A DNA stretch of 64,000 nt from a virus. Lineage: Duplodnaviria; Heunggongvirae; Uroviricota; Caudoviricetes. The translations under genes were made by a program, and so were the position numbers. The stretch lies in IMG/VR virus record IMGVR_UViG_3300033067_001661, positions 269,624-333,623 of that record, one strand, 5' to 3'. The notes under the pieces were generated by a model, which searched no databases, had not been told where the DNA came from, and saw only the letters and a program-made list of their open reading frames with translations. Of the stretch, positions 1 to 64,000 are shown piece after piece; within the stretch, counting starts at the first letter, position 1, and each line of letters opens with the position of its first letter.

Positions 1-1129
1 AACTCGAAGCTTCTATATTTGTCATAACAACATAATTAGCAGAGTCTCCCTTTATCAAACTTTCCTTACAAAGATAATCCGAACCGCTAACAGGGCAGAT
101 AGACCTATTTATATATGCTTTTGAACTTTGAAGCCAAGCGCCTATTTTCAACCCAGAAAAAGAGCAATTATGTAAACAGAAACTCTCTTGCGAAGAAAAC
201 ATCTCAATACCAATAAGCTCTGAATTTGATGTTGGACCATAACCTTTTATGGATATGTTTTCCATATAGAATCTATCGCCCTTGACTTTTATCAAAGATT
301 CTTCAGAACCAGGATTATAGTCTGCTACAATGGAAAAATGACTAAGATATTGATAATCAGAAACAGTAACTACTTGATCTGTTCCGTCAAATGTTATCTG
401 AGAAGATACATCAAAACTATAATTTCCGCCTGCGTTTGTAAAAACATATCTGACATAATTCAGATGCCAAGTACCCGCCCAAGTAACAGCATTTGCTAGT
501 GTTGAAAATTCTTTACATTCTGAATTAGCAGGATTATCTTGTCCAGGGCCTGTATAAGACGGATTGATTTTTAAGCTAACATACGAACCTGGTTGGTTTA
601 TATTGTGTCCAGGATTTGTAATTTCAGCATTAGTCCAAGAGTTATAAACAGTAGGCTGAGAAACGGTTACGGTTGTAGTAGTGCTAGCGACCTCTACTCC
701 TGCAAAAAAGATTCTCAACGTTATTGTAAATGGACTTCCTCCATTATTGTGATAGTAAGTATATGCAGCGCACTTCGCTCTTTGCATTGAATTTGAAAGA
801 CCGCTACACTTGGTATAACCAGTATTGTCTACATCAGAATCAATCGTTGGTATTGGAAACCTTGTTTTGTTCTTAAAGTTTCCAGTAACAAGCTGATTAG
901 TTGTTGTGCTTGTAAGATCTAAATCTTGATACCCCGCTGGATTTGAGTAGTATCTCTCATTGTCTTGATTGCCATTCAAAGGAGGTGAAGGGTCTCCAAA
1001 GTCCCAAAGATACTCAACCGTTTCCGAACTATTTCCATCAAGAAGACTAGTGCCTGCCGATACGAAAACCGTAAACGGAGCATAGCCCGAAGTATCTGAA
1101 ACTACTGTTATATTAGCTGTCCAGGCCAT
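1..1129 (-). CDS. Partial gene (N-terminal part in window, C-terminus beyond window start). PKD-like domain (WDFGD, AYTYYHNNGGSPFTITL) followed by a right-handed beta-helix-like region. Tail fibre/depolymerase-like structural protein.
   Basis: Manual translation of the minus strand from the ATG at 1127-1129 (GGGG SD upstream) gives MAWTANITVVSDTSGYAPFTVFVSAGTS...WDFGD...KCAAYTYYHNNGGSPFTITLRIFF, homologous to an internal segment of the 3422-aa neighbour. Open to position 1. Confidence 0.55.
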   Translation of the reverse strand, partial: MAWTANITVVSDTSGYAPFTVFVSAGTSLLDGNSSETVEYLWDFGDPSPPLNGNQDNERYYSNPAGYQDLDLTSTTTNQLVTGNFKNKTRFPIPTIDSDVDNTGYTKCSGLSNSMQRAKCAAYTYYHNNGGSPFTITLRIFFAGVEVASTTTTVTVSQPTVYNSWTNAEITNPGHNINQPGSYVSLKINPSYTGPGQDNPANSECKEFSTLANAVTWAGTWHLNYVRYVFTNAGGNYSFDVSSQITFDGTDQVVTVSDYQYLSHFSIVADYNPGSEESLIKVKGDRFYMENISIKGYGPTSNSELIGIEMFSSQESFCLHNCSFSGLKIGAWLQSSKAYINRSICPVSGSDYLCKESLIKGDSANYVVMTNIEASS

Positions 1130-1141
1130 TTGTTCCCCATT

Positions 1142-3385
1142 TTATAGATACACTATCTCTTTTGAGTATCTCCAACCAAACTCTTGTAGTTCGTCTTTCT
1201 GCCTAACTCTAAACCAATAAAACTCGCCTCGAACCAAAAGCTCAGAAGACTGATTGATATACCTTATCTTCTTATCTTCGTAATTACTGGTTATACCATT
1301 GCCAGAAAAAGGTTGAAAATCTCCATTATAATCTTCAAAATACCAATTAGTTATGTCGGCAAAAGTATCCTTTGATATCAATATGTTACCCTTATCAAAA
1401 TCGTCATATTCCCTAGCAATCTGTAGCTCAAAGTGATAAAACCTAAAATCACCCGGATAATGCTCAAGCGTTGTTTCAAAGTTCCAAGACCCAACAACTT
1501 CAATATTTGCTGGAACAATCGAATCTATTAAACTCTGATTCTGAAGCGTTTCCAAAACAATGCTAGAAACCTTGGTCTCTGTATACGTCAAATATTGATT
1601 GAGATTTGGATACGCAAAATCATAAGAAGTCGCATTCCTATCAACAACAAAATTAACAAGTTTACCTGTTAGTTGAACAAAATCATTCTTCCATGACAAA
1701 TCATCAAACTCCGCTGATAGCTGGTCAAATGGGTATATCAACTCCTCTTGAACAAATTCATCTGATCCACTTGCTACATATGTTCTAAGCTTATCAAGAA
1801 CCTTTGTTTTTCTGTATATACAAGCAACAGCCTCTGCAAGACAGTTCTCCATATTATCCCACGCCTTTGAGGGAGATAACAGTTCGCTTTCCGTAAAAGG
1901 AACAGGGAAGGCAAAAGAAGCCAAAGGATCGCCAAAGCAGGCTATAGGAGAGTTTATAAGAGGCTGAGAAAAGAACATTGCTTCTCCCATTGTTGCTCCT
2001 CTAAAAAGAGCGTCCATAAACGGAACAGGCCTCAAAAACGCATACGCATTTGTTCCAGACATAGAGCCTGCCGCAGCAACATAGCCTTGCCTTATAGCAA
2101 GTACAGGCCAAGAACGAGCGTCTAAGTCTCTTATAGAAAACCCGCCATCAAAATCAGCATTGTAAAAGAAAGCTCTTGTCTCTGCTGTTGTTTGAAAATA
2201 GTTCAACGAACCTCTATCAGCGCCCCATCCCCAGAAAAACGAGTCTCCCTCAACCTGAGAAAAGAATGGATCTCTCGAAGGAGAAGATTGAGAAGTAGTC
2301 TCGGTCGCTAAACCGAGCCTCTCTAAATAGCTATCTCTAAAATTGAGAAGATCTAATGAATAATCAGAAGCACCTGCAAACGAATAAGCAGAATATGGAT
2401 CAAAATAGAACTTGCCACCAACCTGAGACCTTCCTTTTGCTATTTCAATATTATCAAACCAAGGCGTTGTTACAATATTTGGACCGTCTATTCTTGTGCA
2501 AATCAAAGCCTGTAAAGCATCAAAGCCGTCGAATCTCTTAAATACTTGTCTGTTGTAAATCGGATTGGCGGCATTCTTCTCAAAAGGATAAAATAGTCTA
2601 GAAAGTCTTGATGTTGAAGATATTACATCAGAACCGTCTCTAAATCCACCAGGAACATATGGCATCAAAATAATTGCATAAACGCTTCGATCAGAAACGG
2701 GATAGCTTGTTATAGCAGTCCTGATTGGATCTTCTACTTCTTCTTGAAACTCTATATAGTCTGATAGAACTTCCCTATTAGAGCAGGGTATAGCTATCAA
2801 CTGATTGTCTTCAAGGCCATGAATCTCTTTATATCGCAATGCAGACGATAGGCTGTCTGCGTCCCCTTCTCGGTAAACGCAAACAACGTTGTCCCTTGAA
2901 AGTATTGCGGTAGGGTTGACAATTGTTTGCTGGCCCCCATCTGGGGTTGGTCCCTGAATCGAAAAAAAAACACAAGTAACCGTACTTGGCTCAGACCTAT
3001 TACCATAGATGTCAACAGTAACAACTCTATAGCAATATGTATTCCCAAGAACAGCGGTAGAGTCAACAAAGTCTTCCGTTATCGAAGTTCCTATCAAAGA
3101 AAAAACGCCGTCTGCTTGATTGGATCGATAGATTTCGTAATACGCAAAGTCCGTAATCAAACCGCTAATAGCCTCGCTATTGAACGCTATATTGATAGTT
3201 GAAGACGGAACAGACCTATTGCCGTAAATGTCAACGGTAACAACCCTATAGTAGTATACCGTTCCCAATACTGCGGTTAAATCAGTAAACGAGCCGCTTG
3301 TTGATGTACCTATGAGAGTGAAGGGTCCAGTTGGAGTTGTAGCCCTAAAAATCTCATAATACGCAAAATCTGTAGGCAAAATCAT
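1142..3385 (-). CDS. Structural protein with two tandem FN3-like repeats at the N-terminus (YYYRVVTVDIYGNRS repeated twice) and a large C-terminal domain.
   Basis: 747-aa ORF. Internal ~95-aa repeat FAYYEI(F/Y)R...LIGTS...TAVLG..Y.YRVVTVDIYGNRS typical of fibronectin-III/Ig-like phage decoration or fibre domains. AAGGAG SD 6 nt upstream of the ATG. Packed directly behind the giant gene. Confidence 0.6.
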   Translation of the reverse strand: MILPTDFAYYEIFRATTPTGPFTLIGTSTSGSFTDLTAVLGTVYYYRVVTVDIYGNRSVPSSTINIAFNSEAISGLITDFAYYEIYRSNQADGVFSLIGTSITEDFVDSTAVLGNTYCYRVVTVDIYGNRSEPSTVTCVFFSIQGPTPDGGQQTIVNPTAILSRDNVVCVYREGDADSLSSALRYKEIHGLEDNQLIAIPCSNREVLSDYIEFQEEVEDPIRTAITSYPVSDRSVYAIILMPYVPGGFRDGSDVISSTSRLSRLFYPFEKNAANPIYNRQVFKRFDGFDALQALICTRIDGPNIVTTPWFDNIEIAKGRSQVGGKFYFDPYSAYSFAGASDYSLDLLNFRDSYLERLGLATETTSQSSPSRDPFFSQVEGDSFFWGWGADRGSLNYFQTTAETRAFFYNADFDGGFSIRDLDARSWPVLAIRQGYVAAAGSMSGTNAYAFLRPVPFMDALFRGATMGEAMFFSQPLINSPIACFGDPLASFAFPVPFTESELLSPSKAWDNMENCLAEAVACIYRKTKVLDKLRTYVASGSDEFVQEELIYPFDQLSAEFDDLSWKNDFVQLTGKLVNFVVDRNATSYDFAYPNLNQYLTYTETKVSSIVLETLQNQSLIDSIVPANIEVVGSWNFETTLEHYPGDFRFYHFELQIAREYDDFDKGNILISKDTFADITNWYFEDYNGDFQPFSGNGITSNYEDKKIRYINQSSELLVRGEFYWFRVRQKDELQEFGWRYSKEIVYL

Positions 3386-3397
3386 AATTGCTCCTTA

Positions 3398-6300
3398 TCA
3401 AACAATGTAACCAGCTTCCTGAAGGTTGCTAACAACTTCGTATATCTTGCTATAAGTGTCTGCTGTATCCTCTTGCGTGTTGTTTGTCCCAAGAGTTTGT
3501 CCGCAGAACCACCCAACCATAGAAACATTACGCTTATTCATAACCCTAAACAGATTCATCATATGATCTCTGTCGTCTATAACAGAGGCCGAGAACCCGT
3601 TTGGATACTTTGGATTACCTCTTTCATAAAGATTGTTATAAACAAGAGGGGTATTGTTGTAGCTCAACCATGCTGCTATAGGCTTATTTGGATTAGCGAC
3701 TTCACACGCTCTTAGTGAATAATCAAGAGAGGCAATTCTCATTGCTTTAACTATTTCATTTGGATTCTTTATTTTGTTCAAATCAATATTAAACCTAGAT
3801 GCATTTTCGTAATAAGTATTGTAGCCATAGCCAGTTGGGAAACCTATCCAATCAGTAAGACCCCATCCATAATTAGAAGGAACATGAACGTCTGATTTCA
3901 TATTTGGGCCAAAATCAACAGGACTTTCTCTAAATCTATAACCATTAGCGTTATACTGCCTTGTTGCTCCAAAAAGCAACCAGTTTCCACAAATAACATT
4001 AGGCCAAACTTCTTTTGCAGGTTCAAATAAAGACTTGTATAATCCCCAATCAACTCTCATTGCGTTTATACTAGAATAAACATGAACCAATTTTGAAGCT
4101 CTCAATGATTGATCATATATGTAAGGATAAAGCTCTGAAGTTGGAACTGGAAGACCATCAAGATCTTTTAGCTGAGCCGTAAAATCTGCATAACTAATAG
4201 ATCCATCAAACAGAGTATTACTAGACCTACTATCTGCCATAAGCCAATTATGCCAATTGGCTCTCTCGCTTTCAACTCCTCCCGCAAAACCACCATTACC
4301 ATCGCCTTCGTAGTCAGGATCCAAATAATAAGGATGAGGAATTCCCTCTTGATTAAGAGCGTTTGCAAGTATGCCAAAATACTCTTGCATTCTAGTTCTG
4401 GCTTCTTGTATTCCTGCGGTTGACCAAACTCCAGAATACCTTCCATTGCTCAAGAAATCTGAACTATGTCTAAAGAGAGCGGTGTTGGGTGTTCCCCAAT
4501 CATAAGGACCAAAATTCTGAGGCCAAAAAGCCCATCTGAAAGGCTCATTAGATCTAACGGAAGCCCATCTATTTCTTGCTTCAACAACTTCAGCAACAGC
4601 TTCTGCGGCTCGTTGAGCCATTGTTCTATTGTCGCTATTGTTCCAAGAAACAAACTCATTAACAAGTATGTAGGTATTTGAAAGATCAAAAAGCTCATTA
4701 CCAAGATCTACGGCCCGCCTACTACCTTGTACAATAATCTTTGGAGGAGTTCTATTGGTTGAAGAAGGTTCAAACTCAGAAGAAGGAGCATTCCATGCAA
4801 CAACAACATTACCGTCTCCAACATTGGCTGTTGAAGAAATGTTCTTTGGCGGATTAAGTACAGGATCGTCAGCTATATGAGTTACTTCAAAAGCTGTTGG
4901 AGAAGAAGCGTTGCCATATACATCATACGCAACAATCTTGTAGTAATACGTTCTTGCCGGAAAGACTTGATAATCAACAAAGATTGGCTTTTTAGTATAA
5001 AGCTTCTCTTGATATGGAAGATTCAAGTCTGGCTCGCCATTTATAATCCTAGCTCTAGAAACAACATAATGACTAAAATCAGCTTCAATATTAGCATTCC
5101 ATGAAAGAATAATTGATTGCTCATGAACATCAGGATAATCTTGGTTAACAATTGCGTCAATAATCTTGTATTGCAAACCAGAAGGAGCAGCAAGAGACGA
5201 AACGCTTGCAGGCTTCTGATCGTAAACAAATCTCCTATCAGCAGCATTGAAAATCGAAGCGTCTACAAGAGGGGACTTAAGAGAAGCATGTTGCTCGTTA
5301 TCTATACTTCCAACAACAAATCCCCATCTTGCAAAAGCTGCCAAAGCATTCTTTGTGTGACCTTCATTATAAGTCGAATACGGGAAATCCGACCAATGAG
5401 TGTTAAAGTAGAACATAACCAAGGTCTCATGTCCTGGTAATATGTAGTCTGCAAGAACGTGAGGTCCAGATTGTAAATCAAAAGAGAACAAGAAGCTCAT
5501 ACAATTGATATTAGTAATGTCTTCTGGAGATTTCTCGGCAAGAAGCCTTAGGCCATCATATTTATATCCAATATAGTCAATCGCTCTTTTATTTTGTCTA
5601 AGCGCTCCCTTTGTTCCTGCCGCATACGCATCAAGACCAAGCATATTTGTCTTGGCATAATTAGCCATCAAATGGAGTTCGTTAGCTGCTTTATTCATAA
5701 TGTAAGCAGAATCCATATTTTCAAAGCCAACAAAATCTTTAGCTTCTGGATTCCATTGCTTATGAACTGTTGTTCCATATCCTTGATAGAAACCAAATAC
5801 AGGAACCTCCTGTATTGCGTCTCTTAACATATAAATCGTTCCTTTTAGCAAGTTTGGATTTACAGTAAAAGTTCCAGGAACGCAAGTTCCATTACCAAGA
5901 CGTGTATAGCAAGTATCTGATACTGTTGCAGCAGAAGAATGAGGGAATGTTCCATTTGTATCAAAAAACGGAGTCAACATAATAGATGGATAGTTATATG
6001 GATTTTGATTGTAGTACAAGCCAGCAGGACTCCACATGAAGAATCTTTCGTATCCAAGCGTATTGTATAGATACTTAACCTTATTAGACCACCAAGCCCA
6101 GCCCCAAGTGGCAGGATTTTGATTGTTTACATCTTCAAATCCATGATAATACAATGGTTGAGTGTTGCTAGAAATAGCAGGAACCACAGGCCTTATTGGT
6201 CTTGGATCTTTCATGTAACTAACAGAACCATGCGTAGCTGCAAAATAAGCCTTATAAGGAGCTAACGTCTTAACCCAATCTCTTACGTTTCTAGTAACTC

Positions 6301-9300
6301 TAACAGATAGAGTTACTTGCATAGACTGTCCGCGAGCAAGACAATCCGCATTAACTGTAGCGGAATCACCTTGTATATCCGTAAGCCAAGCAAGTCTGTT
6401 AGATATACAAGATACGCCAATACCTCCAATAGAACCAACGCCATATTGTCCTATGAATTCTTGAGAAATCAAATCGCTAGTTGCAAAGTTATAAAGAACA
6501 GACACACCAACTGCATAGGTTTCTCCTACTACTACAACAACTGGCGCAAACCTATCAAACGGATAATTCAATCCAGGACCAAAATAGTTCCTAAACGAAG
6601 TATCATAATCCATAAGATTTGAGCTATCAGTACATCTCAGGAACTTTCCTTTGAGACCAGAAAGAACACCCTCAACTCTAAGCACGCCAATTCTTTGCCT
6701 TACATCGCCAGTTACGCTATCATTAGCTCCGCTTGGGCCGTCATTGGTATATGTAATAGCAATATCATATCCGTCAGTTGTTGGAGTTACAGTTGTTGTT
6801 GTTTTGATATAGTTGCCAAGAGTTATTGATGAGAACTGCGAATAAACCCATCTACCAAAACCGCTATAAATATCGCTCTCTATACTAACCGCACTAGTAT
6901 TCCCCAACAAAGAAGTAGCAAGATATCCGCAACCAAAGAGATCTATAGAGGTTGAAGGACTTCCAAGATTATTATTAACAAACAACGTGTTTATAGCACC
7001 ATAAATAGCATTTGAAAGGTCTGTTAGAGTAGCATAAGAAGAAACGGTTAGACTCGTTATGGATAATGTTGAATTATCATTCTTGACAAAAGTTGCTCCA
7101 AACTTCTTTATACCTCCGTCAAGAAGTAAGCCAAAATAAGCGTTTTTGATATTAGAATTTCCGTTTGGATCAAACTTAATCCTAAGCGCCCTAGACGTAG
7201 TATCTCCGATTGAAGAGAAGCTCAATATATCACTAACGTTTGACGTAAGCTTTTTGATAACGGGCTTAGCAACAGAAGCATAATTGTTATCAACAGTATT
7301 TATGACAGGATCTGTAATGGCAACAAACGCATTCTGAGCGCCAGATGGAGGCGTCCAGCCCGGTTCTGCCGTTCTTGTCCTTGTTGTTATGCTTGGCGAA
7401 ACAGTAAACGCAGACGTTGAGTAAGAAAGAGCATAAGGTTTTGTAGCTCCAACTCCACAACTAAACGAACCCCTAAACTCGTCATTGAAATCCTTTGAAG
7501 CTGCTGGATACAAAATAGACAAAGACGCTAAAGGAGTATTCGTTGAAGAATCAAGCTTGTACTTATAGATTGATTGAAGATCAGTTGTGATTACTTCAAA
7601 CTGAGATGGATTTTCTTCATATCCGGTAGAAACCCATTGATCCCATGTTTTTACAACACCATTGACAAAGGCAAAATCCATAAAACCAAGTCTTTGCGGC
7701 CATACGTTGTTACTAAATTTGTCAAACTGACCAGTATTAGTCCCGACAGAAATCCATCTAGATATACAATAACCACTATGTTCTGTATTGAGATTGTTTA
7801 CAAATTCAATACCACTCAGGCCAACACCTGTCGCTGTAGTAAAGTTCCAGAAAGCTTTTTGATAGCTAGTATTTACGTCAGCTATCGCTGTGTTATTTCC
7901 TATCTTAAGGTTATTTACAAGGCCATAAGACCCTCCAAACTCAAATAGTCCAGAATTGATTCTTGTAGAACCTGCTGTATAAGTGTTTGGTCTCAATACG
8001 TTGTTAACTATAGTTATATCTGAGGAAGGCGGCGTAACAACAAACAAACTCTTAGTTCCACCTGCTAGCATTTCATTCGAATCAAACCTAATCGCAAAAA
8101 CATCATTCAAGCTGTTTGATCCGTCTTGTAAAACAGAACCATAGACGGTAACATATCTTGAGTTGTATAGATTGATGGGGCCTGAAGAAGATATTGAAGA
8201 ACCCTGCAACGAAGCAAGATGATCTATCCTACAGAAATTCATAGAGAGCTTCTCTGCAAGACCGCTAGTTCCTCCAAAGTTTATTGGAGAATCAGCCGCT
8301 GTTCTTACAGCAAAAACTTGAGCGCCATCAACAAACCCATTTAGAGTTGCATGAACGCACTTGTTGATAACGAAATTACAACCTATGAAATCGTAACTCT
8401 TGATTTTTGTTGTTGACGTATGACATTGATTGAAATATACGCCTGTTACAAAATGCGAAGCTGTTACTGCTTGATAGAGATTCCTAAACAAACAACCTGA
8501 GAATGTTATATTACTTGCGTTTGTAGTGGCAGAAGCAGGTGACTTTATTACACATCCTATAAGGTTAGAAGTATTATCGCTTCCTTGCTCAAGACCACCT
8601 GGATCTCCTGTGACATTGGCAGAGGCTCCAAACTGAATATCCTGAAAATTAACATTGTATGCAGTTGCAGCCAACTCAAACAAAGCTGTTGGAGAACTCC
8701 TGCTGAAAGAGCCATTCTTTGCAACAATTCTTGGTTTCTGCGTCGAGTATGCCGTTGAAGATCTGATCAGAATATTTGGCTTGCTTATTGTAATCTTTCC
8801 GTTAAGAGGAAAGTTCAAATTGTTTGAACCGCTATATCCTGGTAAAAGCTCAATAATCGCCTTACCATTAGTTCTGTTTGAGTTTATCCAAGAAACAGCA
8901 GCGTCTATTGTTTGGAAAGTATTTGAAGGAGGAGTAAGTTGCTCTGGAACAACTTGCAACAAAACCCAATTGTTAGGATTATTGGTTGGATAAGAGTCTA
9001 TTGTTGGATTAGAAACAGTAACAGTTGTAGAAACTGTAGAGCTAACCACTCCATTATGCCATATCTTCAACGTTATAGTAAACGGAGTTCCGTTGTTATT
9101 GTGGTAGTAGGTATATGCAGCATTAATGCCCCTCTGCTTGCTAGATAGAGAAGTTTTTCTATGAGAACTTCCGTCAGAGTTAAAATCGCTATCAACTCTC
9201 GGATCAGAAATCATAGTTCTCGAAATAACAGAAACAGGAGGGTTATTATCTCCAAAGTCCCACTCAAACGTACAATCTTGAGCGTCAACACCATTGAAAT

Positions 9301-12300
9301 ACGAGTTAGTTGCGTCAACATGAACCGTAAATGGAACTTCACCAGAAGAAGGTGTTACAACGTTTATGAAAGGAATAACTCTGTTGAATACATTTGTTCC
9401 ATAAGAACCAAGAGCTATTGATTTGTAAGAATTCCACCAACGAGAATTCTCGATCCATCTACCAAACTCATTAGTCGTATCTGTTCTCGTATTTGTCAAA
9501 TCGGTCCAGACGTTGTGACGACCTATCCATTCATCAACTCCTATATCAACACCAGGAGGAGAACTACCCGTCCAAGCTGTCCATGATCTAATAACAAAAT
9601 ATCCTTTATCAAAGTCTGGTGGAAAAACCAATCCGCTAGGAGACTTCAAGGTTCCTTTTAGAGTATTCATTACAAACCTAAGGTTTGATGAATCCCATGT
9701 TACGGTAACATTTCCTATATTTCTAGGAGACGTTGGAGATCCTGAATTCCATGTAGAACCATAAGAAGCAGTAACTATAGCTATGGTCGCTATCTTATTA
9801 TTGAATCCGTCTTGTATCTTCTGAGCAACGTCCGCCATGCTTGCTGTTGTTGAGAAGTTTATACCCTCAACCTTTACAGGATAGCCGTCAACAGCGATAA
9901 TGAAACAACCATTTGTAATAGCTTGCCACTGAGCAAGTGTTTTGCTTACAGTTGGAGTAAATCTATGATTACTAGAATAAAGGCTTGGCAAATTGCCATA
10001 CCACATGATATAACCGTCAGCGCCAGAATCAAGAATCTGAGTATACATTCCTTGAGACAAGGTTGCATTCTGCGCCATACCCATAAAGACATTATATCCA
10101 CTAGACTCAAAGAACGTTGGCATAACAAAGGGGTATATTGGTCTAACCTTGCCAAAAACTTCTATGATTTTTTCTATAGTACCCTTTACGATAAGAATTT
10201 CATCAGTCTCTGCTGCTGTCCAACCTTGGTAAAGAGGATATAAAGAAGGAGCAAAGAAGTCATTATAATCAGCAAAAGGAACAGTAACATATACTCCGTT
10301 CTGATATCTCTGATTAATCCTTCTCATGCTAGCATCAAAAACGGAACCAGGAATAGGATGAGCCAAGCCACCGCTGCCCCAATAATAAGCTCCGTAGTAA
10401 CTATTGGCCGAAAATGGAGTTCCATAGTAACCAATCTTAATGTTTGATATACCTTTCAGTCCAGCCCTAACCTTGGTTCTAGTGTACAAGCTTCTAAACT
10501 GTTCAAGGTTTGCGTCAACTTCAGCTTCCGTAACTCCATAAGGCCAATTTGGGCCGGTTACAGTAACATTGCAAAAATCACCTTCAACGTCCCATACAAA
10601 AATATCTGCTTTTTCGGCCAAGAAAGCGTCAAGCTTTGAGTCTATAAACGAATCGGTAAACTGAGACCAACCAGCCGTCATAGAAGAATAAGCTGTATAC
10701 GATCTAACAATATTGTATTGAGACTTTAGCTGAGGAACAGTTGGCATTCCAGAAAAACTTCTTACAGTACCATTGGATGTTGTAGAACCAAAAGTCTCCA
10801 TAACAGTTATGGACCTATCTCTTGTATACTTGTCCGCCGTAGCCATTGAAGAAAGAGCGTGCCACCAATCATTACCAACAACCCATCCATTAGACCATTC
10901 ATTTGAATCAAAGTCTTGGCCCGAATAAATGTTGCTATCATATTCCTGATTTGTATTAGAATATGTACCTATCCAAAGGGCGGAACCAATATTGGTTCCT
11001 CCAACAGGCAAAGATCCGGAATAACCATAGCAATACAAAAACTCTCGTCCTTCATACGAACTATGATCGGGAGGCGTCTGAACAGATGGGGTTGTGTAAG
11101 TAAACTCAAAACACGGAACTTGAGTTGAAGACAATGGGGCATTATTTGAAACACTTGACTGATACGCAACAACAACGCTTCCCATCTCGTAAGGCCTTGA
11201 AGCTGTCAAGCTTGGATATATAGCCGTAGTTGGAAAGAAATTGTTGATGTAGTACAAATCAGCATTTATCGCTGCTTCAATGATATTCGCAACGCTTGTT
11301 GACTCTGCTCCACCAACGCTTGTTGCAACTGAGAAATTAACACCAGTAACCGATCTGTTATATCCTTGCGCAAAATAATTGAAACAACCATTCGTAATGG
11401 TTTGCCAATCAGAAAGCGTCTTAATAGGAACGGCTGGAGGGCCTCCAGAAGCTGTCATAAAGTGACGAACTCTTGCTCTTCTAAAGCTTGGTCTATAAGT
11501 ATTCCAAACAATAGCTCCGTCAGCTATTCTCTTGCACCAAGAAAGCATCTTGATCATATAGTTTCCGCTTACAAGCTTAGAACACCAAGGTGTAGAGAAG
11601 TGGAATGACGGATTCAAGAAAACATACAAAGGCTTATTTCCTGCTGTATACTTTGCAGCTTGAATAAGATTTTCTTTGTAATACACATCATCAAAAGGGT
11701 CTTGCTCTCCATAAAACGGATAAACGTCACAAGTTATGAAATCCGTATAGTCTGAGAATTTCTTTGTATAATAAGAAGCTCCTGATTTTCTAAGATTAAC
11801 TCTTCTAAACTTAGAAGTCCATGTATCATAGCTTGTTGTATACCCAGTATTATTGCCTCTTGAGAACCAATAAAGAACAGGATTGTAGTAGCTCTTGAAG
11901 TTTGGATTGAAGTAAAATCCAACCTTAACATTGCTGATACCCCGTGCTGCAAGAAGCTCTTTTGTTCTTGTATAAACTCGATTGAAAGATTCCAACATAT
12001 TATCTATGACGGTATCAGAATTTGAAGCTGGATCAAGATATGACTGGAAAAACTCCAAATCATAAGCATAATAAAGCGCTTGATTATTACCAAGAGCAGG
12101 ATCTAGCCATGCCGTTATGCCAGCGTTGATATTACTGTCGCTAATAGTTAAAGTTCCAGTGAGAAGGGTTGTTGCTGCCTGAGAATAACTTTCAACAAAC
12201 GGGGATATCCCGCCTGTTTGCATAAAATTGATTCCATAAGATTCAAAACCCGTAAAAGAGGGCTGTCCTGTATAGTTAGAGGACATGAAATACTTGAAAT

Positions 12301-13666
12301 CTTTCAATTCTGCATTTTCCAAAGAAGCTTCGCTATAAGCCTGCCACCAATCTTGGTCTTCAGCATAGTCTCTCCATTCCATATTATTTTGAGTTCCGCC
12401 ATATACCCATTGTTGATTACCAGGCAAGCCAGCAGTATTCACTGTTGGAACGCCTATGAACTGATTAACAGCCAAATCTGTTCCGCTTATATTTGCTCCC
12501 CAAGCGTTCTTGGACTCAATAGTAAACCATCCTCTATGGAAGTTTGGAGGCATTGGGGTAGAAACCCCATTTGTTGTCATATTGAATAAAAAGCCCTTTT
12601 GAGAAGAAGACCATGTTACGGTAACGGTTCCCAACGGATAGGGATAATTTCCGTCATATGACGGGTTTGAGCTAGAACTGATTTTTGTCTGTATTGCTGA
12701 CTGCAAAATAGAAGCAACCTGTGTCATGGAAGTTGCAGCAGAAGTATTTATGTTTTGTATCTTGAGTCTTGCGTTGGCAACAGAAATAGAGAAGGCTCCA
12801 CTTGTTACAGTTCTCCAAGTAGTTAGGTCAGCCGCCTCGTTTGCACCAGAAGGCCTCCAGAACCAGTTTGAATACAAATAGCTCGCGCCCCATCCGCCCC
12901 ACATGATTATGCCATTAGCTTTTTCTTTTGCAAGAGCAACCATTTGAGACATATTGTTGTAACTTACCATTGCTCCAATATGCGTACTAGATGGATGAAA
13001 TGAAAAAGTATAGAATGGATATATTGGCTTACCATTCGCAATTTTTGACTTCATTTGATCAATGGTAACTCCAGCAAATATCTTCCAATCATTTATGAAC
13101 GATTGACTATTGCCATAAAAAGGATAACAGCTTGGAGCTACAAAATCGCAACAATTAGTAAATGGAGAAGAAACAAAAGCTCCATTTACATATCTTTGCG
13201 AAAGTCTATCCATCCAAGCGAGCCATGATTGGTAATTCGCCTGATATGTTGGATTATTTGGATTTTGAGTATATTGCAGAGGAGCATAATAATTGTTTGG
13301 ATGACCGCCAGGTATATCATACCAGCCAATTTTCAAATCGGGCCGACCCTGAGCGGCTGCTCTCGCTTTTGATCTGTTGTAAATTTCAACAAGGCAATCA
13401 AGAGCAGAATCCTTATCTGCCTCGCTCATAGAGGAATTCCAGATATAAAATCTTGGATTCTCCTCGTCCCAGGCTATTCCGTCCCAACCCTCGCTAACGG
13501 CTTGATCGACATACTGATTTATGACATCATTGTTAATTGTTAAGGTTTGATAATTAGATATCGGACTTGTACAAGCAGAAATAGCGTTCATCCCATAGAC
13601 AGACCTAAATTGTCCGGCAGAAGGCTGTCCCGTAAAACCAAAACTCGCAAAAAACTTAAATGACAT
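3398..13666 (-). CDS. Giant 3422-aa multidomain protein. At least three tandem TIM-barrel glycoside-hydrolase-like modules, a PKD domain, a pectate-lyase-like right-handed beta-helix (Asn/Gly-rich repeats), an FN3 domain (YYYKIVAYDVYGNASSP) and a further C-terminal module. Putative tail fibre or virion-associated polysaccharide depolymerase.
   Basis: Single uninterrupted 10.3 kb ORF. Repeated motif sets (KIGWYDIPG / KVGFYFNPN / KIGYYGTPF; CYPFYG / DVYPFYG / SLYPLYQG; KPIYPFYTFSFHP / KPLYVFLNPSFHFS / RPIYPFVMPTFFES; GIIMWGG / GAIVWNTY / GYIMWYGN) define tandem modules. WDFGD + AAYTYYHNNNGTPFTITL = PKD. NN.L/NNV.. beta-helix repeats. Confidence 0.65.
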   Translation of the reverse strand: MSFKFFASFGFTGQPSAGQFRSVYGMNAISACTSPISNYQTLTINNDVINQYVDQAVSEGWDGIAWDEENPRFYIWNSSMSEADKDSALDCLVEIYNRSKARAAAQGRPDLKIGWYDIPGGHPNNYYAPLQYTQNPNNPTYQANYQSWLAWMDRLSQRYVNGAFVSSPFTNCCDFVAPSCYPFYGNSQSFINDWKIFAGVTIDQMKSKIANGKPIYPFYTFSFHPSSTHIGAMVSYNNMSQMVALAKEKANGIIMWGGWGASYLYSNWFWRPSGANEAADLTTWRTVTSGAFSISVANARLKIQNINTSAATSMTQVASILQSAIQTKISSSSNPSYDGNYPYPLGTVTVTWSSSQKGFLFNMTTNGVSTPMPPNFHRGWFTIESKNAWGANISGTDLAVNQFIGVPTVNTAGLPGNQQWVYGGTQNNMEWRDYAEDQDWWQAYSEASLENAELKDFKYFMSSNYTGQPSFTGFESYGINFMQTGGISPFVESYSQAATTLLTGTLTISDSNINAGITAWLDPALGNNQALYYAYDLEFFQSYLDPASNSDTVIDNMLESFNRVYTRTKELLAARGISNVKVGFYFNPNFKSYYNPVLYWFSRGNNTGYTTSYDTWTSKFRRVNLRKSGASYYTKKFSDYTDFITCDVYPFYGEQDPFDDVYYKENLIQAAKYTAGNKPLYVFLNPSFHFSTPWCSKLVSGNYMIKMLSWCKRIADGAIVWNTYRPSFRRARVRHFMTASGGPPAVPIKTLSDWQTITNGCFNYFAQGYNRSVTGVNFSVATSVGGAESTSVANIIEAAINADLYYINNFFPTTAIYPSLTASRPYEMGSVVVAYQSSVSNNAPLSSTQVPCFEFTYTTPSVQTPPDHSSYEGREFLYCYGYSGSLPVGGTNIGSALWIGTYSNTNQEYDSNIYSGQDFDSNEWSNGWVVGNDWWHALSSMATADKYTRDRSITVMETFGSTTSNGTVRSFSGMPTVPQLKSQYNIVRSYTAYSSMTAGWSQFTDSFIDSKLDAFLAEKADIFVWDVEGDFCNVTVTGPNWPYGVTEAEVDANLEQFRSLYTRTKVRAGLKGISNIKIGYYGTPFSANSYYGAYYWGSGGLAHPIPGSVFDASMRRINQRYQNGVYVTVPFADYNDFFAPSLYPLYQGWTAAETDEILIVKGTIEKIIEVFGKVRPIYPFVMPTFFESSGYNVFMGMAQNATLSQGMYTQILDSGADGYIMWYGNLPSLYSSNHRFTPTVSKTLAQWQAITNGCFIIAVDGYPVKVEGINFSTTASMADVAQKIQDGFNNKIATIAIVTASYGSTWNSGSPTSPRNIGNVTVTWDSSNLRFVMNTLKGTLKSPSGLVFPPDFDKGYFVIRSWTAWTGSSPPGVDIGVDEWIGRHNVWTDLTNTRTDTTNEFGRWIENSRWWNSYKSIALGSYGTNVFNRVIPFINVVTPSSGEVPFTVHVDATNSYFNGVDAQDCTFEWDFGDNNPPVSVISRTMISDPRVDSDFNSDGSSHRKTSLSSKQRGINAAYTYYHNNNGTPFTITLKIWHNGVVSSTVSTTVTVSNPTIDSYPTNNPNNWVLLQVVPEQLTPPSNTFQTIDAAVSWINSNRTNGKAIIELLPGYSGSNNLNFPLNGKITISKPNILIRSSTAYSTQKPRIVAKNGSFSRSSPTALFELAATAYNVNFQDIQFGASANVTGDPGGLEQGSDNTSNLIGCVIKSPASATTNASNITFSGCLFRNLYQAVTASHFVTGVYFNQCHTSTTKIKSYDFIGCNFVINKCVHATLNGFVDGAQVFAVRTAADSPINFGGTSGLAEKLSMNFCRIDHLASLQGSSISSSGPINLYNSRYVTVYGSVLQDGSNSLNDVFAIRFDSNEMLAGGTKSLFVVTPPSSDITIVNNVLRPNTYTAGSTRINSGLFEFGGSYGLVNNLKIGNNTAIADVNTSYQKAFWNFTTATGVGLSGIEFVNNLNTEHSGYCISRWISVGTNTGQFDKFSNNVWPQRLGFMDFAFVNGVVKTWDQWVSTGYEENPSQFEVITTDLQSIYKYKLDSSTNTPLASLSILYPAASKDFNDEFRGSFSCGVGATKPYALSYSTSAFTVSPSITTRTRTAEPGWTPPSGAQNAFVAITDPVINTVDNNYASVAKPVIKKLTSNVSDILSFSSIGDTTSRALRIKFDPNGNSNIKNAYFGLLLDGGIKKFGATFVKNDNSTLSITSLTVSSYATLTDLSNAIYGAINTLFVNNNLGSPSTSIDLFGCGYLATSLLGNTSAVSIESDIYSGFGRWVYSQFSSITLGNYIKTTTTVTPTTDGYDIAITYTNDGPSGANDSVTGDVRQRIGVLRVEGVLSGLKGKFLRCTDSSNLMDYDTSFRNYFGPGLNYPFDRFAPVVVVVGETYAVGVSVLYNFATSDLISQEFIGQYGVGSIGGIGVSCISNRLAWLTDIQGDSATVNADCLARGQSMQVTLSVRVTRNVRDWVKTLAPYKAYFAATHGSVSYMKDPRPIRPVVPAISSNTQPLYYHGFEDVNNQNPATWGWAWWSNKVKYLYNTLGYERFFMWSPAGLYYNQNPYNYPSIMLTPFFDTNGTFPHSSAATVSDTCYTRLGNGTCVPGTFTVNPNLLKGTIYMLRDAIQEVPVFGFYQGYGTTVHKQWNPEAKDFVGFENMDSAYIMNKAANELHLMANYAKTNMLGLDAYAAGTKGALRQNKRAIDYIGYKYDGLRLLAEKSPEDITNINCMSFLFSFDLQSGPHVLADYILPGHETLVMFYFNTHWSDFPYSTYNEGHTKNALAAFARWGFVVGSIDNEQHASLKSPLVDASIFNAADRRFVYDQKPASVSSLAAPSGLQYKIIDAIVNQDYPDVHEQSIILSWNANIEADFSHYVVSRARIINGEPDLNLPYQEKLYTKKPIFVDYQVFPARTYYYKIVAYDVYGNASSPTAFEVTHIADDPVLNPPKNISSTANVGDGNVVVAWNAPSSEFEPSSTNRTPPKIIVQGSRRAVDLGNELFDLSNTYILVNEFVSWNNSDNRTMAQRAAEAVAEVVEARNRWASVRSNEPFRWAFWPQNFGPYDWGTPNTALFRHSSDFLSNGRYSGVWSTAGIQEARTRMQEYFGILANALNQEGIPHPYYLDPDYEGDGNGGFAGGVESERANWHNWLMADSRSSNTLFDGSISYADFTAQLKDLDGLPVPTSELYPYIYDQSLRASKLVHVYSSINAMRVDWGLYKSLFEPAKEVWPNVICGNWLLFGATRQYNANGYRFRESPVDFGPNMKSDVHVPSNYGWGLTDWIGFPTGYGYNTYYENASRFNIDLNKIKNPNEIVKAMRIASLDYSLRACEVANPNKPIAAWLSYNNTPLVYNNLYERGNPKYPNGFSASVIDDRDHMMNLFRVMNKRNVSMVGWFCGQTLGTNNTQEDTADTYSKIYEVVSNLQEAGYIV

Positions 13667-13720
13667 TCGTATCCCCTAAAGAGTTCCTATACCATTATCG
13701 GGTAGCACTAGAGCTAATAG

Positions 13721-13754
13721 GAATTAAAAGAACACAGAGAGATACTCTGTGTTC
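13721..13754 (-). terminator. Rho-independent terminator after the dUTPase gene (minus strand).
   Basis: Perfect 11-bp inverted repeat GAACACAGAGA(G/ATA)TCTCTGTGTTC, followed on the minus strand by TTTTAATT. Confidence 0.6.
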
Positions 13755-13800
13755 TAAAAGAAGCTTCAAAACCCCTTCTAAATCAGGAAGTTTTAGATAT

Positions 13801-14277
13801 TTAGTTACCTGAAGAACCAAATCCGCCAGAGCCTCTTGCTGTCTCAACAAGCTCCTGAGCTTCAATAAAAGAAGCGTCTACAGTAATCGAAACAACAAGT
13901 TGAGCTATTTTGTCACCCTTCTTGTATTTCTTAAATGGCTTTGGCAAAGTAACATAAACTTCACCATCTGGCATTTGACTATATCGAAGAGTAGGCTTAA
14001 ACCTTACAAGAAGCTCTCCTCTGTAACCATTATCCACAAGACCAATACTATTAGCCAACGCCATATCATACTTACTAATACTAGACCTAGGCCATATCTC
14101 TGTATGAACGCCTTGAAGAGGTTCCACTGCAAGTCCTGTCCTATACTGTATAAAGCCTTCCGAATCAACAACGCCGTCGTCGATTGCTACCAAATCGAAT
14201 CCTGCGTCTCCATTTTTGGCTCTTGTCGGTATTTGAGCCTCAGGAACCAACTTTCTGAACTTAATTTGCGTCTTCAT
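13801..14277 (-). CDS. dut: dUTP diphosphatase (dUTPase), trimeric type.
   Basis: 158 aa. Canonical dUTPase motifs: AGFDL (motif 1), RSS (motif 2), GLVDNGYRGEL (motif 3), C-terminal Gly-rich GSGGFGSSG (motif 5). Confidence 0.85.
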   Translation of the reverse strand: MKTQIKFRKLVPEAQIPTRAKNGDAGFDLVAIDDGVVDSEGFIQYRTGLAVEPLQGVHTEIWPRSSISKYDMALANSIGLVDNGYRGELLVRFKPTLRYSQMPDGEVYVTLPKPFKKYKKGDKIAQLVVSITVDASFIEAQELVETARGSGGFGSSGN

Positions 14278-14293
14278 GATTACTCCTTCTATT

Positions 14294-16837
14294 TTAGCCG
14301 CACTTGCTATGTCCGCAATCCTTACAAGTCAAACAGCCCTCAAGACGAACAACATTAGAACTTGAGCAGCTTGGGCAAGCTACGCCAGAAGCCTTTGTTC
14401 CGTCAGGAATATACTTCTTCAATACTCTTGCCATAGCTTTACCAAAATTTGTCATGTCGCCAGGAGACTTTTCTAACTGATCAACAACATACGCTATATC
14501 TGAACCATGACGAAGAGATAGACTGATCATTCTAGTAATAACAGCCTGCTCGTCTGTCAAAAGGTCGCAAACATTCTGAACAACAGAACCGTCTTCGGCT
14601 TTGAGTTCATACTCTCCCCTCTTCTTCTTAGTAAGAGTTCCCTTCTTCAGGGTTGTAATGCAACCATTCTTACCAGCAAACACTTCATAAGGATGGCCTT
14701 CAAATATTCCAACAAGAACAAAGAAGTCTTCTCCTCTTGATTTGGTGTGATGAATGTCGCAATCAAGAACTTGAGGCCTCTTTGGAGCGTTTGTCTTCTG
14801 AATATTCTCTTTCTTCTTCTCAGAAGCAGAAACAAGAACGCCAGTCCTGCAACCGTCTCTATAGACCGTAAAGCCCTTACATCCAGCCTCCCAAGCTTTC
14901 ATGTAAACATCAGCAACGAGTTCTTTCGTAACATCATTAGGAAGATTACAAGTCTTGCTGATAGCATGGTCAATCCATTTCTGCGCGACAGATTGAATAT
15001 CTACGCTCGCAGACCAGTCTACGTCGTTTGATGTTGCCTTGTAATATGGAGACTTCTTAAAGAAGCTCAAATCATCATGAGAGTTGATAGAACCCTTTTC
15101 GCTTTCGTCAATCTTATAACCATTGACATCCATCCATTCCTTGAATTGATGATGGAATACAAAGAACTCTTGCCATTTATCACCCTTCTGATCTACAAAA
15201 TCAACGCGAGTATTGATTCCGTCGCCAGGATTAATCTTCTTACGACGCTTGTATAGCAAGCTATATGCAGGCTCAATGCCGGAAGTTGTCTGAGTCAGTG
15301 TAGAAACAGAGCCAGTAGGAGCGGTTGTTGTATTAGCTATATTCCTGCGACCATACTTCTTGTAAATAGCATAAACATCAGGAGCCGCTTCCCAAATGCG
15401 ATTAAGGAATGGATGATCCTTTTCAAGCTTATGATCAAAAACAGGGAAAGCGCCTCGCTCCTTAGCCATAACACATGACGCTCTGTATGAACCGATAGCA
15501 AGAGCTTGATACATCTTCTCGGTAAGAACAATAGATTCCTTAGAGCCGTAGCGAACTCCTAGCGCTGCAAGAGCATCGCCAAGAGCCGTAATACCAAGTC
15601 CGGTTCTACGACCGTTTACACACGCCTGTCTAATCCTTGTCCAAAGATTTCTTTCAACAAACTTTGCATCGTCAGATTCTGGATCTGCGTCAATCTTGGC
15701 GAGAATCTTATCAATCTGTTCAATTTCAATATCAATCATGTCGTCCATGAGACGTTGAGCAACTTCGGCAACTCGCTCTATTTCCTTAACATCAAGGAAT
15801 GAGTTTTCTGTAAACTTGTTACCAACAAAAGATAACAAGTTAATACAAATCAACCTACAAGAGTCATATGCGCTAAGAACAATCTCTCCGCATGGATTTG
15901 TGGAAAGACTCTCATAACCAAAGTCCTTATAGATATCAGCAGGAGTAAACTTCTGAGCAGTATCCCAAAAGAGAAGTCCAGGCTCCGCGGACTGCCAAGC
16001 AGCGTCAATAATCTCTTTCCACAAAGATTCTGCGTCAACCATCTCCCTAATCTTTGGTTCGCTAGAATTAACAGGCCAACGCAACTCAACTTGCGTCTTA
16101 TTCTTAACTGCATTCATGAACTCGTCAGTTAAACGAATAGAGATATTTGCGCCAGTTACCCTAGATAGATCTTTCTTGATGTTTATGAAAGTCCTGATTT
16201 CGGGATGATGACATGAAATAGTCAACATCAAAGCGCCGCGACGACCATTCTGCGCAACTTCTCTACAAGTATTAGAGAACCGCTCCATAAAAACGCCAAT
16301 ACCGTCAGTCGTTCTAGCTGCATTATTAGTTTGAAGACCACGAGGACGGATATGGCTAATATCAAAACCAACGCCGCCACGACGCTTCATAATTTGAGCC
16401 TGTTCTTGATCTGTCTTCAAGATACCGCCATAACTATCCTCAGGCGACGGTATAACAAAACAATTGGAACAAGACTGAATTTGATATGGATTTCCAATTG
16501 CGCTCATTGGAGAACCCTGAGGTACGATATATTTGAAATGCTTGAAATACTCGTATATCTCTTGCTCTGAAAGAGGATTAGGATATTTCTTCTCTATCCT
16601 CGCAAACTCTCTAGCAAGTCTACGATGCATTTGATCTGGATTTGATTCCAGAATTCTACCTTCATTATCTCTAAGAGCGTACTTACTTACAAAAACGCTC
16701 GCCGCCAAACTATCTCCCCCAAAGTATTCAAGCGATTTGTCCAACGCTTCTTGATTCGAGTATATCTTCTTAATTGAGCCTTCGTCTACACTAACATCAG
16801 TATCCATCATAATCATTTTCTTCTCCATGTATTCCAA
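14294..16837 (-). CDS. nrdJ: Ribonucleotide reductase catalytic subunit, probably class II (adenosylcobalamin-dependent, NrdJ-like). Class assignment not certain.
   Basis: 847 aa. Active-site NPCGEI motif. C-terminal CxxC...CxxC zinc ribbon (CPSCSS...CLTCKDC) typical of class II RNRs. No adjacent small (R2) subunit gene. Confidence 0.7.
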   Translation of the reverse strand: MEYMEKKMIMMDTDVSVDEGSIKKIYSNQEALDKSLEYFGGDSLAASVFVSKYALRDNEGRILESNPDQMHRRLAREFARIEKKYPNPLSEQEIYEYFKHFKYIVPQGSPMSAIGNPYQIQSCSNCFVIPSPEDSYGGILKTDQEQAQIMKRRGGVGFDISHIRPRGLQTNNAARTTDGIGVFMERFSNTCREVAQNGRRGALMLTISCHHPEIRTFINIKKDLSRVTGANISIRLTDEFMNAVKNKTQVELRWPVNSSEPKIREMVDAESLWKEIIDAAWQSAEPGLLFWDTAQKFTPADIYKDFGYESLSTNPCGEIVLSAYDSCRLICINLLSFVGNKFTENSFLDVKEIERVAEVAQRLMDDMIDIEIEQIDKILAKIDADPESDDAKFVERNLWTRIRQACVNGRRTGLGITALGDALAALGVRYGSKESIVLTEKMYQALAIGSYRASCVMAKERGAFPVFDHKLEKDHPFLNRIWEAAPDVYAIYKKYGRRNIANTTTAPTGSVSTLTQTTSGIEPAYSLLYKRRKKINPGDGINTRVDFVDQKGDKWQEFFVFHHQFKEWMDVNGYKIDESEKGSINSHDDLSFFKKSPYYKATSNDVDWSASVDIQSVAQKWIDHAISKTCNLPNDVTKELVADVYMKAWEAGCKGFTVYRDGCRTGVLVSASEKKKENIQKTNAPKRPQVLDCDIHHTKSRGEDFFVLVGIFEGHPYEVFAGKNGCITTLKKGTLTKKKRGEYELKAEDGSVVQNVCDLLTDEQAVITRMISLSLRHGSDIAYVVDQLEKSPGDMTNFGKAMARVLKKYIPDGTKASGVACPSCSSSNVVRLEGCLTCKDCGHSKCG

Positions 16838-16890
16838 TTAGGTGTAAAAGGGATTTCCAATAATAGTATTCGTCTTCCTTCTGTCAGAAT

Positions 16891-18234
16891 TTAGAAATCG
16901 TCATCTAAAAAATCTTCTAACATAGGATTCATTGATTGTCCAAAGCCAAATGGCTTATTCTTACTCTGTTGCTCCATGTAGGTGGAATAATCCTTATCCT
17001 TTGTTTCCTTAATTGCTCTATCAAAATGCTTCTTTTGAAGAAGGAGTTTTTCTCCTTCGAAAGAAGAATCTTTGACTGCAAATATAGCAGAGGTTAAACA
17101 GAGGTCGTTCATGTGAGCGCCAGTTAGACCTTCAGTTGCCTTTGCAAGTTTTTCAAAATTAACGGTCTTGGCTACAACAAACTTCTCCGTGAACTTACGG
17201 AGCATTTTTACTCGACATTCTTCGTCGGGCTTATCAACGCTTATGATTCTATCAAATCTTCCCGGGCGATTCTTAATCGCGTTCTCAAGTTCTCCAAGCG
17301 CATTTGTTGTTCCGAGCGTTATGATATCGCCAAAAGATTCAAGACCGTCAAGCTTATTCATAAGCTCCATAACGAACGCCGAGCCACCCTTTGATCTATC
17401 AGAAGCAATCCAATCAATGTCTTCTATTACAAAGAGGCATGGAGCAAGATCTTTTGCTATCTCGCAAACTCTAGATATAGAATTGGGATTAGGAAAATCA
17501 GAAGGCAAAGCGTACAAAACGCTATATCCTGATTCTCTCGCAAGACACTTACAAATCTTTGTCTTACCAGTACCAGGTACGCCATGAAGAATAACGCCTC
17601 TCTTAACCGAGAGACCATATTTCTTGAAAGTTTCTCTTAGAGCAAAATTCTCTTCTATATTAGACTTAATAACCTTCTTCGTACTTTCGGGAAGAATGAT
17701 ATCGTCCCAAGAAACATTTTCTAGCTTTAAGAAGTTGCCTCTGCAATCAATTTTCTTACCCTTATAAAGGTTATTCTCAGAAGCATACTTCTTAAGTTTT
17801 TGCAACAGCTTAGAATCTTCTTCAGAAGTTGTTATGCTATAGGAATATTCTTCTCTTCCATGACCCCTATCAATTTGAACACAAAGCTTGCTACCTTCTT
17901 TCTCATAAAAGAGACAGCCTTCTCTGTATCCCTTGATATACTTGTCAGGAGATATCTCTATGTCGAATGTTACAACAGGAGTTTTCGCTGTAAACGAAAA
18001 ATCGCACTGCTCTGTTAGAGTCCATCCCTCTTTAGTAAAGAAGTCATTCCAAACAGCCTGCATCTTTCTATGCTCATAAGGAGAGAGCGTCTCCGAATTG
18101 AGGGCTGTTGTTTTGGCGTTTCCAAATAAACCATTAATATAGTTATCCCTAAAAGAGTCTCCTTCAGCAGCCATTAATGAATGGGCGAACTCTAATAAGG
18201 TTGCGTCCTTAAGATTAATCTTAGATATGTCCAT
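16891..18234 (-). CDS. AAA+ ATPase (classic AAA clade).
   Basis: Walker A GVPGTGKT, Walker B LFVIEDIDW, SRH-like region. ORF track starts at 18345 (non-ATG, overlaps upstream gene by 110 nt). The internal ATG (MDISKINL) at ~18234 abuts the upstream stop and is the more likely start. Confidence 0.75.
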   Translation of the reverse strand: MDISKINLKDATLLEFAHSLMAAEGDSFRDNYINGLFGNAKTTALNSETLSPYEHRKMQAVWNDFFTKEGWTLTEQCDFSFTAKTPVVTFDIEISPDKYIKGYREGCLFYEKEGSKLCVQIDRGHGREEYSYSITTSEEDSKLLQKLKKYASENNLYKGKKIDCRGNFLKLENVSWDDIILPESTKKVIKSNIEENFALRETFKKYGLSVKRGVILHGVPGTGKTKICKCLARESGYSVLYALPSDFPNPNSISRVCEIAKDLAPCLFVIEDIDWIASDRSKGGSAFVMELMNKLDGLESFGDIITLGTTNALGELENAIKNRPGRFDRIISVDKPDEECRVKMLRKFTEKFVVAKTVNFEKLAKATEGLTGAHMNDLCLTSAIFAVKDSSFEGEKLLLQKKHFDRAIKETKDKDYSTYMEQQSKNKPFGFGQSMNPMLEDFLDDDF

Positions 18235-18235
18235 A

Positions 18236-19381
18236 TTATATATTGCTCTTCTCTGTTCTCGCTTTATCAGCGTAGTATTCAAAAAACGGGGCAACGAGTT
18301 GCTCGATACGAACCGCCCCATTTTCCTGCCTCTTAGCAAAGTCAATTACTGCTGATATCTTATCGTCAAGAGGAACCTTCGCCGCGCCAGCACCACGACG
18401 CCCTCCTCCATACTTTTTGCCAAATATCTTCTGAATAAACTGAGAAACATTGATACCCAAAACGCCTGTTCTGAAAGATGCTATCAAAAACTTGGGCTTA
18501 TCAAAGCCTTCGTCAACAAGCCCCATAACAAGAGCGCTATCTATTGACTCGACTTCGAGCATTTCTTCGCAAAGCTTCGCAAGCAAAGCTCTTTGCTGAG
18601 GATTAACAATGCCAACATTTGATATGGTCAGGTTGTTTCCGCTAATACAGAAGTTTGAATATGCTCTTCTTCTAAGCTCCAACAAAGCCAAAGGCTTAGG
18701 ATAATCGTAGATCTTCCTAAGAAGCTCAACGTCCATAATTGACCTGAGAAAATCCATTGCGTCAATATCGTTCTGAACGGTTCCTTCTGATTTCAAATCC
18801 GCAGTATCTGTTGAAATGCCAAGATAAAGAGCCGTTGCAAGACCTTTGCTTATTGGAATATTCAATCCCGTTAGCATTTCAAGCAATATAGTCGAGCATG
18901 CGCCGTACTGCTTATTTATATACATAGGACAGTCTATACAAGGATTAATTGTATGATGGTCTATAACAGCGTCTGGCTTTCTATCTTTTTCAAGGAAAGC
19001 AAAAACTCCGGTATTGTTTTCTTTTCCGAAGTTTGCGCTTGTATCAACAACAATGACGCAGCTTTTCTTGATGTTGTCTTTTATTTGCTGAGTTGATTCT
19101 TCTTCGTTATCCTCGTCAACCTCAAGCTTAATTGCTGAAATATTGAGGACATTCATCATGACGCTATTTTGGGTATAAGGAATTTCTCCGCCATAATAAA
19201 TGACGGCATTCTTCCCCTTTGATTGAGCAAGGGTTTGAATGGCAAAAGCCGAAGCCAAACAATCGGGGTCTGGCTGGTCATGACAAATGATTGAAATGTC
19301 GTCGTTCTTGTCAATAATAGACAACCACTTTTCAACAACCTTAGTGTCAATCTTGATATTTTCCGTTTGCTGATCGCCCAT
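18236..19381 (-). CDS. DHH-family phosphoesterase with DHHA1 domain (NrnA/RecJ-like nanoRNase or pAp phosphatase).
   Basis: DHH motif VIDHHTINP. Upstream Asp-rich motifs (ICHDQPDPD, VVDTS). C-terminal GGGRRGAGAA resembles the DHHA1 GGGH motif. Confidence 0.7.
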   Translation of the reverse strand: MGDQQTENIKIDTKVVEKWLSIIDKNDDISIICHDQPDPDCLASAFAIQTLAQSKGKNAVIYYGGEIPYTQNSVMMNVLNISAIKLEVDEDNEEESTQQIKDNIKKSCVIVVDTSANFGKENNTGVFAFLEKDRKPDAVIDHHTINPCIDCPMYINKQYGACSTILLEMLTGLNIPISKGLATALYLGISTDTADLKSEGTVQNDIDAMDFLRSIMDVELLRKIYDYPKPLALLELRRRAYSNFCISGNNLTISNVGIVNPQQRALLAKLCEEMLEVESIDSALVMGLVDEGFDKPKFLIASFRTGVLGINVSQFIQKIFGKKYGGGRRGAGAAKVPLDDKISAVIDFAKRQENGAVRIEQLVAPFFEYYADKARTEKSNI

Positions 19382-19382
19382 T

Positions 19383-20036
19383 TTATGTCAACCTATTTAA
19401 CCACTCTAACCTAGGAAGCCCATTGGGTTTACACTCGTCAATGGCTGCCTGCAAAGAAATCTTGGGCCAGTATGGTGCATCGCCACAATTCGTTACGGGA
19501 ATCGGAGATTCACGGCTGATCCATTCCATTGCCGCAGAAAAATTGGTCAGAGTATTTGTACTATGATTCTTGTTCTTTCCATAAAAATCCGTTTGCTCTC
19601 CTCGATAAGAACAATCGCAACCGAGAAGAACAACTTTAGAAAAACCCATCGCAACGGCAAGCTGAACAGAAAGACAAGCTGTTGAACCGCCGCCATGCAA
19701 AACGCTTGGGTCTTCTCCAAAAGAAAAACCACCTCGCTCTATTCTAAAATGCGTAAACAGTTCTTCTTTGTCTATTTCTTTTCTTGTTAGTTTTGCGCAA
19801 GCAAGAGTAACAAGATCACGAAAACAATCTTCATACAAAGATTCATCCTGCCACATAAGAATGCATGGCGAAAGAACCTTATATGCTCGATTCGTGCCTA
19901 TGGTAAAATAGTTCTTGATTAGGTCAAGATTGTTGTCAAGAAGAGAAGGCCCATTGCCTATTATGAAAGCTGTCTCACCGACAAACCTTTTCTTCCAGAG
20001 CTTTATGGGAAACTTGTATCTCGACCTAAAAATCAT
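19383..20036 (-). CDS. GNGPSL-motif protein, paralog 1. CstII/GT42-sialyltransferase-like or DUF115 (MptE/Maf-like) fold. Putative glycosyl/nucleotidyl transferase.
   Basis: FIIGNGPSL near the N-terminus and GGGSTACLSVQLAVAMGFSKVVLLGCDC in the centre, matching the (A)GNGPSL ... AVAIALGYKEIYLSGID layout of Campylobacter Cst-II and DUF115 proteins. Start corrected to the internal ATG (MIFRSRY), which abuts the upstream stop. Confidence 0.4.
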   Translation of the reverse strand: MIFRSRYKFPIKLWKKRFVGETAFIIGNGPSLLDNNLDLIKNYFTIGTNRAYKVLSPCILMWQDESLYEDCFRDLVTLACAKLTRKEIDKEELFTHFRIERGGFSFGEDPSVLHGGGSTACLSVQLAVAMGFSKVVLLGCDCSYRGEQTDFYGKNKNHSTNTLTNFSAAMEWISRESPIPVTNCGDAPYWPKISLQAAIDECKPNGLPRLEWLNRLT

Positions 20037-20719
20037 AACAAGAACTGATTCCAATACTCTCTGTTTTGTTTATGCTTAGCGTCTATCGAAGATAACACTG
20101 AAGAAAGAGATTGTCTAGGAAACAAATCATTATCAGAGCAACTAATGATTGTTCTTTTACCGCTTTCGTGCAAATCCTTAATCCAGGAAAGACCTACATA
20201 ACACTGAGACATTGTTCTTGGATTATGAAACTTGTTGTTGCCGTAAAAATCGCTTTCGCCGTCTCTTGGCCTACAGTCGCAACCAAGTAGAATTATCGGA
20301 TTACAACCCATTAAATAAGCAAGCTGAACGGCCAACGGCGACGTTGACCCGCTCCCTTTTAGAGTTGATACAGTTTCTGGTAAAGCAAAGCCACCAGGAC
20401 TAATCTTAAAATGATAGTAACGATTCTCTGGATCTGCATGAGCAGTACAATACTTGATAGCCTTTACTTCTGATAATCTCTTGCGCTCAGAATACCAAAG
20501 GCTAGCGTCCTGCCACATAAGAATCGTTGAATCAAGTTTATAGAAAGACCTGTTTATACCTATGGTTAGGTAATTAGATAAAGGGGTGATGTCTTCGTCA
20601 TTGAGAGAAGGTCCATTACCCAGTATGAAAACTGGACAATTAGGGAACTTTCCCAACCACTTACGAGCATCACCCCTTTGCTTGATTGACGAATACCTGA
20701 TTCTACGTCGCTGCTGCAT
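20033..20719 (-). CDS. GNGPSL-motif protein, paralog 2 (tandem duplicate of 19383..20036).
   Basis: FILGNGPSL, TILMWQDASLW, LLGCDCRPRDGESDFYGNNKFH, all parallel to paralog 1. Likely start at the internal ATG (MQQRRRIRYS) ~20719 rather than the track start at 20809. Confidence 0.4.
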   Translation of the reverse strand: MQQRRRIRYSSIKQRGDARKWLGKFPNCPVFILGNGPSLNDEDITPLSNYLTIGINRSFYKLDSTILMWQDASLWYSERKRLSEVKAIKYCTAHADPENRYYHFKISPGGFALPETVSTLKGSGSTSPLAVQLAYLMGCNPIILLGCDCRPRDGESDFYGNNKFHNPRTMSQCYVGLSWIKDLHESGKRTIISCSDNDLFPRQSLSSVLSSIDAKHKQNREYWNQFLL

Positions 20720-21329
20720 CTGCTGCCCCAAACGGATTGCCTTCAACCTTGACGAACTGAGTCCAGGATGATGGAACGTTTGACGAGGCAAGCCTTGCAA
20801 AGCGAGCATAAACAGGACTCCACTTTGGCCTCTCAGGCTTCTTCAAAAGCTTGAGACCTGCCTCGTCTGGAGTTCTATCGGCCTTTTTCGCATTGACTTC
20901 CAGGCAGCACATAACCAGGTTTTCCCAAGTGCTTGCGCCGCCTCTTGATCTTGGAATAACGTGGTCAATAGTACCAGTATCCATTGAAATACTTCTACCC
21001 GTGTATTGACAGGTATAGTTATCTCTAATCAAGAGATTTCTACGAGTTAGCTTGACCTCTCTTTGAGGAAGCCTCTCGTACTCTGAAAGAACAATGATTT
21101 CCGGGACTCGAACCTCAGTTCTAGAAGTCCTGATAACCCTTTCTCCCTCTCGAACTGGCAAAGTCATCCAGTCCTCAAAGTTGTACAAGATATAGGTTTC
21201 AGGATCAAGAATATGAGCGAGACCAAGCATCGTCTTGGCAATTGCCTTCTTCGTAGTGCAAATCGAAACAGGACTCCAACTCTTGTTCAAAACGAGAGTC
21301 GGCATTGTGATTGAAGATTGAGTTGCCAT
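20703..21329 (-). CDS. HNH endonuclease.
   Basis: HNH core IDHVIPRSRGGASTWENLVMCC (His-Asn-His with Cys ligands). Confidence 0.7.
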   Translation of the reverse strand: MATQSSITMPTLVLNKSWSPVSICTTKKAIAKTMLGLAHILDPETYILYNFEDWMTLPVREGERVIRTSRTEVRVPEIIVLSEYERLPQREVKLTRRNLLIRDNYTCQYTGRSISMDTGTIDHVIPRSRGGASTWENLVMCCLEVNAKKADRTPDEAGLKLLKKPERPKWSPVYARFARLASSNVPSSWTQFVKVEGNPFGAADAAAT

Positions 21330-21333
21330 ATTA

Positions 21334-21888
21334 CTACGTCTCAGTCGGAACGCTCAGGTTCTTTTTGAATGCATCTATGAACTCTTGGTTCATGTCTACA
21401 ACTTCGATTTTGATTCTTCCGTTATAGGCCTCAGCAACATGCGCCATTTCTCTAGCAACATCGAACTTGCTAAGGCCTCCGATACCACATCCTAGGCCTC
21501 CAAAAGCTATCGAGCTTTCACCATTTGCGATTGCTGTTTCAAAAACTTTCGTCAAGAGAGAGGGTATCGTGCCTAAAGAAGTTTGTCCACCAGGATACTT
21601 CATTGTGACCGCATGGTAGATTCTTTTCACTCCCCTGCGCTTCAAAAGCCCTGCGTCAGAGATGTAAACGTCCCCAACATCGAACGGACCTTCTTTTTCG
21701 ACGACCTCAGCCACAATTGTTCGGATATTGACACCATTTGGTTCGGTACTTGTACCTGCCGAACGAGCGATAGCGCCTGCTACGCCCGCTCCCATGACTC
21801 CAATACCGTTTGCGGCGTTCACGATAACGTCAACGCCTTCAACCTTCGTGATATCGCCAACGTAGACCTTCATGGCTAACCCTTTCAA
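21334..21888 (-). CDS. Macro domain protein (ADP-ribose binding/hydrolase).
   Basis: GDITKVEGVDVIVNAANGIGVMGAGVAGAIARSAG matches the macro domain signature (GDIT...AIVNAAN..L..GGGV..AI). Confidence 0.8.
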   Translation of the reverse strand: MKGLAMKVYVGDITKVEGVDVIVNAANGIGVMGAGVAGAIARSAGTSTEPNGVNIRTIVAEVVEKEGPFDVGDVYISDAGLLKRRGVKRIYHAVTMKYPGGQTSLGTIPSLLTKVFETAIANGESSIAFGGLGCGIGGLSKFDVAREMAHVAEAYNGRIKIEVVDMNQEFIDAFKKNLSVPTET

Positions 21889-22703
21889 GACTGAAGTATA
21901 GCCTCCAATCCCTTCATGTAGTTGGGATTGAGTTTCACTTTTTTCTGCAACCGCTCAAGAATCTTGGAGTGCATTTGACTGATTCTGGATTCGCTGTAAC
22001 CAGTCTCTTTTGCAATCTCTTTCATGGTCATATTATCGTAGTAATGCATGTGAACAATCTTCCTCTCAAGAGGAATGAAGTTCTTGCCCATGAGTTTCTT
22101 GAACATTTCTTCACGAAGAACATTGCCATCAGGTCTCTCTTCGTCAGTTGTAATACTCTCTATCTGAATCTCTTCTCCTGAATCCGAATTTTCGGATTTA
22201 CCTGCATTCATGCTGATGCAACTAACCGGAGTAGCCTTTGAACTAATCTCCATGTATTCATCCAGTGACATGCCCATATGGTCAGCAATCTCTTCATGAG
22301 TTGGCATTCTACCAAGCTCTGATTCAAGAGTCTGCTTTACCTTCTGAATCTTAGAGTATCGCTGTCTAACCAGACGAGGAACCCAATCAACTTGACGAAT
22401 ATTGTCAAGGATTGAACCTTTTATACGATGTATTGCGAAGGTTTCAAACTTATTCTTGAGAGACGGATCAAATCTCTCAACAGCATGAAACAACCCGTCC
22501 GTACCCCAGGCAACAAGGTCGTCGATATCGACCTCTCTTATCTTCTTGTGCATTCTTTCTGCCACTTTGCTTACAAGTGGGTAGTAAATCTCAAGTAAAG
22601 AGTTTCTTGCTTTGATGTACTGCGGGTCTTGCTTATCCAACGTCTCTCGTATTACAACAAACTCTTCCCACTTGTTTCTGATTGATTCTTCACTAATCAT
22701 CAA
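21885..22703 (-). CDS. RNA polymerase sigma factor, FliA (sigma-28)/WhiG family homolog.
   Basis: Collinear similarity to E. coli FliA across regions 2-4: YYPLVSKVAERM; DDLVAWGTDGLFHAVERFD; FETFAIHRIKGSILDNIRQVDWVPRLVRQR; LESELGRMPTHEEIADHMGMSLDEY; IPLERKIVHMHYYDNMTMKEIAKETGYSESRISQMHSKILERL. GAAGGAG SD 7 nt upstream. Confidence 0.8.
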   Translation of the reverse strand: MMISEESIRNKWEEFVVIRETLDKQDPQYIKARNSLLEIYYPLVSKVAERMHKKIREVDIDDLVAWGTDGLFHAVERFDPSLKNKFETFAIHRIKGSILDNIRQVDWVPRLVRQRYSKIQKVKQTLESELGRMPTHEEIADHMGMSLDEYMEISSKATPVSCISMNAGKSENSDSGEEIQIESITTDEERPDGNVLREEMFKKLMGKNFIPLERKIVHMHYYDNMTMKEIAKETGYSESRISQMHSKILERLQKKVKLNPNYMKGLEAILQS

Positions 22704-22798
22704 CTAGCTCCTTCTCTGCTGTCAGCTACAACCAAGTATACAACGCTACAAAAGCACTATCTTTGTATTCAGAACCAGAGCCTCATATTTAGGCTGAT

Positions 22799-23863
22799 TT
22801 ATCCTAAGATTGTCTTTGAAGTGCTTGCGGTAAATGTTGGAACACTCGCTACTGAATAAGGATCTTGAAATGCAACCTTTGTTTCTGGTTGTATTAAGTC
22901 TCCTGCGGTTGGCCTCCAAAACTTAGGAAGCTCAGGCGCAAGGCCGTAACCTCTCTTATCCTTATTTAGCTTTCTTACATTTCTAACAAGCTTCATTGTA
23001 GTTTCAGATTGAACATTATGAGCAACGCCTGGTTCAACCGCATTTCCAAAGATTTTCTCTCTTGCGGGAAGAGGTAGATATGTCTTAGCGATTTCACCTG
23101 TATGAACAAGCTCGTCAACAGCCTTGTCTCTATTCTTGATTTGCCATGCAACATAGGCAATGGCACCAATAAATCCAGCACCAAGAACAGCGAGAGCAAC
23201 CCAAGCTATTTGAGTAAGATACAAGCTAACCGCTACAGAAACGCCTAGTGTCGCTACACAGCCCGCAGCAATCATAAATGCCACAGGCGTCTTAAAGAAG
23301 AAACCAATAACAACAGAAGCGCCGATTCCAACAACGCAAGCTACCGTTATCCATGCTAGAAGCGTATTAAGCATCTTCTTTTGAGAACTTTCCAAGTCTT
23401 TGATCTTGTTTTGTAACTTTGCCTTTTCCGTTTCTGCTGCCTTTGCAAAATCGGTATATTTATTGATCGCTACTTGTTGTTCTGCAAGTTTACTTTCTGT
23501 ATCCTTCAACTTTTGCTCTACCGCTGAAAGCGTTGCCGAATCTTGACGAAGACCTTTAGTTTCTTCTCTAATTCCAGAGATTTCTGGCTTTACAGCCTCT
23601 TTGACTTCAGGCGGAGTTTTACTTTCGATAGAACTCGTATGAGTATCTATCTTGTCGGCATGGTCTGAAACACTCTTTGATGTTTCACCAACCGTTTTAG
23701 CTGCTTCGCCAACGTGTTCTTTTTCTCTATCAACTGTTGGCACTGCGGGAGAAGCATTCGGCGTAGTTCCTTTAGAAGAGCAAGACGATAAAACAAAAGT
23801 CCATCCCAATAATCCCAAAAGAAGAACTAAAGCAGTCATGCTAAACGCAAATTGGTTTTTCAT
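22799..23863 (-). CDS. Lipoprotein (signal peptide + lipobox LSSC) with a long coiled-coil region and 2-3 transmembrane helices.
   Basis: N-terminus MKNQFAFSMTALVLLLGLLGWTFVLSSC. Heptad-rich K/E segment. Hydrophobic stretches LLAWITVACVVGIGASVVIGFFF and MIAAGCVATLGVSVAVSLYL. Confidence 0.5.
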   Translation of the reverse strand: MKNQFAFSMTALVLLLGLLGWTFVLSSCSSKGTTPNASPAVPTVDREKEHVGEAAKTVGETSKSVSDHADKIDTHTSSIESKTPPEVKEAVKPEISGIREETKGLRQDSATLSAVEQKLKDTESKLAEQQVAINKYTDFAKAAETEKAKLQNKIKDLESSQKKMLNTLLAWITVACVVGIGASVVIGFFFKTPVAFMIAAGCVATLGVSVAVSLYLTQIAWVALAVLGAGFIGAIAYVAWQIKNRDKAVDELVHTGEIAKTYLPLPAREKIFGNAVEPGVAHNVQSETTMKLVRNVRKLNKDKRGYGLAPELPKFWRPTAGDLIQPETKVAFQDPYSVASVPTFTASTSKTILG

Positions 23864-24066
23864 ATTTTTCCTCCAAATGTCTTGTTCAAAAGTTCGGTAG
23901 CTTCTTCGTTTGTAAAGTCTCTATAGGAATAAATAACGTAGTAGTGTCCATTTACATACAAAAGTTTGGCGCAAAATCCTACCTCGCAAAGCTTGTTTTT
24001 ATTGAACAAGGCCTCTTCGCTAGTCCATTCACAGCCAATACCAGATATCTTAATTGGTTGAGTCAT
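23860..24066 (-). CDS. Small hypothetical protein (68 aa) in an overlapping small-gene operon.
   Basis: ORF with 4-nt overlap to neighbours on the same strand. No recognisable motifs. Confidence 0.3.
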   Translation of the reverse strand: MTQPIKISGIGCEWTSEEALFNKNKLCEVGFCAKLLYVNGHYYVIYSYRDFTNEEATELLNKTFGGKI

Positions 24067-24385
24067 TGGGTTTGGATTTGTCTAGAGCATTCAAAAACTC
24101 TATGGCTGACCAAGTAAAGCCCAAGGCGATAACGCCTGTAAAAGGCCATAAAAACAAGTCAGTAATCCAAAACTTTAACACAAGCTCGCCAACAAGGGTT
24201 GTCCAAAAAGAGCAACAAACCGTACATTCTAGAAGCTCAGGCAGTTTCCTGTAAATCTTGCCAAATAAAAACTTCAAAGGTTTAGTCAATATAGTAACAG
24301 GCCAATCCTCTCCTTTTTCAACAAGGAGGATAGCTAAGGCATAACCAAACAAAACAGACAAGATACAATGTGTTATGAGTTCCAA
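24050..24385 (-). CDS. Small membrane protein with three predicted TM helices (holin candidate).
   Basis: 111 aa. Hydrophobic segments ITHCILSVLFGYALAILLV, CTVCCSFWTTLVGELVLKFW, LWPFTGVIALGFTWSAIEFL. Located ~0.5 kb from the endolysin gene. Confidence 0.35.
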   Translation of the reverse strand: MELITHCILSVLFGYALAILLVEKGEDWPVTILTKPLKFLFGKIYRKLPELLECTVCCSFWTTLVGELVLKFWITDLFLWPFTGVIALGFTWSAIEFLNALDKSKPNDSTN

Positions 24386-24612
24386 CTGTTTATCTCCGGG
24401 AAATCAAATATGTATCCATAACGATTGATGTAAGAAAATATCTCGTCAAACCCTACAAATTCCCTAAATAATCGAGTCGTCTTGATAGAGAAAACAAACC
24501 TATCATCTGTATAAACGAACGTATGCCCTATCTTTCTACTAAGCAGCAAGTAGCTTATTTTATAGCCACTTCTTGAACAATCGCCATAGAAGAAAGACTC
24601 ATACTCTCTCAT
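24373..24612 (-). CDS. Small hypothetical protein (79 aa).
   Basis: ORF overlapping neighbours by 13 and 4 nt in an operon arrangement. Confidence 0.3.
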   Translation of the reverse strand: MREYESFFYGDCSRSGYKISYLLLSRKIGHTFVYTDDRFVFSIKTTRLFREFVGFDEIFSYINRYGYIFDFPEINSWNS

Positions 24613-24947
24613 GCCTTCTTTTTGCTATTTCCGAACTTATCAGACCTCTGTAGCGCTGTCTGAATTATTTCCCACTTACTCTTCCCAATCTCGCTCTTGC
24701 TAAGGGATAAAGACGTTTTAGCCTTTGAAGTGAGACTCATAGCCATAACCGTCACATATAGCCATTTGTTTTCTGGCGCAGAAATGCTATACTTTTCAAA
24801 GAAACCCCAATCAGAAAGCTCTGCATACAAAACAAGAGCTTCACCAGTAACAGCCTTGTCTGGTCTAGAAAAAGCCTCCTTAATTTGCTCGTAAGCCTCT
24901 ACCGCCTTTTCAACCGTTTGTATTTTGAAGCTCATTACCTTTTCCAT
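24609..24947 (-). CDS. Small hypothetical protein (112 aa).
   Basis: ORF. Start overlaps the divergent endolysin 5' region. Confidence 0.3.
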   Translation of the reverse strand: MEKVMSFKIQTVEKAVEAYEQIKEAFSRPDKAVTGEALVLYAELSDWGFFEKYSISAPENKWLYVTVMAMSLTSKAKTSLSLSKSEIGKSKWEIIQTALQRSDKFGNSKKKA

Positions 24948-25854
24948 ATTGAAATCTCCATGTCAATCTAAAGTATATCGTCAATCAAGGGAAAGTAATA
25001 AAGCCGAAGTATATAGAAGTATGCAACAAGAAAATGGATGGTACATCAGAGCAAAAAGTCTAACTCTCCACAAAGAGGCAGACGTAAACTGGAAAGACGT
25101 TCGCAAAGGGCTTGGTATAGGAGGAACCTTAGGCGTATTACCTCTTAGCTTTAGTCTTATGGGACAACCTTCGGTTCCAGAAAATAAACAACAAGCTCCA
25201 ACAAGAGAAGTTCAACCTCAGCAACAACCGCCTAAAGCAACCCCAGTTGAGCAATCTAAATTAGAACAAACTCCACAACTCCAAAAGGCTACTCCTCAGC
25301 AATTGCCTCAAGGTATGGTTTCAGAAGACGAGCTTGAATCTTTTATCGCCCCGTTTGAAGGCGGCTTTATAGCTAAGGCATATAAAGATAGTAAAGGAAT
25401 ATGGACTGTTGGTTGCGGTTTTAACCTGGAAAGAAAAGACGCAAACACTCTTCTTAAAAGTATTGGCGCAACTAAAAATGGGCTAATCTCTGGCAAAGAA
25501 ACCCTTAGTCAAGATCAAATGTCTAAGCTATTTAGAGTTAATCTAAAAACGGCTATCGCTGACGCCCAAAAATGGATTCCAAACCTAAGTAGTCAACCCA
25601 AAGAAATTCAACTCATTTGCGTTGATATGTCCTTCAATATGGGAGGACCAACTCTGTCTAAGTTTGTTAATACCGGCAAAGCTATAGCCAACAAAGAATA
25701 CTCAAAGGCTGCTGGTCTCATGGAAAAGAGCGCCTGGTATGGGCAAGTTGGAAATAGATCAAAGCATCATGTTAGAGTTATGAAAGAGCTTGGGAAGAAT
25801 CAAGCTCAAACACCAGCTTCGCAATCTTCGCAGCCGCAGAAGCGTCAGCCATAG
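24925..25854 (+). CDS. Endolysin, GH24 (T4-lysozyme-like) muramidase, with an N-terminal hydrophobic segment (possible signal-anchor-release domain) and a Pro/Gln-rich linker.
   Basis: Catalytic-region pattern FEGGFIAKAYKDSKGIWTVGCGFN (E ... D ... T as in T4 lysozyme [21 protein letters not shown]). Hydrophobic GLGIGGTLGVLPLSFSLMG. True start may be the downstream ATG (MQQENGW, ~25021), because the 5' end overlaps a minus-strand gene. Confidence 0.65.
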   Translation: MKLITFSILKSPCQSKVYRQSRESNKAEVYRSMQQENGWYIRAKSLTLHKEADVNWKDVRKGLGIGGTLGVLPLSFSLMGQPSVPENKQQAPTREVQPQQQPPKATPVEQSKLEQTPQLQKATPQQLPQGMVSEDELESFIAPFEGGFIAKAYKDSKGIWTVGCGFNLERKDANTLLKSIGATKNGLISGKETLSQDQMSKLFRVNLKTAIADAQKWIPNLSSQPKEIQLICVDMSFNMGGPTLSKFVNTGKAIANKEYSKAAGLMEKSAWYGQVGNRSKHHVRVMKELGKNQAQTPASQSSQPQKRQP

Positions 25855-26341
25855 CTCTATGAAGGCCCAAGCCATCGCCAAGGCCTTCTCTAATTAGAAC
25901 ATCCTTAACGTTGCACTTCTCGCGAGAAGACAAGTTTCTTCTTTGCATATAGATTGTTTTGAGATCTCGATGCTCCCCAAATGGGAAAGAGATTTTACTT
26001 CTCTCGCAATCGCCAATCAAACAACCCAAATCCCAACTACCCCATGTATACCATATACGATTGGTTGGATCGTAGTTACTCTCTTTGCACCATTTGTAAA
26101 ATCGGTCAAATACCTGCTCAAGATGCTCAGCGGAATCAACGTCTGATTGTTTTATGGAAGTAAGTCTTTTACAGAAACCAGATAGCCTAGTATTAAACTT
26201 TGGTTTAACAAGACTCTCCCATGAACCAATCTTTTCATAACTATCATTGCAGACAATGATTCCAATGTCTATAATTTCATTAAGATCAGGTGTTCTTGGG
26301 CTTTCCCAACAAGTTGCTTCTAGGTCTACAATGAAATACAT
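25778..26341 (-). CDS. DEDDh 3'-5' exonuclease (ERI-1/KapD/DnaQ-like).
   Basis: Exo I motif YFIVDLEATCWE at the N-terminus. Downstream Asp and His-containing motifs (HRAMADASAAAKI = exo III YxxxD region). Confidence 0.65.
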   Translation of the reverse strand: MYFIVDLEATCWESPRTPDLNEIIDIGIIVCNDSYEKIGSWESLVKPKFNTRLSGFCKRLTSIKQSDVDSAEHLEQVFDRFYKWCKESNYDPTNRIWYTWGSWDLGCLIGDCERSKISFPFGEHRDLKTIYMQRRNLSSREKCNVKDVLIREGLGDGLGLHRAMADASAAAKIAKLVFELDSSQALS

Positions 26342-26344
26342 GAC

Positions 26345-27283
26345 TTACATCATCTTCGACAGATTATCCATAAATTCTTTTCTTCTGCGAGGACTCCATC
26401 CTTTTGCATCGAAAGCGGCGTTGAGCTTGTCGTTTAGATTCTCTACATTCATTAGAGACTTGTAAATATCAACCTCGTCATGAGAAATATGCACAGACTT
26501 CATTCTATGAATTTCAAAAGCTTCTGTAGCAATAGGAGCGAGTTCTTTGCAAATATTGTACATAGCCTCAGCGTACACTCTGATCTCATACTGAGCATGA
26601 GGATCGTATCTTAATCCTATAAAGTGATACAAGTTATGAAGATCAATCTTCCAATACCACTCAGTGTAATACGCAACTGGCAAGAACATTCTTGCAGTCT
26701 CTCTTGAAACGCCTTGAGATAAAAACTCTTGATAATCGCCATATGTTTCAGAAGCGACAGTCTGCAACCTACCAATAAAGGCGTCTTTCGTTTCTTGAGA
26801 CAAGCTTCCGTCAGAGACTTGTTTATTCATTTTGCTCTGCCCCATTATCCTTTCAGGATCTGGAACATAGCAAAGGTCAGGAACTTCCGAGTAACGAGCC
26901 GAATACTCGTTGACGTTAGCTGTTCGATGGCGAATCCACTGTCGAGCAACAAACATAGGCATTCTGGCATGAAACTTGAACTCAACCATTTCAAACGGAG
27001 TCGTATGACGATGCCTCATGAGATAGTTAATGAGGCCCTTATCCTCATTAACAGCCTTTGTACCTCTTCCATAGGAAACTCTTGCAGCCTGAACAATGGC
27101 TGCGTCAGCAGGAATGCTGTACGGGTCTGTTGGGCTAGGCATCGAATCAACAAGGCGAATGAAACCAGCGTCTAGAACCTTGTGAACCTCAAAAGCCTTA
27201 TGGGGTTTCTCTTGCTCAGGATAAACAACACTTTCATTATGCATATGAACCTCTTCGTTTACTCTGTCATTCGGCATTTCCAT
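26345..27283 (-). CDS. thyX: Flavin-dependent thymidylate synthase ThyX.
   Basis: ThyX signature RHRTANVNEYSARY (RHR-x7-S). ORF track extends to 27418 with a Cys/Leu-rich 45-aa extension that overlaps the plus-strand gene at 27391. The internal ATG (MEMPNDRV) ~27283 is the more likely start. Confidence 0.85.
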   Translation of the reverse strand: MEMPNDRVNEEVHMHNESVVYPEQEKPHKAFEVHKVLDAGFIRLVDSMPSPTDPYSIPADAAIVQAARVSYGRGTKAVNEDKGLINYLMRHRHTTPFEMVEFKFHARMPMFVARQWIRHRTANVNEYSARYSEVPDLCYVPDPERIMGQSKMNKQVSDGSLSQETKDAFIGRLQTVASETYGDYQEFLSQGVSRETARMFLPVAYYTEWYWKIDLHNLYHFIGLRYDPHAQYEIRVYAEAMYNICKELAPIATEAFEIHRMKSVHISHDEVDIYKSLMNVENLNDKLNAAFDAKGWSPRRRKEFMDNLSKMM

Positions 27284-27390
27284 CGCACAACAAAGGAGAT
27301 ACACCCAACAAAGACAATAGCGTAAAGAGGAAAAAGAAGTGGAATACCGAAAATGATGTGTAAGGAGAACACTACATTGAAGGTCTATAT

Positions 27391-28002
27391 ATGAAATGGT
27401 ATGAAAAAGCAATCCCAAGAATACGAGACATTCAGCCTTATCTAAAAGAGGCTTCGAAGAATATTTCTAATTTCAAGCAAGTTAAGAACATATATGCTTG
27501 GGGTTCTCTCGCTGAAAACTTCAACAAGAAAGACCATAGAATCAAAGACGTAGACATACTTATTGAATGCAACTTTGATTCTGGCGATTTACTAGCTATT
27601 GACAACAGCTTCAATGGCGCTCTAAAAATGTCTTCTGAAGAGCTAGAAGACTTAGGATTCAATCCGGCAGCCGTTCTCTTTACGAAGTCAATACTAAGCC
27701 ATAAAATGCCTTCTATTGATTTCTGGGCAGTCTCAAAGGACAAGAAACTACTGCACTGGGGACCAATAACCGAGACAGTTGAAGAGTGGAAGCAGGTTAG
27801 AAAAGAAGCCGAAAACAAAGCCGAGATTCTAACAGGTTTCAAAAACAAAGAGGTTCTTAGCGCTTCAGAAAATGACCGAAAGAAATGGCATGAAGCATAT
27901 GAAAAGTATCTTCAGGATTTCTCAAGCGGTTGTCCTCAAGGATGGTACTCTTCTCAAAACAATGTAGATAAGATATTCGAAAAAGCCGTTAAGCTTTTAT
28001 GA
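27391..28002 (+). CDS. Minimal nucleotidyltransferase-fold (pol-beta superfamily) protein.
   Basis: GS-x(n)-DxD motif: AWGSLAENFNKKDHRIKDVDILIE. N-terminus MKWYEKA shares the recurrent MxWY motif. Confidence 0.5.
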   Translation: MKWYEKAIPRIRDIQPYLKEASKNISNFKQVKNIYAWGSLAENFNKKDHRIKDVDILIECNFDSGDLLAIDNSFNGALKMSSEELEDLGFNPAAVLFTKSILSHKMPSIDFWAVSKDKKLLHWGPITETVEEWKQVRKEAENKAEILTGFKNKEVLSASENDRKKWHEAYEKYLQDFSSGCPQGWYSSQNNVDKIFEKAVKLL

Positions 28003-28409
28003 GCGATATCTTCTTGAAAAATCCAGTTTGCGCTATCTGCGGTTCAAAAAGCGTATCTAAAACAAATAAACACATCTTTTATCTCATAGACTGCAAAGAC
28101 TGCGAGCATGCTTATACTTTGATAGAAGAGAAAAGCCTAAAGAAGTTTACCAAAGAAAACTCTCTTGAGTATAGCTTCTGTCCATATTCAGATATTATGA
28201 AAAAGCTTCGCAATGAACGATTTGAAGTTCAACTTCGTTACGGAGATTACAACAGTCATCTCTGCCACTATTTTTCAGAGAAAAGCTTGAGAAAGTTCTT
28301 GTCAAACCTTGGCGTTGATTTTGACCTTCAAATAGAAGACAAAATAGCTACATTTACCATTCTTCTTCCTCGTCGCCGTCAGCAAGAAGCTCGTCAATGT
28401 CTTCCTTGA
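27999..28409 (+). CDS. Zinc-ribbon protein (CxxC...CxxC), translationally coupled to the upstream NTase-fold gene.
   Basis: CAICGSK ... CKDCEH. ATGA start/stop overlap with 27391..28002. Confidence 0.4.
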   Translation: MSDIFLKNPVCAICGSKSVSKTNKHIFYLIDCKDCEHAYTLIEEKSLKKFTKENSLEYSFCPYSDIMKKLRNERFEVQLRYGDYNSHLCHYFSEKSLRKFLSNLGVDFDLQIEDKIATFTILLPRRRQQEARQCLP

Positions 28410-28782
28410 GAACATACATTTGTCGCCAGTCTATATCTATGAAATCGGGATACTCGTCATAGATATAAGACAAAACTTCGTCGTTGATATAGATTGCTAT
28501 ATCTTCACAAGTCATATAAGGAGACGGTTCTTTGATTGGAACTCTAACTCTTCTTTCGCAAAAATACCCAATCAGAATGTTGGATACAGCGCTACTACGT
28601 CGTTTGCCGACAATTTCTAAAGGCTCCTGCTCCACAAAGTAGTCTCTTATCGAGATCAAACTCGTAATGAACGTCTTTTGCCACTCCTCTCGGGTCTTGC
28701 TCATAAAATCTCCTTTACAGGTATATCGAGCAGAGGAAGTGTTTTTCTTTGCAGCGTAAATAGAAAAGACGATAATATACAA
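28354..28782 (-). CDS. Hypothetical protein with an acidic C-terminus (DGDEEEEW).
   Basis: 142-aa ORF. Convergent 56-nt overlap with 27999..28409. Confidence 0.3.
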   Translation of the reverse strand: MYIIVFSIYAAKKNTSSARYTCKGDFMSKTREEWQKTFITSLISIRDYFVEQEPLEIVGKRRSSAVSNILIGYFCERRVRVPIKEPSPYMTCEDIAIYINDEVLSYIYDEYPDFIDIDWRQMYVLKEDIDELLADGDEEEEW

Positions 28783-28796
28783 AAGGAAGGCAAATA

Positions 28797-29306
28797 ATGA
28801 TCAAATCTATCTTAGATGCAACCTGTCAAATCTTTGTAGCAATTCTTGGAAAGTTTCGTTCCAAAAAGACAGTCGAGGCACCAGCCGTAAGTCTTCAAAA
28901 CGAACAAGCGATTACCATAACAATCAAAGCCGACGAAGAGAATGTAGAAACAAGCATTCCCGTCATTACAAAAGACAAACTACTGTTTCAACCCAATACG
29001 ATGCAGGCAAATAGTCCTCTAGAATGCCCTATTCGTTCTAAAAATCAACAAGCGTCAACAGAGATATCTATTGACGCTCCTAAGATTGAAAACTTCAAAA
29101 TAACGATTGAATGCAATGAAACAGCCATCAATCATCTCAACAACCTTTGTAGGTTCTTTGAAGTGAATCAGCCAGACGCCCTTGCAAGAGGGGTTTGGTT
29201 GCTCACAATAGCGAGAGATGTTGAAGTTAACAATAAGAAACTTGGTATCATAACGACAGACCAGAATGGTCTAATTGTTGACGTTATGCCAATCAATATT
29301 GTTTAA
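28797..29306 (+). CDS. Hypothetical protein (169 aa).
   Basis: ORF with AGGAAGG-like SD upstream. No recognised motifs. Confidence 0.3.
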   Translation: MIKSILDATCQIFVAILGKFRSKKTVEAPAVSLQNEQAITITIKADEENVETSIPVITKDKLLFQPNTMQANSPLECPIRSKNQQASTEISIDAPKIENFKITIECNETAINHLNNLCRFFEVNQPDALARGVWLLTIARDVEVNNKKLGIITTDQNGLIVDVMPINIV

Positions 29307-29894
29307 GTCTTATCTACAATAAGAATACCATTACAAACAGCTTTGCAAAGTTCAATAAATCTATCTAGACATAAATCCGATTTCATCTTATTTATGTCTT
29401 TATGAACCCATTGAATGTTATTTTTCTTGTAACCTAAATTTGAATCAATTCTATCAAGAGAAGCGGTTGTTTTACCATTCTTATGCTCTTTTATAGAATT
29501 AGCAAAAACAATATCCAACCCCGTTATAGCACACTTTTTATTTTGTTTCTCGTACAAAGATTGAAGATATTCCTTGCTAATTGAATGGTCAAAAATCAAT
29601 TTCTCTCGCACTATGCTTTATGTGCGCAAATAACACGGATGATATTTTGCCATTAAGTTTTCTATCTTCAGCTTTACAATTTCGACATTTACTGCTTCTT
29701 CCAGAGAGTAGATGGTCTTGTATTATTTTTGCAGTTCTCCCGCATTCGCATATACAGTTCCATCTATGAGTATATCTTTGCTTTTTTCTTCTATTATCAA
29801 TACCAATAATAGGATCTGCCTTGTCTATAACATTCCATTTGCCAAACTTATTTCCAGATAAGTTTTTAGGCGTTTTCATAAACATAAATTGCAC
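29303..29894 (-). CDS. HNH_3-type homing endonuclease. N-terminal GNKFGKWNVI + Cys4 zinc finger in one frame, HNH (LDRIDSNLGYKKNNIQWVHKDINKMK) in the +1 frame. Either disrupted by a frameshift (pseudogene) or expressed by +1 ribosomal frameshifting.
   Basis: ORFs 29589..29894 and 29303..29611 overlap by 23 nt. Together they reconstitute the usual ~195-aa architecture (LxGxxFGxLxVI, CxCxCG...CxxC, then DRID..GY...N..W). Junction is at GAU UUU UGA C (29588-29597). Confidence 0.55.
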
Positions 29895-29943
29895 TCCACA
29901 CTTAGGTTAGTGTGAAATACAATATATGTGTTGAGATTCCTTC

Positions 29944-30093
29944 TTATTTATCCAGAATTGTAATTCCATTTAAGTGGTCAATCTCATGCTGAGCGCAACG
30001 AGCTTCTAAGTCTCTTAGATGCTCTTTTACTTTCTTGCCCTCATAATTGATATACTCAATGAGTATGTACCTGCTTCGAACAATTTCTTTTCG
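29944..30093 (-). pseudogene. def: Peptide deformylase C-terminal fragment (motif 3 QHEIDHLNG) without its N-terminal half on this strand.
   Basis: Minus-strand translation ...CLFPGFRKEIVRSRYILIEYINYEGKKVKEHLRDLEARCAQHEIDHLNGITILDK matches the PDF C-terminal half (CLS.PG...V.R...EGK...QHE.DHL.G). Upstream on this strand is only antisense of the acidic gene. Confidence 0.6.
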
Positions 30094-30133
30094 AAAGCCT
30101 GGAAAGAGGCAAGTTCCTATAAGGAGATAAGAA

Positions 30134-30334
30134 ATGGGACGAGAAAAGGAATTTGAAGACATTGAGGACTCGTTTGAAAGAGAAGAAGACGACGACCTCG
30201 ATCTTGACGATGAGGACGAAGACGAGGACGAAATCGAAGACAAAGAAGACGAGTTTGACGATGACGAAGAGTACGAAGACGATTACGAAGACGACGATGA
30301 CGACTTCGACCTCGACGACGATGACGAGTTCTAA
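30134..30334 (+). CDS. 66-aa hyper-acidic protein (about 70% Asp/Glu); DNA-mimic or anti-restriction-like candidate.
   Basis: MGREKEFEDIEDSFEREEDDDLDLDDEDEDEDEIEDKEDEFDDDEEYEDDYEDDDDDFDLDDDDEF. AAGGAG SD 6 nt upstream of the ATG. Strong terminator immediately downstream. Confidence 0.6.
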   Translation: MGREKEFEDIEDSFEREEDDDLDLDDEDEDEDEIEDKEDEFDDDEEYEDDYEDDDDDFDLDDDDEF

Positions 30335-30340
30335 ATTAAA

Positions 30341-30366
30341 CCCCGCTTCTTGGCGGGGTTTTCTTT
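30341..30366 (+). terminator. Rho-independent terminator after the acidic-protein gene.
   Basis: CCCCGC-TTCTTG-GCGGGG stem followed by TTTTCTTT. Confidence 0.65.
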
Positions 30367-30369
30367 GGT

Positions 30370-30990
30370 GAAAAACTGGCCGAGTTCGTTTGTATATTCC
30401 GAAAGAGTGAATTGAACGATAAGCAGCCTTCTGTAGTCGGAACGCAGAAGGCGAATGAACAAGAGTATTCGAGACTCTTATCTCTTCTCGAATAGGCTTT
30501 CCCTCTTTGGCCTCTGTTGTAAAGGGGGTTACGCTCTAAAAGAGCGGTCTTTGCTGAGAATTCCGACTTCTACAGCATTGTCTTGGAATCCCGCAAGGGA
30601 TAGCTGCTCAACAAGCTTTGCCTTTTCACTTGTTGACGTAGGTGAAAACAAGACGGCCTGACTGAATGAGAACTAAGTCTTAACGCCGACCTTAAAAGAC
30701 CAACTTAGTAACCGCTTCGGCGGATTCAGTCGCTTTCGCTTTTCTTTTAGAGATGCGTTGGCGGCTGAAAAGGTTGTTGCGCAGCGCAATGGCGCAATTA
30801 AGTTGTTATAGCGCATTACAAAATACTCTTCTATATACTGATACGGATTTGCGATAGCAAAGACGTATCACCGAGCGTAGCGAGGAAAAAGCTGATAACG
30901 TTCCAAACTCCCCTATCCCAATGAAAAGGTACAGTTTTAGAGTGCCGAAACCTGCTTCCAAAATTGAAATTTTCAAACTAAGGACTTAAC
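30370..30990. other. ~620-nt region with no credible ORF, rich in perfect hairpins including UUCG-type tetraloops; candidate structured non-coding RNA or relic. Strand unknown.
   Basis: Hairpins TATTCGAGA...TCTCGAATA (9 bp), CGCTCT-AAA-AGAGCG, CCGC-TTCG-GCGG, GCCTTCTG...CAGAAGGC; repeated GCGCAAT units. Only one 68-aa ORF of low plausibility. Confidence 0.3.
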
Positions 30991-30993
30991 AGA

Positions 30994-31308
30994 TTGAACA
31001 TCGAAGACGTACAACTCATGCAAATACCTTCAGAAATACTTCGACAGAAGTGTATTGAAGTTGATTATTTTGAAGATCTAAAGCCTTTTGCTGACAAGAT
31101 GCTATCTATTATGCTAGCTAACAATGGTATTGGGTTAGCAGCAAATCAGGCAAATATTCCCTGGAGAATGTTTGTAATGAAAACCGAGAAGATGAAGAAA
31201 CCAAAAACCTTCATCAACCCGGTTATTCTTTATGAATGCGTTCCATACAAAGATTCAGAAGGCTGTTTATCTTGCCCTGATGAAAGACTTCTTTTTCGAT
31301 ATTGCTAA
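30994..31308 (+). pseudogene. def: Peptide deformylase N-terminal fragment (motifs GIGLAANQ and EGCLS), truncated just after EGCLSCPDE.
   Basis: MNIEDVQLMQIPSEILRQKCIEV...ANNGIGLAANQANIPWRMFVM...FINPVILYE...DSEGCLSCPDE aligns with E. coli PDF from residue 1 through motif 2, then diverges and stops. The C-terminal half lies ~900 bp away on the opposite strand. Confidence 0.6.
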
Positions 31309-32002
31309 CTGCAATACCGTTCAGGTGTTCAAAATGAGTTGTTCTAAAAACTCTGTTACCTTTCCTCTGTAAAAAACCCTTCCAGAAGGCTATTCTACCT
31401 TCAGCCCAGGTCTTATCGTCAACAAAAGAAAACTCTTTGCGAACCATTGCGGTTAGCCCAAAGAATGTTTCGACAGGAGTTGAAGCGATTCTTAATAGAT
31501 CAATATCAACAATTAGATTCGCCTCATAATCCGCTTCAGGAGGGTTCTTGTCGTGTCTTGTCCATATAACAAGATCGTGAATTCTTCCGGCTCTTTCGGC
31601 TGAGAATCCCATACTAACAAGGTCTTCAAGCGCATACCAAGCGCTTTCTTCTTCGTTTGTTGTCGTCTTCGGGTTTAGACGGTAAATTGAATCGTGATAG
31701 AACCAGGCCAACAAAACGTCGTCAATTGATCCCTCAGAACAATCGCAATCGCTTTCAATTGAGAGTATATCTTTTACACCCTCAATGACATGGTTGAAGT
31801 CGTGATATTGACGATCAACATGAGGTTCCTCAGAGACTGGAGTTGCGTATTTCGCAACAAGAGTATCAAAGTTTGCCCTGGTTTGAACAAGAGCAGAAAG
31901 ACTTGATCTTGCATTGATTGCTCTGTCATAGATGTAAAAGAGATAATCCATCCCAATATCGGGAGTCAATCTCTTATCTGCCATCTTTGTGAAATCTCTC
32001 AT
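31223..32002 (-). CDS. Hypothetical protein, possibly an HD-like metal-dependent hydrolase (several H/D pairs). Weak.
   Basis: 259-aa ORF. YHDFNHV, WFYHDSIY, RIHDLVIWTRHD. Its 3' end overlaps the PDF N-terminal fragment by 85 nt. Confidence 0.3.
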   Translation of the reverse strand: MRDFTKMADKRLTPDIGMDYLFYIYDRAINARSSLSALVQTRANFDTLVAKYATPVSEEPHVDRQYHDFNHVIEGVKDILSIESDCDCSEGSIDDVLLAWFYHDSIYRLNPKTTTNEEESAWYALEDLVSMGFSAERAGRIHDLVIWTRHDKNPPEADYEANLIVDIDLLRIASTPVETFFGLTAMVRKEFSFVDDKTWAEGRIAFWKGFLQRKGNRVFRTTHFEHLNGIAVSNIEKEVFHQGKINSLLNLCMERIHKE

Positions 32003-32511
32003 TTCTTCACCTTCCCCTCAAGAGCAATCGCAACATGCTCAGGAACGTATTTCCTTATCTCTTTCTGCCATCCGTCGTAGCCAATCAAGCTTTTCACAAA
32101 ACTGCTTGAAACAATTGAGAGATCATGCGGCGGTTGCAGCATGACTGTTTCGACGGCAACGCCTCTATCTAAAGCCATTCTACGGTTGATTTCAGCCATT
32201 GTTGACTCAACGGAGAAATCTTCGGCATTTCGAACGCCTCTCAAGAGGTGAGTTGCTTTTTCTTGTTTCACGAAATCAACCAGGTAGTTCGGACCAATTG
32301 CCATTACCTTGACAGTCGGAGGAACACAAATCCTGGTCATTTCGATTCTCTCTTCAACAGAAAAGAGATACCTGCCAACTTTGTTGGGGTTTACCGCAAT
32401 GCAAACAACAAGCTCTTCAAAAAGTTGAGTTCCCTGATTGATTAGCCAGAGATGACCCGCAGTAATAGGGTCAAGGCTTGCCGCATAGATTGCTTTGGGT
32501 CTCATGACCAA
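31999..32511 (-). CDS. coaD: Phosphopantetheine adenylyltransferase (CoaD)-like nucleotidyltransferase.
   Basis: AIYAASLDPITAGH (T/HxGH motif), LLRGVRNAEDFSVE, SIVSSSFVKSL (ISSS motif). Collinear with E. coli CoaD (AIYPGTFDPITNGH...LIRGLRAVADFEYE...SFISSSLVKEV). 170 aa. Confidence 0.65.
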   Translation of the reverse strand: MVMRPKAIYAASLDPITAGHLWLINQGTQLFEELVVCIAVNPNKVGRYLFSVEERIEMTRICVPPTVKVMAIGPNYLVDFVKQEKATHLLRGVRNAEDFSVESTMAEINRRMALDRGVAVETVMLQPPHDLSIVSSSFVKSLIGYDGWQKEIRKYVPEHVAIALEGKVKK

Positions 32512-32535
32512 TTGTAGGTGCTAAAAAAGCACAAA

Positions 32536-33483
32536 TCAAAAATCAACCTCTTCGTCTTCTCTTAGGTATGGAATATCTGATTGATAGACAGCCATGCTGA
32601 TATCGCAAATTTCCCCAGAATGTTCCTGGGAGAGAACGATAGCCTCAGCAAAACAACAACCTGTCAGGTTTCTGAACGATTCAACAAGCTGACGGAGTAT
32701 CGTGTTTACTTCGTTCTCAGAGGACGCTCTCATAACAGAAAGAGCATGAATGCATCCTTCTGTTTGCTTCTTGGCATTATAGAAGTTTTGCGAAGAGCCA
32801 CCAACAAGATGTTTTCCAAAAAAGGTTGAATCTCTAGGTAGTAGACTTAGTACATGCTTATTCTTGTCATCAATCGTTAGTTTGCGCTTTTCAAAGTCAA
32901 GGATAGATTCTCTATGAACCTTTAGGGTTTGAACTTCATACGGATCTTCCATATCCGCAATAACAGCAAACCAGGATTCATCGTCCTGAACCTTAATTGG
33001 TTCGCAAAGCATGGTTTGTACATTTAGTTTGTGAATTAGCTCATTCTTCGGCTTGAGATTTGTTCCGCCAATAGCAAAGTTGCGATTGCCTTTTTCATCA
33101 ATATATTTTGAAATAGTTATCTTCAGTGTTGGGCTATCGGTTTTCTCTATTTTAGAAACTTGTTCGCCAAGACGGGCTGAGAGTCTGCTAACGCAACGAG
33201 CTAGCTCTTCTTTGTTCTGTATTTCAATGTATGGAACAAAGAAACATCCAGTATTGCAATCCTTATTGATATGCGTAGAAATATTGTCTTTATGAAGCGC
33301 AAGACCAAAGCAGGAAACATCAAAACCAAGAGGAAGTTTCCTGTAACCGTCTTCAATGCTATCAACATCATTAAAGACAAGCTCAAAACGAACATTGCCT
33401 TCGGTTATATAGTGAGGTAGACAGTTTCTGCCCCAACCATTAAGAGGTTCATTTTCCATTGATAACCTTGTCTGCGTTTGCAA
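32536..33483 (-). CDS. Hypothetical protein (315 aa), third gene of the ATPase cassette.
   Basis: ORF overlapping the upstream gene by 35 nt. No recognised motifs. Confidence 0.4.
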   Translation of the reverse strand: MQTQTRLSMENEPLNGWGRNCLPHYITEGNVRFELVFNDVDSIEDGYRKLPLGFDVSCFGLALHKDNISTHINKDCNTGCFFVPYIEIQNKEELARCVSRLSARLGEQVSKIEKTDSPTLKITISKYIDEKGNRNFAIGGTNLKPKNELIHKLNVQTMLCEPIKVQDDESWFAVIADMEDPYEVQTLKVHRESILDFEKRKLTIDDKNKHVLSLLPRDSTFFGKHLVGGSSQNFYNAKKQTEGCIHALSVMRASSENEVNTILRQLVESFRNLTGCCFAEAIVLSQEHSGEICDISMAVYQSDIPYLREDEEVDF

Positions 33484-34027
33484 GTATTTGGGTATTGACT
33501 ATACCATAGTCATTGACTATGTAACTATCAAGGTTGTTGGTTACTATTTTGCCGCAAAATGCCAGGTTCAAACAGAATGAACGAGTAAGCATTTCTTTTG
33601 CTGGTCGATCAACTCCCGTAACGTCAAAAACTTGAAACTCAAGCTTGTCAGAAACTAAGACAATCGAGTTTGTCAAGAGCCGAACGGTTAGATGGTCGTT
33701 TTGTGAAATATGAGCAGCAAGTCTGTCAACAAACTCCTCAGAGATACTCATGGAAGTTTCAACTTCTTTTCCTGCAACTCTTAGACACGCTGTTACAGTC
33801 TCGACCATTCTTTTTGTGTCAAAATAAGAACTTGCAACTAAGAAAACAAATGGTTTACAAGATCCTACCTTTGGAGTAAAAACCTTTGTAACCATATTCT
33901 TCCGAGAGGTTTCTAACAAGATTTTGTTTCTACTTAAAAAGATATCTTTACAAGCAAAACAAAACTCGCTAAGTTTCTGGGAGAGAATGTTAAATCGTGA
34001 TTTGTTTTCTTCCATGTGAATACTCAA
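33449..34027 (-). CDS. Hypothetical protein (192 aa), second gene of the ATPase cassette.
   Basis: Start overlaps the ATPase stop by 4 nt (translational coupling). Confidence 0.4.
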   Translation of the reverse strand: MSIHMEENKSRFNILSQKLSEFCFACKDIFLSRNKILLETSRKNMVTKVFTPKVGSCKPFVFLVASSYFDTKRMVETVTACLRVAGKEVETSMSISEEFVDRLAAHISQNDHLTVRLLTNSIVLVSDKLEFQVFDVTGVDRPAKEMLTRSFCLNLAFCGKIVTNNLDSYIVNDYGIVNTQILANADKVINGK

Positions 34028-35034
34028 TCAACAAGAGGCTGACCCTTGATGATTGGTATATCGAATAAGCAGCTATCCCCAAACTTGTTTTTCACGTGAT
34101 CAATCATAATGCTACTATGAGTTGTCACAATAAACTGTTTAGTTGGAAACTTTTCCAGTATCTTTTCCAGCATTTTTACATGCCTTTTAAAGTATACATG
34201 CATTTCTATATTATCAACGAGAACGATATCGCTTTTGTCAATAACAGCAGGGTCGCAGAGATTTCTTAGAAGCGTTGCAATCTTCTTCTCTCCTGCGCTC
34301 ATGGATTTGTAATGGACTTTAACTTCACCCTTCTGAATCACAAAGTCCTGATAGAATGCAAGTTCAGCATTTTTGTGGTCAGAAAGATGAGCGTAAATCT
34401 CTTCCTTTGAAACTGTTGGTTTTGATTCTGAGGAAGCGATTGCTTTGTAGTTATTTGCGTAAACGCTTATAATCTCTTTAAGAGACTCATTACCCGCTTC
34501 AACGCCTGTAGCTGAAACAGGTTTCTCAACAAAACACTTGTACCCATATATTGCTTCTGCAAGTTCAAGAAAAAGCTCAATCCTCTCGGACGGGATTTGG
34601 AACTTACTATTGTTTATAGGATGGTCTGCGTCAATGAATACTATGTTTTCAGAACCTAGATTTGCAAGATCGTTTCTTATAACATCATCGTCTTTGATGT
34701 GAACGATAAGCTCTTCGCCTTTCTGGTTTTCAAATATAGCAATCATTTCCATATCTTCGTTGTACTTTGTAAAACCTGCGTAGTTTGGGTCGTAGTCTGG
34801 ATGGAACTGCATCTTCCTTAGAAGAAGGTTCTCTTCGTCTTTCTTTCTTTTTGAGTATGCCTTGGCTCTAGAAAGAACAGCAATAGCATTAAGCCCTGTG
34901 CTTTTTCCGCAACCGTTTGGCCCAAAGAATACGCAAAGAGGTTTATAAGAACCGTTGTTATATGTGAATCTGAAAATGCTTCGCTTATTGAAACCTGCGT
35001 AGTTGGATAGTTCTAGTGAACGAATTTTGAGCAT
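34024..35034 (-). CDS. ABC/SMC-type ATPase of the AAA_15/AAA_21 (RecF/OLD-like) class.
   Basis: Walker A FFGPNGCGKST. ABC-signature-like MSAGEKK. Walker B IVLVDNIEMHV. H-loop-like VTTHSS. No fused nuclease domain. Confidence 0.7.
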   Translation of the reverse strand: MLKIRSLELSNYAGFNKRSIFRFTYNNGSYKPLCVFFGPNGCGKSTGLNAIAVLSRAKAYSKRKKDEENLLLRKMQFHPDYDPNYAGFTKYNEDMEMIAIFENQKGEELIVHIKDDDVIRNDLANLGSENIVFIDADHPINNSKFQIPSERIELFLELAEAIYGYKCFVEKPVSATGVEAGNESLKEIISVYANNYKAIASSESKPTVSKEEIYAHLSDHKNAELAFYQDFVIQKGEVKVHYKSMSAGEKKIATLLRNLCDPAVIDKSDIVLVDNIEMHVYFKRHVKMLEKILEKFPTKQFIVTTHSSIMIDHVKNKFGDSCLFDIPIIKGQPLVD

Positions 35035-35041
35035 GAAAAAA

Positions 35042-35075
35042 CCTCCTGACTAACCGTTTATCGGCAATCAGGAGG
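35042..35075 (-). promoter_or_regulatory. Perfect 8-bp hairpin (CCTCCTGA...TCAGGAGG) followed by U6, directly upstream of the ATPase start. Acts as a terminator for the upstream gene and sequesters the ATPase Shine-Dalgarno (GGAGG).
   Basis: Minus strand reads CCTCCTGATTGCCGATAAACGGTTAGTCAGGAGGTTTTTTC-ATG. The 3' arm contains the only SD for the ATG at 35034. Confidence 0.5.
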
Positions 35076-35095
35076 TCGGAAAGGGGGTAGCAATT

Positions 35096-35344
35096 TTAGT
35101 TCTTTGGTTTTGCCTTTTTCTTGGCCTTTTTAGGTTCAGGGTTTTTCTTTTGGAACCAGCCCATCTGATTCAGAATGACGGTCGGCTCAATCGGGTTCTC
35201 GTCGTCCTCTACTCCAAGAAATACAAACGCAAACCTTTTGCCCTTTGGGGACTTAAAGGTTACGTTCATGCCGCCACCAAGTTTGTTGACGAAGCTGGTT
35301 GTTGCTACAACCTGCCCTCTATTTAGAGAAAAAGCGCTTGACAT
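35096..35344 (-). CDS. Small protein (82 aa) with a lysine-rich basic C-terminal tail (KKAKKKAKPKN).
   Basis: ORF with stop in an AAG AAC TAA A context. Possible nucleic-acid-binding tail. Confidence 0.4.
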   Translation of the reverse strand: MSSAFSLNRGQVVATTSFVNKLGGGMNVTFKSPKGKRFAFVFLGVEDDENPIEPTVILNQMGWFQKKNPEPKKAKKKAKPKN

Positions 35345-35527
35345 TCTTGACCTTTTCGGAAATCTTGTAACAGAACCATGAAATCATGGCAAGGATTGCC
35401 ATGCCCATAACATGCTTTTGATGCATAGCACTATTGCGGTCGGATTCCTCGGCAACAGGTTGCATGAAATCTTCAAACTTCTTACTCATAAGCAATCCCC
35501 CGCCCTTTCGAGTAGGGGACTGTTGTA

Positions 35528-36781
35528 TTACTTGGTGACGGGAAGGGTCGCGGGAGTGGTTGTTGAGGCATTGAAGGGGGTATTAGGACGAGCAGAAGGC
35601 TGACCAAGAGCCGTTCTGATAGCGCCCATGAAGTCGCCAGACAGAGAGGTGAAGCTCATGTTCTGAGGGAGGAAACCGTTGAAGTTCTGGAATGCAGAAC
35701 TCATGTTTCGAGAAATCTCAATCTGAGCAAAGGTCTGCCCGCCGATTCCCTCATAAGCCGCATAGAGAAGCTTCTGTGCTTCGGCCTTGGCGCGGCCCTC
35801 AGCAAGAACAGCAGATGCTCTGTTCTCAGCAGCCGCCTTCTCAGCCTCAGACGCAATCTTCAATCTTTCAGCCTCAGCCTGAGCCGCAAGAATGGTTTGC
35901 TGCTTCTGCGCTTCAGCAGCGGTCAGCTTTGCGGCGGCTTCCTGCTCAGCCTTGAGCTTGGCAACCTGCTTGTCTCTTTCGGCCTCAACAACCGCCTTGT
36001 TCAGGTCAGCCTGGGCAACGGCTCTTACTCTCAGAGCGTCAGCCTCAGCAGCTTTGGTTTCTTCGTCGGCGCGCAACTTCTTTTGCTGGGCAATCTGACG
36101 GGCCTTGATTTCCTCAGTGTACTTCGGGTCAAGACCAATCTTCTCAATAACGAAGTTTTCGACAACGATTCCCTGCTTACGGAGTTCGCTGTCAGGAGAA
36201 GCAAGATCCTGCTCGATTTCAGTCTGCAACTTAACAAGGCCTTCGCCAGAATAGGCGTCAGTCGCCTTCATCTTTGTTGCATGATTTTTGACGACCAACT
36301 GAACAGTATTGCGAAGAAGACGCTCTTCGATAATGTTCGGGTCTGCGGCGTCCATGTGAGCATGATAATTCTTGTGGATGCCAACAATGTTGGACTGATC
36401 AAATCTCCAACGAACACTGAGATTGATGTGCATGTCTTGCTGGTCTTGCGACTGGACAAGATATGCGTCATAGTCTCTTCCATGACCGCTTTCGCCCGCT
36501 GAAGCAGGAGAATCATTCATGACGAAAACTCTGCTCGTCATGTCGTAGCGATAGATGTTGGTCGTCATTCGGTTTCTGGAATAGGTTCCAGGAGGAAGAG
36601 GGTTGGGATCAACACCACTCCAGGTCTCTTTGACGCCAACCTCGCTACCAGCAACGGTTTCGAGGTCAACAAGGGTAACACCACACAGAAGAAGACCAAC
36701 ACCAATAACACCCGAAATAGCAAGCTTGACCGGAAATTGACTCATCGAATTTGCTCCTGAATATGGACTTCTGCGACTCAT
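35528..36781 (-). CDS. SPFH/band-7 domain protein (flotillin/YqiK/HflKC-like) with an N-terminal TM helix and a long Ala/Glu/Lys coiled coil.
   Basis: N-terminal hydrophobic segment. SPFH-like core. AQQKKLRADEETKAAEADALRVRAVAQADLNKAVVEAERDKQVAKLKAEQEAAAKL typical of flotillin-like proteins. Confidence 0.65.
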   Translation of the reverse strand: MSRRSPYSGANSMSQFPVKLAISGVIGVGLLLCGVTLVDLETVAGSEVGVKETWSGVDPNPLPPGTYSRNRMTTNIYRYDMTSRVFVMNDSPASAGESGHGRDYDAYLVQSQDQQDMHINLSVRWRFDQSNIVGIHKNYHAHMDAADPNIIEERLLRNTVQLVVKNHATKMKATDAYSGEGLVKLQTEIEQDLASPDSELRKQGIVVENFVIEKIGLDPKYTEEIKARQIAQQKKLRADEETKAAEADALRVRAVAQADLNKAVVEAERDKQVAKLKAEQEAAAKLTAAEAQKQQTILAAQAEAERLKIASEAEKAAAENRASAVLAEGRAKAEAQKLLYAAYEGIGGQTFAQIEISRNMSSAFQNFNGFLPQNMSFTSLSGDFMGAIRTALGQPSARPNTPFNASTTTPATLPVTK

Positions 36782-37248
36782 GACTTTCTTTCTGACTGCC
36801 GTTGCAGCCTGTCGATCTGATCGAGAACTCGATCAGTTTCTGCGGCGGTTTCTGCGGCTCTCCTCTTTAGCTCTTTATCCTTGTAATGCTTGAGAAGATT
36901 AAGGCCTAAGCAAACAACCCCAACAAGGGCTACTGGAGGGACGACAAACTCAAGCAACTGAGGACGCCGAGCAAAGATTGAGACCAGGAAAATAACGGCA
37001 CAAAAACCAAACATAACTAGTGTTATGGTTCCGTAATGATCCTTTTGAGGAACAAAAACAGCGCCTTTATCGGACAGATTCTTGTACTCTTCACCCTGTC
37101 TGTAGAGGTCAACTTGCTCTTTCTTGAACATAACGGTGTTTCTGTCCCTAAACTGTTGAAAAACACCGTCTTCACCAAGTTGATGAACCTTTGAAACGGG
37201 TAGACCAAGCTGGTCTGCGGCTTCTTTCTCTGTTACGAACATTTTCAT
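36778..37248 (-). CDS. Membrane protein (2 TM) with an N-terminal HTH-like segment, translationally coupled to the SPFH gene (NfeD-like partner candidate).
   Basis: 4-nt overlap with the SPFH start. Hydrophobic LVMFGFCAVIFLVSIF and VPPVALVGVVCLGLNLL. Confidence 0.4.
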   Translation of the reverse strand: MKMFVTEKEAADQLGLPVSKVHQLGEDGVFQQFRDRNTVMFKKEQVDLYRQGEEYKNLSDKGAVFVPQKDHYGTITLVMFGFCAVIFLVSIFARRPQLLEFVVPPVALVGVVCLGLNLLKHYKDKELKRRAAETAAETDRVLDQIDRLQRQSERKS

Positions 37249-37276
37249 GTGCTACCTCGCTAACCTTTCCAACCGC

Positions 37277-37849
37277 TTATAGTAGGCTTCGATTTTTCAC
37301 AAAGAACCAAGAGGGCCAAGGTTCCTTTGTCGTTTGGATTTTCGTGTCAACTCTTTTAGCAAACTCGTCAACGGCCTGCTTTACCCCAAAATCTCCATGA
37401 ACAGGTATTTCACCGTTCAAGTAATCATGTCCAGAGATTAGGCCTCCATATCGAACTTTCGTATACCAGGCTTCGATATCTTGTTTCACATATTCGTATT
37501 TGTGGTTTGCGTCTATGTAGACAAAATCAAGAGACTCGTCATCAAAAGCAGAAGCTGCAATCATAGACATTTCTCGTATAATGAAAAACCTGTCACCAAA
37601 CTTCTTTAATCGCTTTTTCGTCTCTTTCAAATGATCTTCTTGTTTATTTTGCGGAACGTTTGAAGCGTCGTTATAAACTTCTTTTTCCTGCTCTTCCCAG
37701 CAATCAATACAGAACAGTTTTTGTCCTTTCCATTTCGAAAGGATAAGTTCAGAAAAGACTCCCCGCTTTACGCCTACTTCTGCTCCTTGTCCAACAAGAT
37801 GCAGACTATTGAGGTAGTCTCCGAAATCTGATCTATATTTGAGTATCAT
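37277..37849 (-). CDS. Class I SAM-dependent methyltransferase, TylF/MycF/FkbM-like (Methyltransf_24-like) small-molecule or sugar O-methyltransferase family.
   Basis: GVFSELIL...LFCIDCWEE and VYIDANHKYEYVKQDIEAWYTKVRYGGLISGHDY match this family's signature layout. Confidence 0.6.
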   Translation of the reverse strand: MILKYRSDFGDYLNSLHLVGQGAEVGVKRGVFSELILSKWKGQKLFCIDCWEEQEKEVYNDASNVPQNKQEDHLKETKKRLKKFGDRFFIIREMSMIAASAFDDESLDFVYIDANHKYEYVKQDIEAWYTKVRYGGLISGHDYLNGEIPVHGDFGVKQAVDEFAKRVDTKIQTTKEPWPSWFFVKNRSLL

Positions 37850-38643
37850 GAGCTATAACTTGTGTAGTTCATTGGCTCATCAAGATTCTCGTTATAGAAA
37901 AACCAGCCAATAAACTGTTCGCCGAAATAATCAGCAATCACAATTTTGACATGAGTTGTTGCAAATCCAATTTCAGGACAACTCTTATTATTGTATCTCT
38001 CTTCGCAAACGTCCTGCTTGAAAACGCTATTTATGATAGAGTCATAGAATATGTCGCTATTTTGCCAGCCAGCGGCCTTAGCTTGTTCAAAAGAAGTGTT
38101 CTTGGTCTTCTTTAGGACTCTTTCAATCATCTTTGGAGCAGAACGAAGTATCAAGGGTTGGCTAATAACCTTGCCTCTGATTTTGCATCGAATATTTGCA
38201 TAAGTCAAACGGAATAGCTCTGAATGTTCTTCTTTTTCAGGAAGCAAAAGAACTCCGCTATCAATAAGGTGAATACCAACCTTCTTGCCATTGATTGTCT
38301 TTGGCGTAAGTTCGCTTATCCTTTCTTGTAAACCATCTGGTAGAGACTTGAACGATCTCATACGACCTCTTTCCTGGTCTTCTTGGAACTTGACCTCTAT
38401 CTTGTCTTTGAATTTTCTTCTTATATTCTTCACGAAACGCTCAGCATCTTCCTTTGATTCAAAGCAGTAATCGCAAGAGGTTGTGTTCCAGCTATAGAAG
38501 CCGCCTTTGTTCTTTTTTGCTTCCTGTTCTATTTTGTCAAATGGAGGACAGAGAGGAAACCCGTCTCCATGAAGCATTTGCTCCATAGATTCTTCGGCTC
38601 CTTGCGCCAACGAAACCGTTACGCTGAACTTGCAATTAGACAT
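37846..38643 (-). CDS. Hypothetical protein (265 aa), translationally coupled upstream of the methyltransferase.
   Basis: ORF with 4-nt overlap to the downstream gene. Cys-containing motifs but nothing recognisable. Confidence 0.4.
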   Translation of the reverse strand: MSNCKFSVTVSLAQGAEESMEQMLHGDGFPLCPPFDKIEQEAKKNKGGFYSWNTTSCDYCFESKEDAERFVKNIRRKFKDKIEVKFQEDQERGRMRSFKSLPDGLQERISELTPKTINGKKVGIHLIDSGVLLLPEKEEHSELFRLTYANIRCKIRGKVISQPLILRSAPKMIERVLKKTKNTSFEQAKAAGWQNSDIFYDSIINSVFKQDVCEERYNNKSCPEIGFATTHVKIVIADYFGEQFIGWFFYNENLDEPMNYTSYSS

Positions 38644-38704
38644 TCGGCTAGGACTCCAAAAAGTTCCTAGGACTCATCGGAAATCCACTAGCCACTTTTT
38701 AAGA

Positions 38705-41700
38705 TTACACAGAACCTGCCAAGATCGTTCGGTCATACCAAGTGGAGGCTTGGCGAGGATTCTCTTCGTCGTCATTGCCTTCAACTTCTCTTTCGAGAAC
38801 AGCGTCATTGAAGTCAATAGCAATCTGCCCGAAGTCGTTATCTTTTCCGCCAAACTCGATACCGTTTTCCGCGAACATCTCGTTCAGGTCTTTTCCAAGC
38901 TGTACGTCGGCTTCCATATCAGCCGCTCTTGCTTTGGCAATCTCTTCCTGAATCTTGGCGTCATTCAATCCGTTGAGAATGTACTCTTCGGCTTCCGAGT
39001 CAAGATTCTGAATAATTTGAGCGATCTTGATTTTGCTTCTAACAAACTTGTAGAAAACCTCGTCAGGGCTTAGTCTTCCGTCTGGTCCCTTAACAACCAT
39101 ATACTTCGTATTTACTGGCATGACGTTAGTGATTCTGAAAGCCCGGCCCTCTGTTTGCTCTGCAATATATGGAGACCAGTCAAAGTCGTTCATAATTACG
39201 TTTTGCGTAGAGTTTTCCAAGCTAACACCTGTACCGCCCTTCTTGGCAGCAATAACCATTGCTCTCGCAGGGTTTTCAGGGTCTTTGAACTGCGCAACAG
39301 CATTCATGATCGCAGCACCGTTGTCGTCTCCCATGATACGAACAACTTCAAAATCTGGGTCTTGTGCTTTTAGATGAGCGTCAAGGCCTGCATACAGCGA
39401 TTGGCAACAAGTTCTGAAGTTAGAGAAGACAAGAACTTTTTCTCCTCTATCAAGAATCTCTTTCGCAAGAGCCATAGTATGAGGAACTTTCATTTGCGCA
39501 ATAAGAACTCTTTGCTTCGTGAGAACAGCAAGAGCAGCGCCAGCGTTTCCGCCATACTGAGCTTTTATGTTTTCGAAATCTCTAGCAAAGGCTCTTATAT
39601 CAAAGTCTTCTTCAGAAATATACTGTTCGTCAATAACGTGTTCTGGAAGATTTGGATTGATAGCCTTTTGAGAACGGCTTAGATAGGCTCCAGAAAGGGT
39701 TAGCCATTTCCTAAGATTATAAGCCTTCTCTTCTTGTAGAGCCAAAATTTCTCTAGCCTTGATTGGATCTGCAAAGTCTCTAATTGTTGACTTTCTTCCA
39801 ACGAATTCTTTATTGAAGTCTCTTGTTGAAATCTCGCCAAGAGTGTGACCAACAATGCTTAGGATGTTATGAACGTCAATTGCCGTATTAGCTGCTGAAG
39901 TTGCAGAAGCACCCCACTTAAATGGAACTCTTGGAGCAATCAAAGCCATAATCTGAGAAGCTCCGCTTGTTTCATTTTTGATCAAATGAGCTTCGTCAAG
40001 AATAAGGGCGGTAAACTGCGTATTGAAAATTCCGTCAATAATCTGTTGCTTAGATCTCCAACGAGGCTTGAGAACAGGAGAACCGTTTGGTTGAAGGATA
40101 ACGCCTGCATTGTTCTTTTCTGGAGCAGCAGAAATGTTGGGATAGGTTATGATTGTCCACTTCTTATTGTCGCCAGGATTGAAACTTATGTTAGCAGGAT
40201 CTTCTCCAAGCTTGTTTTGAATTTCATTAGCCCATTGTATTTGAGTTGTCTTAAGAGTAATGATGAGGCATCTTCCGCCTGACTGCTTAAGTCTCATAGC
40301 AGCAGCAACAAGAGTTGTTAGTGTTTTACCAGTTCCTGTTTTGTCGCCAAGGATTGCATTGCCTCTTTCATAGAGCCATCTTACGCCGTCCTTTTGTTTA
40401 TCAAAAAGCTTTGCCCTGTCGCCTGTTATTTCTTCTACGTCTTTGTAGAATCTTTCATAATCAAACTGAGGATTGCCCTTAGCGTCTCTTAGTTGACGAC
40501 CATTTTCGTCCTTAACTTCGTAACCGTCGAGTTCTCCAGAGTATCTTGTTCTTTCAAGAGCTTTTGATCTCAAAAGACCGCTTAGTACGGCTCTTAGATT
40601 TGTTACGTCCCAGCCTCTGCTTTTAATTAGCGCTCCAAATCGGAAAAAGTCATCGAAAGAGCCATAGACATACCATCTATTTTGCTGGTCTAGCCTCATT
40701 CCTGACGGCTCCCATCTTCCATTAGGAAGTTGCTTTGGAGGTTTTGCATGATAGTTTTCAGGAGCAGGGTCTAGTCTTAGATCGGTAAGATCGCCTTTGC
40801 TTGGGAAAGAGAACTTAACATAGTCTTCCATTTCCTGAATAAGCTGAGGAGTTCTTGGGAAATTGATAGACACAAGAAACTTGGTATTTCTTGTTGCGTC
40901 CTGAACAATAAGGGTTTTGAGTGGGTCTTTGAGGTTCTCTTTGTTTTTCTCAAGCTCGTCTTTATATTCTTTGATTGCAGCGTCAAGCTCGGCTGTGTCA
41001 AAGCCTTTTTGTCTCATAAACTCAGACATAGATTCGAGTCTTGAGGGAAGAATTGGAGGGTCGCCTCTAAGGTCAAATCTCCAAGCAACATAAGCAGGAT
41101 CCCAGCGGCCTCCTATTTTGTTGTTTACAATGAAGTTTCTAATATCATTGTTTCTTTCGAACTTTACAATCAAAGTTTGCCAGCCTTCAGGCTTTGAAAC
41201 TTGAACTTTATTTTTCTGTTCAACAGGTTGCTGTTGTTGTTCAGCAGGAACGGCTGGATCGTTTTGTTTTTCATATCTTTGTATTTGAGCCGTATCAAAA
41301 CCCATTTCTGATAGTTTATCAAGAATCTGAGTAAAGAATGGACCTTCTGTTGTTCCAATATTAAAGAACGGACCTTCCATGTCCTTTGTTTTTGAAAACA
41401 ACTTAAAGTCAGCAATTTGTAAGGCTCCCTTTTTCGCCTTATTGACCCATGTTGCCCAAGTTGGATAAGTTCCATTTGGCTTCTTTGTGCTTTGAATGTA
41501 AACTTTTGCAAGAGACTGCAAAGAGCTAAACTCGTCTTTGGTCATGCTTGGAGCTTGAACAACAATTGACATCCAACTACCAAAAGGAGCTTCTTTAACA
41601 AAGAGTAAAGGCCTGTTTCCTCCTCTTTGAGGACGAGCAGCAGGCGGTTGAGCGGGTGGCTGAGCAACAGGTGGTTGAGCAGGATTTTGTTCCACAGGAG

Positions 41701-41824
41701 CCGCAGCCTCTGGTTGAGGAGCAGGCTCTTGTTGCGGTTGAGCAACAGGTTGAGGTACGGGCGCAGGAGCCGCTGGCTCATTTACATTCTGCGCAATCTT
41801 TGTTATATCAAAATAGTTATTCAT
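38705..41824 (-). CDS. SNF2-family helicase/ATPase (1039 aa) with an N-terminal Pro/Gln/Ala-rich low-complexity region.
   Basis: Motif I LGDKTGTGKT, motif II ALILDEAHLIKN, motifs V/VI GGTGVSLENSTQNVIMNDFDWSP...QTEGRAFR. N-terminal PAAPAPVPQPVAQPQQEPAPQP. Confidence 0.8.
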   Translation of the reverse strand: MNNYFDITKIAQNVNEPAAPAPVPQPVAQPQQEPAPQPEAAAPVEQNPAQPPVAQPPAQPPAARPQRGGNRPLLFVKEAPFGSWMSIVVQAPSMTKDEFSSLQSLAKVYIQSTKKPNGTYPTWATWVNKAKKGALQIADFKLFSKTKDMEGPFFNIGTTEGPFFTQILDKLSEMGFDTAQIQRYEKQNDPAVPAEQQQQPVEQKNKVQVSKPEGWQTLIVKFERNNDIRNFIVNNKIGGRWDPAYVAWRFDLRGDPPILPSRLESMSEFMRQKGFDTAELDAAIKEYKDELEKNKENLKDPLKTLIVQDATRNTKFLVSINFPRTPQLIQEMEDYVKFSFPSKGDLTDLRLDPAPENYHAKPPKQLPNGRWEPSGMRLDQQNRWYVYGSFDDFFRFGALIKSRGWDVTNLRAVLSGLLRSKALERTRYSGELDGYEVKDENGRQLRDAKGNPQFDYERFYKDVEEITGDRAKLFDKQKDGVRWLYERGNAILGDKTGTGKTLTTLVAAAMRLKQSGGRCLIITLKTTQIQWANEIQNKLGEDPANISFNPGDNKKWTIITYPNISAAPEKNNAGVILQPNGSPVLKPRWRSKQQIIDGIFNTQFTALILDEAHLIKNETSGASQIMALIAPRVPFKWGASATSAANTAIDVHNILSIVGHTLGEISTRDFNKEFVGRKSTIRDFADPIKAREILALQEEKAYNLRKWLTLSGAYLSRSQKAINPNLPEHVIDEQYISEEDFDIRAFARDFENIKAQYGGNAGAALAVLTKQRVLIAQMKVPHTMALAKEILDRGEKVLVFSNFRTCCQSLYAGLDAHLKAQDPDFEVVRIMGDDNGAAIMNAVAQFKDPENPARAMVIAAKKGGTGVSLENSTQNVIMNDFDWSPYIAEQTEGRAFRITNVMPVNTKYMVVKGPDGRLSPDEVFYKFVRSKIKIAQIIQNLDSEAEEYILNGLNDAKIQEEIAKARAADMEADVQLGKDLNEMFAENGIEFGGKDNDFGQIAIDFNDAVLEREVEGNDDEENPRQASTWYDRTILAGSV

Positions 41825-41844
41825 TCAATCTCCAAGATTCATAT

Positions 41845-44649
41845 TCAATATGTCGTAGCCGCTTTCCTATACCATCCTTTAGAAGCATTCTTTTGCGGAA
41901 AATCCATTCCTGGATCTTGATTATCAACGTCTTCGACAACAGGAAAGTTGAAAGGAGTCTTTCTCTTATTACACATCTCGACAATCTCAGGGTCTTGAGC
42001 CGCAATGATATCAAGCTCGCTACAGTTTATGTAGTTTATCTTATCTCCTGGCATCGCCGTCCGCATAAGCCTCTTAACAACCTCTATATACTTTTGTTGA
42101 ATGACAGGATTTTCTTTTAGAAACTCAGGTAATTTAGTAAACTCTTTAGCCAAAGCGTTCTGAAAGTTCATATTTGTTGAATAAACTCTTGATTGTATAT
42201 ACGCTTCAACAACCTGAGGGTTCTCTTGAACTTGAGGAGGAAGAGTTAGGTAAACAGAAGCTCTCCATTTCATTGTTTTAAGAACCTGCTCAATGCCTTG
42301 ATCAAAGTTACCAACCGCTGCTTGATAGTCCTTATCTTGCAACAGTTTCTGGTCAACCTTGTCTTTACCAACAAGCTTTTTCTTAAGAGGGTCATTTGCA
42401 AGAACCTGCTCTTTATACAATCGGTAAAGTTCAGGATCTTCTTTGTAGCGAGGATCAAAACTTGGGAAGTTGTGTATATTCTTGATAAGAACTTTTCTCT
42501 TTGTAAGATTTACAAAGTTTTGGAATCCAGGCGTTTTTCTAGCCCAAAGAGGGGCTATTGCTGAAAACTCAGAGTCCATATAAGAATCAAGAAGAACCGA
42601 AGTCTCTGTTTGTCGAGAATGAGGCTCTTGGTGAGCTTTGCTTATCTTGTCAGCATACTTTTCAGCCATTTCCTCAACATTAGCAGGATCTGCAAAAATT
42701 CTATCAATAACAGGTCTTGGAGTATCAATAGCTATATAGCCTTCTCTAACCGCAGCTTCAGCGCTTTGATTTTTGGCAACATTGATAGCTTGCTCAAAAT
42801 CCTTGTCCGCATGAAGTTCTGGCAACAAATCTCCAATTACTTGTTGAAGAGCGTCATATTCAATCTTGGCGGTAGCAATTCTACCCTTTTGTTCTTTGGT
42901 TTTTCTACTCGCGCTGAAAACATTTGCCTTCCAATAAAGACCTTCTTGGTACTTTCTAAGAACAGCATGCTTGAAGACTTCTTTACCTCTTGGGTAGTCT
43001 CTCCAGTGATTAGGAACCTTCTCAAGAACATTTCTAATACGGTCAGGGCTGTTTTCATAAAGAACCGTAAGTCTTCCATGAACATTTTCCATGAAAGCAG
43101 GATCTCTAAGAACAAACTCTGGCATGTTCTGAGCATTGGCGGCAACGTTCTCGGCCATCTGAAGAGCGTCGTTTCCTCCAAGATTTTGAACCTTCTTGAA
43201 CCAACCTTCTTTACACGCAGTTTGAAGTCCCTCTAAAAGCTGAGGATACTGAGCAAACTTGTCGTTTTCTGTAACCCTGTTATAAAGAGCAGGATTGGTA
43301 AGAAGCATTTTTCTAAACTCTTCAATCTCTTCAAGATTTGGCGTACCGTCATCATTGAAGAAGCTCTTATTAAGGTTTGCTTCCTTGAGGATTTGGTCCC
43401 AGTGGGTCTTTGCGTAAGAAGTAATCCTTGGTTCAAGGCCTTCTCTATAGATAATGTCCGTAATTTCTCGCCAATAAGCTGTTGGGCAAGAACGACTTAC
43501 GCCGCCAGCGTAACTCTGGTCTCCTGCGATTTCAACAATATCTTCGCCGCTAAATCGAATACCAACATTGGCTTTACCATTTTCAACTAATATCCAGAAA
43601 TCGCCAGCACTAAGGTATCTTGGGCCGTTGCTGTTTTTGGTTGTACACCAAGCATTCGGAACTGAAAAGTTGTGAAGTATTTCAACGTTGTTTTCAAATA
43701 CTTTTTCAGCAGGTATTTGCTTGCCGTCTTTATCAATGCCTTCCTTTGTCTTGTCCTTGCTTGGCAGCTTTAGCCAACCAGTTTTATCAGCTTCGTTATA
43801 ACCCTGTTTAGCAACCGCAAGGCTATGTTCAACAAGGCTCTTCTCGTAGTCTTTGAATATATCAATGTTACGAGAGTTGTTCTGGTTTATAGCGTCCTGA
43901 ACTTGCTCTGGCGGAAGATTTACTTCCTGAGCAATCTGGTCAATAGGCTTACCTTCTTTGGCAAGGGCTAAAACCTTCTTGAAAACATTCTCGTCTTTGA
44001 TTGGCCCGTTATACTTGAACTTTACGTTCTTGACCTTTTGAAAGATTTGAGCAATAACAGGCGGAGACGCAGACGGAGCAGGGTTGATAGTCTTTGGACC
44101 TGAACTATCAAAGACAGGATTCAAAAGAAGATAAACGAAAGCAGGACTATTTGAGTAGTCAGGATGGTCTTTGACGTAGGTTATCCAACCGTCGAATGCT
44201 TGCTTCTTAATGTTGTTGATAACGCCTACATAGAACTTTTCAGCGCCTTCCTTGTCATATTTAGCCATGTTGTAGGCATGCTCAAGTTCAGGGTTGAAAA
44301 TGTTGTTCTGTCTAGCAAAGTTATAACCTGCCTCAACATCAAACTTCTTTATATAGTTACTATTTGGGTTATTCTGGTCTACTTTGGCAAAAACTTTTGG
44401 TAGTAGAACCGCTTTGATAAAATCGTTGATATCGTTTTGATTCTCAATCGACTTTTGGAGTTGAGTGTCTTCTCCAGCCTCGTTTTTGCCTTCGACAGTA
44501 TAACCGTTCCACTTGATCATACCCTCATAGCGCATGATAAGAAGTTGAAGAGCGGGGTCTGTAACTCCGTACTTCTGTATCTTTTCTTTTGGTCCTGCGA
44601 CCTTTATCATTGACCTGATTATTCTATACCAACTCATTAGTTTTCCCAA
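41845..44649 (-). CDS. Large hypothetical protein (934 aa).
   Basis: Long ORF. Internal start MSWYRIIRS (MxWY motif). No recognised catalytic motifs. Confidence 0.5.
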   Translation of the reverse strand: MGKLMSWYRIIRSMIKVAGPKEKIQKYGVTDPALQLLIMRYEGMIKWNGYTVEGKNEAGEDTQLQKSIENQNDINDFIKAVLLPKVFAKVDQNNPNSNYIKKFDVEAGYNFARQNNIFNPELEHAYNMAKYDKEGAEKFYVGVINNIKKQAFDGWITYVKDHPDYSNSPAFVYLLLNPVFDSSGPKTINPAPSASPPVIAQIFQKVKNVKFKYNGPIKDENVFKKVLALAKEGKPIDQIAQEVNLPPEQVQDAINQNNSRNIDIFKDYEKSLVEHSLAVAKQGYNEADKTGWLKLPSKDKTKEGIDKDGKQIPAEKVFENNVEILHNFSVPNAWCTTKNSNGPRYLSAGDFWILVENGKANVGIRFSGEDIVEIAGDQSYAGGVSRSCPTAYWREITDIIYREGLEPRITSYAKTHWDQILKEANLNKSFFNDDGTPNLEEIEEFRKMLLTNPALYNRVTENDKFAQYPQLLEGLQTACKEGWFKKVQNLGGNDALQMAENVAANAQNMPEFVLRDPAFMENVHGRLTVLYENSPDRIRNVLEKVPNHWRDYPRGKEVFKHAVLRKYQEGLYWKANVFSASRKTKEQKGRIATAKIEYDALQQVIGDLLPELHADKDFEQAINVAKNQSAEAAVREGYIAIDTPRPVIDRIFADPANVEEMAEKYADKISKAHQEPHSRQTETSVLLDSYMDSEFSAIAPLWARKTPGFQNFVNLTKRKVLIKNIHNFPSFDPRYKEDPELYRLYKEQVLANDPLKKKLVGKDKVDQKLLQDKDYQAAVGNFDQGIEQVLKTMKWRASVYLTLPPQVQENPQVVEAYIQSRVYSTNMNFQNALAKEFTKLPEFLKENPVIQQKYIEVVKRLMRTAMPGDKINYINCSELDIIAAQDPEIVEMCNKRKTPFNFPVVEDVDNQDPGMDFPQKNASKGWYRKAATTY

Positions 44650-44745
44650 AAGTTATAGTATCCCTGTCTATATTTCCGTAAAAATACCTTCTATCCTTCC
44701 TGAATTAGAGGACTCTCTACCTTTGAAATCGGCAAATTTTCGCGC

Positions 44746-44786
44746 AAAGAAAAACCGCCGGTCCAACCCGAAGGTCAAACCGGCGG
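44746..44786 (-). terminator. Rho-independent terminator downstream of the high-GC AAA+ gene.
   Basis: CCGCCGGT...ACCGGCGG 8-bp stem followed on the minus strand by TTTTTCTTT. Confidence 0.6.
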
Positions 44787-44835
44787 CTGAGATAAGAAGA
44801 ACGGATTATTCCGTCAACTTATGCGAGGTTGGTGA

Positions 44836-46452
44836 TTAGGACTTGACAACAGCGCCAATCGGAGGAGCCTTGACGCTGTTCAAGTTGAGGCCCATCTTCT
44901 TGACATCCTCAGCGCTCTTGAAGGGCTGACCAGTGCCGTCAGCGTTAGCGACCTGGAGGAACTTCATGAGAGTCTCAGTAACGGCGAGGTCAGCAATCTG
45001 CTTGAGAACAGGAGGCAGGTTAGCGCCGCCCGTTGCAGCAATGCCGCGACCGATACCAGCGCCCAAGCAGGCGAGGCCGACTTCCATGACCGAAGGACCG
45101 TCGCCCGTCTTGGCCCCGTTGAGGAGGCGCATGTGAGGCTCCATGCCCTTCATGGCAATGATGAGGTCTTCGCTGGTGACCTGACCAGTGATATCGTTGG
45201 TGCGAGTAAGCGCCGAAATCTTGCTGCGCTCAACGCATTCGCGGATAGTCGCCGGAATCTGACCCGCCAAGAACTCAGCGGCAGGATTCAGGTCAGTGCC
45301 GACAGCGAGCAAGTCGCCGCCGTACTTCTGAATCAGACGCAGCGTTGCCTCGCGGTCGGGCGGCTCAACAGGGATAACCGTGTCGATACGACCAGGGCGG
45401 AGGAAGGCGCGGTTGATGTTCTCGGCGTGGTTGGTCGTCAAGATCGTAATGATCTCAGCGTCCTTGTAGTCAGCGCCGTCAATGGTGTTCAGCAACTCGT
45501 TCAACTGAGTGCTGCGAGGACCGTTGGTAGCAATATCAACGTCCTCAGCAAAGATGACGCAGGGCGAGTACAGCTTGGCGTACTTCAGAGCAATCGGCAG
45601 GTCTTCGACGTTCGAAACGTACATGAACGTCCAGCCGTTGTCTTCGCAAATCTTGGCCGTGGTGTAGGCGGTCAAGGTCTTGCCGCAGCCGTAAGGACCA
45701 GTGAGAAGAACGCCGCGCTTGAGAGGAATACCGAACTCGCGGAACGCGCCCGTCTTCTCAATCGCAGAGAACAGACCAGTCTGGATGAGGTCAGCAACTT
45801 CCTTGCCGAAAACAAGGTTGTCCTTACGAGCGTTGGAAACGTCCAGGAAGGTCGGAGCGTCATTGGTCGGGTGGAAATCGCGGCCTTCGCGCATCCAGGC
45901 GAACGAGACCTTGATAGCCTTGCCCTTGTAGATGCTCTTCTCGCGAAGGTTCTTCTCGGTACGAGCCGCAATGTTCTGTACCGACTTCTGGTACTTCTTG
46001 AGAATCGTACCGCCGATGATGAACTTCGGCTTGGTGTTACCCTTGCCAGGGATGACGGTCGTAAGAACGCTGTCCTTCAACTGGGGGAACGAAATGTTAC
46101 CCCAAGGAACCTGAGTCTTGGCGTTGTGACCAATCGGAACCGTCATCATGGTCGGAGGGGTCGGACCACAGAAACCAGGAGTCGGAGTACCGATAGCAAT
46201 ACCGAACTCCTCAAGACAGGCGCGATTGAAGTTCACCAAGCCGTCGAGAGGGAAACATTCGATCTCATGGTTGATAGACGTTTCGGCCTCTTCGTCAGCC
46301 TGAATGCCGCGAAGAGCGTCAATCGCCTCCTGAATCTCCATGTCGCGGGGGTCGCTCGGCAGAGTAATCAGCTTGCCAGAACGCTCAACCTGAACGTCCT
46401 GAAAGGGATTCTCCTGAAGTTCCGTCTTCTTTGCTTTGGGAGTGATAGGCAT
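44836..46452 (-). CDS. AAA+ ATPase (538 aa) encoded in a conspicuously GC-rich island.
   Basis: Walker A LLTGPYGCGKT, Walker B VIFAEDVDI, arginine-finger region FLRPGRID. GC content and codon usage visibly differ from flanking genes. Confidence 0.75.
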   Translation of the reverse strand: MPITPKAKKTELQENPFQDVQVERSGKLITLPSDPRDMEIQEAIDALRGIQADEEAETSINHEIECFPLDGLVNFNRACLEEFGIAIGTPTPGFCGPTPPTMMTVPIGHNAKTQVPWGNISFPQLKDSVLTTVIPGKGNTKPKFIIGGTILKKYQKSVQNIAARTEKNLREKSIYKGKAIKVSFAWMREGRDFHPTNDAPTFLDVSNARKDNLVFGKEVADLIQTGLFSAIEKTGAFREFGIPLKRGVLLTGPYGCGKTLTAYTTAKICEDNGWTFMYVSNVEDLPIALKYAKLYSPCVIFAEDVDIATNGPRSTQLNELLNTIDGADYKDAEIITILTTNHAENINRAFLRPGRIDTVIPVEPPDREATLRLIQKYGGDLLAVGTDLNPAAEFLAGQIPATIRECVERSKISALTRTNDITGQVTSEDLIIAMKGMEPHMRLLNGAKTGDGPSVMEVGLACLGAGIGRGIAATGGANLPPVLKQIADLAVTETLMKFLQVANADGTGQPFKSAEDVKKMGLNLNSVKAPPIGAVVKS

Positions 46453-46801
46453 ACGCTTCTTACCTCATTTTTCTCCGCACAACGGCGGACTAGGAAACTG
46501 AAAGGACCGAAACCCTTCGGCCCAACTGACAGAACAATAGCACCCCAAACAATGCGAAGAAAACTCTTGCATGTGGAAATACAGAGAATCTTTTCGCTTT
46601 TCGTGTCTTTGGAAGCATTCTCGCTTTTACTATAGGTGACGTTTGAGCCGCCAAAAGAGAACGCCCGACCTTTTCAGGTACGGGCGCTGAGTATTTTCGC
46701 CGGTTTTCTCTTTTCTCGCCTCTCCGATTACTCGCAAGGTGTAAAAAGCATCTCTGCCTTTTACAAGACCGTACAGGTCTCGGTAGCCTGGTTATAGGAA
46801 C

Positions 46802-49210
46802 TTATACAACTCTTCTGTGTCTCAAAGCTCTAAAGAAGGGATAGCCGTCATTCGTCATGAGGCCCGGCTTAATTACTAAGCCAGGATTTTCTTCTTTCAT
46901 CTTCTTCATCAAAAGAGTCCCAACACCCTGCCTTCGGTATTTTGGAACAACCTCAATCATGCTAATATGCAACTCATTGTCAAATATGTTGTAGCTCAGT
47001 TGTCCAACAAGATCTTTCGTTTGTGTATCGTAGGCTCGTATAACCATGTCCGATTGCCCATGATGATACCCGATACACTCTGAATCCTCAACCTCTATAT
47101 TACTCTTGATAGGCTCTGTGTTTCTCTGGGTCTCGTCCGGCGAAAACTCGCTTGCTAGTTTGCACAAATCGTACCAGCCGCTTGCTCTTCGTTTCGTTTT
47201 TCCCTTGAGCGCTTCCTTCTTTTTACGAGCAATCCCCTCAAGAGTCCAAAGTATCGTCGGGTAGTGAGACCTTTCTTGTTTCTTGTTGAAGTATTTACTT
47301 ATCCATCTTGGTATTCTGATTTGAGTTTGCATAAGAAGTTTTTCAACATCTTCTATAACAGCGTCGTCAAGGCAATACGGAAGGTTCTCTTGTCGATGAG
47401 AGTCGGCTGCTTCGTCTTGGATCTTCTGCCTTTCGTCTTCCCAATCGCTGACCGCTTTTTGATACTCTTCAGGATCTTCAAAATCATCTTCCTGAGGTTC
47501 GTCTGGAAACTCTAAGTAAGAATCATCATAGTAATCAAAGAATTTCTCGTCGTTTTCTTGCCTCTTTTCATATATTTGCGCAATCTGAAACTGAGCGTCA
47601 AGAACCTGAGCCATGAACCTCTTTTGATTTTTCTCGTCAAGCTGATCAAAGCTCTTAAGCTTGCTGTAATCAAACTCTTTAGCTTGACTCATATTGTAAT
47701 AAGCTTTTTCAATAGTTTTCTGCTCAACAGCTTGCGGACTCGTATATCTTTCCCATCCTTGCCATTTATCTTTGAGAGCTTGATTTGTCTCTCTTTGAAC
47801 TGCTGCCGCCGCCTCTGGTATATAGTCTTTGAGGTATATCTTTTTGTTCTCAGGCGACATCCTATCGAACTGTTCTTTCTTCATGACGCTATGCTTTGCA
47901 GACCTATGCGCCCAATTCAGCGCCATTGCTTTCATTTCTTTTTCGTTAATAAGACCTTGATTGAGTTTTTGTATATCAGAATCAACAGCGGCTCTGGCTA
48001 ATACTTTCGAGACATGATGCGTTTGATATCCGCCGTCATTGCGGTATCCTCGATCATTATTGAGTTTATTGTAAACAGCTTCGTATGCGTCTTGATATTC
48101 CCATTTTGTTAGAGATACTGGTAGGCCATAACCCTCCGCTCCCTTATATATGGCTCTTTCAAGATCGTCGTCCATGCTTCCGTAGCTAAGATCGCTATAA
48201 TCAAAGTCGTCCATACCCTCAATAGCAGCGCCTTTGAGAGTTCTCATCCATTCGCCAATCATTGCTTTTAGATTGTCGCTTGGATCGGCATTTCCTGTTT
48301 TAGGACCGTTGCCGTAAATTTGTCTAAACGTCCAACTATTAGGGCTAACCTCCATTGTTACATAAGGCATGTTAGAAGGGTCTCGAAGCGAAAAAATTCT
48401 AGTATTACCCTTCATAACGTCATCGCAATAGCTTCCGACGCAATGACCCATCTTACCGCCTTCGGTTCTTAGGTTGTTTTTTGTTACAACTTGCTTGATT
48501 GTCCAACCGGCCCAATCAGGCCTACTCCATTGAGGACCAAATACAACGTCTTCTCTTTTCTCGCCGTAATACTCAAGCCCCTCGCCTTCTCCAGAAATAA
48601 CATCATGCCAGTTTTCAGCAAACTGATCTGCTTGGTCAAGAGTTAGTCCGGCAAGGTTGGTGTTTGCATTTGTAACGCCGTATTCATTGATAACGATGGC
48701 TTTTTCTTCTGGCGTCTGAGCGGCTTGAAAAGCTTGTCTCGCAGGAAGAACGCCTCTTACATACCAGTCAAATATACTCTGAGCAATATCTGGAATCAGA
48801 GTAAAGTTGACATTTCCTCGCCCAGGAATTGAATATCCGTCGCCAGTTAGAGCCATACCGTCAGGCTTCTTTTTGATCTGATACTCATTTCTTGCTTTTC
48901 TTAGAGATACAAGTAACCACTTTTGAAACTCAAGGTTCTGAAACCTATTGGCAAGCTGAAGCTCTTGAGGAGTGTTTGGGTTTTGCTGAGGTTGCTGGTT
49001 CTGCGGTCTAATCTTGTCCATAAGCAAAGCTGACGGAGTTTGAGGAAACTTGCGCAGATAACCAATAACTTGTTGCTTTAGTTCTGGATTCGTTATCGTT
49101 GTAACAAAACTTACCGTTTCTTCAGGAACTCCAATTCGCGCAAGAAAAGCTTCAACAGAGTTGTCGCCTGCTGCGGATTCTTTTATGATTTGACCATAAT
49201 ACCAGTTCAT
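46802..49210 (-). CDS. Large protein (802 aa) with a C-terminal GNAT acetyltransferase domain.
   Basis: C-terminal IEVVPKYRRQGVGTLLMKKM (GNAT motif A R/Q-x-x-G-x-G/A). N-terminus MNWYYGQ. Confidence 0.55.
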   Translation of the reverse strand: MNWYYGQIIKESAAGDNSVEAFLARIGVPEETVSFVTTITNPELKQQVIGYLRKFPQTPSALLMDKIRPQNQQPQQNPNTPQELQLANRFQNLEFQKWLLVSLRKARNEYQIKKKPDGMALTGDGYSIPGRGNVNFTLIPDIAQSIFDWYVRGVLPARQAFQAAQTPEEKAIVINEYGVTNANTNLAGLTLDQADQFAENWHDVISGEGEGLEYYGEKREDVVFGPQWSRPDWAGWTIKQVVTKNNLRTEGGKMGHCVGSYCDDVMKGNTRIFSLRDPSNMPYVTMEVSPNSWTFRQIYGNGPKTGNADPSDNLKAMIGEWMRTLKGAAIEGMDDFDYSDLSYGSMDDDLERAIYKGAEGYGLPVSLTKWEYQDAYEAVYNKLNNDRGYRNDGGYQTHHVSKVLARAAVDSDIQKLNQGLINEKEMKAMALNWAHRSAKHSVMKKEQFDRMSPENKKIYLKDYIPEAAAAVQRETNQALKDKWQGWERYTSPQAVEQKTIEKAYYNMSQAKEFDYSKLKSFDQLDEKNQKRFMAQVLDAQFQIAQIYEKRQENDEKFFDYYDDSYLEFPDEPQEDDFEDPEEYQKAVSDWEDERQKIQDEAADSHRQENLPYCLDDAVIEDVEKLLMQTQIRIPRWISKYFNKKQERSHYPTILWTLEGIARKKKEALKGKTKRRASGWYDLCKLASEFSPDETQRNTEPIKSNIEVEDSECIGYHHGQSDMVIRAYDTQTKDLVGQLSYNIFDNELHISMIEVVPKYRRQGVGTLLMKKMKEENPGLVIKPGLMTNDGYPFFRALRHRRVV

Positions 49211-49243
49211 ATTCTAAAATTCGTACTTTTACAATCAAAACCT

Positions 49244-51406
49244 TCAAAACTCTCTTATTACAATATCGTTTCCAAAAGTCTGATGAATATTGTTCTTACA
49301 AACTTCTTTCATTCTTTTGCAATACATTTCTCTAGCGGCATTCATGGGCATGAGATTTCGATTAAAACAAGCATCGCAAGCGGTTAGGCTCGCCATTCTT
49401 TTGCAAGTATCAACCCTTCCTTTGTAAATATAATCGTCTGATAAATCGCCTTCGACCTTCCATGTACCATGATTGTTTACCAGGTCTGTTTCTTTTGTAT
49501 GCCTGAAAGAACCATTCCTGTAAAAGAACCAAAGATAGTTACAGCCATACTCGCCTTTTTCAAAACCAGAATGACCAATGTTTAAGTAATTGTCGTCTAG
49601 GTCATAAACTTGTTCATTTTGAGCTTTCTTGTACCAATTTGTATTAGAAGCATTTTTGGCGGTTATTCCAAAGTTCTTTTCATAATAGGTTGGAACCGCT
49701 TTGTCTTTATCATTTAGTATGTAGGGTTCCATTTCAGGCCATCTCGCCTTCATAATAACTACAGCATACTGACCAGCGGCCCAGCCATTTTTATGCTCCA
49801 TGATTTTCTGTTCAAGTTCAGGCCATCTTTGCTTTACTGCGTCTCTTGCGTAATAAAGAGCTTCAGATAGTCCTCCCCATTTGTCATTAAGGAGTTTTGG
49901 TTCAATTTCTGGCCATCTTCCCTTAATAACCTCTTTTGCATATTGGTACATATCCCATATTTTGTTGCTTTGAATAATAGCTCTTTCAAGTTCAACCCAT
50001 CTAAAATTACAATTCTTGGCATAATCTATGGCATATTCAAAATCATAACTCTCTTGACCAACCTTAAGTAGATAGTCTTCAAATCTCTTTTCTGCTCTTC
50101 TATTACCATTTAGATGCCAAAGATAACTAACAACTTCTTCTGCGCGACGAGGATTCTCAAACATCGCAGCTTCATACTCGGGCCAAGTTGAATAGTCGCC
50201 ATTTCCAGGTTTGCCCTCTCCAAAGTTATAACTTGAATATCTGTCTTTCCAATAATCATGAGCATATGTTGAGTTTATAACCTGAGCTTCGTGCCTCTCT
50301 TCTGTCCAACGAAGGCCTCCAGAAAGGACCGCTTCCATGTACTCTTCTATGCGAGAACCATTGATAACGCCATAGTTCTTGAGCATCTTTTTATCAGACA
50401 AGATTGGCTTGAATATGATTCTTTCCTCAACAGCTTTAAGTCTTCCAAAGTCTCTTGCATACTCAAGTATATCATTAAAGAGGTAAGAGGGAAAATCTCC
50501 GTCGTTTTCTTGAAGTTCTTTTTCAAAGTAGTTTGCAAAATCTTCAGCAGCACCGTCATAAAATACGTTCTTAGCATAGTTGCCAAAGAAGTCTTCGTCT
50601 TTAATGTGACCAAGCTGAACAAGCTTTTTGAGAACTTCAATAAAAGATTGCGGAGGCTGGTCTATGGACTTATCAAGAATGTCCATTACTTGATCTAGGT
50701 CTTTTGTTGTTTGAGCATACTTCTGCCACTTGCCGCCTTCATTATGTAAAAACAAGAACAAAGGACCGCTCTTCAAATACATTTGTGCATTTTCAAGACC
50801 GTCATTATCAGCATTAGTACACCACTTTGTTCCTTTGCCAAGCTCGCAAACAGCCTCAGGCGTTGTCATCTCAATAACACGCCATTCGTTGTCTCTGTAA
50901 ACCTCTCTGCTGCCTTGCATCTTTACGTTCTTGGCAACCTGTCTTTTGCTTTCTTCATTAACACCAGTAACCCTACTAACAGCTTCTTCAAGATCTCCAA
51001 GAGAAGGGTACTGCTGTATATTCTTTAGCTCAAACTTGTTGTTTTGCTGCGTAAAAACAGACAAAGCTCTTGTTAGTCTACCAAGGTCTTCTGGAAGTCT
51101 TATTACGCCACGATGTAGCCATGCATATACAGGAAACAAGAAGCGATTCGGTATTTTGCCTTGAACTTCATGCAAAAATCCCTTATATCTGTTGAGATGA
51201 AACTCAAGCCTTGAGGCTCCTTTTTCATTTGTAAGTTTCGATAACTCAACAGCCGTTCCTCGGTCCCAGTTATTCAATGACATTAAATAGGCTTGAGCGC
51301 CTTGGCTAAAACCTAAGGCTTGAAGATTGAGATCAGCTATGCGAAGAAACCAACTCACCTTTTCTTTTTCCTTTTCTTCTTGGTACTCTTTGCCTTGACA
51401 TACCAA
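49244..51406 (-). CDS. Large hypothetical protein (720 aa) containing four tandem ~27-aa helical repeats (YAxxVIKGRWPE-x-EP).
   Basis: FEYAIDYAKNCNFRWVELERAI / MYQYAKEVIKGRWPEIEPKLLN / ALYYARDAVKQRWPELEQKIME / GQYAVVIMKARWPEMEPYILN. Confidence 0.5.
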   Translation of the reverse strand: MVCQGKEYQEEKEKEKVSWFLRIADLNLQALGFSQGAQAYLMSLNNWDRGTAVELSKLTNEKGASRLEFHLNRYKGFLHEVQGKIPNRFLFPVYAWLHRGVIRLPEDLGRLTRALSVFTQQNNKFELKNIQQYPSLGDLEEAVSRVTGVNEESKRQVAKNVKMQGSREVYRDNEWRVIEMTTPEAVCELGKGTKWCTNADNDGLENAQMYLKSGPLFLFLHNEGGKWQKYAQTTKDLDQVMDILDKSIDQPPQSFIEVLKKLVQLGHIKDEDFFGNYAKNVFYDGAAEDFANYFEKELQENDGDFPSYLFNDILEYARDFGRLKAVEERIIFKPILSDKKMLKNYGVINGSRIEEYMEAVLSGGLRWTEERHEAQVINSTYAHDYWKDRYSSYNFGEGKPGNGDYSTWPEYEAAMFENPRRAEEVVSYLWHLNGNRRAEKRFEDYLLKVGQESYDFEYAIDYAKNCNFRWVELERAIIQSNKIWDMYQYAKEVIKGRWPEIEPKLLNDKWGGLSEALYYARDAVKQRWPELEQKIMEHKNGWAAGQYAVVIMKARWPEMEPYILNDKDKAVPTYYEKNFGITAKNASNTNWYKKAQNEQVYDLDDNYLNIGHSGFEKGEYGCNYLWFFYRNGSFRHTKETDLVNNHGTWKVEGDLSDDYIYKGRVDTCKRMASLTACDACFNRNLMPMNAAREMYCKRMKEVCKNNIHQTFGNDIVIREF

Positions 51407-53670
51407 CCAGCCTTAGAAGAAGCCTCTCTTCTTTCTTTCTTTTCTTCCTTGCTTGGAGCAAGAACATGCAAACCCTTCATCGCTCTTGTATATGCGACAT
51501 ACTTAGCATTTTCTTCTTGCAAAAGCTCTTCTGGCGTTTTGGCTTTAGGATGAGGAAAGAGATTCGGTTCAAGAATAAAGACTCTATCAAACTCCAAACC
51601 CTTAGACCTATGCGCAGAAGTAAGAGTTACATAGGATAGAGGGTCTTTCTTCTTCAAAGCCTCTGCTTCTTCCGCATTATCCATATTGACGCCAGCAAAC
51701 TTTTTCTTGATATAGTCAATAAAGCCCGTGCTGTCGTCAACTCTCATATTCAACTGAGGGTCTCTATAGCCAGAAGCCGCTAAATACTCAATAACATTAC
51801 TCAAGGCTTCGGTTGTTGCCTTCATATCCTTGAGTTCTGACTCTCTTGCAATCTTGCCCTTCCAAGCTGTTTCTCTTTCGCTAAGGAAGTTGTTGATCGT
51901 TTCGCCAAGAACTCGTATAGGAACCTTCTTCGCCATTCTGCCCTTGCCCGTTATCTTTTCGATATGGTCAACAAGCTCTTTTGAGAAGTCTCTACCAATG
52001 ATGACAAACTCAACATTGTTCTTCATAAGCTCAAGAGCAGTCTTTACAAGAGGAGAGTTCGTTCTTGCAATAAACGCTGTTTGTTCCGCAAGCCTATTTC
52101 TTTGCCTCTTCTCGTTGAAGATATCGCCCATAGCTTCTTCAACCTTGCGGCCTTCGGTTACTTGACCGTCAAAGTCCCTACCAGCCTGAAGATTCTTAAC
52201 ATGGGTCTTTTCATTGACGTACTTGATAATGGCTCTTCCGCTTCTGTAGTTAACAGGAAGTTCATGAGGAACATTACCGTTCGGAGCCTGACCAAGAACG
52301 CCTTGAACCTTCTGGAAAGCTTGAGCGTCAGCGCCTCTAAACATATAGATAGCTTGATTTGGGTCGCCTACCGCAATAACCCTCGCGCCTGCCTGAGATA
52401 ACTTCTGCAACATAATCGTTTGACAAGTATTGAAGTCTTGAACTTCGTCAGCCAAAACAACGTCAAAATGAGGCCACTTTACGTCGTTGATCGCAGAATA
52501 CCATAACGTATCGTCATGGTCTCTCATAGAGTTAAGCTCTGGTGTTGGCGCATTTCCGGGCAAGCAATAATGCAACAAGTCAAGAGCCTTGTCTATAATC
52601 TGAGGCGCATAGTTGACGCCCGCTGCGTTTGGTTGCTTATCCTTATTAGGAGATAAGTCTGTGTCAATATTGTACTGACGGATAATCTCTGTCATTTGCT
52701 GAGCAGCATTTTGCGACTGAGGATGAACCGCAAACGCCTTACTCAAAGAAGCAAGTTGCTTGATTGTTTGCTTTGCAACGTATTTTACAGATTGAGGGAA
52801 CGTGTTGTCCCTTTCCATCATGTGGTCAAGAATCTGAGTAATACGCTCGCCAAAGTTGTTCCATAAATCTGTATGCTGAATCATGTTAAGTTCAGAGCTT
52901 CGACCTAGAACTTGTCCAAGGAAGCTGTGGCTTGTCTTAACTTCAACACCGTTCGGGAACTTACCCTTGCCCGTAGAAGCTTCAACTTGGTTCTTCTTGT
53001 TGAAAACCAAGTATAGCCACTTTTCGCCAGGCGGCTTAAAGCTTGCCAAGTGACGAAGCATGGTCGTCTTACCAGACCCGGCAAGAGCGTTGATCATAAT
53101 GCTCTGAGGCGTATTAAGGAATGAGTTCTCAATATCTTTTTGTTGAGGACTGATTCTGTTGGCTGGAATTCGGCCAGGAGCTTCGGGTTGTTGCTGTTCA
53201 GCTTCTTGAGCTTTAGGATTGAGTTGATGATACTTGTTAAAAAGAACCGCAGGATTTGTGCCTGAAACCTTTTGACCGTTTTCTTCAACTGACTTAATAG
53301 TTTTCGCAACTTCAGCGTTTGGGATTGTTCCAAAGTCGCCATTTTCTGTTTGATAGTCCCATCCCGTCGCTCCCTTAGCGGCAACAACAGGCTCGCCAGT
53401 TGCAATCATTGTTGCAAGAATCCATGTTCTTTGTTTTTCAGGCTGCGGCATAGCAGCCTGCGGCGGACGAGGCTGGGGAGCTTGAGGTTGTCTGTTCTGA
53501 GGAGCGGCAGGAGCTTCATTAAGCTTCCTTACTCCTTTGCATTGCGGATATTTGCTGCATCCAAAAAACTCACCATACGGTCCCTTCCTCTTCGCCATCG
53601 GAGAACCGCATAACGGGCATGGGCCGTTCGCCTTCTTCTTCATATTGCTCGCTTTCTTTAACCAATCCAT
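51355..53670 (-). CDS. UvrD/PcrA-like superfamily-1 DNA helicase with an N-terminal topoisomerase/primase-type zinc ribbon.
   Basis: CPLCGSPMAKRKGPYGEFFGCSKYPQCKG (zf-C4_Topoisom-like). Walker A LAGSGKTTML. Walker B VLADEVQDFN. Motif VI TSAHRSKGLEFDRVFI. Confidence 0.8.
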   Translation of the reverse strand: MDWLKKASNMKKKANGPCPLCGSPMAKRKGPYGEFFGCSKYPQCKGVRKLNEAPAAPQNRQPQAPQPRPPQAAMPQPEKQRTWILATMIATGEPVVAAKGATGWDYQTENGDFGTIPNAEVAKTIKSVEENGQKVSGTNPAVLFNKYHQLNPKAQEAEQQQPEAPGRIPANRISPQQKDIENSFLNTPQSIMINALAGSGKTTMLRHLASFKPPGEKWLYLVFNKKNQVEASTGKGKFPNGVEVKTSHSFLGQVLGRSSELNMIQHTDLWNNFGERITQILDHMMERDNTFPQSVKYVAKQTIKQLASLSKAFAVHPQSQNAAQQMTEIIRQYNIDTDLSPNKDKQPNAAGVNYAPQIIDKALDLLHYCLPGNAPTPELNSMRDHDDTLWYSAINDVKWPHFDVVLADEVQDFNTCQTIMLQKLSQAGARVIAVGDPNQAIYMFRGADAQAFQKVQGVLGQAPNGNVPHELPVNYRSGRAIIKYVNEKTHVKNLQAGRDFDGQVTEGRKVEEAMGDIFNEKRQRNRLAEQTAFIARTNSPLVKTALELMKNNVEFVIIGRDFSKELVDHIEKITGKGRMAKKVPIRVLGETINNFLSERETAWKGKIARESELKDMKATTEALSNVIEYLAASGYRDPQLNMRVDDSTGFIDYIKKKFAGVNMDNAEEAEALKKKDPLSYVTLTSAHRSKGLEFDRVFILEPNLFPHPKAKTPEELLQEENAKYVAYTRAMKGLHVLAPSKEEKKERREASSKAGWYVKAKSTKKKRKKKR

Positions 53671-53745
53671 CCGCTAAACCCCTTCTCGTCGAACGCCGCC
53701 ATGCTCGCACGAAAAAATTTCCCAGAGGTATAATGCTTAATTTTT

Positions 53746-54243
53746 TCACACTTTCCCTCTAAATCGCTTGTCGTTCCTCATCCATGCCGGTATATAAGCT
53801 CCAGGATTCCTCTCCAACTCTTTTAGCTTCTCAGCCGTCATGCGCTCTTGCTCCGCTGTCCATCCCCCAACCTGCTGACCAACCTCCAAGTTATGCCTTA
53901 TGTCCGCTGGCTTTCCTATCGAAGCGTCCATGCTGTCGAACTTCTCAACGCCCTTGCAGTATTGCATTGGAATGTCGCCAACCGTCGTCACAACCGTACC
54001 AACCCGACCTTCTATTAAATTTCGCGGAAGTACAAAAGAAAGGATTACCGTTTCGTCGCCCTCAAAGAACTGCTTCCCAAACGCCTTCGCTAGCTCTTTG
54101 TTCGTCGTAAGGTTCGGTACGTCCGATTTCCTCAAAACGCCAGACTTCTTCATTAAAAGATAGTTCTCACGGCTGGTGCCATGATACAAAGTTACAAAGG
54201 TCTCGTTAGCGGCCTTATACCACATGATACTATAGTATCGAAA
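53746..54243 (-). CDS. Hypothetical protein. Likely start at the internal ATG (MWYKAANE).
   Basis: ORF 53746..54270. The internal ATG at ~54243 gives the MxWY N-terminus. Confidence 0.4.
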   Translation of the reverse strand, partial: FRYYSIMWYKAANETFVTLYHGTSRENYLLMKKSGVLRKSDVPNLTTNKELAKAFGKQFFEGDETVILSFVLPRNLIEGRVGTVVTTVGDIPMQYCKGVEKFDSMDASIGKPADIRHNLEVGQQVGGWTAEQERMTAEKLKELERNPGAYIPAWMRNDKRFRGKV

Positions 54244-54307
54244 TATAAACGGCCTTTCCTTTCTCAACAATCAAGGATTAGAGTATAGTTTTTCGATACA
54301 TAGTAGT

Positions 54308-55414
54308 ATGAACTGGTACTCTAGAGCAAAGTTTGCAGCAACGCCTATATGGAACGTCCAATATAGCAGAGACTCCATATCCAGCATGCTTTACGCCCTC
54401 TATGAACTTACTTATAAATACCAATACTTACAACACCATAACTTTCAAGGCTACCCAAAGAGACTTGAAAATATCCTCAAACAAATAGAAAACTCCGCAA
54501 GAACTGTTATCGCAGACTTTGTGGATATACTCGTTCCAGTCTTCGAAAACTGGCTTTCGGGTCACGCCCTCCTTACCCCTCGAACTTGGGCAACAAAAAG
54601 AGTACAAGAATGGTATGAAATCGAAGGAGGCAGTCCCGCTTCCCTCGCTAGTATGATCGTGGGCGAATGTAATATTCAAAGAGAAAGACGAAACTTTAAC
54701 ATATCACCAGAGCTTCATAGACTTGACGAACCTATAAAGAACGGTCAAGCTCGTGTACTCAGTAGATTGTTTGAAACCGCAAAGCTTGAACTTATAGAAG
54801 GTGACATGGAAAACGCTCTCTACGAAAAAAGACAAGAAGAAGAGGAAGTAGACGAAGAGCAGCTAGAAGCAGAAATAAAACAACGCTATGAAGAAATGCC
54901 ATTCTCTGAATATCTTAGTACCTTTTATAATGACGACCTAGGAGATTTTCTTGAGATGGCTTCTCAGTTTTATGACCTTGAAGAGATTTACGTAGAGTTT
55001 GCTCAGTTCTTATGCTTCCCTATTTGGTACGGCTTCTGGAAGCCCCAAGGTATAGACCAAACAAGACAAAGAATAGAGAATGCCTATAACATGCTCAAGA
55101 GCGTTGAGAGTCAGCCTATCGGTCAGGCCCTCGCTACAATCAATATTGTTATCAACTCCGCCCACCAAACCGGAGATATGCTCGATTATATAGCTGACGT
55201 TACTCAAGACACAAAAGGCGAGATTCGTCGAGCAATGGACCTTCTTAGTAATGCTACCGAGTTTGAGGAGTGGGACTTGGACCTTCGAGAGGTTGGATTG
55301 CAGTTGCCGCCAAAGCAGTCCCCAATGGCTATACAAAATACACAAAAACCCAACCAAGTTGGGCTTCCTCCTGTTGCGCGAAATCTTATGTTCGAGCCGC
55401 CTAAAGAGGTCTGA
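54308..55414 (+). CDS. Hypothetical acidic protein (368 aa).
   Basis: ORF on the plus strand, N-terminus MNWYSRAKF. Glu-rich segment EEEVDEEQLEAE. Confidence 0.45.
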   Translation: MNWYSRAKFAATPIWNVQYSRDSISSMLYALYELTYKYQYLQHHNFQGYPKRLENILKQIENSARTVIADFVDILVPVFENWLSGHALLTPRTWATKRVQEWYEIEGGSPASLASMIVGECNIQRERRNFNISPELHRLDEPIKNGQARVLSRLFETAKLELIEGDMENALYEKRQEEEEVDEEQLEAEIKQRYEEMPFSEYLSTFYNDDLGDFLEMASQFYDLEEIYVEFAQFLCFPIWYGFWKPQGIDQTRQRIENAYNMLKSVESQPIGQALATINIVINSAHQTGDMLDYIADVTQDTKGEIRRAMDLLSNATEFEEWDLDLREVGLQLPPKQSPMAIQNTQKPNQVGLPPVARNLMFEPPKEV

Positions 55415-55426
55415 CGCTCTAAAGTA

Positions 55427-55759
55427 TTAGAGAGGTCTGACGCTCTCAAGCCTTGCTTTGCTTACCCTTACCTCGCCGCCATTCGCAGAATCGCCTCCTG
55501 ATACTATATCAGCTTCTTCATACGAATAGGTGAGCAAAAGCTCTTGCCCGTCCGTCATATTACTGTAATAGTCTATAACGAACTGTTCTGTCGTTCCTAA
55601 GAAAGTATCGCCAACGACGCTGCCAATGGTAAGGTTGTATTGGAGGTTGCGGTTGGCTAGAGAATAAGCCTTGCCGTTGGCAAAGCCAACGACCTTAAAC
55701 CCTGTTCTTCTATTTTGCGCGAATTTATACCACATTGCGATTCTTGTACTCTCTGCCAA
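55427..55759 (-). CDS. Hypothetical protein (110 aa).
   Basis: ORF only. Confidence 0.3.
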   Translation of the reverse strand: MAESTRIAMWYKFAQNRRTGFKVVGFANGKAYSLANRNLQYNLTIGSVVGDTFLGTTEQFVIDYYSNMTDGQELLLTYSYEEADIVSGGDSANGGEVRVSKARLESVRPL

Positions 55760-56618
55760 GCCATCTCAAAGCTGCGGGTAACTGTTTAGGCCATACATAC
55801 CTATATAGCTCGCTCTTCATAACTTGTACACTCTTATTACCAAAACCTCTTATCAAAGCTTTCTTCGCTTCGTCAAAAGTCCATCTTCCGCCATACCTAT
55901 CAACAAAGCTCTGTACAAACTTGTTAGGGTCAAACTCCTCGTCTACCCTAAATACCCTTCTTGAAGCCAAGGTCGATTCATGATTACTGTTACCCTTGAA
56001 CTCGTAACCCTTGTTGCTTGCCAAGAACTGTTGTCTTGATACGTTAGATAGCTGACCGTTGCGGTTGTCTCTTAGCCATACCCTGATAATGCGGTTCGGA
56101 TTCAAGTGTCCAACGAATAAAGCTTGGCTCTCGCCAAATCCTAATAGCGTATTCGCAAGCTCAGGTCTTTCGCTCTGAGCGATGGGCGGAATATTACGGT
56201 CTACCGCTCGTTGCCTTGCTCGAACTCTTTCTTCTTCTCTTTTGGCTTTGCTGTTGCCAAAGTATTGAGCCATCTCACCTTGAACGGTATAAGAACCGCC
56301 TGGCCAAACAGGAGCCTCAAGCTCGCTCATGTTCGCATGAAACTCGACTATCCAAGCTCCAAACTCCGAAGCTTTCTTTGGGTCTGTTGTTACAAATAAT
56401 CCTGTAGGATTGTTGTCGGCTTCATATGAGTAAACCCTGCCAACTCTTGACTTGCCAGATAATCCGTAACGACATGCGGCTATGGCGTCCTCCAAATCCC
56501 TAAAACCATGAAAGACCCTTATTACGTCGTTGGTCTTTAGGGTTGGTCTTTCTTCAGGACTTCTACCAGGAGGTAAAGTAAGCCTGTCTGCAAACTTAGC
56601 AAGATCATACCAACTCAT
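55725..56618 (-). CDS. Hypothetical protein. Start corrected to the internal ATG (MSWYDLAKF), which abuts the upstream stop.
   Basis: ORF track 55725..56726 overlaps the upstream gene by 112 nt. The ATG at ~56618 gives a 4-nt overlap instead. Confidence 0.4.
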   Translation of the reverse strand: MSWYDLAKFADRLTLPPGRSPEERPTLKTNDVIRVFHGFRDLEDAIAACRYGLSGKSRVGRVYSYEADNNPTGLFVTTDPKKASEFGAWIVEFHANMSELEAPVWPGGSYTVQGEMAQYFGNSKAKREEERVRARQRAVDRNIPPIAQSERPELANTLLGFGESQALFVGHLNPNRIIRVWLRDNRNGQLSNVSRQQFLASNKGYEFKGNSNHESTLASRRVFRVDEEFDPNKFVQSFVDRYGGRWTFDEAKKALIRGFGNKSVQVMKSELYRYVWPKQLPAALRWLGREYKNRNVV

Positions 56619-56998
56619 GCAGGCCGTCCTTCCCTCATAATCTTCTGAACGAAGTTCATGACTTGAGAGTTTGGAGGCATGCTCTTGAGTTTGTTGTATT
56701 CTTCGTGAGAGCCTATCCAATACCATATAAACTGAGATTGAAACTTAACAGCTAATGCTCTGTAACGACCGCCAACCTGAGCAGACCAAACTTCTAGCTT
56801 TCCCCTATTTTCGGGTAATGGTTTAATGCCGACTTGTTGAGGATTGGAAAGAAGCGTTTGATATTTTTGAGAGGCTAGCTGTTGAACTTGAACTGGCAAC
56901 AAGGATAGCGAGTCTCTGAAGCTCTTGGTATGCCAATGCCCAGTATCGAATCCGGCTTCTACAAGCCTACAATAGTTTTCAGAGATTATAAGTTTCAA
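56615..56998 (-). CDS. Small protein with a RelE/HigB-like toxin-fold C-terminal signature.
   Basis: GKLEVWSAQVGGRYRALAVKFQSQFIWYWIGSHEEY resembles the HigB/RelE-family C-terminus (LKGDREGYWSITVRANWRITFQFINGDAYILNYEDYH). Confidence 0.4.
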   Translation of the reverse strand: MKLIISENYCRLVEAGFDTGHWHTKSFRDSLSLLPVQVQQLASQKYQTLLSNPQQVGIKPLPENRGKLEVWSAQVGGRYRALAVKFQSQFIWYWIGSHEEYNKLKSMPPNSQVMNFVQKIMREGRPA

Positions 56999-57002
56999 AG
57001 TA

Positions 57003-57422
57003 TTAGACCTTTGGCGGTTCTTGGTTTGTAAGCCAAGGAGTATTATTGTCTTTTGGAGGTAGTATACCCTTGTGTCCGGCTTGACCTTTCTGAGCTAATA
57101 GAGCTTGTAAGCTCTTCTTGTCATGATTGCCAACGCCTTGACGAGGAGGATAACCTGCGTCAATCCACATGTTGACGGTTGAACGGTCTGTGTCGTATGG
57201 GCTTATATCAGGATAAAGAGTTTTACCTTCAGGGGTTACAACAGTATGATAAGCTTTGGCAACCTCTGGAACGCCCCTGTGGTCCCTTTCAATGTCAATT
57301 TCTATCTTACAAGTATGACCCTTGTAACTCCATGCGTCGTCATGCATAGCTTTCTTATAAGATTTTGTTTGTATATTCTTCATTGTTCGTTTTCCTCTCT
57401 TCTCATAGATACTATCGAACAA
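57003..57422 (-). CDS. Hypothetical protein (139 aa).
   Basis: ORF only. Confidence 0.35.
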   Translation of the reverse strand: MFDSIYEKRGKRTMKNIQTKSYKKAMHDDAWSYKGHTCKIEIDIERDHRGVPEVAKAYHTVVTPEGKTLYPDISPYDTDRSTVNMWIDAGYPPRQGVGNHDKKSLQALLAQKGQAGHKGILPPKDNNTPWLTNQEPPKV

Positions 57423-57455
57423 TGAGGTATCCTTTCGTTGCGCGAAATTTTAGAG

Positions 57456-58277
57456 TTATGAGAAGTAGCAGTTTAAGAAATCAAAGATATCCTGAACGCC
57501 AATGTTTCCGTCATTATTGAAATCCCCGCTACCGCTAAAGTAGCTATTAAGAAAACTAAACAACCCTTCTAAGGTTCTTGAGGACTCGCAGCAAGAGTAG
57601 TTCTGAACGCAAATCCAAGTTCTCCTATTCCTTGTTACAGACTCTATCGAGCATGGACTGAACGCCTCAAGAACAACTCCGTTTGAGGTTGTATCCATAA
57701 GATAGCCAATGTAAGCAGGAGAACAAGAATCGTCATGACCCGCTCCTAAGGTATGAGCTAACTCATGAGCCGTTACCCTCCCTAAAATGAGAGAGTCGTT
57801 TGTGGCTATACCGTTCACAACGCATACTCCAGGTCCGCAGGCTCCTCCTAAGAAAGAGAAACCTCCTAAAGACGTATTCGTTACTCTGCCGGAAATTAAC
57901 ACAACACTTCCAGGTCTATACTGATTGTATAAAGCCGTATTGCTCCACTTTGCTATCATCTCTGTTAGAAAGCCTGTTGTCGTTGGAGGCATACCGTAAC
58001 CGTCATTATTGGTTGTATTAATCACCACTCCCGCATTTACTATATCAAGAGCAAAGTCCCTCAAATAGATTGGTCTCATGTAAGCTAAAGACTGTTGCAC
58101 AAAGGACATACAAGCAACGCTTCCCCTGCTTTGGTAGTATTGATAGTCAAACTCAAATACAACCCTGTACGGTATGACTTGATTACAAGTATATGTAGGA
58201 GGCGGAGGTATGCCGCCAAATGCATAGCTTATTGTAGCCAAGACTGCGATTATCGTGTTTCTTATACAAAAGTACAT
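57456..58277 (-). CDS. Secreted zinc metalloprotease (metzincin/reprolysin-like HExxHxxGxxHD) with a C-terminal dockerin/EF-hand-like Ca-binding repeat.
   Basis: Signal-like N-terminus from the internal ATG (MYFCIRNTIIAVLATISYAFG). VTAHELAHTLGAGHDD. C-terminal GDFNNDGNIGVQDIFDFLNCYF (DxNxDGxIxxxD loop + helix). Confidence 0.65.
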   Translation of the reverse strand: MYFCIRNTIIAVLATISYAFGGIPPPPTYTCNQVIPYRVVFEFDYQYYQSRGSVACMSFVQQSLAYMRPIYLRDFALDIVNAGVVINTTNNDGYGMPPTTTGFLTEMIAKWSNTALYNQYRPGSVVLISGRVTNTSLGGFSFLGGACGPGVCVVNGIATNDSLILGRVTAHELAHTLGAGHDDSCSPAYIGYLMDTTSNGVVLEAFSPCSIESVTRNRRTWICVQNYSCCESSRTLEGLFSFLNSYFSGSGDFNNDGNIGVQDIFDFLNCYFS

Positions 58278-58281
58278 ACCA

Positions 58282-59247
58282 TCAACTCCCAAACCAACAA
58301 CTGAGGAACTCAAAGATATCGCCTACGTCAACCTGAAGGTCATTGTCATAGTCTGCTGCTAAAGATTGACAAAAGTAACAGTTTAAGTATCTAAACAAGT
58401 CTTCAACGTCGCAAGTTCCAGAACCGTCAAAGTCTCCTTTATAAACTGGAGAGCTATCGTCGTATATTTCTAATATAAGATCTCCCAAATGGTCATAACC
58501 TATTTGCGTTGGAACTGTTGGCGTTGCTGTTCTTACAAGATTTACTATTGAGGTTTTAATCTTTGTGTTTGCTCCGTAGAGCGAAGATAGGTCAAATATG
58601 TCAGAGCCTTCTGTATGATGAATGTCTGTCCTAAAGAACCATCCATGATTGTAGATATTAAAACGAGGGGTTACTGTTGGACCTCTGTACCATTCGTCAT
58701 AACCAAATACGCCCCATGTCAAGGGTCTTGTTAGTTGCGACCCAGATACAATGGAGTTTCCATAATCTCCTAACATTTGATTAAAGAAGAATAATGGAGA
58801 AGGAACGGACCCCGCAGGAGAGCTTGGATATATACTTGGAAGCCTATAGTAGCTATACAAGTCCACCCACATAGAGTTGCTGTCGCAATACCAGTCTGTA
58901 AGCATAATCCATGTATGCGGTCCTGCTGCGCTGTTTGCGCTATCAACCCTTAGAAAAAGGTCGAGTATTCTGTCTCTTTGTCCGGGTTGAATAGGCCAAG
59001 CTCCAGCGCCATAGTCTGGAATAGACAGTTCTCTTCCGTTTGCGAACATTTGAATGTCGGTTCTGTAGCCGACGTTGTAGCATTGCCCCGTACTTATCTC
59101 CAACGGCAAAGCGTCTATTCTAAGCCTTGCGTTTCTGCATACAAGCTTGAAGTTACCAGAAGCGTGCTGAGGTAACGGCGGAACGTCTGCCGAAGCTACC
59201 GATACGCAAAATCCTAATATCAAACATGCTAAAGACTTTATACCCAT
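58282..59247 (-). CDS. Secreted protein (321 aa) with two C-terminal dockerin/EF-hand-like Ca-binding repeats.
   Basis: Signal peptide MGIKSLACLILGFCVSVASA. C-terminal GDFDGSGTCDVEDLFRYLNCYF and DYDNDLQVDVGDIFEFLSCWF. Confidence 0.5.
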   Translation of the reverse strand: MGIKSLACLILGFCVSVASADVPPLPQHASGNFKLVCRNARLRIDALPLEISTGQCYNVGYRTDIQMFANGRELSIPDYGAGAWPIQPGQRDRILDLFLRVDSANSAAGPHTWIMLTDWYCDSNSMWVDLYSYYRLPSIYPSSPAGSVPSPLFFFNQMLGDYGNSIVSGSQLTRPLTWGVFGYDEWYRGPTVTPRFNIYNHGWFFRTDIHHTEGSDIFDLSSLYGANTKIKTSIVNLVRTATPTVPTQIGYDHLGDLILEIYDDSSPVYKGDFDGSGTCDVEDLFRYLNCYFCQSLAADYDNDLQVDVGDIFEFLSCWFGS

Positions 59248-59376
59248 AAGAGTTCTCCCTTTGTTATACTACTAGGGTTCTCTATGGGCGTAATCAGTCC
59301 TTTTCTCTATTCAATTTGAGCTTAAAGTTGGGGAAGCGTTTTGGCTGCTTGGAGAATTTAGCAGCTAGAATGGGGT

Positions 59377-59411
59377 AAGGTATCCCTCTGTGCGCGAATT
59401 TTAATTGACGG
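59377..59411. repeat. Intergenic repeat copy A (AAGGTATCCCTCTGTGCGCGAATTTTAATTGACGG).
   Basis: One of three near-identical ~35-nt copies spaced ~950 bp apart. Overlaps the stop codon of paralog 1. Confidence 0.7.
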
Positions 59412-60303
59412 CATCATCTTGAAGCGGTTGCCCAATAATTCTTTTTTCTTGAAGTCTCTTTAGTTTATTAAGTATTGAGTTATAGAAGCCAACCCTCTCT
59501 CCTTCAGGTCTCATTGTGAGAGCATATCTCCAAACATATTGTTTTCTTTCTTCTTCATCCATTGAATCTAAAAAGTTCCAGAAACCTCCTCTTGCAGCCC
59601 ATGAAGCCTTCATCTTTTGCGATAAGTTCTCAAGGTATTCTGGATCATCAAGATACTTTCTTCTCTTCGTCATTACATTTTCTGCGTACTCTGGATTCTG
59701 CCATTGTTCTCTTCTTAGGTTCGCGTTCGTTTCTGCAACATTCTTTGCAAATTCTGGATCTTCCCACATTTTCTTCATTTTGTCAGAATGAAGCTTTTGA
59801 TATGCTGGGTCTTTCCATGTTTCTTTTCTTTTATTTGACTGCATTTTAGCATACTCTGGATCTTGCCAAAGAGCTTTTGATTGTTCCCGAGTTCTATTGG
59901 CGGCTTGTTCCCTAAATACAGGGTCTTGCATTTTGGTTCTCATAGATTCTCCTTTATCTCTTATTGCAATTCCTTTGCTTTCAAGAACCTTTCTTATCAA
60001 TAAAAACGAAAAACCTAAAGCTTTTTCTATGTCATGTATGCTTTTGCCAGCATTATACATGCTAATGATCTGCTCTTGTATCTCATTTGGCACTTGCTTT
60101 CTTGTTTGACCGCCACCATGACTTGATTTGTTAACATTTTCTTCTTTTAGAACCTTTTCAATTGTGTAAAAGGAAACGCCAGTTTCCTGTCTTATCTTAG
60201 AAACATTTTTGGTTTCGTTGTACATTTGTACAATCTTATCCCTTGTTTCTTTCGGGATAACATTGGGAGGTCTTCCTTTATTTTGAGCAAGTATATACCA
60301 CAT
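59401..60303 (-). CDS. Free-standing NUMOD1-repeat (tandem HTH) DNA-binding protein, paralog 1, with C-terminal W-x-DPE(Y/F) repeats. No nuclease domain.
   Basis: YNETKNVSKIRQETGVSFYTIEKVL and YNAGKSIHDIEKALGFSFLLIRKVL match the NUMOD1 pattern (S..EAA..LG.S...I...L). Five repeats of ~14 aa (WQDPEYAKMQ..., WKDPAYQKLH..., WEDPEFAKNV..., WQNPEYAENV...). Start corrected to the ATG at 60303 (MWYILAQN). Confidence 0.55.
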   Translation of the reverse strand: MWYILAQNKGRPPNVIPKETRDKIVQMYNETKNVSKIRQETGVSFYTIEKVLKEENVNKSSHGGGQTRKQVPNEIQEQIISMYNAGKSIHDIEKALGFSFLLIRKVLESKGIAIRDKGESMRTKMQDPVFREQAANRTREQSKALWQDPEYAKMQSNKRKETWKDPAYQKLHSDKMKKMWEDPEFAKNVAETNANLRREQWQNPEYAENVMTKRRKYLDDPEYLENLSQKMKASWAARGGFWNFLDSMDEEERKQYVWRYALTMRPEGERVGFYNSILNKLKRLQEKRIIGQPLQDDAVN

Positions 60304-60328
60304 GTTAGTAATTATTCGTCTAAAAGGC

Positions 60329-60371
60329 AAGGTATCCCTCTTGCGCGAATTTTAAGTGACGGCGTACCCTT
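60329..60371. repeat. Intergenic repeat copy B (AAGGTATCCCTCTTGCGCGAATTTTAAGTGACGGCGTACCCTT). Lies between the paralog 2 stop and the paralog 1 ATG.
   Basis: Near-identical to copies A and C. Ends (AAGGTA ... TACCCTT) form an imperfect inverted repeat. Confidence 0.7.
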
Positions 60372-61234
60372 TACTTAATGTTTCTTTTAACGTTAGGAAT
60401 AGTATTTTTGAGTTTATTCATTATGTTATAGTAAGATCTTTTTGCTGGTGTTGGCCAGTTTTCAAAGCTAGCATTTTTTGGTAAATGATACTGCCGTATA
60501 ATTATTCCTGCAACAATACCATCCTGAACGCTTTTGTCTTTTGAGGCAAGCCAGGCCCACCACTCGTCTCCTTTTCTTGGAGATACATCAATATCGTTTC
60601 TTACTAAGAATTTATGTATTAAGTTTGGAGAAACTTGTAATAAAGCAGCAATTTCTCTTATGCTCTTTCCTTCTTGGAATAGGTTGGTTATTTTTTGTTG
60701 TTCTTCTAAATTCCAATCTCTAGGAGTGTCTATTCTTCTTTGTATTTTAGCAGCTTCTAAAACTCTTTGTATTGCTTGTATGCTTTTCAAGTTAAAAGCA
60801 GTCGCTATCTCACTAAGGCTATACCCATCATTATACATTTGACAAATTTCTTCTTTTTGTTCGTTCGTAAAAACTATTGTTCTAGCGGTTTGGTAGTTAG
60901 TTCTTAGAGGAATGTTGTTTTGTATTAAAACCTTTGCAATACTCTGAGGGCTAACATTATACAATCTACTTAAGGAATCCATGCTAGCGCCATTTTTATA
61001 CGAAATAATGATGTCTTTTATTTGTTCAGCCGTCCAGTCAATCGGTTTCTTGGGACTTCTCATTTGAACATTATTTTTATTCAAGATTGTCATAATCGTA
61101 CTTTTACTAACGTTATAGTTATCTGCTATTTGTATAGCCGAATATCCAAGATGATAAAACTCAACAATGTCAGCAATATCTTGCGGAGATAAGTTTGTTC
61201 TTGGGCGAGTATTTTGTGCAATAATGTACCACAT
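60371..61234 (-). CDS. Free-standing NUMOD1-repeat DNA-binding protein, paralog 2 (four tandem HTH units).
   Basis: YHLGYSAIQIADNYNVSKSTIMTIL / YKNGASMDSLSRLYNVSPQSIAKVL / YNDGYSLSEIATAFNLKSIQAIQRVL / FQEGKSIREIAALLQVSPNLIHKFL. N-terminus MWYIIAQN. Confidence 0.55.
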   Translation of the reverse strand: MWYIIAQNTRPRTNLSPQDIADIVEFYHLGYSAIQIADNYNVSKSTIMTILNKNNVQMRSPKKPIDWTAEQIKDIIISYKNGASMDSLSRLYNVSPQSIAKVLIQNNIPLRTNYQTARTIVFTNEQKEEICQMYNDGYSLSEIATAFNLKSIQAIQRVLEAAKIQRRIDTPRDWNLEEQQKITNLFQEGKSIREIAALLQVSPNLIHKFLVRNDIDVSPRKGDEWWAWLASKDKSVQDGIVAGIIIRQYHLPKNASFENWPTPAKRSYYNIMNKLKNTIPNVKRNIK

Positions 61235-61287
61235 TATGTAATAGATTTCGTCAATATAAACAGAATTCCTTTCGGCGTGAATTGGAT

Positions 61288-61331
61288 AAGGTATCCTTTT
61301 ATTCCTGAATTTTAAGTGACGGTATACCCTT
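61288..61331. repeat. Intergenic repeat copy C (AAGGTATCCTTTTATTCCTGAATTTTAAGTGACGGTATACCCTT). Lies between the HNH stop and the paralog 2 ATG.
   Basis: Shares AAGGTATCC...GAATTTTAAGTGACGG...TACCCTT with copies A and B. Degenerate possible fourth copy at ~62272-62310 (GGGGTATCCTTTCCAACAAAATTAAAT). Confidence 0.65.
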
Positions 61332-61347
61332 TGGGTTTATTATCCTA

Positions 61348-62175
61348 TTAGGAAGAAAATCTTTCTTTCCAGTGATGAAGTGTATGACAATTCATGCAAA
61401 GAACGTCGCATTTATCTATTTCTTTTTGTATTGCTTCTGTGCTTTTCCCTCTTGTAGCCATTTTGCTTATTAAGCTTTCTTTTGTAGAGGGATCTCTATG
61501 ATGAAAACAAAGAACTGCTGGATGACTTTCTCCGCATGTCTTGCAGGGATGAGCTAGCTTGTAATTCCAAACATATTCCATTGCTTTATATTTTCTTCGA
61601 GTTAGGTTTTTTTGAATATCTAGTTTTTTGTTTTTGCATACTTGTTCTGTTGTAGGAACTGTGCTTTTTAACTTATTTTGCCTCTTTTTGAAATAATAGT
61701 GCTGAGCATCAGTATACTTGTATTGCGTCTTCAAAAATGTTTGTTTCTCAAGTTCTTTGATTTCTGATAAGAGTTTTTCTTTTTCTTTTAGACGACTCTC
61801 ATGTTGTTCTAGAAAAATAGATTCTTGTTTATCTCTAAGATTTTCTAGTTCTTTTCTTACTATTTCTTGCTCTAGTTTACGTTTTGCTTCGTTTTGTAGA
61901 TTGATTTTCTGATTTTCTAATTCTATTAGCTCACTTTGTTCTTTTTGAGCCTTTTCAAGATTCTTTAATAGAAGATCATATCGTTGCTGATTTTCTTCGC
62001 TCATCCCTTCGAGAGATATCTTTTTGATTTCTCTTCTAATAGAACCAAGATGTTGTCCTAAGCGATATCTTTCTTTATTCTGAGACCGCCATTTTTTCTT
62101 GTATTCTTTTTGTCTTTGTTTATCTTTGTATGGCATATATTTCATTATCGTGTGTTTTACTGTTCTACGTTTCAA
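61348..62175 (-). CDS. HNH endonuclease with an N-terminal K/E-rich coiled coil.
   Basis: C-terminal CKTCGESHPAVLCFHHRDPSTKE...CDVLCMNCHTLHH (Cys4 + HH...H HNH core). Confidence 0.65.
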   Translation of the reverse strand: MKRRTVKHTIMKYMPYKDKQRQKEYKKKWRSQNKERYRLGQHLGSIRREIKKISLEGMSEENQQRYDLLLKNLEKAQKEQSELIELENQKINLQNEAKRKLEQEIVRKELENLRDKQESIFLEQHESRLKEKEKLLSEIKELEKQTFLKTQYKYTDAQHYYFKKRQNKLKSTVPTTEQVCKNKKLDIQKNLTRRKYKAMEYVWNYKLAHPCKTCGESHPAVLCFHHRDPSTKESLISKMATRGKSTEAIQKEIDKCDVLCMNCHTLHHWKERFSS

Positions 62176-62332
62176 TCTTCACGCTAATAGGAAAAGACCG
62201 TAGCTGAGTATACTCTAGGATACCTATGTGAAATATAGATATCTTACTTTTTGAGAGACGGCGGGCTGGGGGGTGGGGTATCCTTTCCAACAAAATTAAA
62301 TCGTTATGAGTGAGGAGTCTTCCACTGCGCCG

Positions 62333-62370
62333 TTCTTAAATAGCAAACCCCAACCAACATGGCTGGGGTT
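62333..62370 (-). terminator. Rho-independent terminator closing the high-GC small-gene array (minus strand).
   Basis: AACCCCA-GCCATGTTGGT-TGGGGTT stem followed by TTGCTATTT on the minus strand. Confidence 0.55.
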
Positions 62371-62489
62371 GCTGAGACAATCAAATCTGTGTGAGTCTTT
62401 GGTGGTGGGAGTTTAGTTCTTCATGGCTCGCTCCTTTGTTAAGACCCTTCGTTCCGTTGTCTGACTCTGTTGTTCTTTGCGACCGAAGT

Positions 62490-62783
62490 TTAGTTACGGT
62501 CGATGGTCGTCTTCATGGGGCCTTGCCCTTCGAGGCTGAGGTAGCGGAGGGCCGCTGTGTCCTCTCCAGCCTCTCGGACGATTCGAGCGGCCTTGCGGCA
62601 AGCCTCTCTGCTGCCCTTGGCGACGAGGGCCTTGCCGTTGTTGTGGACCTTGAGGGCGACGGCCTTGGCGTCGTCGTAGGAGAGTTCGGGGTTGATGCGC
62701 TGAACGAGGGAGATGACGAATTCGAGGCTGTGGGTCTTGCTGTTCTTGAGGAAGGTTCGGAATGGCTTGCGAGCGGTTTTCAT
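62490..62783 (-). CDS. ClpS-like (ATP-dependent Clp protease adaptor fold) small protein; N-degron pocket residues not conserved.
   Basis: From the internal ATG (MKTARKPF...; AAGGA SD 6 nt upstream): SLEFVISLVQRIN...DDAKAVALKVHNNGKALVAKGSREACRKAARIV aligns with E. coli ClpS PMEFVIDVLQKFF...[33 protein letters not shown]. The ClpS NDD triad is replaced by NSK. ORF track 62490..62966 uses an upstream GTG. Confidence 0.5.
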   Translation of the reverse strand: MKTARKPFRTFLKNSKTHSLEFVISLVQRINPELSYDDAKAVALKVHNNGKALVAKGSREACRKAARIVREAGEDTAALRYLSLEGQGPMKTTIDRN

Positions 62784-62816
62784 GGGCTGTCCTTTCTTCC
62801 TTACAAGCGACGGCAG

Positions 62817-62828
62817 GAAGTTTAGTTC
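62817..62828 (-). promoter_or_regulatory. Conserved intercistronic element GAACTAAACTTC (one of six copies in 62410-63734), ~45 nt upstream of the ClpS-like ATG. TAAACT is a plausible -10 hexamer.
   Basis: Copies (plus-strand AGTTTAGTT) at 62410-62419, 62485-62496, 62817-62828, 63225-63236, 63471-63482, 63723-63734. In four of them AAC-TAA is the upstream gene's last Asn codon + stop. Confidence 0.55.
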
Positions 62829-62947
62829 CCCCGTTTCTTCTTCCGCTGCCTCTCCTTGCGGTTGTGCTTCTTCTCTTGCTGTTCGGCCCAGTTCTGGATG
62901 GCTTGAGCGTCTCGGTCTGCGTCGGTCTGATACTTCATGCGGTCCTT

Positions 62948-63187
62948 TCAGACGGCGATGATACACTCGCCAGTAATCTTATGGCGAGAGTGTCCGCCGA
63001 AGATGGTTTGGTTATTGACCATTTGAGCGTGTTCGCCGAACGTCTTGAGGCCATGCTCGATGAGGGCTGCGCCGACTTGAGCGGCGATTTGTTCGGCGTT
63101 GAGGGTTTGGGCGTTGACTTCGACGATTTCCAACAAGGTTCCGCTGGGGCGTTCGAGGTTCTGAATGTGGCGGATTTCAACTTTCAT
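62948..63187 (-). CDS. Small hypothetical protein (79 aa) in the high-GC array.
   Basis: ATG with AAAGGA SD. GAACTAAACTTC element ~45 nt upstream. Confidence 0.4.
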   Translation of the reverse strand: MKVEIRHIQNLERPSGTLLEIVEVNAQTLNAEQIAAQVGAALIEHGLKTFGEHAQMVNNQTIFGGHSRHKITGECIIAV

Positions 63188-63229
63188 GGGTAAGAGTCCT
63201 TTCTTACCTTTCGGGTTCGGTTGAGAAGT

Positions 63230-63451
63230 TTAGTTCTTCCCGGCGACGGCTGCGAGGGTTTTGCGAAGTTTCTTGGGGATGTTCACTCGGGTCTTGTCGT
63301 TGCCGACGAAGCGGAGAATCTTGTCCACCATCTTCTGGGCCTTGTCGGGTCCAGCGACTCGGACGATATCCCCAACGTCGATATAAACACCGAGTTGGAC
63401 GTTGGCTGACTTGCGAGGCTTGGACTTCTTGGGCTTGGTTGCGTTGCTCAT
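63230..63451 (-). CDS. Small basic hypothetical protein (73 aa; N-terminal KPKKSKPRK).
   Basis: ATG preceded by the GAACTAAACTTC element. Stop codon embedded in the next copy of the element (AAG AAC TAA ACT TC). Confidence 0.4.
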   Translation of the reverse strand: MSNATKPKKSKPRKSANVQLGVYIDVGDIVRVAGPDKAQKMVDKILRFVGNDKTRVNIPKKLRKTLAAVAGKN

Positions 63452-63484
63452 GGCTTTCTCTCTTTCGCGAGAAGTTTAGTTCGC

Positions 63485-63703
63485 TCAATACTCCACCCAA
63501 ACATTCCAATGGTCAATATCGAGGTAGTAGGAACAAAGGGTGGCGTTGCCGATTCGTTGCCTCTTGATGAGGGTTGGGAGTTCTTGGCACTTCTTTACAT
63601 GGGCTGCGATAGCCTCTCTGACTTGGTTTTCTGGAGTTTCGGGCGGAAGCCTCAAGATCTCGTGCCAAGACCGCATGAGGTAGATGTTGATCCCGTTCGT
63701 CAT
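63485..63703 (-). CDS. Small hypothetical protein (72 aa).
   Basis: ATG preceded by the GTAACTAAACTTCC element 20 nt upstream. Confidence 0.4.
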   Translation of the reverse strand: MTNGINIYLMRSWHEILRLPPETPENQVREAIAAHVKKCQELPTLIKRQRIGNATLCSYYLDIDHWNVWVEY

Positions 63704-63732
63704 AGTTCTTGGGTTTGCTTGGGAAGTTTAGT

Positions 63733-64000
63733 TACTTCTCCTTGACGATTCGGTAGCCCCAGGTCGGGACTTGCTGAATCACAAAGCCTTCGGCGACGTT
63801 GGGAAGCGGGAAGAATTCGCCCTGATACCACTTTCCCTCTCGTTCGCAGCCGCCGTTATAGCGGATTGCGCCGTACTTGGGAGGGATTGAGGTGGAGGAA
63901 CCAATGTAGCCCTTGAATGGGTAAGGCGTTCCAAGACCGTCCTTAGCGACATGCTTGGCCTTCTTAGCGCAAGTCTTGGCGTCCCAGGTCTCGGCCTTGT
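63733..64000 (-). CDS. Partial gene (C-terminal ~88 codons in window; N-terminus beyond window end), high-GC.
   Basis: Minus-strand translation ...KAETWDAKTCAKKAKHVAKDGLGTPYPFKGYIGSSTSIPPKYGAIRYNGGCEREGKWYQGEFFPLPNVAEGFVIQQVPTWGYRIVKEK*, stop inside the GTAACTAAAC element. Confidence 0.4.

What the first reader, a model, noticed from the sequence alone, without database searches (positions are those of the whole stretch)
32536..35344. Compact three-gene cassette: ABC/AAA_21-type ATPase + two uncharacterised proteins, with the ATPase RBS buried in a perfect hairpin
A RecF/OLD-like ATPase (Walker A GPNGCGKST, signature MSAGEKK, H-loop TTHS) is translationally coupled (ATGA overlap) to a 192-aa protein and, via a 35-nt overlap, to a 315-aa protein. 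Neither partner has recognisable motifs. The ATPase's only Shine-Dalgarno (GGAGG) lies in the 3' arm of a perfect 8-bp hairpin, CCTCCTGA...TCAGGAGG-U6. That hairpin also terminates the upstream basic-tail protein gene, so the cassette is translationally gated. ATPases of this class are the engines of many defence and abortive-infection systems (PARIS, Septu, Gabija, Lamassu), usually with a nuclease partner. Here the partners are novel. In a phage context this could be an anti-phage (superinfection exclusion) or counter-defence module of undescribed composition.
Basis: partly seen in the sequence, partly recalled or inferred. Interest (0 to 1): 0.65.

Follow-up and report, generated by a model that had tools for sequence, protein, structure and literature searches.

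The report
Huge-phage ABC ATPase operon, orphan partners
A three-gene operon conserved across a clade of uncultivated huge aquatic phages encodes a small ATPase, related to the engines of bacterial anti-phage systems, plus two proteins unlike anything known, behind a conserved RNA hairpin that hides its ribosome-binding site; its function is still unknown.

Summary
The cassette is real and lies on the minus strand. It comprises an ATPase (35034-34024, 336 aa), a partner of 188 aa (34015-33449) and a partner of 307 aa (33459-32536).

The ATPase is a coiled-coil-less ABC ATPase. Its closest solved relatives are PtuA (Septu, retron Ec78/Ec83) and AriA (PARIS). An invariant Asn replaces the Walker-B catalytic Glu.

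Neither partner matches Pfam, PHROGs, PADLOC, NCBIfam or PDB. One structure model failed; the other matched no fold. The 307-aa family has 25 representatives among 1.84 billion proteins. It has no conserved catalytic-type residues and an acidic tail ending in Phe.

The trio recurs in every relative with an ATPase at least 58% identical. The ATPase and 188-aa family pair reaches 37-49% relatives on 400-500 kb contigs. That fits vertical inheritance, not a mobile defence island. No defence family's defining partner is present.

The hairpin is confirmed. It is the most stable of 45 gene starts, has compensatory changes and occurs once per locus.

I read it as an ATP-gated sensor complex of unknown output, slightly more likely conflict-related than DNA metabolism. 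Novelty: new variant of a known kind. Interest is moderate.

The parts
34024..35034 (-). ABC-type ATPase, 336 aa, without a coiled coil. It has Walker A (38-46), Q146, signature S246-G248-E249, Walker B D274 followed by an invariant N275 (not Glu), E277, H279 and H-loop H306. A family-specific invariant block covers R73, K74, H78, D80, Y81 and P83.
   Evidence: Pfam AAA_21, SMC_N, AAA_15 and AAA_23 all score above cut-off. PADLOC PtuA gives 5e-22, a partial match. A PDB profile search puts retron Ec83 PtuA first at 1.9e-20, ahead of Septu PtuA, AriA, SMC and RecF. The invariant residues come from 32 diverse homologues. The D-N versus D-E contrast is seen in the alignment to PtuA-type chains.
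33449..34015 (-). Middle gene, 188 aa, pI 8.5. It belongs to an orphan family that follows the ATPase even in distant megaphage relatives. It has an N-terminal long helix and an alpha/beta core. Across the whole family only N168, G171 and (nearly) K156 are conserved.
32536..33459 (-). Third gene, 307 aa, pI 5.2, net charge -12.7. It belongs to an orphan family found only in the subclade whose ATPase is >=58% identical. Invariant residues are A129, N134, T149 and W163; K138 and G267 are nearly invariant. No conserved Asp, Glu or His is present.
   Evidence: Only 4 clusters were found in the 5.8-billion-protein search, and only 25 representatives among 1.84 billion. The alignment is A7. No family or PDB hits were found. 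The AF2 model failed, with pLDDT 31.7.
32539..32562 (-). Acidic C-terminal tail REDEEVDF of the 307-aa protein. An acidic run ending in Phe is conserved in 18 of 24 family representatives; 3 end in Leu and 1 in Tyr.
   Evidence: Alignment A7 and charge and pI figures. The likeness to the tails of SSB and T7 gp2.5 is from my own knowledge and was not tested.
35036..35077 (-). Conserved 5' hairpin plus U-run. The 5' arm CCTCCTGA (35075-35068) acts as an anti-Shine-Dalgarno sequence. The loop holds the conserved motif GCCGAUA (35065-35059). The 3' arm UCAGGAGG (35049-35042) contains the Shine-Dalgarno sequence, followed by U6 (35041-35036). It looks like an intrinsic terminator for the upstream gene and occludes the ATPase ribosome-binding site.
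   Evidence: Sequence. dG of -24.1, the most stable of 45 gene starts. Conserved in all relatives with ATPase >=65% identical, with covarying arms. 96.7% of cells paired, 4 pairs with changes on both sides, 0 of 500 shuffles reach the covariation score, and slid registers give 33-61% pairing. One copy per locus in 328 kb. No Rfam family.
35096..35344 (-). Upstream 82-aa protein with a basic tail (phrog_8770, unknown function). It is a neighbour, not a constant part of the cassette. It lies in a variable insertion zone between the 265-aa family gene and the ATPase.
   Evidence: PHROG hit at 5.6e-11. It is present in L001, L002, L008 and L010 but absent in L009, L012 and L013.

Best explanation
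Shown:
- This is a conserved three-gene operon of a clade of uncultivated huge aquatic phages.
- The first gene encodes a minimal ABC ATPase without a coiled coil. It belongs to the PtuA/AriA (AAA_15/AAA_21) branch.
- All its nucleotide-binding motifs are intact, but an invariant Asn replaces the Walker-B catalytic Glu.
- The two tightly spaced downstream genes encode lineage-specific proteins with no catalytic signature. One is a basic 188-aa protein that travels with the ATPase over deep divergence. The other is a fast-evolving acidic 307-aa protein with a conserved acidic, Phe-terminated tail.
- A conserved hairpin directly before the ATPase start pairs the only Shine-Dalgarno sequence with an anti-Shine-Dalgarno sequence. 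In the subclade with ATPase >=65% identical, a U-run follows it.

Inferred:
- The three proteins form one complex. The ATPase dimer would act as a slow ATP-binding switch or sensor rather than a motor.
- The 188-aa protein would be the adaptor that binds the ATPase head. The 307-aa protein would be the output or docking subunit, working through its tail.
- The hairpin keeps expression low by terminating read-through from upstream, by blocking ribosome entry, or both.
- All characterised relatives of the ATPase work in host-virus or virus-virus conflict. I therefore think the most likely role is a phage-borne conflict function: exclusion of competing phages or handling of a host defence.
- It would use a new pair of partners, not a Septu, PARIS or Lamassu effector.

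I give the anatomy about 0.9 and the conflict-function reading about 0.4.
For: - ATPase class and nearest relatives. PtuA and AriA score E 1e-20 to 1e-8, against SMC and RecF at 1e-6 to 1e-4 over the N-terminus only.
- Intact motifs and invariant D-N.
- Operon spacing is conserved: an 8-nt gap, then an 11-nt or 4-nt overlap or a 4-nt gap.
- The trio is present in every locus with ATPase >=58% identical: window, L001-L003, L008-L014, L018-L031, L057 and L083-L086.
- The pair of ATPase and 188-aa family persists at 37-49% ATPase identity, on contigs of 72 to about 500 kb.
- The partners evolve much faster than the ATPase. Where the ATPase is 65-69% identical, the partners are 40-42% and 26-31% identical.
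- The partners are orphans.
- The hairpin is conserved and covaries.
- Phage origin: IMG/VR contigs of 85-494 kb, and PHROG hits to ribonucleotide reductase, thymidylate synthase and lysozyme in the window.
Against: - No effector domain is identifiable, and neither partner keeps conserved acidic or His residues.
- PADLOC finds no system.
- The cassette is vertically inherited and syntenic, next to helicases and nucleotide-metabolism genes. It has no composition anomaly. This fits a housekeeping DNA-transaction role at least as well.
- Nothing was tested experimentally.
- Complex formation is inferred only from co-occurrence and gene spacing.
- In distant, smaller phages the ATPase stands alone next to tail and virion genes, so the partners are not obligatory for the family.
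Confidence: 0.4

Rival explanations
1. It is a housekeeping module for the phage's own DNA transactions. The ATPase would act as a RecF- or Rad50-head-like ATP-dependent clamp that recognises DNA ends or gaps. The basic 188-aa protein would be its cofactor. The acidic 307-aa protein would be an ssDNA-binding or hub protein. Its Phe-terminated acidic tail would recruit replication or repair partners, as the tails of bacterial SSB and T7 gp2.5 do.
For: - The cassette is conserved clade-wide and syntenic with an SNF2 helicase, a UvrD helicase, ribonucleotide reductase and thymidylate synthase.
- The ATPase is under strong purifying selection.
- The size and lack of a coiled coil resemble RecF, and there are weak N-terminal hits to RecF, SMC, Rad50 and SbcC.
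- No effector is present.
- The 307-aa family has a conserved acidic tail ending in Phe and a low pI.
- In megaphage relatives that lack the 307-aa family, the 188-aa family protein itself carries an acidic C-terminus.
Against: - The ATPase is clearly closer to PtuA and AriA than to RecF, SMC or Rad50.
- The RecF equivalog scores 26.9 bits against a cut-off of 172.
- Neither partner shows any detectable OB fold or likeness to RecO, RecR or Mre11.
- The likeness of the tail is a recalled analogy, not a test.
- The tight repression by the hairpin and the rapid evolution of the partners are unusual for a core replication factor.
Confidence: 0.3
2. It is a divergent member of a known three-component ABC defence system (Lamassu / ABC-3C), carried by a phage. 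The ATPase would be a truncated LmuB, the 188-aa protein the middle component (LmuC/MC), and the 307-aa protein an effector with a C-terminal docking domain (LmuA).
For: - The layout has three genes, with a small globular middle protein.
- One of ten members of the 188-aa family gives a weak Pfam hit to PF20131 MC3, at E 0.042.
- The ABC-3C architecture is described in PMC11707656.
Against: - The ATPase has no long coiled coil. It is 336 aa, with at most 100 residues between the Q-loop and the signature motif.
- PADLOC's Lamassu models match neither partner in 10 and 25 family members scanned.
- The 307-aa family has no effector domain, no Pfam CTD hit and no conserved catalytic residues.
- The gene order differs.
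- The single MC3 hit is at noise level.
Confidence: 0.07
3. The three genes are merely neighbours in a conserved genome backbone and do not work together. The hairpin is just the intrinsic terminator of the upstream accessory-gene block.
For: - In phages of this clade many neighbouring genes are syntenic (the CoaD-like gene, the 259-aa gene and the deformylase), so co-occurrence alone is weak evidence.
- Foreign genes can be inserted inside the cassette: a sulfotransferase in L013/L014 and TyrRS in L015/L034.
- Distant ATPase homologues occur without partners.
Against: - The 188-aa family tracks the ATPase across 37-96% identity even where the rest of the neighbourhood changes.
- Conserved gaps or overlaps of 2-11 nt, and weak Shine-Dalgarno sequences on the downstream genes, fit co-translation.
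- Megaphage relatives keep a hairpin that occludes the Shine-Dalgarno sequence but has no U-run, so plain termination does not explain it there.
Confidence: 0.12

Closest known systems
PtuA of Septu and of retron Ec78/Ec83 (type I-A) systems
   Same: These are the best solved-structure and PADLOC relatives. The ATPases share Walker A, the signature motif, Walker B, the H-loop and the ...LH... motif after Walker B. PtuA acts as an ATP-regulated scaffold or sensor for a partner protein.
   Different: PtuA is 450-550 aa and has a large insertion or dimerisation domain; this ATPase is 336 aa. The match covers only the two half-sites. The NCBIfam PtuA equivalog scores 50 bits against a cut-off of 500. 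PtuA has D-E in Walker B, whereas this family has an invariant D-N. There is no PtuB HNH nuclease and no retron RT or ncRNA.
AriA of PARIS (AriA-AriB)
   Same: Same ATPase branch: PADLOC AriA at 4e-12 and PDB AriA at 2.4e-8. PARIS is often phage- or satellite-borne. Its ATPase works as a sensor scaffold rather than a motor.
   Different: No AriB (Toprim/DUF4435) partner is present. This ATPase is much shorter, and its partners are unrelated orphans.
Lamassu / ABC-3C (LmuB-LmuC-LmuA; DdmABC)
   Same: The logic has three components: an ABC ATPase, a small middle protein and a larger third protein with a C-terminal docking element (PMC11707656).
   Different: LmuB is an SMC/Rad50-like protein with a long coiled coil. 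LmuA carries a recognisable effector, for example the Cap4 nuclease. None of these features was detected here.
RecF (RecFOR pathway)
   Same: Similar size (about 340-360 aa). It is an ABC head without a long coiled coil and works with two small partners. From my own knowledge, RecF is a slow ATPase switch on DNA.
   Different: Sequence similarity is limited to the Walker A region. No RecO or RecR homology was found, and the phylogenetic affinity is with PtuA and AriA.
Translational operators and Shine-Dalgarno-sequestering terminator hairpins of phage mRNAs
   Same: A stable stem pairs the Shine-Dalgarno sequence with an upstream anti-Shine-Dalgarno sequence. The conserved loop sequence could be a protein-binding site. 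A U-run follows, as in an intrinsic terminator.
   Different: There is no Rfam family. The binding factor, if any, is unknown. The U-run doubles as the spacer between the Shine-Dalgarno sequence and the ATG, so termination would end transcripts 1-2 nt before the start codon.

Membership tests
ABC ATPase superfamily, AAA_15/AAA_21 (PtuA/AriA/OLD-like) branch | Walker A, Q-loop, ABC signature, Walker B and H-loop in the canonical order; Pfam AAA_21 or AAA_15 above the gathering score | tested here: met
   AAA_21 scores 44.1 bits (cut-off 27) and AAA_15 scores 41.1 (cut-off 32.1). The motifs are invariant in 32 homologues. The exception is that Asn replaces the catalytic Glu after the Walker B Asp.
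Septu (PtuA + PtuB) | A PtuA-type ATPase at equivalog level | tested here: not met
   NCBIfam NF041760 PtuA scores 50.2 bits against a cut-off of 500. The PADLOC PtuA hits are partial, in two stretches.
Septu (PtuA + PtuB) | An adjacent PtuB HNH nuclease | tested here: not met
   Neither partner has an HNH or any other Pfam or PADLOC hit.
PARIS (AriA + AriB) | An adjacent AriB Toprim/DUF4435 nuclease | tested here: not met
   The partners give no Toprim, DUF4435 or AriB hit. Similarity to AriA is partial only.
Lamassu / ABC-3C | An SMC/Rad50-like ATPase with a long coiled-coil insertion | tested here: not met
   The protein is 336 aa. The insertion between Q146 and S246 is at most 100 residues, and about 45 residues shorter in distant homologues.
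Lamassu / ABC-3C | A middle component (Pfam MC families / LmuC) and an effector with a CTD (LmuA) | tested here: not met
   One of ten members of the 188-aa family hits MC3 at E 0.042. There are no PADLOC Lmu hits in 10 and 25 members, and no CTD or effector domain in the 307-aa family.
Gabija / OLD-family nucleases | A Toprim nuclease domain fused to the ATPase; for Gabija, also a UvrD-like GajB neighbour | tested here: not met
   The ATPase is a bare ABC domain. The neighbouring genes are the two orphans.
RecF / RecFOR | A RecF equivalog score; RecO and RecR partners | tested here: not met
   TIGR00611 scores 26.9 bits against a cut-off of 172, over residues 31-67 only. The partners give no RecO or RecR hit.
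Rad50/SbcC-Mre11/SbcD | A coiled coil with a zinc hook; a calcineurin-like phosphoesterase partner | tested here: not met
   Hits to SbcC and Rad50 cover only the N-terminal Walker A region. No Metallophos hit was found in the partners.
Intrinsic terminator / ribosome-binding-site-sequestering hairpin | A stable G+C-rich stem followed by a U-run; the Shine-Dalgarno sequence inside the stem; the helix maintained by compensatory change | tested here: met
   dG of -24.1, U6, and GGAGG in the 3' arm. 96.7% of cells paired, 4 pairs with changes on both sides, and 0 of 500 shuffles reach the covariation score.
Intrinsic terminator / ribosome-binding-site-sequestering hairpin | Actual termination, or repression of translation | not testable with these tools
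   This needs transcript 3'-end mapping or reporter fusions.

The most novel reading that the evidence does not exclude
This would be a previously unrecognised three-component ABC-ATPase system that is a core feature of a clade of huge marine and aquatic phages. Its ATPase would be locked as an ATP-binding switch (Walker B D-N). It would be partnered by two new protein folds. One partner would present an SSB-like acidic, Phe-terminated tail to capture host or phage proteins that read such tails. The operon would be autoregulated through a dedicated 5' operator hairpin: the conserved GCCGAUA loop on a stem that sequesters the Shine-Dalgarno sequence.
Probability: 0.15. Interest if true: 0.7.

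Novelty: new variant of a known kind. Interest (0 to 1): 0.45.

Why it matters
Small ABC ATPases of the PtuA/AriA branch are the sensors of several bacterial anti-phage systems. Here one is fixed as a lineage-wide gene of huge phages, and its partners have no known relatives. If the three proteins form a complex, two outcomes are possible. The complex could be a new effector or adaptor solution for this ATPase class, and a phage-side player in virus-host or virus-virus conflict. Or it could show that this 'defence' ATPase branch also has a housekeeping role in phage DNA metabolism. Either result would help in interpreting the many orphan AAA_15/AAA_21 genes in viral metagenomes. The hairpin is a compact, well-supported candidate for combined transcriptional and translational gating, and it can be tested directly.

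Tried and rejected
**Dead ends**
- GenBank phages hold nothing similar: no match by DNA (distant mode), none by tblastn of either partner, and none by tblastn of the ATPase.
- With close homologues only, the 307-aa model failed at pLDDT 31.7. The 188-aa model reached pLDDT 65.
- PDB profile searches with both partner families found nothing.
- Per-member Pfam and PADLOC scans of both partner families gave only scattered single hits.
- The ABC ATPase classification paper (PMC7544218) is not held in the library.

**Ideas rejected**
- The two partners are paralogues. hhalign gives a probability of 0.1%.
- GCCGATA is a genome-wide promoter motif. There are 3 hits against 3.7 expected by chance, and model R1 finds the element once per locus.
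- The similar 'CCGA(A/T)AAA' upstream of distant ATPases is explained by the coding sequence of a divergent gene (by inspection).
- The 265-aa upstream family is a diverged RlaP. phmmer shows no similarity.
- The CoaD-like gene is functionally linked to the cassette. CoaD homologues at <=43% identity in other phages have no ATPase within 8 kb. In one 498-kb contig the two genes are about 300 kb apart.
- The 188-aa protein is a PD-(D/E)xK-type nuclease. D136 and D163 are not conserved in distant members.
- The 307-aa protein is a tubulin- or PhuZ-like protein. The 'AIGGTN' glycines are not conserved.

**Incomplete**
- The scan of 185,579 species genomes found no true homologue.


Full report
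**1. What is in the sequence**

The finding lies on the minus strand. Reading 5' to 3' on that strand, the parts are as follows:
- An 82-aa ORF with a basic tail (35344-35096, pI 10.2).
- A hairpin. Its 5' arm CCTCCTGA is at 35075-35068, its loop is 18 nt, and its 3' arm TCAGGAGG is at 35049-35042.
- T6, then C, then the ATG of a 336-aa ORF (35034-34024).
- Two further ORFs, ending at 33449 and 32536.

Two details are wrong.
- The ATPase stop is followed by TTGA, not ATGA.
- Every homologue of the second protein is 188 aa and starts at the ATG at 34015, 8 nt after the stop. Every homologue of the third protein is 306-307 aa and starts at the ATG at 33459, which gives an 11-nt overlap.

The 8-nt gap recurs in L001, L002, L009 and L010. 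The second junction is an 11-nt overlap, a 4-nt overlap or a 4-nt gap. The genes are therefore tightly packed and probably co-translated, but not in the way first described.

**2. The ATPase**

Pfam places it in AAA_21, SMC_N, AAA_15 and AAA_23, all above cut-off. The PADLOC hits are generic and partial: PtuA at 5e-22, then AbiLi, mad3 and AriA. NCBIfam PtuA scores 50 bits against a cut-off of 500, and RecF scores 27 against 172.

A profile of 32 diverse homologues was searched against PDB sequences. The ranking was:
- retron Ec83 PtuA, 1.9e-20;
- Septu PtuA, 1.9e-13;
- retron Ec78 PtuA;
- AriA, 2.4e-8;
- SMC1, 2.7e-6;
- RecF, 4e-4, and then Rad50 and SbcC, which match only the N-terminal Walker A region.

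So the protein belongs to the PtuA/AriA branch, but it is a minimal version with no long insertion.

Alignment A8 shows these invariant features:
- Walker A, Q146, S246/G248/E249, D274, H279 and H306;
- N275 at the position where PtuA-type chains have the catalytic Glu (IVLVDNIEMH against IVLIDEIDLH);
- a family-specific block of R73, K74, H78, D80, Y81 and P83.

I infer a slow ATP-binding switch. E277 might substitute as the catalytic base. Neither point was tested.

**3. The partners**

Neither protein matches Pfam, PHROGs, PADLOC or NCBIfam. Neither matches GenBank phages by tblastn or PDB sequence profiles.

The word-indexed search of 5.8 billion proteins found only 4-5 clusters each, at 72% identity or more. 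An exhaustive HMMER search of 1.84 billion representatives found just 25 for the 307-aa family. Most are about 300 aa; a few are shorter (109-253 aa), apparently truncated or split.

*The 307-aa family (alignment A7).*
- It keeps only A129, N134, T149 and W163 invariant, with K138 and G267 nearly so. No Asp, Glu or His is conserved, so it is unlikely to be an enzyme.
- It keeps an acidic C-terminal run ending in Phe in 18 of 24 members. In the window this is REDEEVDF, and the protein has pI 5.2 and charge -12.7.
- From my own knowledge, this resembles the docking tails of bacterial SSB and T7 gp2.5. That is a lead, not a test.

*The 188-aa family (pI 8.5).*
- Across its full range it keeps only N168, G171 and (nearly) K156.
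- Its AF2 model has pLDDT 65 and is confident over residues 65-165.

The 307-aa model failed, at pLDDT 31.7. The two families are unrelated to each other. Scans of every family member against Pfam and PADLOC gave only scattered single hits. One of these was a lone MC3 (ABC-3C middle component) hit at E 0.042.

**4. Distribution and context**

The ATPase family is large: 228 hits in the protein search, 280-345 aa, some labelled by JGI as 'predicted ATP-binding protein involved in virulence / AAA15'. It lies almost entirely on metagenomic viral contigs. Two further searches bear on this:
- GenBank phages gave no tblastn match.

The pattern by ATPase identity is as follows.
- *58% or more.* In every locus the ATPase is followed by the 188-aa and 307-aa families: window, L001-L003, L008-L014, L018-L031, L057 and L083-L086. 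L013/L014 have a sulfotransferase gene inserted between the two partner genes.
- *37-49%.* These loci lie on contigs of 72 to about 500 kb. The 188-aa family is still present, either adjacent or just after an inserted TyrRS gene. The 307-aa family is not detected. There the 188-aa family protein itself often ends in an acidic tail.
- *32-39%.* These are smaller phages. The ATPase stands alone beside tail-fibre and virion genes.

Within the window's clade the block is syntenic. The order is SNF2 helicase, a 265-aa family gene, a variable insert, the ATPase, the 188-aa gene, the 307-aa gene, a CoaD-like gene, a gene of about 250 aa, and the deformylase. The window also carries ribonucleotide reductase, thymidylate synthase, a UvrD helicase and a lysozyme. 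Its G+C content is uniform.

The partners diverge much faster than the ATPase. Where the ATPase is 65-69% identical, the partners are 40-42% and 26-31% identical.

Together this shows vertical inheritance in a phage lineage, not a mobile defence island. By itself it does not decide between a conflict function and a housekeeping function.

**5. The hairpin**

In the window it is the most stable 5' structure of 45 gene starts: dG of -24.1 against a mean of -9.6 and sd of 4.9. The Shine-Dalgarno sequence is fully paired.

All relatives with an ATPase at least 65% identical have the hairpin. It has 9-14 contiguous pairs, the 3' arm ends in GGAGG, and a U-run leads to the ATG. The arm segments beyond the anti-Shine-Dalgarno sequence covary: TGA/TCA, TGGC/GCCA, TGC/GCA, CGGTA/TACCG, GGTTG/CAACT and TTGACATT/AATGTCAG.

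On alignment A10:
- 96.7% of cells pair.
- 4 of 10 pairs show changes on both sides.
- 0 of 500 shuffles reach the covariation score.
- Slid registers fall to 33-61% pairing.

The megaphage relatives L015, L017 and L048 also fold their Shine-Dalgarno sequence into stable stems (dG -20 to -26), but with no U-run. Their 7-8-bp stems alone are not significant against shuffles. L012 and L013 lack the hairpin.

The loop keeps the motif G(C/U)CGAUA while the stem changes. That motif persists upstream of the ATG even in L012 and L013. It is not a genome-wide motif. A covariance model finds exactly one copy per locus in 328 kb. There is no Rfam match.

Three readings remain open and untested:
- it acts as a terminator;
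- it acts as a translational gate;
- it is an operator for a factor that binds the loop. A variant of this is a promoter inside the loop, whose transcripts would lack the anti-Shine-Dalgarno arm.

**6. Interpretation**

Shown:
- an operon;
- the ATPase class, with an unusual Walker B;
- two orphan, apparently non-catalytic partner families;
- clade-wide conservation;
- a selected 5' hairpin.

Inferred:
- The three proteins form one complex.
- In it, the ATPase dimer is an ATP-gated sensor.
- The 188-aa protein is the conserved adaptor.
- The 307-aa protein is a fast-evolving output or docking subunit.

All characterised relatives of this ATPase branch act in conflict systems. The partners evolve quickly, and expression is throttled. 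I therefore rank a phage-borne conflict role first, at about 0.4: exclusion of competitors or dealing with a host defence.

A role in the phage's own DNA transactions is close behind, at about 0.3. It is supported by the synteny, the missing effector and the SSB-like tail.

The remaining rivals are 'divergent Lamassu/ABC-3C' (about 0.07) and 'unrelated neighbours' (about 0.12).

Membership in Septu, PARIS, Lamassu, Gabija/OLD, RecFOR and Rad50-Mre11 fails in each case on the defining partner or domain (see the membership table).

**7. Verdict**

This is a new variant of a known kind: an ABC-ATPase module with new partners and a conserved regulatory hairpin. Interest is moderate (0.45). It is well-delimited, conserved 'dark matter' with clear experiments available, but there is no functional evidence yet.

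Noticed in passing
window 30096-31282 (junctions at 30095/30096 and 31282/31283): A 1,187-bp segment is inverted relative to four relatives (L083, L002, L004, L001; 83-94% identity). The inversion splits the peptide deformylase gene. Its N-terminal 104 codons are on the + strand at 30994-31308 (PF01327, 4.7e-21). The part with the QHEIDHLNG motif is on the - strand at about 29895-30010. The inversion also alters the C-terminus of the 259-aa gene. No inverted repeats lie at the junctions. I cannot tell a real rearrangement from an assembly error.
   Followed up: partly
window 31999-32505 (-) and 31223-32002 (-); L014 3421-4608: A phage-encoded gene resembles pantetheine-phosphate adenylyltransferase (CoaD). 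TIGR01510 scores 128.7 bits against a cut-off of 103.3. A conserved protein of about 250 aa with no Pfam hit follows it. The two are fused into one 395-aa protein in L014. The pair is conserved out to megaphage L015. CoaD-like genes are widespread in huge-phage contigs.
   Followed up: partly
window 35345-37849 (-), between the 265-aa family gene (37846-38643) and the 82-aa gene: This is a variable insertion zone just upstream of the ATPase hairpin. In the window it holds a Methyltransf_24 methyltransferase (37277-37849), a 156-aa excisionase-like HTH protein (36778-37248), a Band_7/SPFH protein (35528-36781) and small ORFs. L001 has only an 88-aa gene here, and L012 and L013 have nothing.
   Followed up: partly
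window 29900-30990; tandem repeats at 30206-30327; hairpin at 30338-30361 (+): An ORF-poor stretch of about 0.6-1.1 kb lies between the small gene after the 259-aa gene and the deformylase. It is present in all relatives. In the window it carries GAC/GAA-rich tandem repeats and a strong terminator-like hairpin. No tRNA and no significant Rfam hit was found.
   Followed up: partly
L013 6565-7335 and L014 1774-2544; L015 5908-7101; L034 5876-7153: Foreign genes are inserted inside the cassette in relatives. A sulfotransferase (PF13469) sits between the 188-aa and 307-aa homologues. A tyrosyl-tRNA synthetase sits between the ATPase and the 188-aa family gene in L015; a 425-aa ORF occupies the same position in L034/L062 but was not scanned against Pfam. 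In those megaphages an RlaP nucleotidyltransferase and a cREC domain gene lie immediately upstream of the ATPase.
   Followed up: no
window 3398-13666 (-): A giant 3,422-aa ORF has no PHROG hit at E <= 1e-5. The adjacent 747-aa ORF (1142-3385) also has none.
   Followed up: no
window gene starts at 29885 (-) and 38643 (-): Two other genes have their Shine-Dalgarno sequence fully buried in stable 5' hairpins (dG -21.7 and -19.7). Occlusion of the ribosome-binding site may therefore be a recurrent regulatory device in this phage.
   Followed up: no
window 51355-53670 (-) and 46802-49210 (-): Two unusual domain combinations were seen: a UvrD-type helicase with an N-terminal topoisomerase-I C4 zinc ribbon, and an 802-aa protein that combines a PcfJ-like domain with a C-terminal GNAT acetyltransferase.
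   Followed up: no

What the first reader, a model, noticed from the sequence alone, without database searches (positions are those of the whole stretch)
59377..62310. Array of three homing-endonuclease-like cassettes (two nuclease-less NUMOD1-repeat proteins + one HNH), each bounded by a conserved ~35-nt element
Two paralogous proteins consist only of tandem NUMOD1-type HTH units (one with additional W-x-DPE(Y/F) repeats) and lack any nuclease domain. The third gene is an HNH endonuclease. Between consecutive genes sits the same element AAGGTATCC(C/T)YYTnTGCGCGAATTTTAAKTGACGG(C)GTACCCTT (copies at 59377, 60329 and 61288; a degenerate one near 62272). Each copy overlaps or abuts the upstream stop codon and lies 25-50 nt before the next ATG. 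Its ends form an imperfect inverted repeat (AAGGTA...TACCCTT). A partial reverse-orientation match (TATACCTCTGGGAAATTTTTTCGTGCGAG) lies upstream of the UvrD-like gene (53705-53740). This looks like serial insertion or duplication of mobile HEG cassettes carrying their own promoter/terminator or target-site sequence, with two copies having lost or never had the nuclease (possible DNA-binding regulators or decoys).
Basis: seen in the sequence. Interest (0 to 1): 0.6.

Follow-up and report, generated by a model that had tools for sequence, protein, structure and literature searches.

The report
Repeat-bounded gene cassettes in a huge phage
A variable stretch of an uncultivated huge-phage genome holds genes (a mobile HNH nuclease gene, two DNA-binding proteins without a nuclease, and others) separated by the same 45-base sequence, and related phages carry different genes between those same repeats, so the repeat marks the joints at which genes are swapped.

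Summary
The repeat is real. Three full copies lie on the minus strand at 59373-59421, 60324-60373 and 61285-61334. The claimed copies near 62272 and 53705 are not supported. The consensus in gene orientation is AGGGTAYRC-CGTCAMTTAAAATTYGC-N8-GGATACCTT. Each copy abuts or overlaps the upstream stop codon and lies 25-129 nt before the next start.

Two genes encode tandem-HTH proteins with no nuclease fold. The third encodes an HNH endonuclease.

The element is not specific to homing-endonuclease-like genes. In about six related phage lineages it sits at the same locus and flanks ORFans, a metalloprotease and a methylase gene.

- The HNH gene is a clean presence/absence insertion.
- It is 100% identical in genomes that are otherwise about 10% diverged.
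- In near-identical relatives, identity to the window ends within 3 nt of the 3' end of one element, and both HTH genes are missing.

The element is absent from the rest of the window and from 257-494 kb related contigs, so it is not a generic promoter.

Best reading: a hyperplastic cassette locus whose joints work like T4 PeSLs, seeded by a free-standing HNH gene. The element lacks the promoter and stem-loop that define PeSLs. Its biochemical role is inferred, not shown.

The parts
61285..61334 (-). Element copy c3, the first element of the array. It starts 13 nt after the HNH stop and ends 53 nt before the HTH2 ATG.
   Evidence: nhmmer E 1.7e-14. The 100% identity with L190, L191 and L189 stops within 3 nt of its 3' end.
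60324..60373 (-). Element copy c2. It abuts the HTH2 stop codon and ends 25 nt before the HTH1 ATG. It is followed by the conserved leader TAGACGAATAATTA.
   Evidence: nhmmer E 2.2e-16; junction sequences.
59373..59421 (-). Element copy c1. Its TAA is the HTH1 stop codon, and its left arm is replaced by coding sequence. It ends 129 nt before the ATG of the 321-aa gene.
   Evidence: nhmmer E 3.1e-15.
57420..57451 (-). Partial element (right two-thirds: CTAAAATTTCGCGCAACGAAAGGATACCTC). It lies between the metalloprotease stop and the 126-aa gene.
   Evidence: nhmmer E 0.003. Its downstream sequence is homologous to that of copy L173_d.
61348..62145 (-). Free-standing HNH endonuclease gene (265 aa as called). 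It has an N-terminal coiled-coil expansion relative to the 144-aa orthologue.
   Evidence: PHROG 2255 and 3106 'HNH endonuclease', E 1e-21 and 9e-20. Invariant C199, C202, H214, D216, C248, N250, C251 and H252. Exact protein found on 7 contigs.
61361..62214 (-). HNH-specific insertion (854 bp). HNH-less relatives L173 and L172 have 36-40 nt here instead.
   Evidence: alignment A4.
60371..61234 (-). HTH2, 287 aa. It has four tandem three-helix HTH units plus a helical C-terminal region, and no nuclease domain.
   Evidence: Pfam HTH_38 8e-23 and HTH_7 3e-16. All-helical model. Only two homologues in 5.8 billion proteins.
59401..60303 (-). HTH1, 300 aa. It has two HTH units, five W-x-DPE(Y/F) repeats and a short C-terminal region, and no nuclease domain.
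   Evidence: Pfam HTH_58 1.5e-10. 31% identity to HTH2 over residues 1-123. The repeat module has more than 1000 homologues.
59345..61284 (-). Segment present in the window but absent from the near-identical relatives L189 and L190. It contains HTH2, c2, HTH1 and c1.
   Evidence: blastn and mismatch maps.
62200..62331 (-). Conserved non-coding block upstream of the HNH site. It is kept in both HNH-plus and HNH-less relatives and forms the left flank of the HNH insertion.
57456..59247 (-). Non-HEG cassette between c1 and the partial element. It holds a 321-aa secreted protein with a GC-type dockerin-like C-terminus and a reprolysin-like metalloprotease.
   Evidence: Pfam Reprolysin_5 9e-12; NF041540 E 3e-6.

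Best explanation
The region is the hyperplastic (accessory-gene) locus of an uncultivated huge-phage clade. Related contigs are 257-506 kb long. Genes at this locus are arranged as same-strand cassettes separated by a conserved ~45-nt intergenic element.

Shown:
- The element sits at cassette joints in at least six related lineages.
- Cassette content differs between close relatives.
- In the closest relatives, sequence identity breaks within 3 nt of the 3' end of an element.
- The HNH gene at the upstream edge is a discrete insertion, and it has recently spread between diverged genomes.

Inferred:
- The element is a shared cis-regulatory sequence for the downstream gene, probably a locus-specific promoter or operator.
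- Its conservation gives co-infecting relatives a patch of homology at which recombination swaps, deletes or adds cassettes. T4-type PeSLs work this way.
- Breaks made by the HNH nuclease next to the first element probably drive gene conversion that carries neighbouring cassettes along.
- The two HTH proteins are passenger cassettes. They are DNA-binding relics or relatives of homing endonucleases, with no means of moving themselves.
For: 1. The repeat is real and confined to this locus.
- Three full copies and one partial copy occur in 64 kb, all within 57.4-61.3 kb.
- The sub-motifs GGATACCT, TTAAAATTC and CGTCAMTTAA occur on the gene strand only at these copies.
- Three different pattern scans of IMG/VR find copies only at the syntenic locus of the 494-, 371- and 257-kb contigs.
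- None of the hits in 185,579 bacterial and archaeal genomes has the family features. GenBank phages give no match.

2. The element is present at joints in relatives, with different cargo.
- L048: HNH, element, 141-aa ORFan, element, pseudopilin.
- L173: element, 114 aa, element, HTH2, element, 104 aa, partial element, 133 aa, element, 124 aa.
- L172: element, element, HTH2, partial element, 225 aa.
- L177: HNH, element, element, 91 aa.
- L193: element upstream of a D12 methylase gene.
- Sources. The cargo genes have no Pfam family.

3. Breakpoints fall at the element.
- L190 is 100.000% identical to the window over 1000 nt ending at window 61285. L189 has no mismatch in the last 1194 nt up to the same point.
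- Beyond that point both lack HTH2 and HTH1.
- Two Logan contigs end at this element.

4. The HNH gene is mobile.
- It is an 854-970 bp insertion between conserved flanks in the window, L177 and L048. L173 and L172 have 36-40 nt at the same site.
- The HNH block is 100% identical in L190, L189 and the window, while the rest of L190 is 80-98% identical to them.

5. A copy in L173 lies directly after an intrinsic terminator hairpin. The element is therefore not the terminator, and it sits where a 5' regulatory site would.

6. Precedents are PeSL-mediated shuffling (PMC2839356, PMC4122927) and MobE-driven trans-homing of a defunct neighbour (PMC2790892).
Against: - The element matches no sigma-70 consensus. 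The best geometry is TTAAAA-N16-TACCTT, only 7 of 12 positions, and the promoter scan reports nothing at c1 or c2; at c3 it lists one opposite-strand site of which only the first hexamer (GTGACG) lies in the element.
- It forms no stable hairpin. Fold z-scores are mostly between 0.1 and -1.4.
- A regulatory role therefore rests on position only.
- The 321-aa gene in L189 has no element upstream, so the element is not needed by every gene.
- Only the left breakpoint of the window-versus-L189 replacement lies at an element. The right breakpoint lies inside ordinary homologous sequence.
- Two adjacent 'empty' elements (L177, L189, L172) are not what simple recombination between flanking direct repeats would leave.
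- Whole genomes could not be scanned with the profile. Exact-pattern scans catch about 12 of 13 known copies, so diverged copies elsewhere cannot be excluded.
- All relatives share the same syntenic locus, so co-occurrence with HNH and HTH genes may reflect common descent only.
Confidence: 0.6

Rival explanations
1. The element is the operator bound by the tandem-HTH proteins. HTH1 and HTH2 would be repressors or autoregulators (or decoys) that recognise the 45-bp site, each HTH unit contacting one stretch of it. The array would be a regulon rather than a recombination device.
For: - Every HTH gene seen is preceded by an element plus the conserved leader TAGACGAATAATTA. This holds for window HTH1, for HTH2 in L172 and L173, and for a leader remnant in L189.
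- Four HTH units could span about 40-45 bp.
- The model resembles bipartite HTH domains that bind long sites, such as Pax and Tc3/mariner, but only weakly.
- The element has conserved inverted ends, AGGGTAY and RTACCTT. One lineage (L193) changes the right arm so that the repeat becomes perfect.
- From my own knowledge, not tested here: I-TevI represses its own promoter through its DNA-binding domain.
Against: - Elements persist in genomes without HTH1 or HTH2 at the locus (L048, L177, L189, L190).
- No HTH2 relative was found anywhere in IMG/VR, including the 257-494 kb contigs. That search has limited sensitivity.
- Covariation of the inverted ends is not significant: one double change, reached by 175 of 500 shuffles.
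Confidence: 0.2
2. The element is the recognition or cleavage site of the HNH endonuclease. Repeated copies would be repeated targets, and breaks at them would drive cassette exchange.
For: - The HNH gene lies directly upstream of the first element in the window, L189, L190, L177 and L048.
- The identity block carrying the HNH gene ends at that element.
Against: - HNH-carrying genomes keep 2-4 intact copies, which would invite self-cleavage.
- The HNH insertion joint is about 30 nt upstream of the element, not within it.
- The sequences that differ between HNH-plus and HNH-less alleles lie at the left joint: AGTATACTCA versus CCGCTAGCTC. That is a better candidate for the target.
- In L193 the element lies about 900 nt from the HNH gene.
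Confidence: 0.1
3. The array is a dedicated site-specific cassette system analogous to an integron. The element would act as an attC-like site recombined by a specific enzyme, with the HTH proteins as site-recognition subunits and the HNH protein as the nuclease.
For: - The layout is ORF plus a 3' site with imperfect inverted ends, all in one orientation.
- Adjacent empty sites exist.
- Every array seen has an HNH gene or an HTH2 gene beside it.
Against: - No integrase or recombinase domain is present in the neighbouring genes scanned.
- The copies are highly conserved in sequence, unlike attC sites.
- The ends pair over only 6-7 bp around a ~30-nt loop, and folding is unremarkable.
- Several relatives were found through HNH or HTH2 homology, so the co-occurrence is biased by how they were found.
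Confidence: 0.07
4. The repeats are passive leftovers of an old tandem duplication of one gene-plus-flank unit. They would have no present function.
For: HTH1 and HTH2 are paralogues. They share the N-terminus MWYI(L/I)AQN and the same leader sequence.
Against: - The element copies are far better conserved than the genes they flank. The proteins share only 31% identity, and the cargo genes are unrelated.
- Copies are kept across lineages whose flanks are only 67-87% identical.
- The element also flanks genes unrelated to HTH1 and HTH2.
Confidence: 0.05

Closest known systems
PeSLs (promoter-early stem-loops) of T4-type phages (Arbiol et al. 2010, PMC2839356; Comeau et al. 2014, PMC4122927)
   Same: - Both are short conserved intergenic motifs concentrated in hyperplastic regions.
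- Both begin at the stop codon of the upstream gene and lie just upstream of ORFans.
- In both, insertions, deletions and replacements between close relatives have their joints at the motif.
   Different: - PeSLs are defined by a sigma-70 consensus promoter plus a stable stem-loop terminator. This element has neither.
- A T4-type genome carries about 50 PeSLs spread over several regions. This element has 2-5 copies at a single locus.
- PeSLs are a motif class, whereas these copies share a near-identical 30-nt core.
- The phages here are unrelated and have 250-500 kb genomes.
Free-standing HNH homing endonuclease genes such as T4 mobE, with trans-homing of a defunct neighbour (Wilson & Edgell 2009, PMC2790892)
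   Same: - The HNH gene sits between conserved flanks and is present or absent among relatives.
- An identical copy occurs in diverged genomes.
- Adjacent genes without their own nuclease could be carried along by gene conversion.
   Different: - Cleavage and homing were not tested here.
- The neighbours are full-length HTH proteins rather than an intron-borne defunct endonuclease.
- The insertion lies in an accessory locus, not inside or beside a conserved essential gene.
Integron gene cassettes with attC sites
   Same: Both are one-orientation arrays of single genes, each followed by a recombination-prone site with imperfect inverted ends. Cargo varies between relatives.
   Different: - No integrase was found nearby.
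- The sites are conserved in sequence rather than in folded structure.
- No attI-like site or common promoter is evident.
Nuclease-associated modular DNA-binding domains of phage homing endonucleases (NUMOD-type HTH modules)
   Same: - HTH1 and HTH2 match the DNA-binding parts of PHROG families annotated as HNH or other endonucleases. They also match a GIY-YIG endonuclease of Burkholderia phage BcepSaruman.
- The W-x-DPEY module of HTH1 is fused to nuclease-type and Mom domains in other proteins.
   Different: - No nuclease domain is present in either protein.
- Pfam NUMOD1 itself is not among the listed hits.

Membership tests
PeSL (T4-type mobile regulatory cassette) | Intergenic motif concentrated in a hyperplastic region, starting at the upstream stop codon and preceding variable or ORFan genes | tested here: met
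   The definition is taken from PMC2839356.
PeSL (T4-type mobile regulatory cassette) | Contains a sigma-70 consensus early promoter | tested here: not met
   No gene-strand promoter-like site lies within any element; the only listed site touching one is on the opposite strand at c3. The best geometry, TTAAAA-N16-TACCTT, matches only 7 of 12 positions.
PeSL (T4-type mobile regulatory cassette) | Contains a stable stem-loop acting as a terminator | tested here: not met
   Fold z-scores are between 0.1 and -1.4 for most copies, and there is no U-tract. In L173 a separate terminator precedes the element.
PeSL (T4-type mobile regulatory cassette) | Insertion, deletion and replacement joints between close relatives coincide with the motif | tested here: met
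   The 100% identity with L190 and L189 ends within 3 nt of the 3' end of c3. Contigs break there. The right-hand joint is not at an element.
PeSL (T4-type mobile regulatory cassette) | Recombination between motifs yields circular mini-circles | not testable with these tools
   This needs read-level or PCR data.
HNH endonuclease | Profile match to HNH families | tested here: met
   PHROG 2255 (1.4e-21), 3106 (8.8e-20), 35854 and 4234. No Pfam or NCBIfam HNH model passes.
HNH endonuclease | Conserved beta-beta-alpha-metal motif residues (CxxC, HH-x-D, N, CxxCH) | tested here: met
   C199, C202, H214, D216, C248, N250, C251 and H252 are invariant in 9 homologues.
Free-standing homing endonuclease gene | Presence or absence at one site between conserved flanks in related genomes | tested here: met
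   Alignment A4.
Free-standing homing endonuclease gene | Evidence of recent horizontal spread (identical gene in diverged backgrounds) | tested here: met
   The HNH block of L190 is 100% identical to L189 and the window. The remainder is 80-98% identical.
Free-standing homing endonuclease gene | Site-specific cleavage of the endonuclease-less allele | not testable with these tools
   This needs an enzyme assay.
Integron cassette array | Adjacent tyrosine-recombinase integrase (IntI) | tested here: not met
   No recombinase domain was found in the genes scanned around the array or in about 35 window ORFs. Not every ORF was scanned.
Integron cassette array | attC-type folded site with conserved structure but variable sequence | tested here: not met
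   The copies are conserved in sequence. The 7-bp terminal pairing is 88% kept but shows only one compensatory change.
NUMOD1 HTH module | Match to Pfam NUMOD1 | tested here: inconclusive
   NUMOD1 is not among the families listed for HTH1, nor among the 25 best of 40 families for HTH2. Generic HTH families score best.
Sigma-28 (FliA) promoter | TAAA-N15-GCCGATAA geometry | tested here: not met
   The element has TAAAATTC and GATAC, but the spacing is 3 nt too short (read from the sequence). The window contains no canonical site.

The most novel reading that the evidence does not exclude
The 45-nt element, the tandem-HTH proteins and the HNH nuclease together form an integrase-free cassette-exchange system of huge phages. 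The HTH proteins would recognise the element. The HNH enzyme, alone or recruited by them, would nick at or next to it. Repair between co-infecting genomes would then capture or swap single-gene cassettes at defined joints. Functionally this would be an integron analogue built from homing-endonuclease parts.
Probability: 0.07. Interest if true: 0.8.

Novelty: new variant of a known kind. Interest (0 to 1): 0.4.

Why it matters
Huge phages carry hundreds of accessory genes of unknown origin, and how they gain and lose them is poorly understood. This locus gives a concrete, sequence-defined joint at which single genes are exchanged between related 250-500 kb phages. A homing endonuclease gene that has evidently moved recently sits next to it.

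If the element proves to be both a regulatory site and a recombination joint, PeSL-type modular shuffling would extend beyond T4-like phages. It would also offer a handle for finding hypervariable loci in metagenomic phage genomes, which may be rich in anti-defence or host-interaction genes. As it stands, this is a well-supported example of a known evolutionary pattern rather than a new mechanism.

Tried and rejected
- **Generic promoter.** Rejected. No further copies or sub-motifs occur in the window. The big related contigs show none outside this locus.
- **Structured RNA or terminator.** Rejected. Rfam gives nothing. Folding is unremarkable. Covariation is not significant.
- **Copies at 62272 and 53705.** Not supported.
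- **Host-genome repeat.** The six pattern hits in bacterial genomes lack the family features.
- **Metagenome pattern scan.** Most of its 120 hits were chance. One recurrent group is the C-terminus of a class II aminoacyl-tRNA synthetase gene.
- **IMG/VR group L174-L181.** The match lies inside tail-fibre-like coding sequence and was judged to be chance.
- **HTH2 C-terminus as a decayed PD-(D/E)xK nuclease.** This was suggested by alignment to a 721-aa multi-HTH protein in L189. It is not supported: the PHROG hits are insignificant and the model is all-helical.
- **Sigma-28 promoter for the phage's own FliA-like sigma factor.** The spacing does not fit, and no canonical sites exist in the window.
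- **Other searches that led nowhere.** GenBank phages show no DNA similarity. PDB sequence searches were uninformative. The Foldseek search of the HTH2 model gave no significant match.

Full report
**Observation**

All large ORFs of 57-62.2 kb lie on the minus strand. Reading that strand gives the following order:
- a ClpS-like gene (62490-62966, Pfam ClpS 3e-11);
- an intrinsic terminator (62346-62370);
- a 130-nt conserved non-coding block;
- an HNH gene (61348-62145);
- HTH2 (60371-61234);
- HTH1 (59401-60303);
- a 321-aa secreted protein;
- a reprolysin-like metalloprotease;
- a 126-aa gene.

Between HNH, HTH2, HTH1 and the 321-aa gene lies the same element. The 16-mer GAATTTTAAKTGACGG occurs three times against 0.12 expected, and no shuffle out of 100 reaches three. 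A profile built from 11 copies scores the three window copies at E 2e-16 to 2e-14.

The profile finds one further, partial copy at 57420-57451 (E 0.003), between the metalloprotease and the 126-aa gene.

In gene orientation the element reads AGGGTAYRC-CGTCAMTTAAAATTYGC-N8-GGATACCTT. Its TAA is the stop codon of HTH1. In a relative, the same TAA is the stop codon of the HNH gene.

Independent assemblies from other samples reproduce the whole array at 99.9-100% identity, so it is not an assembly artefact.

**The three genes**

HTH2 has four HTH units (Pfam HTH_38 8e-23, HTH_7 3e-16). HTH1 has two HTH units and five W-x-DPE(Y/F) repeats. Both match the DNA-binding portions of PHROG families annotated as endonucleases. 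HTH2 also matches a GIY-YIG endonuclease of Burkholderia phage BcepSaruman at 22% identity.

An AlphaFold model of HTH2 (mean pLDDT 73) is entirely helical, which excludes HNH, GIY-YIG and PD-(D/E)xK folds.

HTH1 and HTH2 share only 31% identity over their first 123 residues, so they are not a recent duplication.

The W-x-DPEY module of HTH1 has more than 1000 homologues. In other proteins it is fused to Mom, REase_MTES_1575 and endonuclease-I-like domains.

The third protein matches PHROG HNH families at E 1e-21. It keeps the invariant residues C199, C202, H214, D216, C248, N250, C251 and H252 across nine homologues.

**Genome context**

The window encodes the following:
- ribonucleotide reductase;
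- thymidylate synthase;
- SNF2 and UvrD helicases;
- a 3422-aa protein;
- a FliA/WhiG-type sigma factor.

It has no DNA match among 50,697 GenBank phages. Relatives are IMG/VR contigs of 494, 371 and 257 kb and an ENA contig of 505,915 bp. This is an uncultivated huge-phage clade.

**The element in relatives**

Pattern scans and protein-guided retrieval gave about 15 distinct copies in at least six lineages, all at the syntenic locus.

| Lineage | Order of genes and elements (el) |
|---|---|
| L048 (about 500 kb phage) | HNH (144 aa), el, 141-aa ORFan, el, pseudopilin |
| L177 (257 kb; HNH 86% identical) | HNH, el, el, 91 aa, metalloprotease, D12 methylase |
| L172 | el, el, HTH2 homologue (59%), partial el, 225 aa, methylase |
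| L173 | el, 114 aa, el, HTH2 homologue (68%), el, 104 aa, partial el, 133 aa, el, 124 aa |
| L193 (HNH 46% identical) | one el upstream of a methylase gene |

The cargo genes other than HNH and HTH2 have no Pfam family. The element is therefore a joint between cassettes of any kind, not a feature of endonuclease-like genes.

It is also not a generic signal:
- Its sub-motifs occur on the gene strand of the window only at the element copies.
- Three different exact-pattern scans, which together recognise 12 of 13 known copies, find nothing elsewhere in the 257-494 kb contigs.
- The hits in 185,579 prokaryotic genomes all lack the family features.

**Evidence for cassette turnover at the element**

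Two contigs, L189 and L190, encode an HNH protein identical to the window's.
- L190 is 100.000% identical to the window over 1000 nt ending at window 61285, which is 3 nt past the GGATACCTT of c3.
- L189 has no mismatch in its last 1194 nt up to the same point.

Immediately beyond that point the two contigs carry:
- 29 nt of diverged sequence;
- a second, c2-like element;
- a remnant of the HTH leader;
- a 310-aa dockerin-type gene.

HTH2, c2, HTH1 and c1 (window 59345-61284) are absent from them. Homology resumes 33 nt after c1, at 80-87% identity over the 321-aa gene and near 100% thereafter.

Two short Logan contigs terminate at this element. That is expected if several alleles branch there within a population.

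**The HNH gene as a mobile unit**

Alignment of five alleles (A4) shows the HNH gene as an 854-970 bp insertion. It lies between the conserved upstream block and the sequence TTTTCTTCCTAATAGG that precedes the first element. L173 and L172 have 36-40 nt at that position.

HNH-plus and HNH-less alleles also differ in the 10 nt next to the left joint: AGTATACTCA versus CCGCTAGCTC. That is where a target-site difference would be expected. This is an inference.

The HNH block of L190 (at least 1200 nt) is 100% identical to that of L189. Up to c3 it is also identical to the window. The rest of L190 is 80-98% identical to both. This mosaic is the pattern expected from recent gene conversion, as in homing.

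**What the element does**

Position suggests a 5' cis-regulatory site. Each copy lies after the upstream stop codon and 25-240 nt before the next start. In L173 one copy follows a separate terminator hairpin.

Other evidence does not confirm this:
- The promoter scan reports nothing at c1 or c2; at c3 the only element-overlapping site is an opposite-strand one whose first hexamer alone lies in the element.
- The best sigma-70 geometry, TTAAAA-N16-TACCTT, matches only 7 of 12 positions.
- Sigma-28 geometry is off by 3 nt, and the window has no canonical sigma-28 site.
- RNA folding is unremarkable.
- The 7-bp inverted ends are 88% kept, but only one compensatory change is seen (L193), which is not significant.

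The regulatory role is therefore inferred. The role as a recombination joint rests on comparative evidence, and the enzyme involved is unknown. Ordinary homologous recombination at a conserved patch is the simplest reading.

**Comparison with known systems**

The behaviour matches PeSLs of T4-type phages in three respects. PeSLs are conserved motifs that start at the upstream stop codon. They sit before ORFans in hyperplastic regions. They mark the joints of insertions, deletions and replacements (PMC2839356; PMC4122927).

The two components that define a PeSL, a sigma-70 promoter and a terminator stem-loop, were tested and not found. The element therefore works like a PeSL but is not a member of that family.

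The HNH gene meets the comparative criteria for a free-standing homing endonuclease gene. The adjacent nuclease-less HTH genes recall the MobE-dependent trans-homing of the defunct I-TevIII (PMC2790892).

An integron-like reading is not excluded, but there is no integrase among the neighbouring genes and the sites are conserved in sequence.

**Verdict**

The element is, however, a general cassette joint of a hypervariable locus, not a homing-endonuclease attribute.

Novelty: a new variant of a known kind. Interest: 0.4.

Noticed in passing
window 21885-22703 (-): The phage encodes a FliA/WhiG-family (sigma-28 type) sigma factor (TIGR02479, 194 bits, above its cut-off). The window contains no canonical sigma-28 promoter, so its promoter specificity is unknown.
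   Followed up: partly
window 62200-62331 (-): A conserved non-coding block lies between the ClpS-like gene's terminator and the HNH site. It is 74-87% identical in five lineages, whether or not HNH is present. It has no Rfam hit and its function is unknown.
   Followed up: partly
L189 6781-8946 (corresponds to a junction near window 55737-55747): A near-identical relative carries a 2.4-kb insertion encoding a 721-aa protein of about eight tandem HTH units. No element lies next to it. Multi-HTH genes seem to be recurrent mobile cargo in this clade.
   Followed up: partly
window 57456-59247 (-); L034 3042-3605: The cassette proteins carry signal peptides and GC-type dockerin-like C-terminal repeats (NF041540, E 3e-6, just below its cut-off). 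The relative has a prepilin-type pseudopilin in their place. This hints at a Planctomycetes/Verrucomicrobia-like host.
   Followed up: partly
window 59401-60303 (-), residues about 140-235 of HTH1: The W-x-DPE(Y/F) repeat module has more than 1000 homologues in the 1.8-billion-protein library. In other proteins it is fused to Mom, REase_MTES_1575 and endonuclease-I-like domains. Only spurious Pfam hits (GerD, STI1 DP) cover it, so it is probably an undescribed nuclease-associated DNA-binding repeat.
   Followed up: partly
window 56615-56998 (-): A 127-aa ORF with a ParE-like toxin domain (Pfam E 7e-7) lies in the same accessory region.
   Followed up: no
L191 and L192 (Logan SRR23702486 and SRR23702485), equivalent to window 61285-62243: Two short contigs that are 100% identical to the window end at or inside element c3. 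The assembly graph probably branches there because several alleles coexist.
   Followed up: no
window 3398-13666 (-): A single 3422-aa ORF whose only Pfam match is DUF3383.
   Followed up: no
window 59000-62000: The three endonuclease-like genes have 32-34% G+C, against about 40% for most of the window. The sequence flanking them beyond 62.3 kb has 50-53% G+C.
   Followed up: no
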